Virus record (IMG/VR): IMGVR_UViG_3300006921_003877
Span: 1 to 60,090 of that record
Source: a virus
Taxonomy: Duplodnaviria > Caudoviricetes
Direction: 5' to 3' (one strand)
DNA length: 60,090 nucleotides
The translations under genes were made by a program, and so were the position numbers. How positions within the stretch are numbered: position 1 is the first letter of the stretch; the number at the start of each line of letters is the position of its first letter. This document shows, in pieces, positions 1 to 60,090 of this stretch. Below the pieces are notes generated by a model, which did not search any database, was not told the DNA's origin, and saw only the letters and a program-made list of their open reading frames with translations.

Positions 1-292
1 AGGGAAGAGATGTAAGGGTGTTTTACACCTTGAGAAGGCCAAGGTAACCTATAATCTAAGTATAATGAAAGAGGACCTTCCATGGGACGACTGGAAACCT
101 TTTAGATCAATTAAGATAGATGGAGAAGAACTAGAATTCTCAACAGGATTTACAGACTTACATAAAGTAAGTTATGAAGAAATATTAAAAGGGAATGGGT
201 TCACCCTTGAGGATGTTGAGCCTACAATAAAATTAATAGACGGTCTAAGACAGAAAGAAGTTAAATTAGACGGTCAAACTTTTTACATTTAG
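1..292 (+). CDS. wbpB: Gfo/Idh/MocA oxidoreductase, WbpB/WlbA-like (UDP-GlcNAcA 3-dehydrogenase), 5' truncated
   Basis: Frame is open from nt 2 (GKRCKGVLHLEKAKV...). C-terminal RSIKIDGEELEFSTGFTDLHKVSYEEILKGNGF resembles the WbpB/WlbA C-terminus, and the neighbours belong to the same pathway. Confidence 0.75.
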   Translation, partial: GKRCKGVLHLEKAKVTYNLSIMKEDLPWDDWKPFRSIKIDGEELEFSTGFTDLHKVSYEEILKGNGFTLEDVEPTIKLIDGLRQKEVKLDGQTFYI

Positions 293-296
293 AAAT

Positions 297-704
297 ATGG
301 AAACTTATATACATAAAAGCTGTAACATTTATGATAGTGCTGAAATAGGAGAAGGAACTAGAATTGGTGCCTTTGTTGAGGTAGGACATAAAGTTAAAAT
401 AGGAAAAAATTGTAGGATTGGTTGTGGTTCTTTTATCCCAGAAAATATAATCATAGAGGATAATGTTTTTGTTGGTCCACATACTGTTTTTACAAACGAT
501 AAAAATCCCCCATCTCACGGAGCATGGAGAGATGAGTCACCTACAATTGTTAAAGAAGGTGCTGCCATCGGAGCGAACTCGACAATACTACCAAACCTTA
601 TTTTAGGTAATAACTGTAAGATTGGTGCGGGTTCAGTAGTCACTAAAAATATACCAAATAAAGAAGTGTGGGTCGGTGTACCTGCCAAAAAATTATCTAA
701 ATAA
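297..704 (+). CDS. wbpD: Hexapeptide-repeat N-acetyltransferase, WbpD/WlbB-like
   Basis: Left-handed beta-helix repeats (IGEGTRIG, IGKNCRIG, IGANSTIL, IGAGSVVTK), plus VFTND and VGVPAK motifs. Confidence 0.8.
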   Translation: METYIHKSCNIYDSAEIGEGTRIGAFVEVGHKVKIGKNCRIGCGSFIPENIIIEDNVFVGPHTVFTNDKNPPSHGAWRDESPTIVKEGAAIGANSTILPNLILGNNCKIGAGSVVTKNIPNKEVWVGVPAKKLSK

Positions 705-705
705 A

Positions 706-1515
706 ATGAATAAAAAAGAAATAATCAGCGTAATAGGACGAGGATTCGTTGGAAATGCAGTTGCTAAATGGTTTACAACTAAACAATACACAGTAAAAAG
801 TTATGATAAGTTTAAGAAATATGACTCTTTTGAAGATGTGTTGGAGTCTGATTTTATGTTCTTATGCCTCCCAACATTATATTCTCCAGAACTACGTGGA
901 TATGATTATAGTTCCCTACATGAAGTTTTAAGAAAACTAGACGAAGCGGAATATAAAGGTCTAATAATCATTAAGAGCACAACCCAACCTAAAACAGTAC
1001 TTAATCTCCATCATTTATATCATTTAGATATAGTTCATAATCCAGAATTTTTAACCGCACGTACAAGTGAACAGGATTTTGCTAACCAAAAACATATTGT
1101 CCTAGGTTATACCGAAAATGAAGAACAATTAACTAAACTGGAGAAACTTTACCAAGAAAATTTCCCAGAGGCTAAAATATCATTATGTAACTCTACCGAA
1201 TCTGAGTTAATGAAAATATTTGCAAACTCTTTTTACGCAGTAAAAATACAATTTTTTAATGAAATGTATGATTTATGTGGTAAGTTAGACTCTAGTTACG
1301 GCACTGTTAAAGAATTAATATTAAATAATGGTTGGATCAATGAAATGCACACCACGATACCAGGACCTGATGGAAGTCTTAGTTATGGTGGTGCTTGTTT
1401 CCCAAAGGATACACAAGCCTTATATAATACTATGTTGGAGCACGGGAGTATTTGTGAAGTACTAGGGGCAACAATAAGTGAAAGAAATAAAATGAGAAAA
1501 AATGAAGATTCTTAG
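706..1515 (+). CDS. UDP-glucose/GDP-mannose dehydrogenase family protein (short form lacking the C-terminal domain)
   Basis: GRGFVG Rossmann motif, CLPT, IKST, NPEFL and catalytic GGACFPKD. The ATG at 706 is preferred to the track start at 676. Confidence 0.85.
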   Translation: MNKKEIISVIGRGFVGNAVAKWFTTKQYTVKSYDKFKKYDSFEDVLESDFMFLCLPTLYSPELRGYDYSSLHEVLRKLDEAEYKGLIIIKSTTQPKTVLNLHHLYHLDIVHNPEFLTARTSEQDFANQKHIVLGYTENEEQLTKLEKLYQENFPEAKISLCNSTESELMKIFANSFYAVKIQFFNEMYDLCGKLDSSYGTVKELILNNGWINEMHTTIPGPDGSLSYGGACFPKDTQALYNTMLEHGSICEVLGATISERNKMRKNEDS

Positions 1516-2524
1516 TATAATAGGGACGAGACCTCAATACGTAAAAGTAAAACCCATTTTTGACTACTGTAAAGAAAATAATATTAATCATATTATTGTT
1601 GACACAAACCAACACTACAGCGAAAATGTTTCTGATTACTTTATAAAAGAGTTTTCTTTAGTTATTGACCATGATTTAAGAACCTCTAATACTGATGAGG
1701 TTGGTTTTATTGCTCAGACCATGGAAAAATTTAGTGAAATATTAAAGGAAGAAAAACCTGACTTTGTTTTAATATATGGAGACACCAATAGTACTTTAGC
1801 TTCTTCCCTGGTTTGTTACAAACAAAAAGTTCCTTTTGCCCATATAGAGGCTGGACTAAGATGTAACGACATTAGAGTTCCTGAAGAGTTAAATAGAATT
1901 GTTGCTGACCTAACCTCACACATTCAATTCACCCCTAAAGAAACAGGACACATACAAGATTATTTTAATAACGAAATAGTGTCTGGTGATTTAGAATACG
2001 AATTACTTAATAGATATTACGATAAAGATATCGATTTTATGGGCCCTGCGATTATGACAATTCATCGAAAAGAAAATCAAAATCTTGAAAGTTTTTCTAA
2101 AATTCTTTCTTTTTGTGAACTGTATGGTGAACCCATAGACTTTTTCGTACATCATAGTACCGAATTTTTTATTAAGGATAACAATATTACTCTCCCAAAA
2201 AATATAACAGTGAAACCACCCGCAAAATATAATGAAATGATAGAAGCAATATCAAGTTGTGGTTTCATTATTAGTGATTCGGGGGGGTTAATGAAAACAT
2301 GTCCATTTTTTAGAAAAAAATGTATAGTCATGAGAGATAATGTTGAGTGGACAGAAGTAGAATCCGCGGATTATGGAGTAAGATATAAGAACATAATAAA
2401 CCCTCTAGAGTGGGTAATTCACACCAAGAGTGAAAGGAAAAAAGATTTCTATATGAAAAATGGAAGACCTTCGAAAATAATAATAGATAGTATAAAAAAA
2501 ATATTAGATGACACCAAGAAATAA
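1502..2524 (+). CDS. UDP-GlcNAc 2-epimerase family (non-hydrolysing), WecB/WbpI-like
   Basis: GTRPQYVK, YGDTNSTLA, HIEAGLR, PEELNR, TIHR and SDSGG motifs. Confidence 0.85.
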   Translation: MKILSIIGTRPQYVKVKPIFDYCKENNINHIIVDTNQHYSENVSDYFIKEFSLVIDHDLRTSNTDEVGFIAQTMEKFSEILKEEKPDFVLIYGDTNSTLASSLVCYKQKVPFAHIEAGLRCNDIRVPEELNRIVADLTSHIQFTPKETGHIQDYFNNEIVSGDLEYELLNRYYDKDIDFMGPAIMTIHRKENQNLESFSKILSFCELYGEPIDFFVHHSTEFFIKDNNITLPKNITVKPPAKYNEMIEAISSCGFIISDSGGLMKTCPFFRKKCIVMRDNVEWTEVESADYGVRYKNIINPLEWVIHTKSERKKDFYMKNGRPSKIIIDSIKKILDDTKK

Positions 2525-3173
2525 TACGGACAAGACACCACCAAAAGGAAATGTTAGGTTTTCACTTTCATTGTCGGCAGAACAAAAGAAAGCCAAAACT
2601 GAAATACTAAAACACCCTTTTAATTTTGTCGTTGGTAAACCCGGTAGTGGTAAAACATTACTAGCGGTACAAATCGCTTTGGATCAATTTTTCAAAAGAC
2701 AATGTAATAAGATTATAATAACAAGACCTACAGTCTCAACGGAAGACAATGGTTTTTTACCGGGTTCTGAAAGAGAAAAAATGGAACCTTGGTTGGTACC
2801 AATTAGGAGTAATATGCGTAAGGTTTATAATAAACCACCTGTATTAGAAAAAATGGAGAGAGAAGAATCGATAGAATTGGTTTCATTGGCTCACTTTAGA
2901 GGTAGGACTTTTGAAGATAGTGTATGTATTATTGATGAGTTCCAAAATTTAACTAAGTCTCAGTTGGCGATGGTGCTTAGTAGACTTGGTAAAAACTCAA
3001 CTATGATATTTACCGGAGATAATCAACAAATTGACTTGAAAGATAAGAACTATTCTGCCATCCATGAAGTGGCTAAAATATCTGGATCTAAATTTGTTTA
3101 TAAATCTCTTTTAACCGATAACCATAGACACGAAGCAATTGACTCAGTATTTGAGTTATTAAATGGAATGTAA
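2508..3173 (+). CDS. phoH: PhoH family ATPase
   Basis: GKPGSGKT, ITRP, GFLPG, RGRTF, IIDEFQN, SRLG and TGD..QIDL motifs. Confidence 0.93.
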   Translation: MTPRNNTDKTPPKGNVRFSLSLSAEQKKAKTEILKHPFNFVVGKPGSGKTLLAVQIALDQFFKRQCNKIIITRPTVSTEDNGFLPGSEREKMEPWLVPIRSNMRKVYNKPPVLEKMEREESIELVSLAHFRGRTFEDSVCIIDEFQNLTKSQLAMVLSRLGKNSTMIFTGDNQQIDLKDKNYSAIHEVAKISGSKFVYKSLLTDNHRHEAIDSVFELLNGM

Positions 3174-3214
3174 ATAACTTTACTTTAACAATAAACAATA
3201 TATTATTCATTAAT

Positions 3215-3820
3215 ATGACAATAGGAATAAACATAGATGGCGTCTTAAGGAACTACCTGGAGAAATTTATTAGTACTCACAAGAAGTATTATAAATCTGA
3301 GGTGAAAATAGAGGATATTATTGACTACGACATAGAAAAGTATTTTAGTTTTGAGGGTGACGAAAATATGGAACCTAGTAGTTTTCTAAAATTCTCATAT
3401 GAAGATTGTTCTTTAGAGATATACGGTTCGGCTGATGAAATAGAGGAGTATGTGGTAACAAAACTAAATAATTTTATTTCTAACAATCAAGAAAAGATTA
3501 AAGTTAAATTACTTACTAGAGAATGTGGAAGAGCGATCCCCTCAACACTATTTTTCCTCTCAAAAACAGGATCAATGTGTAAAAACATAAAATTTGTGAG
3601 TAGTTATGAAGACATGTGGGAAGAATGTGACATTCTAGTTACTACTTTCCCAAAATCACTAGAAACAAAACCAAAAGATAAAATATCAGTAAAAGTAGAA
3701 AGACACTACAACAAAAAAATAAATTCGGATTATGCAGTTAAAACATTAACCGAATTTTTAGAAGAGGAATACATAAATAAAATAATAAATACCGAAACGG
3801 TAGAACATAAAGAATTATAA
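3215..3820 (+). CDS. HAD-fold 5'(3')-deoxyribonucleotidase-like protein, nucleophile Asp replaced by Asn
   Basis: N-terminal IGINIDGVLRN (HAD motif I variant) and LLTRE motif II. Confidence 0.55.
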   Translation: MTIGINIDGVLRNYLEKFISTHKKYYKSEVKIEDIIDYDIEKYFSFEGDENMEPSSFLKFSYEDCSLEIYGSADEIEEYVVTKLNNFISNNQEKIKVKLLTRECGRAIPSTLFFLSKTGSMCKNIKFVSSYEDMWEECDILVTTFPKSLETKPKDKISVKVERHYNKKINSDYAVKTLTEFLEEEYINKIINTETVEHKEL

Positions 3821-3822
3821 AA

Positions 3823-4962
3823 ATGTTAGAAAAACAAGCAGACAACATACACGAAATTAAAGAAGAAGTATTAGGGAAAATTAAAAAAGCAATTTCCCAG
3901 TTGGAAGCAAAAGAAAATAAAATCTATTTCTTTTGTATGGACTCCAAAGGTAGAGCAATGGCTTCTATCGCAACAATATACGAACACGCAAAAACTCTAA
4001 AAGAGTTAGGTTATAATGTTACAATTTTAACTGAAAAAAATGATTACACAAAACCAGGTTCTTGGTTAGGTGCTGAGTATGATGAACTACCTCATGAGTC
4101 TAGTGAAAGTGAATCAACTATAATAACTCCACAGGATTTTATTATATTACCTGAAGTATATGGTGGTATTCTTGAACAATTAAAAACAGCCAATTGTGAA
4201 AAAGTTATATTTGTACAAGCTTATGACTATATTTTTGAATTAATGAAACCAGGTGAAACATGGGGACAATGGGGTGTAAGAAAGTGTATAACTACTACTA
4301 AATCTCAAGAAGACTATGTTAAAAACTTATTCCCTAATGTTGATACTTCAGTAATAAATTTAGGTATTCCTGACTACTTTACTCCTACAAATGAACCAAA
4401 GAAACCATTTATTTGTATTCATAGTAGAGACGCTAGAGACACTGCTAACTTTATTAAAAGTTTTTACATTAAACATCCATTCCTAAAATGGATTACCTTT
4501 AGAGATATGAGGGGATTAACAAGACAAGAATTTGCAGATTCATTAAAAGAATCAGCTTTATCTGTTTGGATTGATAAAACTGCGGGGTGTGGAACTTTTC
4601 CATTAGAATCAATGAAATGTGGAACTCCTGTTATTGGTGTATTACCTACTTTACCAGCAGAATGGATAAACGAAAAAAATGGAATTTGGGCTCAAAACCA
4701 AATTACTTTAGTTGATACCGTGGCTGGAGTAATGAAGAGTTGGTTAGAGGACACTATTCCTAGTGATATCTATACTGAAATGGAAAAGACAGTTAAGGAA
4801 TATACTTCAACTAAAGAGTCTCAAGGAGTTGCTGACTTCTATGAAAAATTCTTCCAAGAAAGAATAAATGAATTAACATTAGCAATGACACAAGAAGAAC
4901 AAAGAGTGCCGACTAAACAACCAGAACCTTCTGGATATAACGACCCAATAAGAAAAATCTAA
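3823..4962 (+). CDS. GT-B fold glycosyltransferase (GT4-like)
   Basis: IYEHAKTLKELGYNV, IILPE, VIFVQ and GTFPLESMKCGTPVIG motifs. Confidence 0.75.
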   Translation: MLEKQADNIHEIKEEVLGKIKKAISQLEAKENKIYFFCMDSKGRAMASIATIYEHAKTLKELGYNVTILTEKNDYTKPGSWLGAEYDELPHESSESESTIITPQDFIILPEVYGGILEQLKTANCEKVIFVQAYDYIFELMKPGETWGQWGVRKCITTTKSQEDYVKNLFPNVDTSVINLGIPDYFTPTNEPKKPFICIHSRDARDTANFIKSFYIKHPFLKWITFRDMRGLTRQEFADSLKESALSVWIDKTAGCGTFPLESMKCGTPVIGVLPTLPAEWINEKNGIWAQNQITLVDTVAGVMKSWLEDTIPSDIYTEMEKTVKEYTSTKESQGVADFYEKFFQERINELTLAMTQEEQRVPTKQPEPSGYNDPIRKI

Positions 4963-4973
4963 AAATAAAAAAA

Positions 4974-5759
4974 ATGAAAGATATTACAGTAATTATACCT
5001 ATACATACTAACGAAAATAAAGAATTAAAAATGTTAGAAACCGCTTTAGGGAGCGTCAATGACCAAAAGACACAACCAGAAATGATTTATGTTGTTTGCC
5101 CTAAAAAATTAGAAAAAGAAATTAAAAAATTAGATTTTGGTAAATTAAATAATAAAATAATTGTAAACGAAGGAGATACTGATTTCGCCTCTCAAATTAA
5201 TCTAGGTGTTGAAAAAACCTCTACAGAGTTCTTTTGTGTTTTAGAAGTAGATGATGAACTATCAAGTATTTGGATTAAAAATGTAAAGGAGTACATGAAT
5301 CATTATGAAGAAGTTGATGTTTTTCTCCCGTTAATTACAAATGTGGACGATAAGAATAAATTTATTGGTTGGTCTAATGAACCTGTTTGGGCTCTTAACT
5401 TTTCTGAAGAAATTGGTCATTTAGATTTAGATGCTCTACTTAACTACCCTAATTTTAACACTGACGGGATGGTTATGAGAACCGAAATGTTCAATGATAT
5501 TGGAGGGTTTAAGAAAAATATTAAACTAACTTTTATTTATGAATTCTTATTAAGATCTGTTTTTATGGATGCTCGAATTATGACAATTCCAAAAATAGGA
5601 TATAAACATGTTAACATGAGAGAAGGTTCTCTTTTCTATAATTATAAAAATCACCCTGACTTTTTAGTTAATGGAGAAGATGCTCCCTTTTGGATGGAAA
5701 CCGCAAAAAAAGAATACTTTTTTACTGAAGATAGAGAGATAGAAGTAAAAAAGTTATAA
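4974..5759 (+). CDS. GT2 family glycosyltransferase
   Basis: ITVIIPIH, LGSVNDQ, NLGVEK, LEVDDEL (DxD-like) and IGGF motifs. Confidence 0.8.
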   Translation: MKDITVIIPIHTNENKELKMLETALGSVNDQKTQPEMIYVVCPKKLEKEIKKLDFGKLNNKIIVNEGDTDFASQINLGVEKTSTEFFCVLEVDDELSSIWIKNVKEYMNHYEEVDVFLPLITNVDDKNKFIGWSNEPVWALNFSEEIGHLDLDALLNYPNFNTDGMVMRTEMFNDIGGFKKNIKLTFIYEFLLRSVFMDARIMTIPKIGYKHVNMREGSLFYNYKNHPDFLVNGEDAPFWMETAKKEYFFTEDREIEVKKL

Positions 5760-5760
5760 A

Positions 5761-6483
5761 ATGCCACGTATAAAAGGAAAAAAACCCTATTTTGGTGTTG
5801 AGCAAGAGGAAGCTGTAATTAAATTCTTAAGTGCCTCTACTTGGGATGAGAAAAATAAAATTTACAACGCTCACCTCCGTAAACCCCTTAACACTATGGT
5901 TGAGAGTATCATTAGAAAATATAAATTATATCGAGATGATATGACCTTTATTAATATGCATTATGACACATTGTCTTTCTTAATTACAAAATGCGATAAG
6001 TTCAAACCAGAGAAGGGTAAAAAGGCCTACTCCTATTTTGGTACTATATGTAAAAATTATCTCCTGGGGCAACTAATTAAGGATAATAAGAAACGTACCA
6101 CGCAACTTTCTTACGAGGACTATGCAACCGATCTAGAAGATAGGGATGATTTAATAGTCCACCAAGGAGATGAGTACACACAAAAAGAAAAAATGTTAGC
6201 ACTTTTAATGAGTGAAATTATCGGACAAATAAATGAAGAATTAAAAAATGAAAAATTAACAGAAAACGAACGGTCAGTGGGGGAGTCTTTAGTATATATG
6301 TTTGAAAATTGGGCAATTATATTTAGTGATGCGAGTGGTAATAATAAGTTTAATAAAAATCTTGTGTTACATAATATTCGAGAAATGACTTCCTTAACAA
6401 CTAAGGAGATAAGAAATGGTATGAGACGTTATAAGAAGATATATAAAACCATTAAAGATAATTTTACCTCCGAGTATTTATAG
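5761..6483 (+). CDS. Phage sigma-factor-like late transcription protein (gp55-like, sigma region 2)
   Basis: DKFKPEKGKKAYSYFGTICKNYL resembles sigma region 2.3-2.4 and gp55 (FDPEK...AYFT). Confidence 0.65.
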   Translation: MPRIKGKKPYFGVEQEEAVIKFLSASTWDEKNKIYNAHLRKPLNTMVESIIRKYKLYRDDMTFINMHYDTLSFLITKCDKFKPEKGKKAYSYFGTICKNYLLGQLIKDNKKRTTQLSYEDYATDLEDRDDLIVHQGDEYTQKEKMLALLMSEIIGQINEELKNEKLTENERSVGESLVYMFENWAIIFSDASGNNKFNKNLVLHNIREMTSLTTKEIRNGMRRYKKIYKTIKDNFTSEYL

Positions 6484-6497
6484 TAAAGAATAATATT

Positions 6498-6872
6498 ATG
6501 CCAAGACCTAAAAGAAAACAAGTTAACTTAGATAAACAAAGTATTGAACAAATACTACAAGAAAGTTATAATGAGACTTGTGAAAACCGTTCGAAGGCTG
6601 TGCAAGTCCTTAATAAACAACTTAGAGATGTAAATGATAACAATGACATCCAACAGGTTGGTAAGGTAAATAATGAATTACTACGAATAATTGATTCCTC
6701 AATATCAAAAAAGTTGGAGATTGTGAAACTCCAAATTTCTCTTGTTAAAACTGATAATTCTTCTGAATCCACATCATCTGTTCACTTAACAGACGAAGAT
6801 AAAGAATTAATCCAAAATATGATTAAAGAATCCGAAGAGGGAGAAGATAAGGGTATCTCATATGACATCTAA
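6498..6872 (+). CDS. Hypothetical helical protein
   Basis: Clean ORF after the TATTTATA motif at 6475; first gene of a tightly packed operon. Confidence 0.6.
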   Translation: MPRPKRKQVNLDKQSIEQILQESYNETCENRSKAVQVLNKQLRDVNDNNDIQQVGKVNNELLRIIDSSISKKLEIVKLQISLVKTDNSSESTSSVHLTDEDKELIQNMIKESEEGEDKGISYDI

Positions 6873-6883
6873 AACAATAGACT

Positions 6884-8386
6884 ATGGGATTAGATTCTTC
6901 AAAAAGTGAACTACGAAAAATTATTAATGTATTAAAGGTAATCAATCAAACTGATGCCCTGGATCTAAATGCAGAATTAGGTATCAATATTAGAGACCCA
7001 AGAGATAGACAAAAAGACCTAATCCCATTTTTAATGGATTTACTTTCATTAATTTTAGGAGGGCAAAGACTAGAACAAATATTAACTAATCTTATTGGTT
7101 CCCAACTAGAAGAAATAGATAGAAAAGTAAGAGACCAACTTCGTTCTATGTTAAAGGCCAAATGTGGTGAAGCCGTATTAAATTCTGGTTTTCCTGCTTG
7201 GTTAAATGGGGGTGGATTGGAGATTTCTTTAGTTAATATAGATATTTTTGACTTATTAAAGGCGGTACAAGGTAATGGTGGTATTGGTAGTGAATATGCT
7301 GACAATATGTTGGGGAAGGTTGATGATTTTAATCGTAAGATTATGGAGGCTGTTGATGATCTTAATACATCCAAATCACTTACCCTTCCAAATGGTCAAT
7401 CTATAATGGAAGTAACCTACACAGGAGGTGGGTTCATAGTCCAAATTGGTATGGACTACACCAATAAAAGTGTAGAGAATTTTATTGATGATTACTTTGA
7501 TAATCTTAAATTGTTTGACGCAGCGTCAATTACAACAGAAATAGTAAATTCCATAACTGGAATATTCGACAAAAAGGCTAACCTAACATATCAACAAATT
7601 TTAGAATTTGAAGAAATGAATGGAATACTTAACCGAATGGCAGCCGCTGATTGTGGTGAAATAGTAAACGAACAAATTAGATTTTTTAAGTTTAGTAGAA
7701 GTGAATTAGATTTATTTGATTTTAATGCACAAAATAAATCACAAGGAGTTAATATTGTGGATTTACAATGTGGGACTTTTGAGGTTAAAGTTGATGAGTC
7801 TGAAGCAATAAAATTAGCAACCAACATTAATCAAACATTTGCCCAAGTATTCGTAACTGAAAGACAGAGAAGAGAAGGGGTCACTAATATGATTAATGGT
7901 TTAACTGATATGGTACAGGGAGGGGGTCGTCGTCTGGTTGGTGTTAGGTATGAGGCAGACCCAACCACAGAAACAATAAGAGGAGATTTAATTAAGAAAA
8001 TTTTAGATAGTCTTAAAAATACTTTTATGAAACAAACCCTAACCCCTCAAACTCTAATTATGTTGTTATTAATAGGTTATGCTCTAGTTGATGATAGTGA
8101 ATTAGAAGACCAAGGAGCTGGACAACCGAAAAAGATTGAGCTTGGACCTAAAAGAATAGAAATGTTCAAGGAATTACAAGGATCAATGAGAGAGTTGGTA
8201 AAAATTCTATATGAGTTAGTTGTAGAAGTCCTATTCAAAGACTTGGCAAAAAACATAAAAAACTATATAGCTAGAATCGCTCTAGGTATACTTAAAGAAA
8301 AACTCCAAATATGGACTAATTCAATAAAGGCAACAATAACTGCGGGTAGAGCTAAACTAGCAGGTAAACTAAAAAGAATATTTTAA
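6884..8386 (+). CDS. Hypothetical protein, probably virion/baseplate associated
   Basis: 500 aa ORF in the same operon as the gp5-like spike; no recognised motif. Confidence 0.5.
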   Translation: MGLDSSKSELRKIINVLKVINQTDALDLNAELGINIRDPRDRQKDLIPFLMDLLSLILGGQRLEQILTNLIGSQLEEIDRKVRDQLRSMLKAKCGEAVLNSGFPAWLNGGGLEISLVNIDIFDLLKAVQGNGGIGSEYADNMLGKVDDFNRKIMEAVDDLNTSKSLTLPNGQSIMEVTYTGGGFIVQIGMDYTNKSVENFIDDYFDNLKLFDAASITTEIVNSITGIFDKKANLTYQQILEFEEMNGILNRMAAADCGEIVNEQIRFFKFSRSELDLFDFNAQNKSQGVNIVDLQCGTFEVKVDESEAIKLATNINQTFAQVFVTERQRREGVTNMINGLTDMVQGGGRRLVGVRYEADPTTETIRGDLIKKILDSLKNTFMKQTLTPQTLIMLLLIGYALVDDSELEDQGAGQPKKIELGPKRIEMFKELQGSMRELVKILYELVVEVLFKDLAKNIKNYIARIALGILKEKLQIWTNSIKATITAGRAKLAGKLKRIF

Positions 8387-8871
8387 TGGGTTGTGGAATG
8401 ACATACTTACCTTCCGATCTCGGGTTAACACCAACTGAGATACAAAGAGATCCTCGTACTGATGAGGAAGAAGGAGTAAATTTTGGTGTTGCGTTAAGTG
8501 TTATAGAGGCACTAATAAAGTTTGCGTCAATGGACACAATCCCAACACCTCCGGTACCACCTCCCACTGCTTTGTTAGGAGAACAAAGACCTGGTATGAG
8601 TGCTAGAAGATGTGCAGCTAATATTATTGCACGACAAAGTGAGGCGGGAGCACCTTTAGGGGTTAGGTCTAACGGAGAAATTTCAGTTCAAGAAAGAATG
8701 GAAACTATACGTGTACAAGAAATAACAAGAGAAATAACAGAAAAAATGAGAACCAACATAGCAATCCCTCCGGGTATGGCTCTTATGGCCACAGGTGCTA
8801 ATTCTGGTGGTCCTTTAGTTGCCTACGGTGCGACAAGTACACCTGGATTTGGATGGGGTGTGACAGTATAA
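8386..8871 (+). CDS. Hypothetical protein, probably baseplate associated
   Basis: TAATG-coupled to the upstream gene; Gly-rich beta-type C-terminus. Confidence 0.5.
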   Translation: MGCGMTYLPSDLGLTPTEIQRDPRTDEEEGVNFGVALSVIEALIKFASMDTIPTPPVPPPTALLGEQRPGMSARRCAANIIARQSEAGAPLGVRSNGEISVQERMETIRVQEITREITEKMRTNIAIPPGMALMATGANSGGPLVAYGATSTPGFGWGVTV

Positions 8872-9041
8872 TGAGAATAGATAATAAAAATAATAACCAA
8901 TTAAATACTTTACTTAATGAAGTAAAAGAAAAACATGATGCGGTTAAAAAAAATCTTTTGGGTAAACTAAAAGAGATGGATTCTCTAGAAGAACAATATA
9001 AAAAAATATTAGGAGAAATTAAAAAAAGATATAATATATAA
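8871..9041 (+). CDS. Small coiled-coil protein
   Basis: TAATG coupling supports a start at 8871 (MRIDNKNN...); heptad pattern. Confidence 0.5.
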   Translation: MRIDNKNNNQLNTLLNEVKEKHDAVKKNLLGKLKEMDSLEEQYKKILGEIKKRYNI

Positions 9042-9043
9042 CC

Positions 9044-9991
9044 ATGAGTAGCCCATTTAATTTTAGAGGACGTAAATTTGACCTAACTAGAGAACATATT
9101 TTTTATTACGGTGAAGTAATAGATGATTATGATCCTTTAGGGACTGGAAGAGTTAGGGTAAGAATTAAACAACTTGATAAAGATTATAGTGATTCTGAGT
9201 TACCTTGGTGCTTTCCCTTAATGCCAAGATTCTTCAACGTAGTACCCCAAAAAGGGGAAGGAGTTAGATTATTAATGTACACGATTGATAAAAATAAATC
9301 CGACATTAATAGAAGTTATATCGGACCTCTTATTGGACAAGATCAACAACTCCATTTCCAAGACAAACGTACTGCCCTGGGAACCCAATCCGACGTTGGG
9401 GGGACTAACGCCCTAAAATCTACTGATTATATAAATAGTGCTAAAGGTGTATACGCTAGTCCATATGATGTGGCAATTCAAGGGAGAGATAATGCAGATA
9501 TTATTTTAACCTCAGCAAAAATTGATTTACGCGCTGGTAAATTTGTGCCAGGAAATCCTGTAGAATTAAATAGAGATAATCCAGCGAGGATACAATTAAT
9601 TCATGTTAATGATAAAGAAAGTGTTGCAACAATACTTGCAAACACCATAAACTTGGTTTCTTATACTGGACAAAATAACGGAGAGGGTACTTCCTTTAAC
9701 AAACTACAAAATAATGGTCTTGATTCCTCTGGTTCATCATTACAAAAGTACTTGGGAGGTAATAGACAATTAACCCAGGATGGTCTCCCTATTGGAGGAG
9801 AACTACACCCTTTGGTTTATGGGGATAGATTAATAGAATTTTGTAAATTAGTACAAAAATTTGTTAGTAATCATACCCACCCTTATGGACAAATGGTTCC
9901 AGATGTGGCAACAGATGATAGTGATGGAATAACTGAAATTTCAAAATTTAATTTTAGTTCAATGATAAGTCATCGAATTAGAATTAATTAA
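9044..9991 (+). CDS. gp5: Baseplate hub/central spike protein (gp5/gpV-like OB fold)
   Basis: GEVIDDYDPLGTGRVRVRI...LPWCFPL...PQKGEGV OB-fold signature; C-terminal HTH (HxH) metal-binding spike motif. Confidence 0.8.
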   Translation: MSSPFNFRGRKFDLTREHIFYYGEVIDDYDPLGTGRVRVRIKQLDKDYSDSELPWCFPLMPRFFNVVPQKGEGVRLLMYTIDKNKSDINRSYIGPLIGQDQQLHFQDKRTALGTQSDVGGTNALKSTDYINSAKGVYASPYDVAIQGRDNADIILTSAKIDLRAGKFVPGNPVELNRDNPARIQLIHVNDKESVATILANTINLVSYTGQNNGEGTSFNKLQNNGLDSSGSSLQKYLGGNRQLTQDGLPIGGELHPLVYGDRLIEFCKLVQKFVSNHTHPYGQMVPDVATDDSDGITEISKFNFSSMISHRIRIN

Positions 9992-10015
9992 GTATTTATT
10001 ATTAAAGATTCATAG

Positions 10016-11692
10016 ATGTCAATATATAGAACATATTTCACTGAGAGTAATACAATAATTAAAGGATTTTCCACGGGCGACACTCAAGCCCAAATGAATA
10101 CCTCATTAAACCCTATTGTAGAACTATTTTATGGGGCTGGAACTGGAACGACAGTTTCTAACATAAACTATAGTAGGTTTATTTTTAATTTTGACTTATC
10201 AGGATTAGTTGATAGGATAAACAAAAAAGAAATAACACTTAGTGGTTTTACGGCGTCAACAGGTATACATAGTAAAGCAACCCATAAATTAAAAATGACT
10301 AATACTATTTTTAATAATAACGAATTATTAGGGAAAGACACTCTTTTTAATTCGGCTAGTCGTGCTAATTCTTTTGATTTAATTGCCTTTAAGATGGGTC
10401 AATCATGGGATGCTGGTACAAAATTTGATACAGCGGGGGTTAGTAATTGGTGTTATAGGAAAACTAATTATACGTGGTCAGGAAATACTTATGATGTACC
10501 TTTATCTACTTGTGGTATCTATACTGGTAGTACTGCCTTAACTTCAGCTAACTATTCTCGATACGCACTTTTTCCTTATAGTTGTTCCACCAACACTACC
10601 GCAACTACAATGGTTGCAACACAACATTTTAGTAGAGGAAATGAAGATGTAGATATGGATATTACTTGTGCAATAAATGATATGTTGACAGGTACCACCA
10701 CAGCGCTTAATGGTTCATCCACACCAACTGGTGGATTAGTTACAGATATACATCAAGGTTTTGTAAATGGTGATTTTTTAACAGGTGTTAAAAATTATGG
10801 TATGGGGTTAGCTTTTAATCCCTTTTATGAAACAATACTAACAGATGAAAAAAGATATGTAGGTTTTTTTAACGAAAATACAAATACTTTTTTTGAACCT
10901 TACATTGAGACAACGTATGTTGATACCGTAATCGATGATAGAGAAAAATTCTATATGGGTAAAACAAATAGAGTATGTTTATATGTTAACGCCGGTGGTG
11001 CACCAACTAATTTAGATCGTTTACCTGGAGTTGTGGTTTATGATCAAGATGGAGATGTCTATGATAGATTTGTACAAGTAGACACCAATCATCTAAATGC
11101 TTCAGTTTTTACACCATATACTGAAGTTACTCATGTTACTACAGGAGTGTATTGTATAGATTTTTCCGTCCCAACTTCATGTGCTTGTCCCCTAACTCAA
11201 TATAGTGATGTATGGAGTGGTTTAACAATAAATGGACAAGCAATCGATGACAGAACCCAATACATAACGATTAAAGATGAAAATGAATACTATAATATTG
11301 GTGGAGAAATAGACTTACCTAAATCATATGGTTTTTCAATATCAGGAATAAAATCTGATGAAAGGATAAAAAGAGGCGATAAACGTAAAATTATGGTAAG
11401 TGCACGTGTGCCATATACCGTTAATCATACTCAGGTTATTGATTCGTTGAAATATCGTTTATATATAAAGGACGGTACTAGTGAATATACTGTAATAGAC
11501 TACACAGATGTTAATAGAACCCCTACACATAATTACTTTATTATAGATACTTCGTGGTTAATACCAAATACGTACTATATTGATTTACAACTTACTTCAA
11601 ATCAAAAAGTAGAGACTTATGATCAGGAACTTCGATTCATAGTTAAAAATCAAGGGTTACCAGATAATCTTAAAAAAAGGCTAGTAAATTAA
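10016..11692 (+). CDS. Probable virion structural protein (beta-rich, Thr/Gly-rich)
   Basis: Follows the spike gene, has its own TATTTAT motif at 9993, and has beta-sandwich-like composition. Confidence 0.55.
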   Translation: MSIYRTYFTESNTIIKGFSTGDTQAQMNTSLNPIVELFYGAGTGTTVSNINYSRFIFNFDLSGLVDRINKKEITLSGFTASTGIHSKATHKLKMTNTIFNNNELLGKDTLFNSASRANSFDLIAFKMGQSWDAGTKFDTAGVSNWCYRKTNYTWSGNTYDVPLSTCGIYTGSTALTSANYSRYALFPYSCSTNTTATTMVATQHFSRGNEDVDMDITCAINDMLTGTTTALNGSSTPTGGLVTDIHQGFVNGDFLTGVKNYGMGLAFNPFYETILTDEKRYVGFFNENTNTFFEPYIETTYVDTVIDDREKFYMGKTNRVCLYVNAGGAPTNLDRLPGVVVYDQDGDVYDRFVQVDTNHLNASVFTPYTEVTHVTTGVYCIDFSVPTSCACPLTQYSDVWSGLTINGQAIDDRTQYITIKDENEYYNIGGEIDLPKSYGFSISGIKSDERIKRGDKRKIMVSARVPYTVNHTQVIDSLKYRLYIKDGTSEYTVIDYTDVNRTPTHNYFIIDTSWLIPNTYYIDLQLTSNQKVETYDQELRFIVKNQGLPDNLKKRLVN

Positions 11693-11727
11693 TTTTCATT
11701 ATAGAATAATTTTAGTATTCTTAACAT

Positions 11728-12639
11728 ATGAATATAAAATTATCCGACCACATTGGGAACACTCCCTTAATTCCTATCACTTTAGGTAACCTTACTGTTT
11801 GGGGTAAGGCAGAATTTATGAACCCCTCAGGTTCAGTAAAAGACCGTATGGCGTCTTTTATCATTAACAACGCACAAGAAAAAGGTTTAATTAAAAAAAA
11901 TAGTACCATATGTGAAGCAACTAGTGGTAACAGTGGAATTGCTTTTGCTATGTTGGCAGCAGAAAGAGGTTATAAAATGGTTATAATCATGCCATCCAAC
12001 ATGTCTGAAGAACGTAAAAAAATGTTTAAGTATTATGGTGCCACCTTAATAGAAGTCGATGAAGGTGACTTTGATGGTGCTATTGAACTAAGAGATAATT
12101 TATGTAATGATAACGGATGGTTCAATTGTAACCAATTTCACAACCCTTTGAATATTGAGGCACACTATCAAACTACAGGACCTGAAATATATGAAGAGTG
12201 GTCTCTTCCTAAGATAAAAGGAAGTTTTAGAAGAATAGACTCACCTTCAGTTTTTGTCGCGGGTACTGGTACTGGTGGTACATTAATGGGAACTCGTAAA
12301 TTTCTAAAAGAAAAATGGGAAGATATAAAAATAGTTGCTGTAGAACCCGCAGAATCTCCTGTAATGTCTGGAGGTGAACCAGGACTCCATGGCATACAAG
12401 GAATTGGTGATGGTAGTAAATTTTTAGTTGATTTAGATTTAGTTGATGAGGTAAGAGTTATAAAAACTGACTGCGCAAAAAGTATTGCAAAACACTTAGC
12501 AAAAAGATATGGTTTATTTATTGGTATTAGTGGTGGGGCCAATGTAATGGCAACTTTTCAGTGGTTACGTGATAATGATAAAAAAGAAGGTATAACAATT
12601 CTCTGTGATAGAGGAAATAGATATCTAAGTTGTTTATAA
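11728..12639 (+). CDS. cysK: Cysteine synthase (O-acetylserine sulfhydrylase, CysK/CysM family)
   Basis: IGNTPL, NPSGSVKDR (PLP lysine), ATSGNSG, NQF, GTGTGGT and HGIQGIG motifs. Confidence 0.92.
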   Translation: MNIKLSDHIGNTPLIPITLGNLTVWGKAEFMNPSGSVKDRMASFIINNAQEKGLIKKNSTICEATSGNSGIAFAMLAAERGYKMVIIMPSNMSEERKKMFKYYGATLIEVDEGDFDGAIELRDNLCNDNGWFNCNQFHNPLNIEAHYQTTGPEIYEEWSLPKIKGSFRRIDSPSVFVAGTGTGGTLMGTRKFLKEKWEDIKIVAVEPAESPVMSGGEPGLHGIQGIGDGSKFLVDLDLVDEVRVIKTDCAKSIAKHLAKRYGLFIGISGGANVMATFQWLRDNDKKEGITILCDRGNRYLSCL

Positions 12640-12643
12640 ATAA

Positions 12644-12669
12644 AAAAACCCCTCCGAAGAGGGGTTTTT
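12644..12669. terminator. Bidirectional intrinsic terminator between convergent cysK and MCP
   Basis: aaaaacccctc-cgaa-gaggggttttt; C(UUCG)G tetraloop on the minus strand. Confidence 0.88.
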
Positions 12670-12691
12670 CATTATAAAGAGTAGCGAAAAA

Positions 12692-14605
12692 TTATCTTAA
12701 CTCATTAATACCAAATGTTACTACACCATCGACGTTGATAGTACCGTAGAATCTGTTGTTAACCATCTTCTTAGCGTATCTTGTCATTATACCTTTGATT
12801 GGTGCAAAGTTAAATGGATTATACATAGTAGGTGTAAGTTGTAACGGAACGTAAGGAGCGTATACATAACCAGTATCTAGTAATGATTTTCCTTTATGTC
12901 CAATTAATATCTTACCTGCTGGGAAGTAAGGATCTCTATATACAGTATATCTACCTGATAAAGAACCAATCTTCTCAATACCCATATTATAAGAATCTTG
13001 CTCTGGTGACGCGTTAGACACGTGGAAGTATTCTAAATCATCAAATATTGCAGAAACCTCAGCTGAACATACGATCCAGTTAGCTCCTCCTCTAAGAGTT
13101 GATTTATGAATTTGAGCAGATAATTGATTTACCGTAGTAATCAATGTTTGATTCCAATCTTTTTGAGTGTAAGCATTGTAACCTTGACCATTGTTAGATC
13201 TTCTCCAACCATTGTAGTCCCATCTTAACGTCCAAGCCGCACCATTTCTAAGGTCTTTCAAGATTTCTCTATCAATCTCAGCCGCAACTTGTTCTGATAA
13301 TAAAGCTGTTAATTCAGCCTCAGCATCAATGTTGTGGAATGCAGACACGTCTTGTGCAAGTTCAGGAGACCAAGTAGCTCTTAGTTTTCTTTCTGTTACC
13401 GCTACAGTTACAGAATCTAATCTAAATGTTACTTCAGCCATGTTATCTTCTAACTCCATGTTAGCGTAAGATAAAACCTGAGCCACAAGTCCTAAAGCTG
13501 ATGCAGTAGGTACACCCGCTGCCGCTATATAGTTAGCGTTGTTAGTAGCAGTAGAATCTGGATTACCATAACCTCTACCTTCAACAGTCGTACATGTTGG
13601 ACATGCTGGACAACCAAAGTCAATCTCGATTAACATGTTACCTGTACCTGCGTAAGGTGCTATTGTACTTCCAGATACAAGACCTTGACCGTACTTTTGT
13701 GTTACTGTTCTGTACTTTAATGGAGTACCACCAGATATCAACGGCATATCTAAAGCCGGATCAGTTATCGTACCACTATCAGCTGTACCACCATTTAATT
13801 GGTAAAGAGCAGCTGTTGAGAAAGTATCAGCAGATGTATTACAAGAAACCATTGGTCCTGCAATTGCGTCTCTCGCAGCAGTTGTAGCACTTAAGTAAAT
13901 TACTAAACCTGCTAAGAAAGCTTCAGTATCAGCTAATTGTCCATCAGGACCTACTAATGTTCCTGTAGTAGATAAGATAGAAGAAGAAATTAATCCTGTT
14001 ACGTATCTGTTAGCTGGATTACTTAACGGTACACCGTTTGTATCAGTTCTTCCTGAGAAAGTTCCAATATTTGGGTAAGCTGTTGACGCCACTGTTGTAA
14101 GTCCACCTGGAACTACAGTTACTGGAGTAACAGTTCTTTTACCTCTTGATGCATCAAATAATCCTCTCGCTGGAGAAGCGTTATTTTCATAGAATTGGTC
14201 ATATAAATCTACACCTGAAGGAGTAGAAGCATTGAATCCACCGTTAGTAGAGTCAAAACCAGGTCTGTTAGTAGATACCTCTGGTACAAAGTAGAATAAT
14301 TTACCAATTGGTAAGTTTAACGCTTGTACTGATACGATATCGTTAGCCAAAAGTTTAGAGAATACTCTCCTTACGATTGGGAATACAACTGTTTCGAAAG
14401 AACCTGAATCAGTTGCTGTTGTTTGTTCGTTGATTAAGTAAGACGCTTGATTCTCAAATAATTGAGCAACGTTGTCTTTACTATAACCATTTAGGCCATC
14501 TAGGAATCCTAGTTTGTCCCATTTGTTAATTACGTCTTCACGGATAAGTTTCATTGAATTAGTTCCAATGTTTCCAACTTGTCCTGAGTTTAATAAATGT
14601 CCCAT
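12692..14605 (-). CDS. gp23: Major capsid protein, T4 gp23-like
   Basis: FPIVRRVF..LLANDIVSVQ, RKLRATWSPELAQD, AEIDREI, YAPYVPL and GIMTRYA motifs; LINE/Q is a likely maturation site. Confidence 0.95.
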   Translation of the reverse strand: MGHLLNSGQVGNIGTNSMKLIREDVINKWDKLGFLDGLNGYSKDNVAQLFENQASYLINEQTTATDSGSFETVVFPIVRRVFSKLLANDIVSVQALNLPIGKLFYFVPEVSTNRPGFDSTNGGFNASTPSGVDLYDQFYENNASPARGLFDASRGKRTVTPVTVVPGGLTTVASTAYPNIGTFSGRTDTNGVPLSNPANRYVTGLISSSILSTTGTLVGPDGQLADTEAFLAGLVIYLSATTAARDAIAGPMVSCNTSADTFSTAALYQLNGGTADSGTITDPALDMPLISGGTPLKYRTVTQKYGQGLVSGSTIAPYAGTGNMLIEIDFGCPACPTCTTVEGRGYGNPDSTATNNANYIAAAGVPTASALGLVAQVLSYANMELEDNMAEVTFRLDSVTVAVTERKLRATWSPELAQDVSAFHNIDAEAELTALLSEQVAAEIDREILKDLRNGAAWTLRWDYNGWRRSNNGQGYNAYTQKDWNQTLITTVNQLSAQIHKSTLRGGANWIVCSAEVSAIFDDLEYFHVSNASPEQDSYNMGIEKIGSLSGRYTVYRDPYFPAGKILIGHKGKSLLDTGYVYAPYVPLQLTPTMYNPFNFAPIKGIMTRYAKKMVNNRFYGTINVDGVVTFGINELR

Positions 14606-14627
14606 TTTAATTTATTTTTTTAATGTT

Positions 14628-15941
14628 TTACTTTATTTTATTCATAAGGTCCATCATTCTCGTCATTTGAGGATCCTGATAAACTTTATTTTCTCTTATA
14701 ACACTATTTCTCTTAGTGTTTTTTATAGTTGATTCTTCTGTTATAACTTTAGTTCCTCCTTTACTTACCATAGCTTCTTGAATTGGTTTCTTAGAAACCA
14801 TTTCTCCTGATAATTTTTTATATAAGGATTTTGATTCTTTTAATGAATTAACTTCATCAAAACGAGAAAGAATGTTTAACTTTTCTTTTTTCGTTGTAGA
14901 ATGCTCAGTAAACAATTTGGTTGTGTAAGCTAAATTCGAATTGAACACTGCCACTTCGTTTAACTTTTCTCTAAATAATGAAAGAGCTTTTTTATACTCT
15001 TCATTTTTTGATTTAAGTTTTTTAACTTCACCTCCATAGGTAGTAACCGCAGCTTTTAACTGTTTATTTTCCTTTATGATTCTTGATGGTACATGAGCTC
15101 TTCTTGATTCTTTAATCCCGCTCTTTTTTGCGAGATCCTTATTTGGTATAGCTCTTGGCTTATTAAGCCCTTTTCTTTGTCCTGAAGATCCACGTCTTCC
15201 ATTTTGATAAGTTCTGTTTGTCCCCTCTTCGATTTCTTCTTCTTCGAAGTCATCCAATTCGATTTCATACATCTTCTCATCTTTCATTTCCATATGACGT
15301 TTTTTACCATACATTTCATCCATGTCTTTCATTTCATTCATATAGTCATCAGGTTCTCCTTGATCACCATGTGAAGCTCCAGTTTTGCCGTGATATCCTT
15401 TATCAGTCCCTTTGTAGTTTTTATAATCACTACGAGTTTTTGATTGGTCACCCTTTTTGGCTCCACCTTCTTCCATCATGTCGTCATCCATCATTTCATT
15501 CATGTCATCATCCAATTCAATTTCGTAAATTGGTTCATTCTGTTTCCCTTCAGAAACATTCTTAATTTCATACTCTTCGTTACCATCTGTAAGGGTTACG
15601 CCATCTCCAGTTTTTACAACTTCGATTTCGTCTTCTGGTCCCATTTTCTTAAACACTTTCATTACCTCATCATCTGATGAAGCAGTAAGGTCTAACTCTA
15701 CAGCGTCGCCGCCCATGTCCATGTCCATATCCATATCTATATCCATGTCGTCGTCTGTAACACCTAACAATTCTTCTGAATCCATTTCAATCTCATCAAC
15801 TTCGTTGATAGATTCTTTTACTAGTTCGTTAATTTCTTTCTTCAAAACCGAAGGAAGTATTTCTTTTGCACTCTCCTTTACTGATTCCTCGATAGCTTTC
15901 GCTTCAAGAAGAGCCTCTTCTACTAAAGATTTTTTTGCCAT
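14628..15941 (-). CDS. gp22: Prohead core scaffolding protein (gp22-like)
   Basis: Immediately upstream of MCP, acidic and coiled-coil, with many L/I-x-E protease-type sites. Confidence 0.75.
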   Translation of the reverse strand: MAKKSLVEEALLEAKAIEESVKESAKEILPSVLKKEINELVKESINEVDEIEMDSEELLGVTDDDMDIDMDMDMDMGGDAVELDLTASSDDEVMKVFKKMGPEDEIEVVKTGDGVTLTDGNEEYEIKNVSEGKQNEPIYEIELDDDMNEMMDDDMMEEGGAKKGDQSKTRSDYKNYKGTDKGYHGKTGASHGDQGEPDDYMNEMKDMDEMYGKKRHMEMKDEKMYEIELDDFEEEEIEEGTNRTYQNGRRGSSGQRKGLNKPRAIPNKDLAKKSGIKESRRAHVPSRIIKENKQLKAAVTTYGGEVKKLKSKNEEYKKALSLFREKLNEVAVFNSNLAYTTKLFTEHSTTKKEKLNILSRFDEVNSLKESKSLYKKLSGEMVSKKPIQEAMVSKGGTKVITEESTIKNTKRNSVIRENKVYQDPQMTRMMDLMNKIK

Positions 15942-16012
15942 TTGACTAGTTTTTTTTTAATCTTATTATTAATATACGCAAAAGCGCAAAGAACTCCTTA
16001 GGGAGTTTTTTA

Positions 16013-16019
16013 ATAAATA
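16013..16019 (-). promoter_or_regulatory. TATTTAT putative late promoter of the scaffold-MCP operon
   Basis: Same motif recurs upstream of about 20 operon heads (see findings). Confidence 0.65.
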
Positions 16020-16070
16020 TGCCTCATATACCCAAAAAGCCATATTAGTCTGAAAATTTGTCAGTTAAGT

Positions 16071-16481
16071 TTAACGATAGTAACCTCGTAATTCTGTGGG
16101 TCCTATAATGTACTCTCGATTCTTAAGATTCATCATGTCTGCTCGAGCCATTTTTTCTGCTAGAATCTTATCTTTTTCTGGGTCTCCTGAACTAGGTAAC
16201 ATAGCATCATAATAAACATCCACAAAATATCTAACTCTATCTCCTCTCTGAGTTTCGTCAAATACTTCATCTAAATCTACTTCATCTAAATCATAGTTTG
16301 GATCGTAAAATTGTTCTGGTAGTCTAGGTCCCTCTTCATTTTCATCATCACTAAATAATGAATCTTCATCATAGAAATAATCTGAATTATACCCTGGTAA
16401 CTCTCTCCAGTTATCTGGTCTATCATCAGGTTGCTCAGATAATAACCCTAACTCTTTTTTTATTTTCCCTCTTAAACTCAT
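16071..16481 (-). CDS. Acidic hypothetical protein with putative capsid-targeting N-terminus
   Basis: Start MSLRGKIKKELGLLSE/Q lies 1 nt after the upstream stop. Confidence 0.55.
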   Translation of the reverse strand: MSLRGKIKKELGLLSEQPDDRPDNWRELPGYNSDYFYDEDSLFSDDENEEGPRLPEQFYDPNYDLDEVDLDEVFDETQRGDRVRYFVDVYYDAMLPSSGDPEKDKILAEKMARADMMNLKNREYIIGPTELRGYYR

Positions 16482-16482
16482 A

Positions 16483-18345
16483 TTAACAAGCTGACGCATT
16501 TGATGATGAACAATTATGAGTATTCATTAAATCTTGAACCTCATCATACTTACACTGTATTTGGTTCATCCAATTAGGTCCCATTTGTTGACCATTTATC
16601 ATACCTGTAGAAAGTGCGTTACCCCAAAGTGTCTCCCTTTGACAAAGGAATTGACAAGGTTGGTTTGGATTTTGGGAACTAAAGTTAGGTAAACTTGTAA
16701 AGTTATTTAACCAGTTACTATAATTTGGCCAAGCTGACTGGTCACAACCTGTTGTTGATGTGTTAGGACATGGTACGATAGGGAAAGTCATCTGTGGTAC
16801 TTGAGCAGCTGTACCAACTTGTAATACCTTCCAATTGGCTAATTGAGCTCCAGGACCTCCCGCTGGTGCTTCAAATTCATCCCCAATTACTGGTGTTCTT
16901 ACAGTTCCATTATCATCTACTAACATATTCATGAAAGAATTCTGACTTCCAAAAGGAGTACCATCACACAACTCAACTGTTACATAAGCTGGAGTTGGGG
17001 CCGCACTACATTGTGCATTACAATCAGCTTCTGACGTATAAGGTCCTGTAAAATATGATTGAGGTTGATTTGGAGATTGTGCACAATTACCACCGTTAGG
17101 ATTAACATAAGCACCTGTTGGATCACACCACCAGTCTCCTTGAGATTGTGTTTGGGCACATGGTTGGACATTAGGGTTATAATAAGGTGATATATTTTGT
17201 GCATTTGCTCCCTGACCATTTGTGTCACAAGCGGTAACTACTGTTGCCGATTCAGGAGGAGTAGATAAACCATAAGCACTACAACTATTTATTTGGTTTC
17301 CTGCCCCCGTACCTGTCATTCTATAAGTTTGACCTTGGTATTCTACAAAGACTATAGGTCCGTCTGCCATATTATATGGATTACCGCCACTATCAGTTAC
17401 ATTTAGACATAAATTACTAAAAGCTAGATTTTGTTGATTTGAATAAGGAAGTGGACCCATACCACAAGCTTGGGCAAGACCCGCATTATGATTATCACCA
17501 CAACTATATAACTTTGCATGTCTAATAATTCCTGGTCCCCAGTCTTGAACTTGAGTTTGTTCATTTAATGATATAACATCATCACCCATTAAAGTCATAG
17601 GTTCCATTTGTGGTTTGTTGTCTGACCTACAAGAATTTGATGCTGCGCACCAATGATGTCCTGGAGGACAACCACCTGGACCCATATCGCCAGCTTCTTT
17701 ATATTGGTCATGTTCAAAAGAATCATTAACACTATCCATCATTTGGTCTATCTTTGCCAAGTGACTTTCCATCCAATCATCTAATACCTCATCTCTTTCT
17801 AACTTATTATAAACGTTTTGTGCTTTATTTGAAATACTGTGTAATTGTGACGCTGCCATATAGGAATCTTCACTTGTTTCTTTTGCTTCTCCACATCCAC
17901 AACCTTCCTTAAGTTTTTCCTTACCTTTTACTGGTCCACTTTTCATATTTAACGATGGTGGTGGTGGAGTCCCTTTTAATTTGTTTACGTCTGATTTTGG
18001 CACCCACCCGTTAGAGGTTAAAACATCTCCATGGATACTCGTCATTAAAATTTCCCCATCATATTGTATTCCTGTGTTTCCCTTTTCTTTCTTCTTCTCT
18101 TCTTTTTCTCCCCCTCCTGTTGGTACTCCTAATCCACTACACATAGTATAGTCACTAAAAGAACCTTGAGTTTCTGTTACGCAGTTACCCCCACTTACAC
18201 ATCCGTGATATGCGTTTTCTCCACCACAACTAATGGCAGCTGTACAATAACCTTCATGGTCACAGTTAGGGGCCTCTGTTAATAACCTACCCTCATTTAA
18301 TTTTTTTATATGATCGTATTTTGATTTTCTAGTTCTATAACTCAT
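16483..18345 (-). CDS. Modular Cys-rich protein, probable head-associated protein
   Basis: Located next to the protease gene; modules separated by LTE, LKE and LNE; shares repeats with 19650..20960. Confidence 0.6.
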   Translation of the reverse strand: MSYRTRKSKYDHIKKLNEGRLLTEAPNCDHEGYCTAAISCGGENAYHGCVSGGNCVTETQGSFSDYTMCSGLGVPTGGGEKEEKKKEKGNTGIQYDGEILMTSIHGDVLTSNGWVPKSDVNKLKGTPPPPSLNMKSGPVKGKEKLKEGCGCGEAKETSEDSYMAASQLHSISNKAQNVYNKLERDEVLDDWMESHLAKIDQMMDSVNDSFEHDQYKEAGDMGPGGCPPGHHWCAASNSCRSDNKPQMEPMTLMGDDVISLNEQTQVQDWGPGIIRHAKLYSCGDNHNAGLAQACGMGPLPYSNQQNLAFSNLCLNVTDSGGNPYNMADGPIVFVEYQGQTYRMTGTGAGNQINSCSAYGLSTPPESATVVTACDTNGQGANAQNISPYYNPNVQPCAQTQSQGDWWCDPTGAYVNPNGGNCAQSPNQPQSYFTGPYTSEADCNAQCSAAPTPAYVTVELCDGTPFGSQNSFMNMLVDDNGTVRTPVIGDEFEAPAGGPGAQLANWKVLQVGTAAQVPQMTFPIVPCPNTSTTGCDQSAWPNYSNWLNNFTSLPNFSSQNPNQPCQFLCQRETLWGNALSTGMINGQQMGPNWMNQIQCKYDEVQDLMNTHNCSSSNASAC

Positions 18346-18348
18346 GAT

Positions 18349-19038
18349 TTAATCTTTTAAGAAATTTTTAATTGTTTTATTCAAATCTGACTCCATTATT
18401 TTTTGGGGTTTAACAGATTCTACGTAAGGTTTAGCTTCGTCTACTTGATTAAATAAATAAGCTCCAGGGGTTGAAGGTGAAGAAACCAAATCAAAACAGA
18501 TTAATTCAAAATCATCTTGTACCATATTTTGTCCATTTACACTTTGTAAAGAACCGACTCCTCTTGAGGATATACCTAATTGTACACCGTGTCTTAGTAG
18601 ATTAGCTGCTAAATCTCCGGGTGTTGTTGTAACTCCTGTATTTTCATAAGCAGGAGATGTAATTAAAGTTAACTTCCCCATTAGTGTATTTCCGTCCCAC
18701 CAAGTTTCGTCTAATTTGTGAGATGTTCTTTCTAAATCTATGATTGACGAGTCTGGATGGTTTAACTCGGAAATAGCTCTACCATTTTTTATCACCTCTT
18801 GGTGTTTATCCACTTCGTTTCTAAGAATATTTTCTGGATAAATTCTTCCATTTCTGTTTTGAACTCCACATTTTTGTAGTACAGCAACCATTTGAATCGG
18901 ACCATAGCTTGTTCCGACTTCATTCATCTCTTTTATAATTTTTTTATTTTCCGTGATTTGGGGTGATATATATCCGGAGTCTTTTTCGACTAAAAGTCCA
19001 TACCCCACTTCTCCTTCTTTAAGTAATTTAAGTTCCAT
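18349..19038 (-). CDS. gp21: Prohead core protease, T4 gp21-like
   Basis: NRNGRIYP, ELNHP, GISSRGVGS and FDLVSSPSTPGAY motifs. Confidence 0.95.
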   Translation of the reverse strand: MELKLLKEGEVGYGLLVEKDSGYISPQITENKKIIKEMNEVGTSYGPIQMVAVLQKCGVQNRNGRIYPENILRNEVDKHQEVIKNGRAISELNHPDSSIIDLERTSHKLDETWWDGNTLMGKLTLITSPAYENTGVTTTPGDLAANLLRHGVQLGISSRGVGSLQSVNGQNMVQDDFELICFDLVSSPSTPGAYLFNQVDEAKPYVESVKPQKIMESDLNKTIKNFLKD

Positions 19039-19081
19039 ACTAATAAATATTATTTTTATAATAAATATATCGTAGTAAATT

Positions 19082-19105
19082 AAAACCCACGATTAAGCGG
19101 GTTTT
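19082..19105 (-). terminator. Intrinsic terminator
   Basis: Minus strand reads aaaacccgc-ttaatc-gtgggtttt, downstream of 19123..19557. Confidence 0.65.
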
Positions 19106-19122
19106 ATATAATGAACGTGGGG

Positions 19123-19557
19123 TTAATTTTTCTTTTTACTGTTATAGGTGAAATTTTCATCTATTTCAAACACTTCTCCTATTAACTTTGTAGAAAGCCA
19201 TTGTAATTCCATAATTACAGAAGGGTTATTTATTTTTCTAAGATTTTTTTGGAATAGAGTCACTTCACATGACATAAATGATTTTTTATTTTTTATAATT
19301 CCTGATGAACGTAAATCAAAATCTAATATTATTTTTTCTTTATTAAAACTTTCCGACGGTACAGTCGAATTTAAGAATCTTTTGATATTCTTTTTTATTT
19401 TATTTAAGTTTGGTTGGTAGTCCTCGATATCTTTGGTTGGTTCTACCCAACTAGATAGAATTAAATACAAAGTTCTAGGTTCTTTATTATTTACTGTCCC
19501 TATTCTTACATTAAAGGGTTTTTCTGTTTTTAGAGCTAACTCTTTTCCTAATTTCAT
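19123..19557 (-). CDS. Hypothetical protein
   Basis: 144 aa ORF flanked by two terminators. Confidence 0.6.
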   Translation of the reverse strand: MKLGKELALKTEKPFNVRIGTVNNKEPRTLYLILSSWVEPTKDIEDYQPNLNKIKKNIKRFLNSTVPSESFNKEKIILDFDLRSSGIIKNKKSFMSCEVTLFQKNLRKINNPSVIMELQWLSTKLIGEVFEIDENFTYNSKKKN

Positions 19558-19620
19558 TTCTCATGTTCTTTTCTTCAAAGTGTTATTAATAGTTAATAAT
19601 AAGAAATATAATCCAATAAA

Positions 19621-19641
19621 AAAACCCCGAGTAGGGGTTTT
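19621..19641 (-). terminator. Intrinsic terminator
   Basis: aaaacccc-gagta-ggggtttt just after the stop of 19650..20960. Confidence 0.75.
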
Positions 19642-19649
19642 CTTATCTA

Positions 19650-20960
19650 TTAAAGTTTATGTTTCCACATTTGTTTCATCCTCTTAAGTTCTTCATTTAT
19701 AGATCTACGTTCTTTAAGTTTCTCCTTTTTTGGTTTTGAAAGTTTTTTTGGTGGTTCCGGATCAATTAAATCAGGGTCACTAGGTGGTGGAGGTGTTGGC
19801 CCTCCAGTTAACGGAGGCATATTAAGATTTGGACACCCACATGAATTTGCTTGACACTGTGCCCATTCTAATTGTTCTGTTTTTCTATTTATTTGTACTT
19901 GGGTTAATGGAGAACCATTACCAGCAACACCTGAATTTAATTGGTCTGTTACCCAATTAACCATAGCTTGGAAGTGTTGACATCCATTAGCGTTATATCC
20001 ACTCTCTCTTTGAGCTAACATATTTTGCCAAGAATTTTGTCCCCCAGTATTTAAGTGTTGTTGTGCACAAGGACTACTCCACGAAAAGTCACAACCCGCA
20101 CTAGGATTATTATTAGTACCTGGACACCCTCCTGGTATAACTGGGAAGTCTTGCACTCCATATGGTGATGTAGTTGAAGGGTCTATCGCAGTTATTTCAT
20201 AAAAAATAGGCTGTCCTGTTGACCCATAAGTATTTCCTACATCGATTACACTTCCCATATCATTAGCGGTATCTGGAAGATTTCCATTTAGAGTAACACA
20301 AGGCCACGTAGCCGTTGATGTTGGATCATCACATACCACTGTAGATATACTCATACATGTTGCCCCTGGATTACCGCCACCACATTGACTATCACAAGCA
20401 GTTTGTGTTGGATAAGGTCCGGTTGCATAACCTGGTTGAGGATTTGTTGGTGATTGTATACAAGGACCTGGTCCTGCGACTCCTGTTGGACACCACCAAT
20501 CACCTTGCCACGCTCCTCCACAAGCTAGGTTAGGGTCGTTTACTAGAGGGAAGTTTGGTGTTCCACCGATAGCATTCATAGGTATTAAGGTACAATCAGT
20601 TCCACATTGTGGACCACCTGGTACATTTTGACACCAAGGTGAATTAGGCCCTATTTCTTCTACTATTGTTGGAGTATTATTAACACAGTCATAACATGGT
20701 GTTATAGTATTTCCTTGTGTTGCATTTACCCAATCTGCTTCACAATCAGATTGTGTTGGGTAAGGTCCTGTAAAATATGATTGTGGTTGATTTACTGATT
20801 GCACACACATGTTTGATGAAGGATTTACGGCATTTGGGTCACCCCACCAAGATCCTTGGTTTTGTTCAACCATTAAACCCTTTGTTTTGTTATGTGATAC
20901 CTCAAAAAGTTTATTAACCTTTTCTATGTGTTCTCTTTTGTTAAATCTTTGTCTTCCCAT
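19650..20960 (-). CDS. Cys/Pro/Gly-rich modular protein with basic-helix termini
   Basis: Two WW(C/G)...GPYPTQ..C modules; C-terminal SINEELKRMKQMW. Confidence 0.6.
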   Translation of the reverse strand: MGRQRFNKREHIEKVNKLFEVSHNKTKGLMVEQNQGSWWGDPNAVNPSSNMCVQSVNQPQSYFTGPYPTQSDCEADWVNATQGNTITPCYDCVNNTPTIVEEIGPNSPWCQNVPGGPQCGTDCTLIPMNAIGGTPNFPLVNDPNLACGGAWQGDWWCPTGVAGPGPCIQSPTNPQPGYATGPYPTQTACDSQCGGGNPGATCMSISTVVCDDPTSTATWPCVTLNGNLPDTANDMGSVIDVGNTYGSTGQPIFYEITAIDPSTTSPYGVQDFPVIPGGCPGTNNNPSAGCDFSWSSPCAQQHLNTGGQNSWQNMLAQRESGYNANGCQHFQAMVNWVTDQLNSGVAGNGSPLTQVQINRKTEQLEWAQCQANSCGCPNLNMPPLTGGPTPPPPSDPDLIDPEPPKKLSKPKKEKLKERRSINEELKRMKQMWKHKL

Positions 20961-20971
20961 TTTTTAATTTT

Positions 20972-21256
20972 TTATATTTCCTCTTCAGAATAATCATATT
21001 CATGAGTTACTGTAGTTTTACTTGGTGCTTCTTCTGCTGGTGTCTCACCATTCGGTGAAAATCCTTCAGCAGCGGTAAAACCTAATCCTGCCATTACAAT
21101 CCATTGTAATGAATTAAATATATTTTCATCAATCGTGAAGTCCCAAAATAGATTTGAGACATATCCGATTAACATAAATAATAGACAAATAAAGGTAACA
21201 AACCTTTTACTTGATACTTTACCGTCTCCGCTTAACATGTTTTTGAAAAAATTCAT
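20972..21256 (-). CDS. Two-TM membrane protein, holin-like
   Basis: KVSSKRF followed by two hydrophobic helices and an acidic tail. Confidence 0.5.
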   Translation of the reverse strand: MNFFKNMLSGDGKVSSKRFVTFICLLFMLIGYVSNLFWDFTIDENIFNSLQWIVMAGLGFTAAEGFSPNGETPAEEAPSKTTVTHEYDYSEEEI

Positions 21257-21272
21257 AATTTTAATTTTTTAA

Positions 21273-21527
21273 TTAGTTCCAGAAAATTAACTTTCCTATT
21301 ATTCCAAGTACTGCAACCCAAAGAGACCATAGTACCTTTCCAGTTGATTTTCTAAACTGTGTATTTTTATTTACTCTTGCTACCGTTCCATTATCTGGAT
21401 TTAGTAGAACTTTTTTTATCATTGTTATATCTTCTTGCATTTTTGCCTGTCCGTCCTTTAAGTGAATCATATCATTCTTCACTAATTTTATCTCACCGTA
21501 TACTTGTTCGTTTGTTAATCTAGCCAT
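21273..21527 (-). CDS. Coiled-coil protein with C-terminal TM helix
   Basis: C-terminal VLWSLWVAVLGIIGKLIFW. Confidence 0.55.
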   Translation of the reverse strand: MARLTNEQVYGEIKLVKNDMIHLKDGQAKMQEDITMIKKVLLNPDNGTVARVNKNTQFRKSTGKVLWSLWVAVLGIIGKLIFWN

Positions 21528-21530
21528 TTT

Positions 21531-22286
21531 TTATTGTAATCCTGAAATTAAATAATGTAGTTTACTAATATCATTTACTGAACTCTCAGCAATAAAATTC
21601 ATACCCAACACTTTATTGTACGTCTTTTTAAGATTAACGTGTAAAGAAGCTTCATCGTTATCAACTATTTTTTTCTGTAGTAAATTTTGAGCCATCTCCT
21701 TATAATCTTCAAATATCCTTTCTTCTCCCTCCTTACTTTCCAAAATTACCTTTAATATTTTTTTATCTGCCTCAGATAAATCTTTATATTTTTGGTTATA
21801 TTTTTTACTTACGATTTTACTCATTAAAGCAATTGGTACTGACGGTGCATCGTTTTTGGTTTTTAATTCATTTTTAATTAAATTTTCTTTAACCATTACT
21901 TTAGAAGTGTGTATTGAGTTAACATTCTTAGATGTGTTCATTAAGAAATATAAATTAGAAATTGACTCATTTATTTCTGAGGGAATTACTTTCGCTCCTA
22001 ATTTATTACAAAGACTTTCTAACTTACCATTAGACGATATAATTTGTTGGGGGGTATAGACTCTAAGTGAATCGATGTTTTCTTTTATGTAGTTTGTGGC
22101 ATATTTTTCTTGAACATGAGAATTTTTAAGATTGTCATACACTGTGAACTGATCAGATAATATTCTATCTGTTTTAATGACTTTAACACATTCTTTTATT
22201 AATGCACTACATTTCTTTTTGTTGGTGCCAAACTCTTTAGAGGCGGCTTTATAGATTGAGTCTAATAAATCTCCGAAATTTTTCAT
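21531..22286 (-). CDS. Hypothetical head-module protein
   Basis: Helical ORF downstream of the portal; TATTTAT motif at 22304. Confidence 0.55.
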   Translation of the reverse strand: MKNFGDLLDSIYKAASKEFGTNKKKCSALIKECVKVIKTDRILSDQFTVYDNLKNSHVQEKYATNYIKENIDSLRVYTPQQIISSNGKLESLCNKLGAKVIPSEINESISNLYFLMNTSKNVNSIHTSKVMVKENLIKNELKTKNDAPSVPIALMSKIVSKKYNQKYKDLSEADKKILKVILESKEGEERIFEDYKEMAQNLLQKKIVDNDEASLHVNLKKTYNKVLGMNFIAESSVNDISKLHYLISGLQ

Positions 22287-22315
22287 ACAGTACGTTTTAT
22301 ATAATAAATATAAAA

Positions 22316-24157
22316 CTATTCTAAAAGTTTATCTAAATTTTCTTTTAGACTTGCAATATCCTCTTTAATTAAGTAACTTCTATTATTGACTTGATGTTGT
22401 GGTTTAGTATCAGTAGTGACAGTTTTAACTAAATTATCGTAATTTTGTAAAGTTTCTGCCAAATCTTCTGGTGAATCATCTGGTTCTACTGCCATGTCTC
22501 CCCCCATTGGTGGTGGCGCTCCGCCTCCTGCTGGTGGTGGTGTAGTTGGAGACCCTCCGGTGTCACCAGCATCCACTCCTGCATCTTCTCCAGTATCACC
22601 ATAAAGTCTATCCACTTCTTTGAATATTCCTGTTTGTTTAATAACTTCTGACGTGTTTTCCATTTCAGCAGCAGCTGCCTTTTCCATTCTTTGTCTTTCT
22701 AAGTCTAAAATAATTTCATCATCACTAAAACCTAGTATATTCTTTTTTGCCCAAGTCATAGATGTGGCCGCGAAACCATTACCAGCATCCGATACCGAAT
22801 CTCTATATAATGCCACTTTGGATTGGAATTGTTCTATTTTTAACATTTCTGCTTGAGTAGAAGGATTATTAAGTCTTAAACTAAAGTTTTCCAGTTCTTC
22901 GTCAAATCCTAGGATATATAAATGTACTATTGCAATTTTATTAAGTTCTTGTACCATAGATTGTTGTACTCTATTAATGGTCCTTGCAAATCTTATATCT
23001 TGTAATGCCAAATTCTTTCCTTCTCCAGATGGTTCCTCAAAACCTAAAAATGGTTTTGGTATCCTAAGTGCTGACAACATTTTCTTTTGTATATACTCAA
23101 TGTCAGCAATTTGATCAAGATTACCAGCACCTGGTAATGTCTCAATAGGGTTAGCAGCACCATCATTACGTACTGGTACAAAAAAGTCTTGGTCTACTGC
23201 CAAGGCATTATACCTTAAATCGGCTTGTCCAGTAGCTTGGTCAATAGCGTGATTTCTCTTAAAGTTATTTGCGATTTTATTAACATATGCCTGTACATCT
23301 TGGTCATCAATATTACCAACGTTTATTTTGAAGACTCTTCTTTCCGGTGCTCTAGTTACACGATATATCATCATAGCATCTTCAGACAATAATAACTGTT
23401 TCCATATTCTTCTTACTTTTTCCAATAAAGAAGTTCCATAAGGTAATCTTCTATCGTCTCCTAATAATCTAAAATGGGCTACCTCCCATGCATTAAATGA
23501 AATACTTTTATTCCTCCATTCGAATTTAATATTTTTATCCTTCTCATTTTCTCCTTGTACCCCATAAGAACCTACCTTTTGTTGGGTTAGGTAACTACTT
23601 TCATCCTTTCGCTCAATCTCGATATTAGGTAGTTGAGAAGCTCCAATAATCCCTAATTTAGGGTCTATTTTTAGATAAACAAAATTATCACCATACTTAC
23701 AAGTATTTCTCGTCCAAGCCGGTAAAACGGCATGTAAATCTAAAACTTTTGTAAATAGGTTAGTTAAAATATCTTTAATTCTAGATGATTCTGATTCCAC
23801 AGTAAGTAGATGACCTCTTTCATCTGGTGTACAACTTTCTTCCGAATATATATCTAGAGCCGCTGCGATTTCGGGAGTAAACTCCATGGATTCAAAATCA
23901 TAAAACGATGCCAATCTAGTGGTTTCATAATAGATAGCTTGATTATAGAGTTCACTATCTACCTTATTCCACTGATTACGCATAAAGGCAGTTTGTTGAG
24001 CCTGTAGTTTTGCCTGTTCAAAATCTGCTTTATTTGTTGTCTTTAATAAAACCTTATTAGGATCAACATTGTAATTTTGAATTGGGGACCTCCTTGTTGC
24101 CCCAGCACCAAATACCTGCTGTAGTCTTTGATATATTGTTAAGTTATCTTCTGCCAT
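22316..24157 (-). CDS. gp20: Portal protein, T4 gp20-like
   Basis: LLLSEDAMMIYRVTRAPERRVFKINVGN, IETLPG and DIEYIQKKMLSALRIP motifs. Confidence 0.95.
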   Translation of the reverse strand: MAEDNLTIYQRLQQVFGAGATRRSPIQNYNVDPNKVLLKTTNKADFEQAKLQAQQTAFMRNQWNKVDSELYNQAIYYETTRLASFYDFESMEFTPEIAAALDIYSEESCTPDERGHLLTVESESSRIKDILTNLFTKVLDLHAVLPAWTRNTCKYGDNFVYLKIDPKLGIIGASQLPNIEIERKDESSYLTQQKVGSYGVQGENEKDKNIKFEWRNKSISFNAWEVAHFRLLGDDRRLPYGTSLLEKVRRIWKQLLLSEDAMMIYRVTRAPERRVFKINVGNIDDQDVQAYVNKIANNFKRNHAIDQATGQADLRYNALAVDQDFFVPVRNDGAANPIETLPGAGNLDQIADIEYIQKKMLSALRIPKPFLGFEEPSGEGKNLALQDIRFARTINRVQQSMVQELNKIAIVHLYILGFDEELENFSLRLNNPSTQAEMLKIEQFQSKVALYRDSVSDAGNGFAATSMTWAKKNILGFSDDEIILDLERQRMEKAAAAEMENTSEVIKQTGIFKEVDRLYGDTGEDAGVDAGDTGGSPTTPPPAGGGAPPPMGGDMAVEPDDSPEDLAETLQNYDNLVKTVTTDTKPQHQVNNRSYLIKEDIASLKENLDKLLE

Positions 24158-24225
24158 TATTTGTTCTTTGTATTATAAATATCTTATATTAATTATAAAC
24201 TAAAAAAATAGAAAGTTAAACCTTA

Positions 24226-25989
24226 TTACCTATTACCTCTTCCCATTTTCCCAAATAACCAACCATAATCTTTATATATCTGTCCAGGAGTGGGATTCTG
24301 GGGACGAAATGGATCAAATGGATTAGCCTTATTGGGGTTAGATGGGTTGGTAGTGGCGTAGGTAGTTGATGAGTTGAACTTTTCAGACTGAGGTTTAATG
24401 TCGTCAATATTTTTATTAACTGAAGTATTTGTTACCCAACTATCCATAATTGCCGCAGACTTATTTTTATTCTTTTCAATTTCCTTAAAGGTGGTATTAG
24501 CAACATACAAGGCCATCGCCAACCCCCATAAAATATCATCGTGGTAACCAACCATATGATCTGGTCTTCCATTTCTAAAAATAAAGGTAGTCATTTCTGC
24601 TATCGCTCTTTCAGAACGTATCTTAACCCGATTAGTCCTAATAGATTCCTCTAATTCACTAACTACTATTCTTCTATTAGAGTCGATATTAAAACCTGGA
24701 TTTTTATTTTTGTCTCCGTTAGGATAATGTAATTGTCCATAACCCATTTCCTTTAATTTTAGGGATGTAGGTAATCCTACACCACCAGTAATATCAATGA
24801 CAACGTAAGCATTATAACGACGACCCACTAACCAAACAAATTCAGCTAATTCATCAGGAGGTAACTTACCATAATACTCTGCGACTTGTTCTTCACCTTC
24901 CTCACAATCTAAACATATTACAGCAAAAGCACTAAAGTCATCTGACTGTCCGGTTGAGACATCAACCCCCATCACATACTTGTGATTTGGTGCTGCGTCC
25001 TTCCATATCCATAAGTCTTTGTATATACCTTCCTTTCTTATAGGGTCTCTTCTATTTTCTTTATCTTGTAATTCGATCCATTCTTTATCTATAACAGTTT
25101 CTCCAGAACCTAGAAAGTCACAGTTAATCTCCTGATTGACTAGTCTCATATTCCCATTCATTTGTCTAATCATTTCCAAATACCATGGGGAACTAGGGGA
25201 GTACCCCTTCCTAATATACTCAAGGTACTTTTCTAAATCCTGAGATTCGTCGTGTATAGTTTCATGATCCTCTTTTTCCCATTTTAATCCCTTATTAAAT
25301 CTAGGGTCCTCATACCACCTCATCTCTACGATGTTAAAATCATTTTCATTTTTTTTAGCCCCATCATAAGTGGCGTGGTATATTTCATCATACCCATTAG
25401 GTGTTGAGACTAGGATGGCATCACCCCCAGTTGAAAGCGAAGCTTGACACGCCGCCCAAACTTCTTGTCCACCCTCAATAAAGGCAGCCTCGTCCAAAAT
25501 TAAAAGAGACGGTGTATACCCCCTTAAGGCATCGGCTGAAGTCGCAACCGCTTTTATCTCACAACCGTTAGTAAATTTTACGTGTTGTTTAGAGTTAGTA
25601 TCACCAATATCTACAGATATCCATTTAGGTAATTGTGAATGAAAAACTTTAGCTTTATTAAGAAATTCCATTGCTGTTTCTCTTTTATTGGCAAGAATAA
25701 GTACTTTTTGTGGGTTCTTACTATCTGCGAAACATACTAACCATGTAATATAAGCGGCGGTTAATGTAGATATACCAGCTTGTCGATATTTTAAGACAAT
25801 ATTATACCTATTTTCTTTATAGGCTCGTATCGCATCAAGTTGTTTAGGGAAAGGTTGGAATTTGACGTAAGTTTGTCTAGTCTTATCAAATGTTTCTAAA
25901 TAATTTTCAATAAAGTATGCTGGGTCAGCTTTACACTTGGCCCAAATCATCATTGTTTCTAATTTTGGATTTTTCTTCGTTTCTCCCAT
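24226..25989 (-). CDS. gp17: Terminase large subunit, T4 gp17-like
   Basis: KYRQAGIST (Walker A), LILDEAAF (Walker B), VSTPNG, MGVDVSTG and HDD nuclease motifs. Confidence 0.95.
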   Translation of the reverse strand: MGETKKNPKLETMMIWAKCKADPAYFIENYLETFDKTRQTYVKFQPFPKQLDAIRAYKENRYNIVLKYRQAGISTLTAAYITWLVCFADSKNPQKVLILANKRETAMEFLNKAKVFHSQLPKWISVDIGDTNSKQHVKFTNGCEIKAVATSADALRGYTPSLLILDEAAFIEGGQEVWAACQASLSTGGDAILVSTPNGYDEIYHATYDGAKKNENDFNIVEMRWYEDPRFNKGLKWEKEDHETIHDESQDLEKYLEYIRKGYSPSSPWYLEMIRQMNGNMRLVNQEINCDFLGSGETVIDKEWIELQDKENRRDPIRKEGIYKDLWIWKDAAPNHKYVMGVDVSTGQSDDFSAFAVICLDCEEGEEQVAEYYGKLPPDELAEFVWLVGRRYNAYVVIDITGGVGLPTSLKLKEMGYGQLHYPNGDKNKNPGFNIDSNRRIVVSELEESIRTNRVKIRSERAIAEMTTFIFRNGRPDHMVGYHDDILWGLAMALYVANTTFKEIEKNKNKSAAIMDSWVTNTSVNKNIDDIKPQSEKFNSSTTYATTNPSNPNKANPFDPFRPQNPTPGQIYKDYGWLFGKMGRGNR

Positions 25990-26030
25990 ATATTATAAAT
26001 ATAAGAGACTTAAGAACACTTATAAATGGT

Positions 26031-29000
26031 CTACTGGTCTTTTAAGAATTGTAACTCATCCGGTGTTAATGAATCCATACCACCATCTGAAATTTTATCT
26101 AGAATAGTGTCAATGTCTAATTCTATTGGTCCTCCACCCATTTCACTACCAGCTGGGAATAAGTCTGAAATATCTATATCGTCCATTGGTTCTTCTAGTG
26201 TTGTAACATCTTCTTCTTCATATTCTCCTGTTGCGTCTTCGTATTCATCTTTTTGTATATCGTCCTTAATTCTTTTCGCCAAATCAACCATCATTTGTTT
26301 TCCTTTTTCACTTCCTGATTGTATTTCTTTCATAAAATCTAAAAATTGTTTGGCTGGCATTTGGATTATTTCACTATAAAGATGGTTTTTGACATCGAAA
26401 TCATCTGCACCGATAGCATCAATGAATCTCTCCCATAATCCTGGTCCTAATCTTAAATCCCACATTTCATCTTCTAAAAAGTCTGTTTTATCCATAACCT
26501 TTTGTCTTAATTCTTTATCACCTGGTAAACCATGTAAAGAAAGATATTCCATAACTCCTTTATGTAATTCATGGACCAACACAGGGAAAGTCATTCCCTT
26601 TGCCACAACTGTAGGTGGGGTAGTAGACAAATCAATCTTCTCTTTTCCAAATACTGGTGCTCCTTCTCCACCACCAGCTCCCATCATATCTGGCATAATC
26701 CAATACATAAGGTCATTCGCGGAAATAACAACCCCATATAAATTCATAAGGGTAGGGTCAATTGAGTTGAGTTCATCACTAACCATATGATATAGATAAA
26801 GTGCCTTTTTTGCAGACCCTTGCATCATTGAGTTTATGAAACGTCTTTTTGCCACTTCTAGATCCAATTCTTCTATATGTTCTAATGTTTCCTCCTCTTG
26901 CTCTAAAGACTCTTCTTTATTTTTAGGTTTTTGTTTCATATCGTCTTTCGATAACTTTTTCATTCCAGTTATCTCAACATCAAACTGTAAGGAACCTTCT
27001 GGAACATTTAAGTCTTTAGTCACTATCTCTACCGCTAAGTCCTCTAATCTTTGTTTATTAGAAGCTTCTATTCTTAATGTATTTTGTAGAGATTGCATCA
27101 TCATACCCTGTAATCCCATTAAATTTTGCATGTCAGTGGCATTCCCCTGAATGCCTGTATGTCTTTTGAACGTATCTACTACATCCTTAAATCTTTGTGA
27201 GGCGATTAATTCTTCATAATTATCATATACTTCGTCCTCCCCTACTTTTGGAAAAGCTGGGTGGTCTTTACCAAACGCAGTGTCCTGAGTCGACAACTGT
27301 CTCTCGATATTGGGGTTAATTCTTTCTGGTCTGTCTTCGTAATCTATTGGCACTTCTTGTAAACTTTGTTTATTTTCCGCTAATTTACTAATAATTTTTT
27401 TAATTTCATCTAAATTTCTAGGTTTTTCTGTGTAAGGACCAGATTGTTTAGTCAAGTCTTTTTTCTTGTACACTTTTCCTTTAGTTCCACCTCTGGTAGT
27501 TAACTCAGATAAGTATTCTAATAATTTTCCTTTTTTCATTTTTGGTTTTTTCATTTCACTTAATCCCATTACGTTCATATGTGCTGGACGAGGAACGTCC
27601 GAGTACATTTTATCTCTAGGTACATCACCTAGACCAAAGCCTGGATTTGAATTTATACCCCACACTTGTATCTCTTTAACTTTCTTCTTTTTCTTTTTCT
27701 TTTTTTCCGGTAATTTACTAAAATCTTTAGTATCGTCCCCAAACTCTTTTGCCCATTTTTTCCATTTTTTACCTTCTTTTCCTTTTTCATTTGCCTTTGC
27801 GTGAAAATATCTTGCCTGCGCTTTGGATTTGAATTCCTCTTCCATGTTTTGAGATGGGGTTTTTTGAGTTTTTGGGTCGTCGTATCTTGAACATTTCTTC
27901 TTACATTTTTTCATACTTTTGTAACATGGGTCTATACACTCGGATGATCGTTGTTGCATATGCATACAGCGTGACTTATTAAACGCATTACCTCCCTCCC
28001 AAACATCATACTCAAAACAACAATAACATGAAGCCCATTCCTTCTCTAACAACAAATTATTTGCCTCTTCTCCTTCTGTAATCTCCTCAAACCCTAAATC
28101 ATCAATATCATACATATGTTTTTCTTCGTCATCACCTCCTGTTGATGTTGGCTTTGCATGAACAACATTTGGGTCTTGGGGTCCAAAATCACCAATTACC
28201 TCACAATCCCATCCCATCCCATTGTGTCCAATGGGTGATCTACAATAACATCCGTGTGGAAAAACATTCCCCCAATACTCACACCAAACCTCTCCTGTTG
28301 CACAAGGTGTTCCCTTAGTATGAGGGTAACAATTCTGAATTTCTTTTAATAAACGAGGAGAGGTACCTTCTTCTAGTGTATTACCATAATTTACTCTATA
28401 TTTTTCTTCTTCTATCTTATTACTACACTTTGTAACTTTAATCTTCATACCATTCACCTCTTGTACCTTATTTACCCATTCACTACAATCATCCATACAT
28501 AAATCCTTAGTGTCTTTACATGTTGAATCAGATACTTGGTACAAGGTTCCGTTTGAACATTTACACTCATCCCAGTTACCTTCACTTTCTTCCATTATAC
28601 TTTCTGGGTCTTCACCTAGCTCAGCACCATCACTACTAAAATTATATGCTCCCCATTGAGAATCTGAGTCTCCATAGAATGTAGTAAACCCTTCATCCTC
28701 CAATTCAGGCTCAGATCCTAAAGGTCCGTGACTTTGGAAGTTATAACTACTATCGTCCCCATAACTCACATCAGCATATCCACTTTGTAGACCTGACATA
28801 CTATCTTCTGTAAGTGTTGCGGATATTTTCGCAATTCTTCTATTAAGGCTACCCATTTCATTAGTTAAACTTTGTATTTGTTTTTCTAATTTAGTTTTTT
28901 CCTTCTCTTGTTCGGGTGTTAAAGGTTGTGGTGCTTGTTCCGATACAGTGTCTTTTCCTGCTTCCGTATCTACACTTTGGAAATTCTTCAAGGCCTTATT

Positions 29001-29573
29001 TGCATTATCAATTCTTCTATTCAATGAATCAGAAACTTTCTTCTCCTTTTCAGAACTATAGGACTGATATTCTTCTTTTTCTTTATTTATGTTCTCTAAT
29101 TCTTCTTGTTTATCTTTAAGTTTTTTTGAGTCTGCTGCGTTTTGTTTAGCTTCTTTTTCTTGTTTTCGCATTGCAACAATTTGACTCTTTAGTTGGTTAA
29201 CTTGATCCTTAAGGGATTGATTCGGGTCTGCAGAGGATACTTGTTCCAAAATTTCTTCTATCATTTCCTCTCTTTCCATTATTGCTTGTTGATTTGCATA
29301 GTCCCACATTTGGTCGAGTATTTTTTCTGCACTAGTAACAAGTCCTTGGAAATACTCCAACTCCTCCTTTTCCATTCTTGCGTTTTTGGCGTCTTCTATT
29401 TGTTTATAAATGGTTGATAGTTGTTTTTCAAGATCTGATATTGTACCACCAGGTGAAGACTTAAGTGATTCTAACTCAGCTTTAGCTTGATTAATTTGAG
29501 CATCCAATTGTTTTATCTGACCACCCATTCCACCAGCTTGTTCCAATATTCTATGTAAATTTCTTAAACCCAT
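26031..29573 (-). CDS. Large modular protein (coiled coil, Cys-rich and basic modules, helical C-terminal domain)
   Basis: 1180 aa; modules flanked by ILE, LTE, LKE, LLE, LSE and LQE. Confidence 0.6.
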   Translation of the reverse strand: MGLRNLHRILEQAGGMGGQIKQLDAQINQAKAELESLKSSPGGTISDLEKQLSTIYKQIEDAKNARMEKEELEYFQGLVTSAEKILDQMWDYANQQAIMEREEMIEEILEQVSSADPNQSLKDQVNQLKSQIVAMRKQEKEAKQNAADSKKLKDKQEELENINKEKEEYQSYSSEKEKKVSDSLNRRIDNANKALKNFQSVDTEAGKDTVSEQAPQPLTPEQEKEKTKLEKQIQSLTNEMGSLNRRIAKISATLTEDSMSGLQSGYADVSYGDDSSYNFQSHGPLGSEPELEDEGFTTFYGDSDSQWGAYNFSSDGAELGEDPESIMEESEGNWDECKCSNGTLYQVSDSTCKDTKDLCMDDCSEWVNKVQEVNGMKIKVTKCSNKIEEEKYRVNYGNTLEEGTSPRLLKEIQNCYPHTKGTPCATGEVWCEYWGNVFPHGCYCRSPIGHNGMGWDCEVIGDFGPQDPNVVHAKPTSTGGDDEEKHMYDIDDLGFEEITEGEEANNLLLEKEWASCYCCFEYDVWEGGNAFNKSRCMHMQQRSSECIDPCYKSMKKCKKKCSRYDDPKTQKTPSQNMEEEFKSKAQARYFHAKANEKGKEGKKWKKWAKEFGDDTKDFSKLPEKKKKKKKKVKEIQVWGINSNPGFGLGDVPRDKMYSDVPRPAHMNVMGLSEMKKPKMKKGKLLEYLSELTTRGGTKGKVYKKKDLTKQSGPYTEKPRNLDEIKKIISKLAENKQSLQEVPIDYEDRPERINPNIERQLSTQDTAFGKDHPAFPKVGEDEVYDNYEELIASQRFKDVVDTFKRHTGIQGNATDMQNLMGLQGMMMQSLQNTLRIEASNKQRLEDLAVEIVTKDLNVPEGSLQFDVEITGMKKLSKDDMKQKPKNKEESLEQEEETLEHIEELDLEVAKRRFINSMMQGSAKKALYLYHMVSDELNSIDPTLMNLYGVVISANDLMYWIMPDMMGAGGGEGAPVFGKEKIDLSTTPPTVVAKGMTFPVLVHELHKGVMEYLSLHGLPGDKELRQKVMDKTDFLEDEMWDLRLGPGLWERFIDAIGADDFDVKNHLYSEIIQMPAKQFLDFMKEIQSGSEKGKQMMVDLAKRIKDDIQKDEYEDATGEYEEEDVTTLEEPMDDIDISDLFPAGSEMGGGPIELDIDTILDKISDGGMDSLTPDELQFLKDQ

Positions 29574-29575
29574 AT

Positions 29576-30001
29576 TTAATCTAGTTGGTTTTTTGTTTCT
29601 TTAACTAGTGTTAAAACTAAATCCCTAGTATATAACTTATTTGATACCGATTCTAAAGTTTCTCCATAATGAAAGGCCAAACGTTTAATGTCCTCCATAC
29701 CTTCAAAATCTTCTGCAATATGTTCCCACCCTAAAGCAATAATACCATCAACTGAATCATAAACACCAAAGTAATTAGACTCTTGAACAACATTCATTAC
29801 GATTTCTTTTGTGGTTAAAGACCCAACATTTTTTATAAATTGTGTTTCGGGTGGTGATGGATGTCCGTCAGCGGGAACCTTATCCCAAGACTCCCCATCA
29901 ACTTGGTCTAGGTATTCTGAAGTAGTAAAAATAAACTCATAGAGATTTTCACCTCGGTAATTCACTCCCATTTTGTTTATATAACAAAGGTGCATTTCCA
30001 T
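29576..30001 (-). CDS. Hypothetical protein
   Basis: Clean ORF within the operon. Confidence 0.6.
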   Translation of the reverse strand: MEMHLCYINKMGVNYRGENLYEFIFTTSEYLDQVDGESWDKVPADGHPSPPETQFIKNVGSLTTKEIVMNVVQESNYFGVYDSVDGIIALGWEHIAEDFEGMEDIKRLAFHYGETLESVSNKLYTRDLVLTLVKETKNQLD

Positions 30002-30012
30002 GACAATATATT

Positions 30013-31149
30013 TTATTTATTTCCTAAATAAGAATCAACAGTTTTTTCAACAAACGATCTTAAAGTTCCTGCGATGTCTCCACCTCGTTCCTCACTATCA
30101 CCATCTCCATAAAGCATATCTTCACTTACCTCTTCATCTTCAAAATCTTCAAATCCAGATAAGTCTAACTCATCATCCATCCCTGTGTCAAGCCCATCAA
30201 TCTCCATCTCAGTGTCATCTTCCTCTTCTGGTGCCCCACCTGGCATTCCTATTTGTGGTGTGTCAGGAGTACCAAACTCTTCTTCGCCAGTACCTGCGTT
30301 TTTAACTTTTTTGATTATATCTAATTTATCTTCATCAGTTAATTCACCTAAATTAAGTGCTGAAAATACAGAATTAACAACATATTTAGTTAATTCGGTA
30401 TCAACCAAATTTTGGTCCTCTCCTTGTCTTAAGGCTTGTCCTAATTTACCAGTTAAAGATTGTATTTCTTTTTCTGGTGATTCTTCGCCTCCCCCTAATT
30501 CTCTTTCTATGGAAGAAACTTCAGCATCAAAATCTATTGCTCCACTTGGGGGTGCCGCAACATCATCTGTACTAGTAGGTCCTGGTAAAGACGGTTCTTG
30601 AATATCTACATCGACATCAACTTCTGGTCTTGGTGGTTCAGGTCTTGATGGTGCACCATCTTTTTTAACTAATCCAGGTCTCGCCGCCCTTGCCGGTGCT
30701 CCTCCTTGTGGTGGAGTTGGAGTTGCTGGTGCTTGTGGTGCCATAGGTGGTACTGGTGCATCAACTTCTGGTGGTGGTGCTTGTTCTAATTTAGTTCTCT
30801 TTGGTACTTTTACCACATATTTTTTTTCTTCAAATAAATTAATTCCTTCTTCATAATTTTGGTATACTTCATTTAGAGATGAAAATAAAAAATTCATTTG
30901 TTTGAGAGCTCCCGAATAAGATTTATGTTGGTATGTCTTTTTATTACGTCTTCCATCAATATGAACGTATCCACGAGGGGTGGACTCCATTACATAGTAA
31001 TGAGCATTTTCTTTTACAATACCGTAAGCCGTCCCATTAGGGGATTCGTATTCTTTTAATATAGTAGTGGGTGTAGAATTTTTAGGAGATTTTATATTCA
31101 TCATCTCTTTCATTCTTTCTATTTCACTTTTTCCTTTTAATTTTTTCAT
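30013..31149 (-). CDS. Hypothetical protein with Pro-rich linker and acidic tail, probably head associated
   Basis: N-terminal SEIERMKEMM helix; LKE and LNE sites. Confidence 0.55.
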   Translation of the reverse strand: MKKLKGKSEIERMKEMMNIKSPKNSTPTTILKEYESPNGTAYGIVKENAHYYVMESTPRGYVHIDGRRNKKTYQHKSYSGALKQMNFLFSSLNEVYQNYEEGINLFEEKKYVVKVPKRTKLEQAPPPEVDAPVPPMAPQAPATPTPPQGGAPARAARPGLVKKDGAPSRPEPPRPEVDVDVDIQEPSLPGPTSTDDVAAPPSGAIDFDAEVSSIERELGGGEESPEKEIQSLTGKLGQALRQGEDQNLVDTELTKYVVNSVFSALNLGELTDEDKLDIIKKVKNAGTGEEEFGTPDTPQIGMPGGAPEEEDDTEMEIDGLDTGMDDELDLSGFEDFEDEEVSEDMLYGDGDSEERGGDIAGTLRSFVEKTVDSYLGNK

Positions 31150-31177
31150 TTCTATTTTTAATCTTTAATTATAATGA

Positions 31178-31603
31178 TTATGTCCCAGGGTTAGCCATTG
31201 GTGGTCTACCACCTATTATTGTTTCCCCATAATTTCTATATGGAGGGGTCGTCTCACCTGAAATTGCAAATGGTGCCCTACATGGGTCATTACAATAACA
31301 CATTGAAATTACATTGTTATTTGGATCAACTCCAGCAATATCATATCCAGTGTGGTCCCAAGCAAATTGTTGACCCTTTTTTCCTAATTGTATTCGTATA
31401 TTTGACCCAGAACCATCTAAAGTAGTCGTGAGAAAATTATCGTCATCTAAACTTGAGTATAGGTGAGTACACACATATCCACTATATAGTGCTCCTGGTG
31501 AGCTAACTGTTGCACCATTTTGGTAGGTTGTACCCGTCGTTAATGCCATTAATTCGTTTGTCTTCACTAATAGAGTAGGTATTCCTGAATTTAAGTTGTT
31601 CAT
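31178..31603 (-). CDS. Hypothetical protein (Thr/Gly-rich, possibly structural)
   Basis: ORF with TATTTAT motif at 31621. Confidence 0.55.
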   Translation of the reverse strand: MNNLNSGIPTLLVKTNELMALTTGTTYQNGATVSSPGALYSGYVCTHLYSSLDDDNFLTTTLDGSGSNIRIQLGKKGQQFAWDHTGYDIAGVDPNNNVISMCYCNDPCRAPFAISGETTPPYRNYGETIIGGRPPMANPGT

Positions 31604-31630
31604 TTGTTAATTCTTTTTATATAAATATGT

Positions 31631-32386
31631 TTATTTCTTGTTATATTCCTTTATGGTCATCTTTTCATCGTAGGAGTCTTCCTTCATATCATTTAACCTT
31701 CCAATATAACCACTTCTACGTAATACTTTGAATACCAAATTTTCTATTGCGTATTCTCCACCTTCGTCTAATCCCCTAGTCCTATACTTCTTTAATTTTT
31801 CTTTAAGTTTATCAACCAAAGATATGACCTTATCGTACTTTCCTTTACGGTAAAATTTCTCAATATTGGTTATCTGTTTTGCCCACGATTTAGATTTTTT
31901 ATAGACCTCATTTTTATCTATCGTTACATTTTCTTTTTTAGGTTCAACCTCCCACTTATCATTCTCAACTGAATACACCCCTGTAGAGTGATGAGGCTCT
32001 CCAGAATCCTGAGCATAAACCTCAACATCGAAGTCTTTAATAGTTATATCATGTCTAGTATTCCAAATAGTTTTTTTCATATTAAAAAAATCCTCAACTA
32101 ATTCATGATCAGCATCTACATCATCATAATTAATAATAAGATGTAAATCAAAGTCTGAATATTGTGAATAATTGTAATTTGCGAGACTACCTGTAAGTGT
32201 CACATCTAAAAGGGGGATATCTAATTTTAAGAATTCGTAAAAGTCATTAGAAATTTCTAATAACCTTTCTCTTATTTCGGGTTTCATTTTATAACTTTCA
32301 CCGTCTTTATCCCATACTTCGGGTGATAAGGTGTTGTTATTTTGTAGAGTACTCGATGATGCTTTATTTAAGTCAGTATTTTCCAT
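31631..32386 (-). CDS. DNA polymerase-beta superfamily nucleotidyltransferase
   Basis: LTGSLANYNYSQYSDFDLH (GS...DxD) and DVEVY third acidic residue. Confidence 0.75.
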   Translation of the reverse strand: MENTDLNKASSSTLQNNNTLSPEVWDKDGESYKMKPEIRERLLEISNDFYEFLKLDIPLLDVTLTGSLANYNYSQYSDFDLHLIINYDDVDADHELVEDFFNMKKTIWNTRHDITIKDFDVEVYAQDSGEPHHSTGVYSVENDKWEVEPKKENVTIDKNEVYKKSKSWAKQITNIEKFYRKGKYDKVISLVDKLKEKLKKYRTRGLDEGGEYAIENLVFKVLRRSGYIGRLNDMKEDSYDEKMTIKEYNKK

Positions 32387-32415
32387 ATAATATAAATACT
32401 AAATAAAAAGCGTTA

Positions 32416-32724
32416 TTACTCCTTATTTTTTTCTTCTATCAACATTTGAATATGCTCAATTAATTGTTGTGTATTAACATTTACTACTTTAGTGGAAGAG
32501 TAGTTATCTCTAATCTTTTTATTTAGGAATTTTCCTTGACTCTTTGAGTGCTCAAATTCTATCAGAACTGTAGGGGGTACATTTCTATATCGATAAACGG
32601 CCCCGCTTTTGAATACGACATCTAAATCTGCCGTACCTTCATGATAAATTGATTTTAATACATTAGAGGAGTTATAGTAACTTTCTATTGTATTTTTTTC
32701 ATTTATTACTCTTTTTATTAACAT
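32416..32724 (-). CDS. KTSC domain protein
   Basis: SSNVLKSIY...LDVVFKSGAVYRYRNVP...SQGKFLNKKIR. Confidence 0.85.
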   Translation of the reverse strand: MLIKRVINEKNTIESYYNSSNVLKSIYHEGTADLDVVFKSGAVYRYRNVPPTVLIEFEHSKSQGKFLNKKIRDNYSSTKVVNVNTQQLIEHIQMLIEEKNKE

Positions 32725-32726
32725 AT

Positions 32727-32966
32727 CTATAATTTTTCTAAATTTGTACGATAAGACTTAATGTCTTCGAGGTTGTATATATCTCCTTTTTGGTGTCCAC
32801 CTTCTAGAGTTATTATAATTATAAAGTTTCCGGAGATTAACATAGCGGAATTTTCATGGGTTACCTTTATTTGTCCATTATATTCTCCTTTTTCTGTTTT
32901 TTGTATTACTATTAGTTCGATTTTTTTATAAATCTTACTTTTATCTTTTGTTATTGGATCTATCAT
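32727..32966 (-). CDS. Hypothetical protein
   Basis: 79 aa ORF co-oriented with the KTSC gene. Confidence 0.5.
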   Translation of the reverse strand: MIDPITKDKSKIYKKIELIVIQKTEKGEYNGQIKVTHENSAMLISGNFIIIITLEGGHQKGDIYNLEDIKSYRTNLEKL

Positions 32967-33053
32967 TGTTAAATATTTATATAATAATTATAAGATTTTT
33001 ATTTCATAAATAAATTCTTTATTATATATTGTTTAATGTTTATATTTTAACAG

Positions 33054-35507
33054 ATGAAAGAATTAAAACCAATAAAAAATATTATTAGAGCAGGGTTAGA
33101 AGTTGCTAAAAGTTATGACGCTTCTTCTATCAGACCGGTCCATTTATTTATGGGTGTTATTAAACACGGTAATAATAGTTCGTGCGAATTATTATTAAAT
33201 TTAGGACTAGACTTAGACTCCATTGCAAATTTAGTACAAGAATTATTACATATAAATGAGTCCGAAAGTTCATTTACAAGCATTATACCTTTTACCACCG
33301 AAGCTCAAATGGTCTTAGATAATGTTAATGCCGAAAGATTACTACTAAAAGATAAGGAGGTTAACACCCACCATTTGACGCTTTCAATATTATTTCAAAA
33401 AAATGCGGCCATTACAAGATTTTTGTCTAAATTTGGGGTTGAATATAAAACGTATAAAAAAGAATTATTAAATATGAGTATGATGTATAACGAAGAGCCT
33501 TTTGGACAAAAGGATGACGGAACAAATAAAGCAGAACCTAAAGAAACAACAAATACACCAATTCTTGACAATTTTAGTAGAGATGTAAGTGCTGAAGCCA
33601 AAAAGGGTAATTTAGATAAAATTATTGGTAGATTATCTGAAGTTGAGCGTATTGCACAAATATTAAGTAGAAGAAAAAAGAACAATCCAGTTCTTATCGG
33701 TGAACCTGGAGTGGGTAAATCCTCAATCGTAGATGGATTAGCCATAAAAATTAATGATAAAAAATGTCCTAGACCTTTAATGGGTAAAAGAGTAGTATCA
33801 TTAGATTTAACCTCTCTTGTGGCTGGGACTAAATATAGAGGACAGTTTGAAGAACGAATAAAAGGACTTCTAGATGAAGTTAGGGGAGATAAAAATATTA
33901 TTCTTTTTATTGACGAACTTCACACTATGGTTGGTGCTGGGAATTCTTCAGGATCAATGGATGCAGCTAACATTCTTAAACCAGCCCTTTCAAGAGGAGA
34001 GATACAATGTATTGGGGCCACCACTTTGGATGAATATCGAGAACATATAGAAAAAGATGGGGCATTAGAGAGAAGATTCCAAAAAGTTATGGTGGAACCC
34101 CCTACTAAAAAACAAACTTTAACAATATTAGAAAATATAAAAGAAATATATGAAGATTACCATAAAGTGACTTACACTGACGAAGCAATAAAGACTTGTG
34201 TTGATTTATCAGAAAGATATATAACTGATAGAAATTTTCCTGATAAGGCTATTGATGTGTTAGATGAAGCTGGGGCTAGAGTTGCTGTTAGTATGAAACC
34301 TCCTAAAAATATAGAGTCTGTTGAGAAACAGATAGATAATGTAAAGGAAGAAAAGAATAAGGTTGTTCTGTCACAACAGTATGAGAAAGCGGCGAATCTT
34401 AGGGATAAAGAAAAAAACCTTAAGACTAAATTAAAGAAGTTTGTAACTGAATGGGAGGATCAACTACTAAAGGAAAGACCTATTGTCGACGAAGATGGTA
34501 TACTAGAAATTATTTCGATATCCACTAACATTCCGGTCACTAAACTAAATGAAGATGAGTCCCAAAAACTTTTAGATATAGACAAAGTACTTAAAGGGGC
34601 TATAATTGGTCAGGACATGGCAATAACAAAAGTTTGTAATTCTCTAAGACGTAATAGAGTTGGTATTAAAAACCCTAATAAACCTATTGGTAGTTTTATG
34701 TTTTTAGGTCCTACCGGAGTTGGTAAAACTGAATTGGCTAAACAATTGGCTCTTGAAGTTTTTGGAACAGAAGATAGTCTTATCCGAGTAGATATGTCAG
34801 AATACTCAGAAAAGTTCGCAGCAACTAAAATGATTGGTTCTCCTCCAGGATATGTTGGATATAATGAAGGTGGTCAACTAACCGAAAAGGTACGACGTAA
34901 ACCATATTCTCTAGTTCTATTTGATGAGGTGGAGAAAGCCCATCCGGATATTTTTCATTCCTTATTACAATTACTAGATGAGGGTTTTATGACAGATGGA
35001 ATGGGAAGAAAGATTAACTTTAGAAACTGTTTAATTGTAATGACCTCTAACATAGGAATGCGTGAAGTAGAAGAATTCGGTGCGGGTGTAGGTTTCCAAA
35101 CATCTAACCACGATGACCAATACAATGATCGCGTACAAACAATTATAGATAAAAACTTAAAAAAACAGTTTAATCCTGAATTTATTAATAGATTAGACGA
35201 TATTGTGATATTCAATAAGTTGGATAAAAAAGATATCGTGAAAATTCTAGATGTTCATTTAACTTTATTAAAAGAAAGAATGTTAGATATGGGGTATACG
35301 ATAAAAGTAAATAAAAGCGCTAAAGACTTAATTGTTGAAAAGGGATATAGTGATAAGTATGGTGCGAGACCAATGACTAGAGCCATATCTAATTATTTAG
35401 AGGATGCGATAGCAGAAGAAATGTTAAAATCTAAGGTCGAAAAGGGTTCAACCTTAGCCATTAGTTATGAGAAAAAAACAAATAAAGTCAAAGTTAAAGT
35501 AAGTTAG
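33054..35507 (+). CDS. clpC: ATP-dependent Clp protease ATPase subunit ClpC
   Basis: Clp N-domain, NBD1 GEPGVGKS/FIDELH, UVR-type M domain (QQYEKAANLRD), NBD2 GPTGVGKT/FDEVEKAH and GVGF loop. Confidence 0.92.
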   Translation: MKELKPIKNIIRAGLEVAKSYDASSIRPVHLFMGVIKHGNNSSCELLLNLGLDLDSIANLVQELLHINESESSFTSIIPFTTEAQMVLDNVNAERLLLKDKEVNTHHLTLSILFQKNAAITRFLSKFGVEYKTYKKELLNMSMMYNEEPFGQKDDGTNKAEPKETTNTPILDNFSRDVSAEAKKGNLDKIIGRLSEVERIAQILSRRKKNNPVLIGEPGVGKSSIVDGLAIKINDKKCPRPLMGKRVVSLDLTSLVAGTKYRGQFEERIKGLLDEVRGDKNIILFIDELHTMVGAGNSSGSMDAANILKPALSRGEIQCIGATTLDEYREHIEKDGALERRFQKVMVEPPTKKQTLTILENIKEIYEDYHKVTYTDEAIKTCVDLSERYITDRNFPDKAIDVLDEAGARVAVSMKPPKNIESVEKQIDNVKEEKNKVVLSQQYEKAANLRDKEKNLKTKLKKFVTEWEDQLLKERPIVDEDGILEIISISTNIPVTKLNEDESQKLLDIDKVLKGAIIGQDMAITKVCNSLRRNRVGIKNPNKPIGSFMFLGPTGVGKTELAKQLALEVFGTEDSLIRVDMSEYSEKFAATKMIGSPPGYVGYNEGGQLTEKVRRKPYSLVLFDEVEKAHPDIFHSLLQLLDEGFMTDGMGRKINFRNCLIVMTSNIGMREVEEFGAGVGFQTSNHDDQYNDRVQTIIDKNLKKQFNPEFINRLDDIVIFNKLDKKDIVKILDVHLTLLKERMLDMGYTIKVNKSAKDLIVEKGYSDKYGARPMTRAISNYLEDAIAEEMLKSKVEKGSTLAISYEKKTNKVKVKVS

Positions 35508-35552
35508 AGAACATTCTTAACTTTTAGAGTATTTATTAATAAAATATATATT

Positions 35553-36128
35553 ATGTCAAGAACTATCGTAAAAAAGAAAGAACTACAAAAATTAATCTCT
35601 GAGTCTATTATAAAAAGAACGGGTGTGAATACTCCTAAACTTAGCATTGACTTCGCTAGAATGAACGAAGAAATCAATAAAGTACATAATAAGATTAGAA
35701 TCGCTATCGTAAAAGAAGAGATAAAACAACTAGACATTAGAAGTTATAAACCAATTCTTTCTGAATCATTTTATGGTACTGGAAGTAATAGACACCATCC
35801 AGGTGAATCAGCAGCCGCTGGAGCAGAAGAACTAGCTAAGATTATTGGTAATAGTATAAAATCTATGAAAGCCGGTCTCCAAAAAGCAGGAAAAATGATA
35901 AAAGATAATGAACTTGGTAAAATGATTGCTAATAGTATAATAAGATTAAGTAATACTATGTCAGTTATTGGAACTTATATGGGAGCTGGAAAATCTCAGA
36001 GAGGTGTAGACGACCAATGGTTATACAGTCAACTAACTGATATTCCTTTTCCTGATGTAGAGGCTTGTGAAGAAGGGGACGATGATGCCTGTGAAAGAGT
36101 ACAAAAATCTTTTCTTAAAGGTATGTAA
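35553..36128 (+). CDS. Hypothetical protein with putative capsid-targeting N-terminus
   Basis: Starts MSRTIVKKKELQKLISE; TATTTAT motif at 35530. Confidence 0.55.
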   Translation: MSRTIVKKKELQKLISESIIKRTGVNTPKLSIDFARMNEEINKVHNKIRIAIVKEEIKQLDIRSYKPILSESFYGTGSNRHHPGESAAAGAEELAKIIGNSIKSMKAGLQKAGKMIKDNELGKMIANSIIRLSNTMSVIGTYMGAGKSQRGVDDQWLYSQLTDIPFPDVEACEEGDDDACERVQKSFLKGM

Positions 36129-36149
36129 TTTTACAAGATGATATTAAAT

Positions 36150-36175
36150 AAAAAAACCCCTTTCGGGGTTTTTTT
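36150..36175. terminator. Bidirectional intrinsic terminator
   Basis: aaaaaaacccc-tttc-ggggttttttt between convergent genes. Confidence 0.85.
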
Positions 36176-36431
36176 ATGCTTCATCTCTATCCTCTTCGTA
36201 AACCTTACCAGCCCCTCCTAATAAAATGTTAATAAGGATTAAAGGACTGTAGATCGGAGATTTAACGTATTGAACAAATATATAGAAATTGAACCATCCA
36301 TTACTTGGAGTATTTCCTCTCTTCTTTTCAAATCTTAAATAAGTTTCATAAATTATTTCTTGATTAACTTGGATAAAGTAAGTCATAATTAATGCCGAGA
36401 TTAAAAGATAGTAAAGGATGTATTCAAACAT
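36174..36431 (-). CDS. Small two-TM membrane protein
   Basis: ATG at 36431 (MFEYILYYLLISALIM...); two hydrophobic segments. Confidence 0.5.
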   Translation of the reverse strand: MFEYILYYLLISALIMTYFIQVNQEIIYETYLRFEKKRGNTPSNGWFNFYIFVQYVKSPIYSPLILINILLGGAGKVYEEDRDEA

Positions 36432-36462
36432 AGTATTTATTTTTATATGGTTAATATTAGTG

Positions 36463-36494
36463 TAAAGATACAATAATTATTTGATAATACCAAA
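36463..36494 (-). promoter_or_regulatory. Bacteroidota-type primary-sigma promoter (candidate)
   Basis: Minus strand TTTG-N20-TATCTTTA versus the consensus TTTG-N19-21-TAnnTTTG. Confidence 0.4.
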
Positions 36495-36498
36495 TTAA

Positions 36499-37125
36499 AT
36501 GGATAAAAAGACTTTTAGAACAATACTATCACTTTCATTATTGGGGTGTCTGTTATATTATACGATGACTCTTTCACAAAAGTTTCAATCAAAGGTAGAA
36601 AATTTAACAGAAGATTTAGTAAAAACCAAACAGGAATTTTATTGTACTATAAATAGTATTAATGAGATATACCAAAGTGCTTTAGATTCTTTACCTCTAG
36701 GTTCTCCTTTAGATACTATTTCCATTTCTTCTAATTATGGAATTAGGAGAGGTCCTTTAGGTGGTGGATGGAGAATGCACTCAGGTATTGATCTTAAAGG
36801 AACAAAATGGGATACCGTATTTGCGACCGGTAACGGATTCATCTCAATGGCCACTTGGAACGCGGGATATGGTAAATGTATAAAAATTGACCATATAGAA
36901 GGGTACTCGAGTAAATACGCCCACTTATCAAAAATATTTGTTAAAAAAGGAGATTTTGTTCTTAAAGGAATGCCATTAGGAAAATGTGGAAGTACTGGTG
37001 CTAGTACAGGACAACACTTACATTATGAAATAAACATCAACGGAAAAACTGTTGACCCTTACCTATTCTTGTTCTTTGATTCTATCCTTAAGGACCGCAA
37101 TAATACCTTCTTGGAAATTAAGTAA
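36499..37125 (+). CDS. M23 family peptidoglycan endopeptidase with N-terminal membrane anchor
   Basis: HSGIDL, GYGK, YAHLS, GSTGASTGQHLHYE and VDP motifs; hydrophobic N-terminus plus coiled coil. Confidence 0.9.
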   Translation: MDKKTFRTILSLSLLGCLLYYTMTLSQKFQSKVENLTEDLVKTKQEFYCTINSINEIYQSALDSLPLGSPLDTISISSNYGIRRGPLGGGWRMHSGIDLKGTKWDTVFATGNGFISMATWNAGYGKCIKIDHIEGYSSKYAHLSKIFVKKGDFVLKGMPLGKCGSTGASTGQHLHYEININGKTVDPYLFLFFDSILKDRNNTFLEIK

Positions 37126-38466
37126 CATTTCTTTTCTCATTTCTTTAGGTAGATACATGATACCACTGATATTAGTTATACATTTATGTCCTCCTGAATT
37201 TGCTTGTATAATGTCCCAAGCAGAAACCCAACCTGATTTTAATATTTTTTGTTGTTTATCGGATAGTTTATTCTGAGGTTTATCCATTATATCCTTAAAA
37301 AGATTAGTATAACTAGAATCCTTTTCTAGATTTATCCCTCTAACTTTATCTCCATAAAAGGCCTTTAGATCAGCCAAACCAAAACCAGCACTAAATTCTT
37401 GTGTTTTACGTTCACTTGTCCATTTAATTCTATCTACTGTTATTTTTTCATTTTCTAAAACAGTTTTATATCGATTTAATACTTCTTGAGCAATATCACC
37501 TAAATTAATACCTTTTAGACTCCTCTCTTCCTTAAATGGATTACACGAAGCTTGTACTAAACCCATTGGCCAAGCAATTACAAAAAAGTTTGCATCGGGA
37601 TGGTTCTTAAATGGTACGTAACGATCATAAGATCCTGGTTTCATTAAATAACCACCACCATACTGTGAAATAATCCCATCCTCATATTTAACTTTTTCAC
37701 TATCTTTTTGTCTCTCGATATAATCTGTTTGGTTTTGTAACATTTCTTCTGGTGTTGCATAACCTTTTTCAGAAGCTATTTTTTTAATATTAATTAATAT
37801 GTTTAGTAGTGATGGTGAAGAATTCATAACTAAACTTTCTAAAAAATCAGGTTTATTTTTATAAGCTAAAAGTAATTTATTAGTCAGAAGTCCTATCATT
37901 TTTTTATTTTCAGAAGAAGATTTTTGTTTATCAATGTTTAACATAAAATTCATCACATCTTCTGGTTTAATACCGTGTTTTACAAAATCCGCTGAATCCA
38001 CTGCAGATATCATCGCTATATCTTCATTAGGGAAAATATCTTGGGGACTAACCACTTGAGAAATTGTTTCTACGTTAGAACGAGCTCCTCTAAATTGTGT
38101 AGACGTATCTTTTTCTACTCCTGATTGGGAGTCATGGTGATCGGTGTGGATTGTAAATTGAGGTTTGCCGTGAGCAAAATCAACAAGGACTGGCATAACA
38201 TCACCAGTAGCGTCTGGTTTTTTAACTTGGAATTCTTTTTCTCCGTATTGAATTACGTGTGAGTCTACCGTTTCGATGCCGTTATTTTTTAGGTATTCTC
38301 TCATTGCGATGGCCGTTGCCACCCCATCAGTATCCTGGTGAAAATATATCTCCGCCTTAGGATATCTTTGAGCCAATTTCTTAATATCCCTTATTCCAGT
38401 CTCAATAAGTAAGACTTCATTTATTATATCACCTATTTCTTGTTCTGTTAATTTTATACGTTCCAT
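37063..38466 (-). CDS. DHH-family phosphoesterase
   Basis: YFHQDTDG, VDFA, TDHH, AVDSAD and C-terminal GGH motifs. Confidence 0.75.
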   Translation of the reverse strand: MERIKLTEQEIGDIINEVLLIETGIRDIKKLAQRYPKAEIYFHQDTDGVATAIAMREYLKNNGIETVDSHVIQYGEKEFQVKKPDATGDVMPVLVDFAHGKPQFTIHTDHHDSQSGVEKDTSTQFRGARSNVETISQVVSPQDIFPNEDIAMISAVDSADFVKHGIKPEDVMNFMLNIDKQKSSSENKKMIGLLTNKLLLAYKNKPDFLESLVMNSSPSLLNILINIKKIASEKGYATPEEMLQNQTDYIERQKDSEKVKYEDGIISQYGGGYLMKPGSYDRYVPFKNHPDANFFVIAWPMGLVQASCNPFKEERSLKGINLGDIAQEVLNRYKTVLENEKITVDRIKWTSERKTQEFSAGFGLADLKAFYGDKVRGINLEKDSSYTNLFKDIMDKPQNKLSDKQQKILKSGWVSAWDIIQANSGGHKCITNISGIMYLPKEMRKEMLLNFQEGIIAVLKDRIKEQE

Positions 38467-38502
38467 ACTAAAGATAAATAGTCTAAAAAATTTCTTTGTT
38501 TA

Positions 38503-39558
38503 CTAAACCTCTTGTAACATATGGTTAGCCAAAGCACTCGACACAGTTTCTACTAATTTTTCTAGAATTAGATAGGGATCACCGTTACTAGCCGGTCTCC
38601 TATCTTCTAGATAACCTTTCCAGTTATTTTTTACTGTAGATATAGGAATACGTATACTAGACCCCCTATCACTAACTCCAAAACTAAACTTATCTATAGA
38701 TTGTGTTTCATGTAATCCTGTTAATCTTTTTTCATTGTTTGCACCATATACCTCGATATGTTCTTGGTGAAAAAATCCTAGACTTTCACAAATATCGGTA
38801 AAGAGTTTTTCTCCCCCCTTTTCTCTAGTTTCTTCTGTTGAAAAGTTCACATGCATTCCGGAACCGTTCCAATCACCTTCAACTGGTTTAGGGGATAGAT
38901 TAACAACCACTTGATATCTCTCCATTAACTTTATAAGAAGGTATCTGGAGATTATTAATTCGTCTGCGGACCTTAAAGTATTTTTAGACATTAATTGGTA
39001 TTCCCACTGACCTATCATAACTTCCGCATTAACCCCTGTAATATTTAACCCCGCCTCTAAACAGGTGTCCATATGTTCCTCAACTAAATCTCTCCCTTCT
39101 ACGTTATTGGTACCAAGGGCACAATAGTAGGGTCCTTGAGGTCTCGGATATCCTATTGCCGGAAAACCTAAAGGTTTATCCTGTATATTAGTTAAAACAT
39201 ATTCCTGTTCAAAAGCAAACCAGAACCTATGTTTATCAGCAATTTTACTTTTTTCTCTTAATTTATGTCTAGTATTTGTTTCATGGGGACTCCAATCAGG
39301 ATTTAGTACTTCACATAAAACTATAAATCCCCCATCTCTTGTAGGGTCTTTCACAATATAAACTGGTTGTAATAAACAATCGGAATTTTCTCCTGTTGCT
39401 TGTAATGTAGAACTACCATCAAAAGACCACACTGGTAAGTTTTCCACTTTAAGTCCATCTTCTATATCACCACTATCTATGATCTTTGTTTTACTTCTAA
39501 TATTTTGTTCTGGATTATATCCATCCAACCAAATATACTCTAGTTTAATCTTACTCAT
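38503..39558 (-). CDS. glnII: Glutamine synthetase type II
   Basis: LEYIWLDG, RSKT, WSFDGSST, PQGPYYC, NAEVMIGQWEYQ, GDWNGSGMH, RLTGLHET and YLEDRRPASNGDPY motifs; 351 aa. Confidence 0.95.
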   Translation of the reverse strand: MSKIKLEYIWLDGYNPEQNIRSKTKIIDSGDIEDGLKVENLPVWSFDGSSTLQATGENSDCLLQPVYIVKDPTRDGGFIVLCEVLNPDWSPHETNTRHKLREKSKIADKHRFWFAFEQEYVLTNIQDKPLGFPAIGYPRPQGPYYCALGTNNVEGRDLVEEHMDTCLEAGLNITGVNAEVMIGQWEYQLMSKNTLRSADELIISRYLLIKLMERYQVVVNLSPKPVEGDWNGSGMHVNFSTEETREKGGEKLFTDICESLGFFHQEHIEVYGANNEKRLTGLHETQSIDKFSFGVSDRGSSIRIPISTVKNNWKGYLEDRRPASNGDPYLILEKLVETVSSALANHMLQEV

Positions 39559-39628
39559 ATTTTTTCTTTTGCTTTAATTATTAATTACACTAATAATAAG
39601 ATATAAACACCAAGTAGTCAATAAAGTC

Positions 39629-40609
39629 TTATTTGAATTTACCTTCTACTTCTATTTCCCACCCTTTTCCTTGGGAATCCACGAAGTCATGAAAATCTTT
39701 TAATTTGTATTCACCGAACTCTTCAAAAGGAATATCCTTACTGGAGGCACTTGAGTTGGTGTCGATGCGAGCAACTTTACCTAAAGGACTTAACCAAATT
39801 AAATAAATTTTTGAGGTGTTACCCCACCCTCCAGGTTTTGTTAACCTAATTTTATTAAACATTTTTTTGAATTTCTCAAACATTTCATCTGGAAATCTCC
39901 TATTTCTTTTTGTTCCCCCTCCTACAAAATGTTCCCTTAAAAACGCCTCTTCTAAAGGGCTATTTTTTTTGAATTTCGATTTCAACTTTTCAAGTATATT
40001 AGCAAATGCCTCACCAACAGTTATAGTTCCTAAATAAGCTAACATTCTTGTGACTATGTCCTCCACTTGATCAATACTACCTCCCATATTCAACATAATT
40101 TCGGACAAGGTTGTAATAACTGGTACAATAAAGGCAAACCCCATAATTTTCGATAATCCTCTTACTGTCATACCAGCAGTACGAAGTATATTCTCCATTA
40201 AACTTTCAAAACTACTTACAAATGATAAAACCTTATTAAACGCCTTGGAAAGTCCTTCATCTTTAAGGGTTTTTACAAGATTAACTATTTCCGTCTTATT
40301 ACCAAAGACAATTACCCCTACGGCCGCAATTGTAAGTGCCACTATCTGGATTTCATTTAAGTTAGGAAATTCCCCCGCTATTAATTCTGAAGTAGGACCC
40401 ACAAGTGCGGTAATACCCGCACCATAAGTAAACATAAAAGTTAAATCCATACCAAACTGATCACCTACTTTTTTTATTAGGTTTTTATCGGTGTATGGGT
40501 CACTTTTCATAAACTCGTGTAGATATTCCTCATGAAGAGACTTCAAAAGTTTTTCATTCTGTCCATTTAATAGTCTAAGTTGTTCCTCTGTTATTATAAT
40601 TTTACTCAT
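39629..40609 (-). CDS. Protein with several hydrophobic helices and putative capsid-targeting N-terminus
   Basis: Starts MSKIIITEEQLRLL; central hydrophobic helices. Confidence 0.55.
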   Translation of the reverse strand: MSKIIITEEQLRLLNGQNEKLLKSLHEEYLHEFMKSDPYTDKNLIKKVGDQFGMDLTFMFTYGAGITALVGPTSELIAGEFPNLNEIQIVALTIAAVGVIVFGNKTEIVNLVKTLKDEGLSKAFNKVLSFVSSFESLMENILRTAGMTVRGLSKIMGFAFIVPVITTLSEIMLNMGGSIDQVEDIVTRMLAYLGTITVGEAFANILEKLKSKFKKNSPLEEAFLREHFVGGGTKRNRRFPDEMFEKFKKMFNKIRLTKPGGWGNTSKIYLIWLSPLGKVARIDTNSSASSKDIPFEEFGEYKLKDFHDFVDSQGKGWEIEVEGKFK

Positions 40610-43600
40610 TACACATCGATTAATTCAATTTTATCCCCTATCTTTATATTATAATTATCCACACCACCACTAACAAGTTCTAAAGCTTGGTTTCCATTTA
40701 CATTACCATAATTTTCACATTGTTGTTCTTCACAAGGTTGTACATCTTTATCATAGTCAACCACTTCCCCATCTACCATATAAATTATATCTAACGGTAA
40801 AAAAGTATTTTTCATCCACATTGATATCGGTACTATGTCGTCCCATAAAAATAACATTCCTCGATTGTTCGGGTAAGAAGTTTTATACATCATACCTTTA
40901 TTTTTTAGGAATGCTGTGTCCGCAACATCTAACTGTATTTCTTTCCCGTTTACTATTGCTCTAGGGTCATTATACGGTTTTTCAAATCTTTCATTTAATT
41001 TATTCCTATCTTTAGGGAAACGATAAATGTCTGCGTCAGGAAGTAACGCCATAGGTGTTAAACTTTCAGGTCCCATAATCCAGTTTACTAAAATTTTATA
41101 AGCGAAATCTCCAGGCTTACCCTCAAATCCCATTACAACTCCTTTTGTTTTAACTGGGATACTATAAGGGTCATCCATGTAGAGTAGTTCAATAACGTCA
41201 CCTTCTACCACATCTGGATTAAGATCTGGATTATCCTCTACATTATCCATTCCTTGGTGTTCATTCATTTTAACAGGTATGTTAAACGGTCCCTTATCTA
41301 GTCTTGGTTTAAGTATAGTTTTTTTAACTTTTTTTGAACCTTGTGGTATTGATGTTTCGCCTTCTTCTGGTGAAATATCGGATAAGTGAACATTACCCCT
41401 GTGTTGGTGAATAATATCAAAACCATCGTCCTTATATAAATCTGTGTTACCTATATTATCACTCCCGTCTAGGGTGAAGAATCCTCCTTGTTCTCCTGTA
41501 TGTTTTTTCTGGTCGTCTCCAACACCTTCTGTTATTTTAGGTATCTCTACTCTCCTCTCCAGTTCTCCAGCATCTTGGATGTTTGAATCGTATGCCTCAT
41601 AATCTCCCCAATCATAAGTTTCCAAGTCACCACCCCAATCATGAAATTCAGTATGACCTTTTTCTTCGGCATCCTCATTATCAAATGCAAGTACTTCTGC
41701 ACTACCGGACTTGTACTCAACCTGTGACCCTGTCTCATCCATATCCACGTTATAATATTTAATCATATTTCTTTCGGGGTCTTCCATAGTGTAGTCTCCT
41801 TCTTCGTTCCAATTATCTAAAGCGTATTTTGCGTATTGAGTTGATACTGCGGCTTGTTCTATTGACCTAGTCGGTATCCCAAACATTTTCATAAGTTTGG
41901 ACCATTTTTTACTTATGTCTCCATATTGTGGTGTTTCAGTTGTTAACTTTTCAAGTTCGTCTTTAGTGAAATTTTTATGTATGTGTTTTATTATTAAAAG
42001 TTCTCCTTTATCAAATTCTCTATTAGTAAAAAATCCATAGTCTTCATTAATCGTTCTATCTTCGGTTGGTTTCAAGTCCTCTACCTCGATACCCCTTTTT
42101 GGTTGTAAAGGTGGCTCCAATAAAAACTTTTGGTTTAGGTAATCCCTTAATAAATTCTCAACAAACCAATCTGGAACTGGTTCATTATCTGGTCGTGTTG
42201 CCGCAACATCTGCAACATATCTAGCAAACTTTAATTTATACTTATCCTTAATCATCTGAAGTAGTCCGTCAGATACAAAAAATACTTTTCCTAATGGGTC
42301 ATCCCCTAAAGCAACGTCTGGTATATAATCACCCTCTGCTATGTCCATGGCTTTAAGTACTACCTTACCCCACCATGATTTATAACCTCTGGTGTCTTTA
42401 AGTGCTGGTGTAACCATTTTATTAATTGCTCTAGTTGCGGTAACACCAACGGCTGCTAATAATATTTGTGGTATAAAAAATGGTATGATTCTCCACAGTG
42501 TCTTGAAAGCACCTCGTCCCATGTCTGCAGCAATTCTTTTTTTAGTTGCCGTTTCAACTAAAGCCTTAAGTTGTCCAAAGGTTATTGGTCCTTGTTCTTG
42601 ACAGAAACCTTCCACTGTACAGATATTATCTGTAACTTCTTTAGAAGGGGCAACAAAACCTTTAGCTGGATCCGTTTCACCACCAGTATAAACATATTCA
42701 TCTTCTTCTTTCTCTTCAGGTTCGTTTAGTTTCATTAACTCTTCCCATTCTTCATCACTTCCTTCAAATTCCTCAGGTTCGATAGGATCCATTAAACCTT
42801 GTCCAAAAATATCAGTTTCCTCATCAATTTGCTCCTTTTCTTCATATGGAGTTACATCAAATTCATATTGTAACTCATGTAATCTATCATTAAGTGATTC
42901 ATTAATATCATAATTAGGATAATAGTAGTTACTAAAAAACTTTGAGTCGGGTTCTAGTAAATCTCCTCTTTTACCATAATCATAATCTTCGAAGGTAAAT
43001 TCTTCTAATATAAGTGAGGAGAATATCGCCATAGGTAGGTTATCTTCTATTGAATTGTCCGATAACCAATCTTCTAAAGTTGTTCCTCTATAGTCTGGAT
43101 GAAATTCATATACATCTATATTGTCCCACATATCGTCTTCCAACCAATTTAATAAATTATCTTTAATCGTCCAACTGTATCTACCATTGTCATCTTTTTC
43201 TAATTTACCGTGATTCTGAAAATGTTCTGCTAATTTATCTATAACATCATCAGCCATATCTTTTTTGGTTGCCCATTCTGCCTCGTCATTATGGGACCAC
43301 ATTATACGAGACCTGATTTCACTAATTATTTCTTCTTTTTCTTCCGCTAATATATCTTCCTCCTCTGTTTGTGATCTTAAATTAATTAAGTTTTCTGCAA
43401 CATCTTTATCCTTAACACCTAGAATGTGCGTTATTAGTTTCCAATTTTTATCGTCCAAATCATCAGACATACCATCATACCAATCAGTGTCATACCAATT
43501 ATCATAGTCTTGCCATTCATAATCACCACATAAAAATTCTTTAATATAATCTACACTATAATCTCTAGAGTCTTTAATAAACATATTCGCTAGATCATCA

Positions 43601-45249
43601 CAATCAAAACTATAGGAAACTGGAATCGGTTTCATTGTATTTTTAAGATATCTTTTTACCAACATCACTCTAACTGTCGCATTGTGTGTTGGTATTCCCA
43701 GTAATTTCAAATCATCAAAATTTATACCAGTTTTATCCCATTTTTTGAATAAGAACGTAACCGCTTGGTCTGATACTTCTTCTTTAACCCAGTCTACTGT
43801 CTCTTGGTCACCCCCTGCAATAATTTCTCCGTTTTCTTGTTCAAAATCTTCATACCCAACAGGAAATTCAAATTCTCCAATTGGTGTTGGTAAATCTAAT
43901 TCCATTTGTTCTTGTTCATTTAATTCAATTGTTTGTCCGGTATCTATACCACCCGTTGTTTCTCCCAAATCAACTAGGGCCAATTTTCCATTTTTCATTC
44001 CTAAATTATCAATACCAATATCACTCCAACTAATACCATGTTGTGTCAATTCTTGTCTAATCATTAATAGATTTTTGTGTAATTTTTCACATTCTTCTTT
44101 TCCATTAACAGGGGGGTTAATAATCGCTGGGGTTTCGTTGTATTCAATATAAATTGGTTTATTAACTCCACAACAACAATTTTCAAATGTTTCAGCCATT
44201 CGTTTTGGTAATCCTAATTCTTCCATAATAATGATATATCCCTCACCATTAACAATGTGTGATGAATCTAATTTCCCACTCTCGAAAACATCGGCTATAT
44301 ATTTATTTTGTTTTCCTTTAAGGGTGTTAGCTGTTTCGTATTCACTCTTATCTCCTGTTAGTTTAATAACATTTCCTTTTGACGTGAAATAAGCGGTACC
44401 ATTTCCTCCTAACATTTCATCTACTACTTTTCCATAACCTTTCTGTTTAGCTAATTTATCCACTAACACTCTAGGTTCAACGTCAAATTGTAATTCCTTA
44501 TAACCACCCACATAAAAATCTCTATCATTATAAGGGTCAAATTCTAAAGAATCTAATACGTCTTTTCTTTGTTCGGGATTATTACGGTATTGTTGGTCGA
44601 TGGCGTATTTTATTTCTGTATCGATTTCTTCTCTAATAAGATCAACATCACCATATGTTCTATAAAAACTTAATAAAACCGCTAAAAGATTTTCTGAATT
44701 ACTACCACCTATACTCCAGTAATCAATTTCATCCGGTTCCAACTCATATTGCTTATAATCATAAATAAATGTAGGACCGACTTTCATTTCTCCCATATCG
44801 TCAAAGATTATGGACCATTCCATTTTAGTTTTACCACCACTATCTCCAAAATCAAACTGACCATAAGTTGACAGTCCAAACACCCCCTCAATCTCTATCA
44901 TTTGAACACCGTCAAGTTCTCCGACTCTGTGGGTCCCAGCACCTCCTTGGTCTTGTACTTTATATCCTGGAGCAACAACTGGATTAATATCTCCATTTGT
45001 TAATTCCTCACCACTTTTGTTTTGATTTAGATACATCATATAACCATAGTAAAAACCCATTCCTGTTTTACCATAGAGTTTTAACATATTATCAAGTTTT
45101 TCCCACCAAGATTCACTTATGAAAGTCATGTTCTCAGCATAGGTGCTGTCATATAAATTAAAAGCCTCAATCAATATCTTTTTATCGATATCTTCTACAG
45201 GGAACGTATGCGGTCCAACACTGACATTTTCTTTATTGTGATTTCTCAT
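40609..45249 (-). CDS. 1546 aa multidomain (poly)protein: kinase-like, DUF4314-like and DUF192 modules
   Basis: GGNGTAY..VIKLT...DIGIDNLG...LVDLG; IELLYMDDPY; VADT...KGMMYK...GMLF...WMKNTFLPLDIIY. Confidence 0.7.
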   Translation of the reverse strand: MRNHNKENVSVGPHTFPVEDIDKKILIEAFNLYDSTYAENMTFISESWWEKLDNMLKLYGKTGMGFYYGYMMYLNQNKSGEELTNGDINPVVAPGYKVQDQGGAGTHRVGELDGVQMIEIEGVFGLSTYGQFDFGDSGGKTKMEWSIIFDDMGEMKVGPTFIYDYKQYELEPDEIDYWSIGGSNSENLLAVLLSFYRTYGDVDLIREEIDTEIKYAIDQQYRNNPEQRKDVLDSLEFDPYNDRDFYVGGYKELQFDVEPRVLVDKLAKQKGYGKVVDEMLGGNGTAYFTSKGNVIKLTGDKSEYETANTLKGKQNKYIADVFESGKLDSSHIVNGEGYIIIMEELGLPKRMAETFENCCCGVNKPIYIEYNETPAIINPPVNGKEECEKLHKNLLMIRQELTQHGISWSDIGIDNLGMKNGKLALVDLGETTGGIDTGQTIELNEQEQMELDLPTPIGEFEFPVGYEDFEQENGEIIAGGDQETVDWVKEEVSDQAVTFLFKKWDKTGINFDDLKLLGIPTHNATVRVMLVKRYLKNTMKPIPVSYSFDCDDLANMFIKDSRDYSVDYIKEFLCGDYEWQDYDNWYDTDWYDGMSDDLDDKNWKLITHILGVKDKDVAENLINLRSQTEEEDILAEEKEEIISEIRSRIMWSHNDEAEWATKKDMADDVIDKLAEHFQNHGKLEKDDNGRYSWTIKDNLLNWLEDDMWDNIDVYEFHPDYRGTTLEDWLSDNSIEDNLPMAIFSSLILEEFTFEDYDYGKRGDLLEPDSKFFSNYYYPNYDINESLNDRLHELQYEFDVTPYEEKEQIDEETDIFGQGLMDPIEPEEFEGSDEEWEELMKLNEPEEKEEDEYVYTGGETDPAKGFVAPSKEVTDNICTVEGFCQEQGPITFGQLKALVETATKKRIAADMGRGAFKTLWRIIPFFIPQILLAAVGVTATRAINKMVTPALKDTRGYKSWWGKVVLKAMDIAEGDYIPDVALGDDPLGKVFFVSDGLLQMIKDKYKLKFARYVADVAATRPDNEPVPDWFVENLLRDYLNQKFLLEPPLQPKRGIEVEDLKPTEDRTINEDYGFFTNREFDKGELLIIKHIHKNFTKDELEKLTTETPQYGDISKKWSKLMKMFGIPTRSIEQAAVSTQYAKYALDNWNEEGDYTMEDPERNMIKYYNVDMDETGSQVEYKSGSAEVLAFDNEDAEEKGHTEFHDWGGDLETYDWGDYEAYDSNIQDAGELERRVEIPKITEGVGDDQKKHTGEQGGFFTLDGSDNIGNTDLYKDDGFDIIHQHRGNVHLSDISPEEGETSIPQGSKKVKKTILKPRLDKGPFNIPVKMNEHQGMDNVEDNPDLNPDVVEGDVIELLYMDDPYSIPVKTKGVVMGFEGKPGDFAYKILVNWIMGPESLTPMALLPDADIYRFPKDRNKLNERFEKPYNDPRAIVNGKEIQLDVADTAFLKNKGMMYKTSYPNNRGMLFLWDDIVPISMWMKNTFLPLDIIYMVDGEVVDYDKDVQPCEEQQCENYGNVNGNQALELVSGGVDNYNIKIGDKIELIDV

Positions 45250-45280
45250 ATTATATAAATACTAAAAGAACGCAATAAAA

Positions 45281-45301
45281 AAACCCCAATTAATGGGGTT
45301 T
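45281..45301 (-). terminator. Intrinsic terminator
   Basis: aaacccca-attaa-tggggttt with a U tract on the minus strand. Confidence 0.75.
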
Positions 45302-45327
45302 GATTATTTTTGTATTTTTTTCATAAT

Positions 45328-46194
45328 TTACCAAGGCCAATCTCCATATCCTCCTGGTCCCCATCTTCTCCAAGCTAAAGCAACTCCGATTCCTAAAAGC
45401 CACCATACTATCATCGCCACGGGTCCATCATCGTCATCACCACCATTATCTTCAACTGCTTTCATACCGACACTGTTAACCTCCTCAATTGAGGGTAGGT
45501 CTCTTTTCCACTCGTCATCAGCTCTATTGTACATGTCAGTGTAATTAGATATTAATTCCTTTACTGTACGAGGTTTACCTAAAACATCAATTATCATTTG
45601 TTTATCATCTCCTTCATAATCACGACCTTTGTGAGTTTTAGAAATATCACCTTTGTGTCCAGTATAATCTTCTTCACCAGGTCTAGTACGAGACCTATCA
45701 CCTTTATTCATACCGTAGTGACTATCTTCATCCATTCTATTTTTAAGTCTTCTAAATAGTTTTCTTCCTTCTTCTAATGGTGGGGCTTCTTTAGAAGGTT
45801 TGTTACTTTCCATGTCAGTAGCCATATCGTTACTCATTCTTAAAAGATCCTTCATATGTCTCTTTAATTGTTGTGCGATAACTTCTGGACTTTTATTATT
45901 AAGATTTATTTCTCTAGCTAGTGAAACAACAGCATCTAGTACCATTTCGATTTCGTTAAATTCTGATGGCGAAACATCAGCAACTTTTGTTTTAACGTTC
46001 GTGTAGTAATCCTTAAAGAATTGTTTTAATTTTGACCAACTTTCATTTTGGTCTAAGGTTGACATAATGTCAACTCCCTCTTCGTCAACCTGCTCTGGCA
46101 TAAATCCGTACCCAAAACCTGCTCTTTGTTCTTTGACTATCTTACTTATCATATTAATTAAGTTAGATTCCGTCATTCTTATTTTATTACCCAT
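45328..46194 (-). CDS. Hypothetical protein with putative capsid-targeting N-terminus and C-terminal TM helix
   Basis: Starts MGNKIRMTESNLINMISKIVKE/Q; C-terminal VAMIVWWLLGIGVALAW. Confidence 0.55.
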   Translation of the reverse strand: MGNKIRMTESNLINMISKIVKEQRAGFGYGFMPEQVDEEGVDIMSTLDQNESWSKLKQFFKDYYTNVKTKVADVSPSEFNEIEMVLDAVVSLAREINLNNKSPEVIAQQLKRHMKDLLRMSNDMATDMESNKPSKEAPPLEEGRKLFRRLKNRMDEDSHYGMNKGDRSRTRPGEEDYTGHKGDISKTHKGRDYEGDDKQMIIDVLGKPRTVKELISNYTDMYNRADDEWKRDLPSIEEVNSVGMKAVEDNGGDDDDGPVAMIVWWLLGIGVALAWRRWGPGGYGDWPW

Positions 46195-46224
46195 TTTGTT
46201 TTTTCTTTTTTATTCGTATATTTG
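46195..46224 (+). promoter_or_regulatory. Bacteroidota-type promoter (candidate) for 46259..46513
   Basis: TTTG-N18-TATATTTG. Confidence 0.4.
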
Positions 46225-46258
46225 TTTTTATAACGATTATAATAATAAATATAATAAA

Positions 46259-46513
46259 ATGCCAAAAAGTAGACATAGAAAAACTCAGAAACAACGATCA
46301 AAAAATAGAACTAATAATATAAAAGCTCTAATTAAGAAACAAGAACAACAACAAAGAGAACAATTAATGAAATTAATGGAAGATGCTCAAAAACAAAGGG
46401 ACGCCAATTCAACCGTTCCCTCTATTGATACTGGGGAACAAATTGCTCAACCAGTGACCCAACAAACTTCCACACCTGAAGGTAAAGTATATGGGGTTTC
46501 TCCACTTGATTAG
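46259..46513 (+). CDS. Small protein with basic N-terminus
   Basis: ATG at 46259 (MPKSRHRK...), followed by a terminator. Confidence 0.55.
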   Translation: MPKSRHRKTQKQRSKNRTNNIKALIKKQEQQQREQLMKLMEDAQKQRDANSTVPSIDTGEQIAQPVTQQTSTPEGKVYGVSPLD

Positions 46514-46521
46514 AGAAAATT

Positions 46522-46550
46522 AAAAAAGGGACCTAAGTCCCTTTTTTTTT
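46522..46550. terminator. Bidirectional intrinsic terminator
   Basis: aaaaaagggac-ctaa-gtcccttttttttt. Confidence 0.85.
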
Positions 46551-47106
46551 AATCTTTTTTCTTTTTATTTCTAATCTTTTTCCTAGTCTTCTGATTTGCT
46601 CGTTTAACTCCTTTTGTACTTTTAGTCTTAACAGGACCTTTATTAAACTTTCCTTTACCAAAACGAGACGATCCTTTCGACCCCAACCCAGGTATATTCC
46701 CCATTGGGAGTACGTAATCCCCCTTCAGTGATTTACCGGAAGGTTTTGTCGTTTTAGTGATTTGTGTTTTAGTCTTTGCCTTAGGTGATGGTTTTGGCGC
46801 TGGTGGTTTTGGCGCTGGTGGTTTTGGCGCTGGTGGTTTTGGTTTTGGCTTTGGCTTCAAACCTGGTTTTGGTGCTGGTGCTTTGTTATGTTCACTCCAA
46901 TGTGCGAAATCTTTTTGGTAACCTGGATCTTTTGAACCACCCTTATACGTTTTTTCATCCGGAGCTTTAGAACCTGGACCAAACGGCTCGGCTTTACCGT
47001 GTTTATCGTGTTCACCCATTATAGGTTTTTGGTATAGAGAACCATTCATACCCATGAGTTGTCTCATACGAGCCAATTCTTCTCTTAAAATATCGTTATT
47101 TTTCAT
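46549..47106 (-). CDS. Lys/Pro-rich basic protein (possible DNA-condensing internal protein)
   Basis: N-terminal ILREELARMRQLMG; PKPPA repeats; very basic. Confidence 0.6.
   Translation of the reverse strand: MKNNDILREELARMRQLMGMNGSLYQKPIMGEHDKHGKAEPFGPGSKAPDEKTYKGGSKDPGYQKDFAHWSEHNKAPAPKPGLKPKPKPKPPAPKPPAPKPPAPKPSPKAKTKTQITKTTKPSGKSLKGDYVLPMGNIPGLGSKGSSRFGKGKFNKGPVKTKSTKGVKRANQKTRKKIRNKKKKD
46789..46842. repeat. 15-bp tandem repeat (3.6 copies) encoding PKPPA
   Basis: tggttttggcgctgg x3 followed by tggttttgg. Confidence 0.9.
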
Positions 47107-47578
47107 TTGTTAAAAATTCTTTTTCTAATAAATACTTTTTATTTGAGCGAAAACTTTCCGCTTCAAGTAGTTTAGTTGAAATTTCTTTTATTGTTTCCTC
47201 GATGTTTGAGTCTCCGGTAAACATGTGGTCATCGCCACTCCATTTAACATGTCCTACTTTGGGTTTATGTTCGTCAGCCACTTCAAAGTCTTTTCCGTAA
47301 GTTAGATGGTTATCACCTGTATGTTTAGTTTTCTTAAATTTATCCCCTTCCTTATTGTAAGTGTGAAGAGGTCTTTCATTAGTACCCTCATCATTAAAAT
47401 TCTGTGAGTAAAAGTCAGGAATTACATTACTTTGTTGTTTGTTTGAATGTTTAGAATGTTGAGTGTAACTATCGGGTTTCCCGTCCTCGTTCGAATCAAA
47501 ATCCAATTTAACTTTAATAGGTTGTGGTTTACGCTTTTTAGCTTCGACAAGTCTTTGTAAAAATTCTCTCTTCTTCAT
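47096..47578 (-). CDS. Hydrophilic hypothetical protein
   Basis: Starts MKKREFLQRLVE; TATTTAT motif 4 nt upstream. Confidence 0.55.
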   Translation of the reverse strand: MKKREFLQRLVEAKKRKPQPIKVKLDFDSNEDGKPDSYTQHSKHSNKQQSNVIPDFYSQNFNDEGTNERPLHTYNKEGDKFKKTKHTGDNHLTYGKDFEVADEHKPKVGHVKWSGDDHMFTGDSNIEETIKEISTKLLEAESFRSNKKYLLEKEFLTNEK

Positions 47579-47597
47579 ATTAATAAATATAATGGAA

Positions 47598-47786
47598 CTA
47601 ACAATCCTTCTTCTCCTTCTTAAACCACCAATCGATTATATTTTGAAAAGAGCTTAGAAACCCACCTACTAAAATAAAAAGAAGGTCACGAGTAGTGCCT
47701 TCCACCTCTTCAAAAAATATAAGATAAATTAACCACGCAAACATTAATAATACACCAAAGGTAATTAACATTCTTGCCGTAGTCAT
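47598..47786 (-). CDS. Two-TM small membrane protein (holin-like)
   Basis: Two hydrophobic helices and a basic tail. Confidence 0.55.
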   Translation of the reverse strand: MTTARMLITFGVLLMFAWLIYLIFFEEVEGTTRDLLFILVGGFLSSFQNIIDWWFKKEKKDC

Positions 47787-47788
47787 AA

Positions 47789-47965
47789 TTACTTTGTTTT
47801 ACAACAAGTTTTATCTCCTTTACAAGCCGCACAATTACATAACCATTCTTTCCATACAATCCAACCGATTAATAAAGCTTGTGCCATTAAATGGTCTCCA
47901 CTTATAACTTCACAAGTATACCCTAACAATAACAAGTGACCTGCGTATTTTTTAATTAAATTCAT
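47789..47965 (-). CDS. Small membrane protein with Cys-rich tail (not in ORF track)
   Basis: Hand translation MNLIKKYAGHLLLLGYTCEVISGDHLMAQALLIGWIVWKEWLCNCAACKGDKTCCKTK (58 aa) fills the operon gap. Confidence 0.6.
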   Translation of the reverse strand: MNLIKKYAGHLLLLGYTCEVISGDHLMAQALLIGWIVWKEWLCNCAACKGDKTCCKTK

Positions 47966-47993
47966 TTTTATTTTTTTTTTCTTTTTTATTTTA

Positions 47994-48344
47994 TTAAAAA
48001 CCTTCCATGATTATCTCATCGATTTTACCTTGGACATCACTTTTTTTGGCCTCCATTTGCATCATAATGTTAGCTTGGAATCTTTCGACTTCCTCTTCTC
48101 CATTATATATCACTATTGTAGGTACTACAACTATCTTATATTTCGATGCCGCTGCCGCATCTACCTGTATATCTATAAATTTAGTATTACAATCAGTTAA
48201 TTTATTTAACCATGGTACTTTATTAGCCTCATTAAATCCAGCATTAAATTGTACAACACATAAATCGTCTCCTTCACAAGGTGACTGGGCGTTTATCGAA
48301 CCCGAAAATAACATTAGTAATAACAAAATATAAACTTTTTCCAT
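47994..48344 (-). CDS. Secreted thioredoxin-fold protein without CxxC
   Basis: Signal peptide ending INA/Q; VVQFNAGFN...KYKIVVVPTIVIYNGEEEVERF matches the Trx fold with the cis-Pro VPT motif. Confidence 0.7.
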   Translation of the reverse strand: MEKVYILLLLMLFSGSINAQSPCEGDDLCVVQFNAGFNEANKVPWLNKLTDCNTKFIDIQVDAAAASKYKIVVVPTIVIYNGEEEVERFQANIMMQMEAKKSDVQGKIDEIIMEGF

Positions 48345-48349
48345 AATTA

Positions 48350-48697
48350 TTAATTTCTTAATTTATCTATTTTACCCCCTTTTACATATCTAATACTATC
48401 CCAACTACCATCTTCATAATCTAACCTCTCCAATATATATGTTATTTCTTTTTTAATTGTATCCAAATCACTTTGTGTTTGTTGTATTATATTAAACATA
48501 CTATCTTGGTATGCGATATCCTCTTTTGTTGGTATCCACATCTCTTCCCCATCATTATCTTCCACAACTTTTATTACTTTAGGGTCTTCTATGTTATTTA
48601 TAACACCTGCAAATAATATTGTACTACACAAGACTATTCCTATCACAATTAGTGAGAGACGTGAGCTTAAACATATTTTTCCATTCCAGAATTTCAT
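48350..48697 (-). CDS. Single-TM protein with coiled coil
   Basis: LSLIVIGIVLCSTILFAGVI followed by heptads. Confidence 0.55.
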   Translation of the reverse strand: MKFWNGKICLSSRLSLIVIGIVLCSTILFAGVINNIEDPKVIKVVEDNDGEEMWIPTKEDIAYQDSMFNIIQQTQSDLDTIKKEITYILERLDYEDGSWDSIRYVKGGKIDKLRN

Positions 48698-48701
48698 AAC
48701 A

Positions 48702-48983
48702 TTATCTACCGTAAAGTTTATCTTCTATCTTTTCTAAAGTTTTTTTAATTTCTTCTACGTCTTTTTGAGTATCCATAATTGTTTGACGTACTAATTGATC
48801 TTTCATATCAAATTCCATCCTTGTAATAGCTGGTGGTGGGGGTACTGGTAACTCCTTTGCTTCTTGAATATCCGCCTGTAATATAAACCACATACTAATA
48901 ACTGTTGCCATCCCGGCACCAATACCTAATAGTGTTTTTATACTTACCGTAAAACCGGTGTCCTCATTTAATTCTTTTGCCAT
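48702..48983 (-). CDS. Single-TM protein with Pro linker and C-terminal coiled coil
   Basis: LLGIGAGMATVISMWFIL, LPVPPPP and DVEEIKKTLEKIEDKL segments. Confidence 0.6.
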   Translation of the reverse strand: MAKELNEDTGFTVSIKTLLGIGAGMATVISMWFILQADIQEAKELPVPPPPAITRMEFDMKDQLVRQTIMDTQKDVEEIKKTLEKIEDKLYGR

Positions 48984-48993
48984 ATTACCTTAC

Positions 48994-58041: not shown

Positions 58042-58422
58042 TTATTTTTCTATTTTTTGTCCGGTATTTTCACCGTAATACTTATGTATAAATTTTGCAA
58101 TTCTTCTTACATACATTATAATATTCGTAGACTCTGCGTACTTTTTCCACATCGAGTTTACTTCTTTCGGGGTAGGCGCCCCTTCCTTAAGGGTTTCATA
58201 AACATTCTCATAAAGACTAAAAGCCTTTTTAGGGTTCTGAGGCATCATCTCCACTATTCGAGGAAAGGATGGTTTATTTATTACTCTTCTACCATTACCC
58301 TCTTCTTGCTCTTTAGCGATAACAAGTTTTTCTAAATGACCATGAACTTTATTCGTAGCGTCAGTCACCACATCCTCACGGAGTATTCTTCTTAATAATT
58401 TTTTAATATTTTGTTCTGACAT
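58042..58422 (-). CDS. Hypothetical protein with putative capsid-targeting N-terminus
   Basis: Starts MSEQNIKKLLRRILRE/D; TATTTAT motif at 58439. Confidence 0.55.
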   Translation of the reverse strand: MSEQNIKKLLRRILREDVVTDATNKVHGHLEKLVIAKEQEEGNGRRVINKPSFPRIVEMMPQNPKKAFSLYENVYETLKEGAPTPKEVNSMWKKYAESTNIIMYVRRIAKFIHKYYGENTGQKIEK

Positions 58423-58448
58423 AAGATGTTTCTTTATTATAAATATAA

Positions 58449-58814
58449 TTAAATTACTTTAAGTAATAAAGAAAACTCCCGATGTTCTTCCCAACCAGCT
58501 GTTCCTCTACTCCCATACCTAATTTCATTAAGATTAAATTTAGTATGTATATTAAATTCGTTCTCTAAATGCGCTTGGATTATTTCGATTACTTCTCTAA
58601 GTTTACATTTGTGTCCTTTATTCCCTCTTAAAATAAGATAATGGTCATTTTCATTTGAGTCGAGTTTTACCTTATTTATTGTTGCGAAAGATTTTACTTG
58701 ATTATCCAGTGATTCGGAAAGTTCTTGGAGAAAACGATTAAGGTCTTTGGTAACAATCTCGTTGATGTATTTGTTACTCATCCAGTTTAGTATTTTAGAA
58801 TCCGTCTTGAACAT
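58449..58814 (-). CDS. Hypothetical protein
   Basis: 121 aa ORF with ATG start. Confidence 0.5.
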   Translation of the reverse strand: MFKTDSKILNWMSNKYINEIVTKDLNRFLQELSESLDNQVKSFATINKVKLDSNENDHYLILRGNKGHKCKLREVIEIIQAHLENEFNIHTKFNLNEIRYGSRGTAGWEEHREFSLLLKVI

Positions 58815-58875
58815 AAGAAGAATATAAAGATTTTAAGGAAAAAGTGTAGGGGTGTAAAATAAAAAACACCGTCGA

Positions 58876-58949
58876 CCGGTGTATAAATAATGCTCTCTCT
58901 TCTTTGTGTCTACCCCCTTTCCCCCATTTACATTATATATATACACCGG
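58876..58949. repeat. Imperfect inverted repeat in the longest intergenic region
   Basis: ccggtgtataaataatg (58876-58892) versus cattatatatatacaccgg (58931-58949). Confidence 0.7.
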
Positions 58950-59009
58950 AAAAATAAAAAAGACGGTTTTGTTCAAAAAAACTTGGAGAATACATGATAT
59001 TTATAATTG

Positions 59010-60090
59010 ATGAAATATCTTATTAAGAAAATATTATCTGAATCCACCGACTTGTCTAACATGCCAGAAGTCCTAACTAGGTTTCATGATCCTGATGACG
59101 AAGAAGTTCAACAATATCTTAAATTATTCAATTATGACATGGCTAGTGTCTATCATTATTTGGATTCAAAGGGGTATGGGGATGATTTTATTAAAAACTT
59201 AAAAGAAGAGGTCCATAAAGGATTAATGTTTATTATAGATGCCTTACAAATCCAAGACCCTAAAATGTCTAGAGAAGATAAAGAACTTTTTCATGAACAC
59301 ATATTAGAACAATGGTTAAATTCCCACCCAAATGATTTTGATTATGAAACTCAAGAAACTGGAAAAATAATTTATAAAATAGATAAAGGTGATGAGGTTA
59401 ACCTATTTACCAACAAGGATGATATCCAGTACTACGCTGAACATGTTTTTTCCAATGATCCGGACGCTATGGATTTTTTACAGTATACTCCAGATATTTC
59501 TACTGAAGATATAATTACCGCCACTAATAGAGAAAACTTTATGAGAATGGTATTATGGTTTCTTAAAAAATATGAAGGAAAGGTAATTCAGAATTGGCGA
59601 GAAGAATTCCATCCTTGGGTCGAAGAAGATGGTCTTGGTGATGATTCTTTTTATGTGACAAAGGATAGAATGGAAAGTTTCTTAGGTGGAGATTTGGAAA
59701 GTGCTAAATATAATTGGTTGGTTTTTATAACTCATTTGGATGGTGAGGTGGAAAAAGAAGTTGATGAAATGATTGATGAAATGAAATGGACTTGGAGAGA
59801 TAACTGGGGAGCTGCTTTAGAAGATGAATATTATGAAACTTATAAACATGAATTTGAGAAACATATAGGTAAACTTTATGGTGAAACAGATAATGAACGT
59901 TTCTATGATGCAACAAAAGTTTTAGAGTCTGTTCTTTATCATGCTTCTAAGGACGGTATCGAACCAGGTAATGAGCATATATATGAATTAATAATCGATT
60001 ACCATGGTCAAATATCACTAATAGGACCTCAAGATCCATCAATATACAAAGTTAACGAATACTATAACGATATGGTAAAGTATTTATTTA
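59010..60090 (+). CDS. Acidic hypothetical protein, 3' truncated (not in ORF track)
   Basis: MKYLIKKILSE/STDL...; frame appears open to the window end; TATTTAT motif 5 nt upstream. Confidence 0.7.
   Translation, partial: MKYLIKKILSESTDLSNMPEVLTRFHDPDDEEVQQYLKLFNYDMASVYHYLDSKGYGDDFIKNLKEEVHKGLMFIIDALQIQDPKMSREDKELFHEHILEQWLNSHPNDFDYETQETGKIIYKIDKGDEVNLFTNKDDIQYYAEHVFSNDPDAMDFLQYTPDISTEDIITATNRENFMRMVLWFLKKYEGKVIQNWREEFHPWVEEDGLGDDSFYVTKDRMESFLGGDLESAKYNWLVFITHLDGEVEKEVDEMIDEMKWTWRDNWGAALEDEYYETYKHEFEKHIGKLYGETDNERFYDATKVLESVLYHASKDGIEPGNEHIYELIIDYHGQISLIGPQDPSIYKVNEYYNDMVKYLF

Follow-up and report, generated by a model that had tools for sequence, protein, structure and literature searches.

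A candidate effector polyprotein with head-protease-type motifs at its module joints in an uncultured jumbo myophage

Multidomain phage proteins and protease-released head cargo

Polyvalent proteins combine several (2-15) unrelated domains in one phage polypeptide, occur in mosaic architectures as well as in solo versions and are predicted to be delivered together with the DNA (Iyer, Burroughs, Anand, de Souza and Aravind, 2017; PMC5512222). In phages of Bacteroidetes and Verrucomicrobia they include kinases devoid of a C-lobe and, in the account given there, processing is achieved by metallopeptidase (MPTase) domains of their own and head association by MuF or portal fusions (PMC5512222). The main text of the same article contains no occurrence of DUF192, the C-terminal domain of the protein analyzed here. 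This protein resembles the polyvalent proteins in its roughly eight modules, in the permuted module order of its relatives, in the existence of solo versions of two of its modules and in a kinase-like domain without a C-terminal subdomain. Zeta-toxin-like kinase and peptidoglycan-acting domains among its relatives add to the likeness, as does the delivery with the DNA that we propose. It differs from them in that its joints carry the site of a separate head-maturation protease. An MPTase, MuF or portal domain of its own is a frequent but not an obligatory feature of a polyvalent protein. Neither a peptidase nor a MuF or portal family was detected here in Pfam searches at E <= 1 with the whole protein and at E <= 10 with the separate modules.

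The internal proteins IPI-III and Alt of phage T4, the latter an enzyme that modifies host proteins, travel via the prohead core, are released by cleavage and are ejected with the DNA, a route that we propose for the present protein as well. The T4 prohead protease gp21 cuts after L/I-X-E, and the internal proteins, of which IPI-III are described as basic, possess N-terminal targeting peptides of 10-19 residues that end in such a site (PMC9026906). The protease itself is taken into the prohead core, where it is limited by autoproteolysis (PMC9026906, PMC12991175). The locus studied here shares with T4 the protease family (Peptidase_S77) and the L/I-x-E rule. In T4, however, each cargo protein is encoded by a separate gene with its own leader of 7-19 residues, whereas here up to eight cargos would reside on one chain with internal sites, a chain that reaches 3602 aa in one relative. 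Furthermore, the modules are acidic and not basic.

The giant phages SPN3US, phiKZ and 201phi2-1 are likewise of large size and package numerous proteins along with their DNA. Their prohead protease recognizes a three-residue motif and cleaves behind its Glu, with multiple cleavages in the long propeptides (PMC10052503). In SPN3US, 13 of the 14 identified cleavage sites serve to remove N-terminal propeptides and, as far as that account goes, the cleavages do not release a series of mature domains as is proposed here (PMC10052503). The polyproteins of RNA viruses and retroviruses (Gag-Pol) offer a more distant parallel, one product being cut by the virus's own protease during particle maturation. 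There is no homology to them; the present protein belongs to a tailed phage with double-stranded DNA, and its modules would be accessory cargo, the content of which varies between close relatives, rather than a core replication or structural set. No account of a tailed dsDNA phage that uses polyproteins was encountered in searches of an open-access library.

Modules of the protein and their rearrangement among relatives

The DNA comes from an uncultured marine jumbo myophage that has T4-type head genes and a genome of about 300 kb; its host probably belongs to the Bacteroidota. Genes for a Gp23 capsid protein, a T4-type portal and a Peptidase_S77 protease are located in the window, i.e. the complete stretch of 60,090 nucleotides that was analyzed, and these T4-type head genes in the same record show the phage origin of the putative polyprotein. 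As predicted by an earlier reading of the sequence (the first-pass annotation) and borne out by translation, an open reading frame for 1546 aa extends over positions 40609..45249 of the minus strand with its stop codon at 40609-40611. Full-length relatives of 1547-1551 aa with 80-95% identity (P0002-P0004) are located on independent contigs, which speaks against an artefact of assembly or frame. A distance of 21 kb separates the gene from the head-gene cluster. Adjoining genes are non-structural and of metabolic or chaperone-like character, comprising ORFs that resemble glutamine synthetase and ClpB, respectively, and a Peptidase_M23. Peptidase_M23 genes also adjoin the corresponding genes in three related records (L004, L006 and L007).

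When HSP maps were drawn for 99 long relatives (850-2706 aa), homology breakpoints defined about eight modules (A-H), namely an N-terminal domain, a kinase-like domain, an acidic region, a helical and hydrophobic module termed M3, three small domains and a C-terminal DUF192. Break zones at residues ~429-461, 790-839, 1022-1100, 1211-1262, 1315-1343 and 1410-1424 enclose the sites LNE|Q 445, IDE|E 810, INE|D 1069, ITE|G 1241, MNE|H 1330 and LNE|R 1420, respectively. Module D is present in 88 and module E in 84 of the long relatives, followed by C (55), G (53), F (38), B (19), H (16) and A (12). Among the 74 relatives that have more than one HSP, 61 arrange their modules in an order that is not collinear with that of the query. 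Whether modules occur as separate or reshuffled genes in related phages was a check proposed in the first-pass annotation, and both situations were encountered. In L003 and L005 a second large ORF contains modules B, C and E, while module F occurs in separate 435/436-aa ORFs of L006 and L007. Solo M3 proteins of ~200-240 aa exist, three of them in phages of 635-735 kb, and so do solo kinase-like proteins of ~200 aa. As judged from these comparisons, the modules are independent, reshuffled units. The related proteins span 938-3602 aa and stem from phage records of 190-298 kb; some contain additional domains, PAP2 in 10/99 and AAA_33 in 9/99 cases, and a weak Zeta_toxin match falls just below the cut-off. 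One relative, P0077, is labelled 'muramidase (phage lysozyme)' by its source.

Module A (44629..45249, minus strand as for all modules; residues 1-207, ending at IRE|E 207) matched neither Pfam nor PHROG families. The first L-x-E site is LIE|A at residue 28, possibly within a folded part, and a clear short N-terminal targeting peptide is not apparent. Module B (43915..44628; residues 208-445, ending at LNE|Q 445) is protein-kinase-like. The strings on which the first-pass annotation had based this assignment are indeed in place (GGNGTAY at residue 281, VIK at 294, DIGIDN at 410 and DLG at 427), such that the Gly-rich loop, the beta-3 Lys, the catalytic-loop D-x4-N and the DFG-type metal-binding Asp are all present. 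In an alignment of 32 sequences G281/G284, K296, D410, N415 and D427 are nearly invariant, and GxGxxG, Lys, D..N and D(F/L)G are retained. A profile search of the PDB returned exclusively kinase-fold chains among the best 60 matches listed (best E 3.7e-5). The AlphaFold2 model (pLDDT 85, pTM 0.83) gave 98 Foldseek matches in the PDB at E <= 0.001 (best 9.1e-5, TM-score by query 0.33-0.45), and those listed were protein kinases and aminoglycoside phosphotransferases with the exception of one axoneme entry. Thus, judged by profile search and predicted structure, the kinase-like fold is real. Module B itself matched no Pfam family; among the 32 aligned members Pkinase was matched by two (best E 0.0071) and ABC1 by three (best E 0.011).

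The module ends 18 residues past D427 and therefore lacks the C-terminal lobe with activation segment, APE and helices F-I; many solo homologues likewise end directly after D-x-G. In canonical kinases this lobe is needed for binding of protein substrates, and with the lobe absent a protein substrate of the kinase-like domain can only be conjectured. With its minimal architecture and its numerous solo relatives, the kinase-like domain merits a study of its own.

Module C (42820..43914; residues 446-810, ending at IDE|E 810) is very acidic, as had been noted before, with a pI of 4.14 and 92 D+E among 365 residues. Its weak match to DUF7446 (E 0.003) is below the Pfam cut-off. Acidity is not confined to this module, all eight having pI values of 4.1-5.8.

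Module D or M3 (42043..42819; residues 811-1069, ending at INE|D 1069) consists of an acidic leader (811-843), a conserved helical core (~863-1051) and a short tail up to INE|D 1069. Median identity among the relatives containing it is 74%. The AlphaFold2 model is all-helical (pLDDT 68), and structure comparison yielded no fold match. A hydrophobic hairpin had been proposed for this part of the protein. The hydrophobic stretch is there (42433..42489, minus strand; residues 921-939, Kyte-Doolittle 1.92 over 19 residues) and carries invariant P and Q residues, but it is the sole strong hydrophobic peak of the whole chain and is situated within one long predicted helix, and a hairpin is not evident. 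M3 may act as a carrier for entry of the chain into the capsid, or else contribute to ejection as a membrane-active component. Conserved from phages of ~200 kb to those of 735 kb and hitherto unannotated, this protein deserves separate study.

Three small domains follow. Module E or M4 (41527..42042; residues 1070-1241, ending at ITE|G 1241) is duplicated in some relatives, and a profile search with it against the PDB gave nothing. Module F (41260..41526) comprises residues 1242-1330 and ends at MNE|H 1330. Module G (40990..41259; residues 1331-1420, ending at LNE|R 1420) had been called DUF4314-like, a likeness that persists in weak form, with PF14192 matched at residues 1349-1393 (E 0.0038), but at 17.6 bits it stays short of the Pfam gathering cut-off of 27. 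It also matches phrog_2431 and phrog_3782 (E ~5e-4). Fusions of M3 with DUF4314 (285 aa) exist for which precomputed PF14192 matches are available, and this renders a remote kinship plausible. The assignment of DUF192 (PF02643) to the C-terminus is well founded. Module H (40612..40989; residues 1421-1546) is recognized at E 4e-23 in the whole protein (residues 1438-1542) and at E 4.7e-25 on its own (88 bits versus a cut-off of 27, profile positions 1-95 of 96). The statement that DUF192 usually stands alone does not hold as a rule in this setting, since the domain is C-terminal in 16/99 long relatives and lies within a cyanophage protein of 665 aa.

L/I-x-E motifs at the joints and the head protease

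Borders between modules were scored for [LIVMF]xE within two residues of the projected site, for which the chance level is ~0.13. At the N-border of M3 (IDE|E 810) the motif was present in 83/83 HSP borders and in all 15 distinct flanks. LNE|Q 445 gave 35/40 HSP borders (11/12 distinct outer flanks) and ITE|G 1241 gave 22/23 (6/7 distinct flanks), while for MNE|H 1330 the N side scored 23/24 and the C side 19/31. LNE|R 1420 is weaker (23/38 borders, 4/9 distinct flanks), and IRE|E 207 in front of the kinase-like module is covered by two HSP borders, both of which have the motif. At the C-border of M3 the motif follows the conserved FLL.PPL at a distance of 8-21 residues in 44/44 distinct contexts, the background for spans of 30 residues being 0.56. 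Six boundaries had been named in the first-pass annotation. Five of them, LNE/Q 445, INE/D 1069, ITE/G 1241, MNE/H 1330 and LNE/R 1420, were recovered. LNE/P at 843 was rejected as a module border, the motif being found in one of three nearby HSP borders; the conserved border is IDE|E 810.

A query-independent test was conducted family-wide on 80 non-redundant proteins with 394 and 396 de-duplicated breakpoints. [LI]xE was observed 141 times versus 55.2 expected and 135 times versus 55.8 (p 3e-27 and 1e-23), an enrichment of 2.4-2.6-fold, and [LIM]NE was about five-fold enriched (38 versus 8.1 and 42 versus 8.2). The decoys [LIVMF]xD/Q/K/N, [AGS]xE, [DEKR]xE and Ex[LIVMF] were not enriched (ratios 0.65-1.27); [AGS]xE, the cleavage motif of the phiKZ type, was even depleted. 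On the level of sequence, L/I-x-E is thus present at inter-module joints far above chance and in a motif-specific manner. The significance stems from the family-wide tests and not from the query, because in the latter 7/7 break zones hold [LIM]xE with a permutation p of 0.023 and the total number of [LI]xE in the chain is close to that expected from its composition (24 versus 21.9). P2 at the junctions varies (N, T, D, Q, S or R). Judging from the breakpoints, the junction sites would be exposed. At the N-termini of the family [LIVMF]xE occurs at residues 4-20 in 26/38 distinct cases versus a background of 39% (p 3e-4), and many family members as well as solo M3 proteins start with short leaders ending in L/I-x-E.

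The presumed processing enzyme is encoded in the same window, at 18349..19038 on the minus strand. It is a prohead protease of the T4 gp21 family (phrog_207, E 2.6e-45; Peptidase_S77 PF03420, E 6.2e-26). Peptidase_S77 is also present in three of five related records, and the two without it are 60-61% complete. The propeptide region of the major capsid protein contains INE at residues 58-60 (14426..14434, minus strand), and a maturation site INE|Q is predicted there, 11 residues upstream of the position aligned to LTE65|A of T4 gp23. This INE is retained in 3/3 related phages. A scaffold-like protein of 437 aa contains five [LIM]NE versus 0.39 expected.

Proposed release of the modules and alternative readings

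As the joints carry the motif expected for the head protease, one chain is probably chopped into separate proteins in the forming capsid. We favour an effector polyprotein of the polyvalent type that enters the prohead and is processed there by the head protease, and assign to this reading a probability of roughly 55%. About eight autonomous modules joined by short linkers ending in L/I-x-Glu would probably enter the prohead core as one chain, the Peptidase_S77 enzyme would cut after Glu at each exposed junction, and the predicted products of ~24, 27, 43, 29, 20, 10, 10 and 14.5 kDa would remain in the head and exit with the DNA. Early in infection, the kinase-like domain, provided that it is enzymatically active, and the other cargo could then exert their effects on the host. 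The acidic modules, the 21 kb separating the gene from the head genes and the offset of 11 residues at the capsid site count against this reading, as do the short and common motif, the moderate support for junction 1420 and for the C side of 1330, the N-terminus without a clear short targeting peptide, the failure of Pfam to recognize the kinase-like module and its missing substrate-binding lobe.

Alternatively, the chain may stay uncleaved, as a multidomain polyvalent protein that is delivered or remains cytoplasmic, the hydrophobic-x-Glu at its joints having a linking or capping role or arising as a by-product when modules recombine. N4 vRNAP and ArdC/TraC1, which are of the polyvalent type, are packaged or transferred uncut (PMC5512222), and the overall motif count in the present protein is not above expectation. 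On the other hand, there is no known structural reason why unrelated modules should end in a conserved P3 L/I and P1 Glu, Asp, Gln, Lys or Asn at P1 are not enriched (0.65-1.19) and [AGS]xE is depleted, the variable P2 makes a conserved DNA recombination signal unlikely, and the same motif is predicted in the capsid and scaffold-like proteins. We therefore consider an uncut chain unlikely, at about one chance in five. Strictly, what the junction statistics demonstrate is a gp21-type motif at the joints and nothing beyond it, and processing need not imply packaging, because T4 gp21 also cleaves the loop of a cytoplasmic CD-NTase, where it uses an LPE motif (PMC12991175). Late in infection the S77 enzyme or another Glu-specific protease could cut the joints in the cytoplasm, with the products working inside the cell that made them, e.g. 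to take over the host, evade defence or remodel the envelope. The metabolic and chaperone-like gene neighbours and the N-terminus without a short T4-like targeting peptide would fit. We nevertheless rate such cytoplasmic processing as rather improbable, since T4 gp21 sits in the prohead core under the limit of its autoproteolysis (PMC9026906, PMC12991175), many family members and solo M3 proteins do have short L/I-x-E leaders like the T4 targeting peptides, and the general argument for polyvalent proteins is that the virion delivers them (PMC5512222). A structural virion component, i.e. a tape measure, tail or head-decoration protein, is very improbable. A large ORF in a myophage, the muramidase label of P0077 and the adjoining Peptidase_M23 genes would agree with it, but module order and length vary so much among the relatives that a length-determining or lattice-forming role fits badly; moreover, no PHROG structural family was matched, and the content is enzymatic (kinase-like, PAP2, AAA_33).

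Returning to the polyprotein loaded into the prohead, a further step is tentative and for us falls somewhat short of an even chance. A family of T4-headed jumbo phages may pursue a true capsid-cargo polyprotein strategy, in which interchangeable effector cassettes are arranged around the M3 carrier and one targeting event brings into the host a variable, quickly reshuffled arsenal that the head-maturation protease has released at L/I-x-E. Should cleavage at the joints take place, a tailed dsDNA phage would be using polyproteins, and polyvalent effector proteins would thereby be linked with protease-released head cargo of the T4 style. This strategy could also explain how very large multidomain phage proteins, which reach 3602 aa in one relative, function as collections of small enzymes. 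In Peptidase_S77 phages, L/I-x-E at homology breakpoints would then be a rule by which such giants can be parsed into functional units and the virion cargo of uncultured jumbo phages predicted. The principle may reach beyond the uncultured clade, because a protein that looks similarly built, the one of 665 aa with an internal DUF192, is encoded by the cultured T4-like cyanophage SynMITS9220M01.

Mosaic architecture of the probable polyprotein

The ORF of the probable polyprotein occupies positions 40609-45249 on the minus strand and encodes 1546 aa, exactly the coordinates and length given in the first-pass annotation, and its reading frame is real because three full-length relatives (1547-1551 aa, 80-95% identity) are present on other contigs. 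With the whole protein as query, the C-terminal DUF192 (E 4e-23) is the sole family recognized in Pfam, and no PHROGs family is matched at E <= 0.01. BLAST maps of 99 relatives ranging in size from 850 to 2706 aa break at common positions of the query and thereby delimit eight modules: A (residues 1-207, present in 12 of the 99 relatives), the kinase-like B (208-445, 19/99), the acidic C (446-810, 55/99), D or M3 (811-1069, 88/99), E or M4 (1070-1241, 84/99), F (1242-1330, 38/99), G (1331-1420, 53/99) and H, the DUF192 domain (1421-1546, 16/99). All of them are acidic (pI 4.1-5.8). Compared individually with PHROGs, the eight modules reach an E value of 5e-4 at best and every match is of unknown function.

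The arrangement of the modules is highly variable. Of 74 relatives matched more than once, 61 have a module order unlike that of the query, as exemplified by relative P0019 with the order F-D-G-C-E, and further domains appear in the set of 99, namely PAP2 in ten and AAA_33 in nine relatives, together with a weak match to Zeta_toxin just under the cut-off. The ORFs bearing M3 in five IMG/VR loci encode 938, 1787, 2007, 3039 and 3602 aa. The expectation that modules might also occur as separate or reshuffled genes in related phages is borne out, as solo M3, solo kinase-like domains, split ORFs and permuted orders were all found. M3 forms stand-alone proteins of about 200-240 aa, three of them in uncultured phages of 635-735 kb; in these large phages the M3 core is encoded by stand-alone ORFs of about 220-270 aa and 31-34% identity, at 5797-6525 of locus L009 (LR756501), 5884-6552 of L010 (LR756502) and 5704-6516 of L011 (LR745206). 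The kinase-like domain likewise exists on its own, the solo proteins being about 200 aa long. Modules B, C and E, part of one chain in the window, are carried by a second large modular ORF in L003 (4875-8828, 1317 aa) and L005 (1226-5254, 1342 aa), and module F resides in an ORF of 435 or 436 aa in L006 and L007.

Module B has a kinase-like fold, as the first-pass annotation had proposed from short motifs. Of the 193 relatives retrieved at E <= 0.001 by a full-library search, many are solo proteins; an alignment of 32 sequences retains G281 and G284 of the Gly-rich loop, K296, the catalytic loop D410-x4-N415 and D427 of the D-L/F-G motif. Pfam does not recognize the module. A profile search against the PDB gave 318 sequences at E <= 1, the best 60 of which are all of kinase fold (best E 3.7e-5); it supersedes a phmmer comparison with the PDB, in which eL19 and ASF1 appeared as weak and unconvincing matches (best E 0.0099). 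Furthermore, the AlphaFold2 model (pLDDT 85, pTM 0.83) has 98 Foldseek matches at E <= 0.001, and all of those listed are protein kinases except for two aminoglycoside phosphotransferases and an axoneme entry; the TM-scores by query reach a modest 0.33-0.45. Since the module ends just 18 residues after D427, it lacks the C-terminal lobe. Kinases without this lobe are described in polyvalent proteins of phages infecting Bacteroidetes and Verrucomicrobia (PMC5512222); by that description they share the truncation of module B.

No other module is as widespread or as well conserved as M3, whose median identity over its 88 relatives is 74%. Two cysteines, a GPITFGQL block, a hydrophobic stretch with R-x2-P-x-F-x-P-Q and the terminal FVENxLRxxxNxKFLLxPPL are conserved. 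The AlphaFold2 model, of moderate confidence (pLDDT 68, pTM 0.48), is all-helical with a 55-residue helix running through the hydrophobic stretch, and Foldseek found nothing similar at E <= 0.001 in the PDB or BFVD. One might guess that M3 is a carrier which takes the chain into the prohead, or else a membrane-active component of ejection.

The assignment of the C-terminal module to DUF192 is clear; the literature matches listed for this family contain nothing on its function. The resemblance of module G to DUF4314 was seen again, but as a sub-threshold match in Pfam. Modules A, C, E and F have no recognized relatives of known function in Pfam or PHROGs. For M4, the PDB profile search (best E 0.021, calmodulin) is unconvincing, with no stretch passing on its own, and the protein atlas returned no usable match.

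A Leu/Ile-x-Glu motif at the module joints

Borders of the BLAST matches between query and relatives often coincide with a short motif, a hydrophobic residue at P3 and glutamate at P1. At the N-terminal border of M3, hydrophobic-x-Glu directly precedes the conserved E-[TS]-D-[IV]-F-G-Q-G whatever the upstream sequence, in 83 of 83 borders and 15 of 15 distinct upstream flanks; the corresponding site of the query is IDE|E at residue 810 (the bar marks the expected cut). LNE|P at 843, which had been taken for a module border in the first-pass annotation, is rejected as such: it falls within the acidic leader of M3 (residues 811-843), and although this leader is conserved, relatives do not retain the site. 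At the C-terminal border, [LIVMF]xE follows the conserved FLL.PPL at a distance of 8-21 residues in all 44 distinct downstream contexts and divergence sets in after the motif; by chance, a stretch of 30 residues would contain a site with a probability of 0.56. This motif-anchored count was used because linker lengths vary, so that projection of site 1069 by offset failed (6/40 and 5/51 borders).

For joints scored by projection, where the motif had to lie at most two residues from the projected position (chance about 0.13), it was present at 35 of 40 borders and 11 of 12 distinct flanks for joint 445, at 22 of 23 borders and 6 of 7 flanks for joint 1241, at 23 of 24 N-side and 19 of 31 C-side borders for joint 1330, at 23 of 38 borders and 4 of 9 flanks for joint 1420, and at both borders available for joint 207.

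The same preference is apparent independently of the query. All-against-all BLAST of 105 family proteins, reduced to 80 non-redundant ones, yielded, after de-duplication by context, breakpoint clusters numbering 394 on the left and 396 on the right, many of which are not true borders since BLAST ends are fuzzy. [LI]xE occurs at 141 left breakpoints versus 55.2 expected (p 3e-27) and at 135 right breakpoints versus 55.8 (p 1e-23); for [LIM]NE the figures are 38 versus 8.1 and 42 versus 8.2. Decoy motifs are flat or depleted, with left/right ratios of 0.76/0.95 for [LIVMF]xD, 0.65/1.06 for xQ, 1.07/1.19 for xK, 0.95/0.93 for xN, 0.66/0.88 for [AGS]xE, 1.27/1.17 for [DEKR]xE and 1.26/1.14 for Ex[LIVMF]. 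The breakpoint signal is therefore specific for leucine or isoleucine at P3 combined with glutamate at P1. In the query itself, [LI]xE is of ordinary abundance (24 versus 21.9 expected from composition) and non-randomly placed; a permutation test restricted to the query is weak (p 0.023). [LIM]NE is found six times versus 1.37 expected. A recombination signal at the joints is an unlikely origin of the motif, as P2 varies and hence the DNA does too. At the level of sequence, the finding has good statistical support, and it supplies a rule by which giant phage ORFs could be parsed.

Head protease and proposed fate of the chain

T4 gp21 is reported to cut after L/I-X-E (PMC9026906). The window encodes a protease of the same family, Peptidase_S77, at 18349-19038 (E 6e-26), which is also present in three of five related records, the remaining two being just 60-61% complete. 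The N-terminal region of the Gp23-family capsid protein (12692-14605) aligns with the propeptide of T4 gp23. It bears INE|Q at residue 60; the position matching T4 LTE65|A in the alignment comes 11 residues later. This INE is kept in three of three related phages, where the surrounding region is 72-76% identical throughout. A very acidic protein of 437 aa encoded between the protease and capsid genes (14628-15941, minus strand) contains five [LIM]NE versus 0.39 expected and is probably a scaffold that would be degraded by the head protease.

According to the same account of T4, internal proteins have capsid-targeting peptides of 10-19 residues at the N-terminus, each with L/I-X-E at its end, and lose them inside the prohead (PMC9026906). 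Among distinct N-termini of the polyprotein family, 26 of 38 have [LIVMF]xE at residues 4-20 (background 39%, p 3e-4), and each of the M3-core ORFs of L009, L010 and L011 has L-x-E soon after the first in-frame Met. The first site of the query is located at residue 28 and may not release a free leader.

The analysis establishes the modular build, the joint motif with its specificity, the family of the protease and the folds of two modules; from these sequence-level observations we infer cleavage, packaging, ejection and activity of the modules. The chain would enter the prohead core, where the S77 protease would cut the exposed joints, and the resulting proteins, about eight in number and with predicted masses near 24, 27, 43, 29, 20, 10, 10 and 14.5 kDa, would remain in the head and be ejected together with the DNA; we assign this reading a probability of roughly 0.55. 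That the chain is never cut is unlikely: some polyvalent proteins are described as reaching the host intact (PMC5512222), but an uncut chain leaves the specificity of the motif unexplained. Slightly less probable again is cleavage of a chain that is not packaged, an option that has gained credibility from a 2026 preprint, which reports that T4 gp21 cleaves a loop of a cytoplasmic CD-NTase at an LPE motif (PMC12991175). A structural protein, for example a tape measure, is very improbable and was rejected, as it is contradicted by the permuted module order and the highly variable length.

The proposed release of packaged cargo would work in the same way as the capsid-targeting and gp21 system of T4, the difference being that a single chain would hold all of the cargos. 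The query shows the features that define polyvalent proteins, namely many unrelated domains, mosaicism, the existence of solo versions and a kinase without C-lobe, and has neither the peptidase nor the MuF domains that PMC5512222 ties to processing and head anchoring. In phage SPN3US, 13 of 14 mapped protease sites are reported to remove N-terminal propeptides (PMC10052503), which is not a serial release of mature domains. Papers on PaBG and on Aquificae viruses, with polyprotein in another sense, proved irrelevant. In open-access papers and preprints we found no description of a phage polyprotein with head-protease sites at its joints, which does not prove its absence.

A cultured T4-like cyanophage, Synechococcus phage SynMITS9220M01 (MT408532), encodes at 553-2550 of locus L021 a hypothetical protein of 665 aa (QJT70110.1), the gene of which adjoins that for the large terminase. 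Its DUF192 domain has MSE|S on one side and IEE|G on the other; more x-N-E and x-S-E sites lie between other segments. The protein may serve as a cultured test case for multi-module proteins cut by the head protease.

Source phage and gene neighborhood

The window, an entire IMG/VR virus record of 60,090 bases, is rated 18% complete by CheckV, from which a genome of roughly 300 kb follows; related phage records measure 190-298 kb, and the one of 298 kb is rated 93% complete. Its T4-type head genes, besides those for the capsid protein and the protease, encode a T4-type portal (22316-24157) and a large terminase (24226-25989). The source appears to be a marine phage of Bacteroidota, because Flavobacterium phages are among the better matches of the capsid protein, the names of two relatives are from TARA and that of one from a Bacteroidota MAG, and a neighboring ORF of 1353 aa (50064-54125, minus strand) has at its C-terminal end a sorting domain for type-9 secretion (Por_Secre_tail, E 7e-14). 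Such a Bacteroidota secretion signal is unusual on a phage protein and hints at the host. The same ORF includes a weak T4_Y03C/phrog_2192 stretch and contains zero [LI]xE versus 4.2 expected.

Within the head-gene cluster, two Cys-rich proteins of 620 aa (16483-18345, minus strand) and 436 aa (19650-20960, minus strand) have a repeated motif in common, Q-S-x-N-Q-P-Q-S-Y-F-T-G-P-Y...C, and matched no Pfam or PHROGs family. Their N-terminal leaders carry LNE| and LFE| sites, and they may be head proteins processed by the protease. The ORF adjoining the terminase gene (26031-29573, minus strand, 1180 aa) contains no [LIM]NE and shows a weak SbcC-like PHROGs match (E 1e-4).

The genes neighboring the polyprotein gene are kept only in the near-identical record L002, so that synteny gives no functional clue; in the other loci a Peptidase_M23 homologue is the only common neighbor. 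In the window this protein is encoded at 36499-37125 on the plus strand (E 5e-30), its gene overlapping ORF 37063-38466, which is convergent with it, at the 3' end of that ORF, and the homologues at 16250-17626 of L004, 5409-6731 of L006 and 4059-5423 of L007 adjoin the polyprotein genes directly. The gene at 33054-35507 (plus strand) encodes an 817-aa double AAA+ protein similar to ClpB/Hsp104 (phrog_4871, E 7e-245) with the domains Clp_N, AAA, AAA_2 and ClpB_D2-small. Two genes downstream of the polyprotein, a protein of 351 aa (38503-39558, minus strand) matches Gln-synt_N (E 9e-12) and just profile positions 5-158 of 344 of Gln-synt_C (E 2e-17), and resembles a shortened glutamine synthetase.
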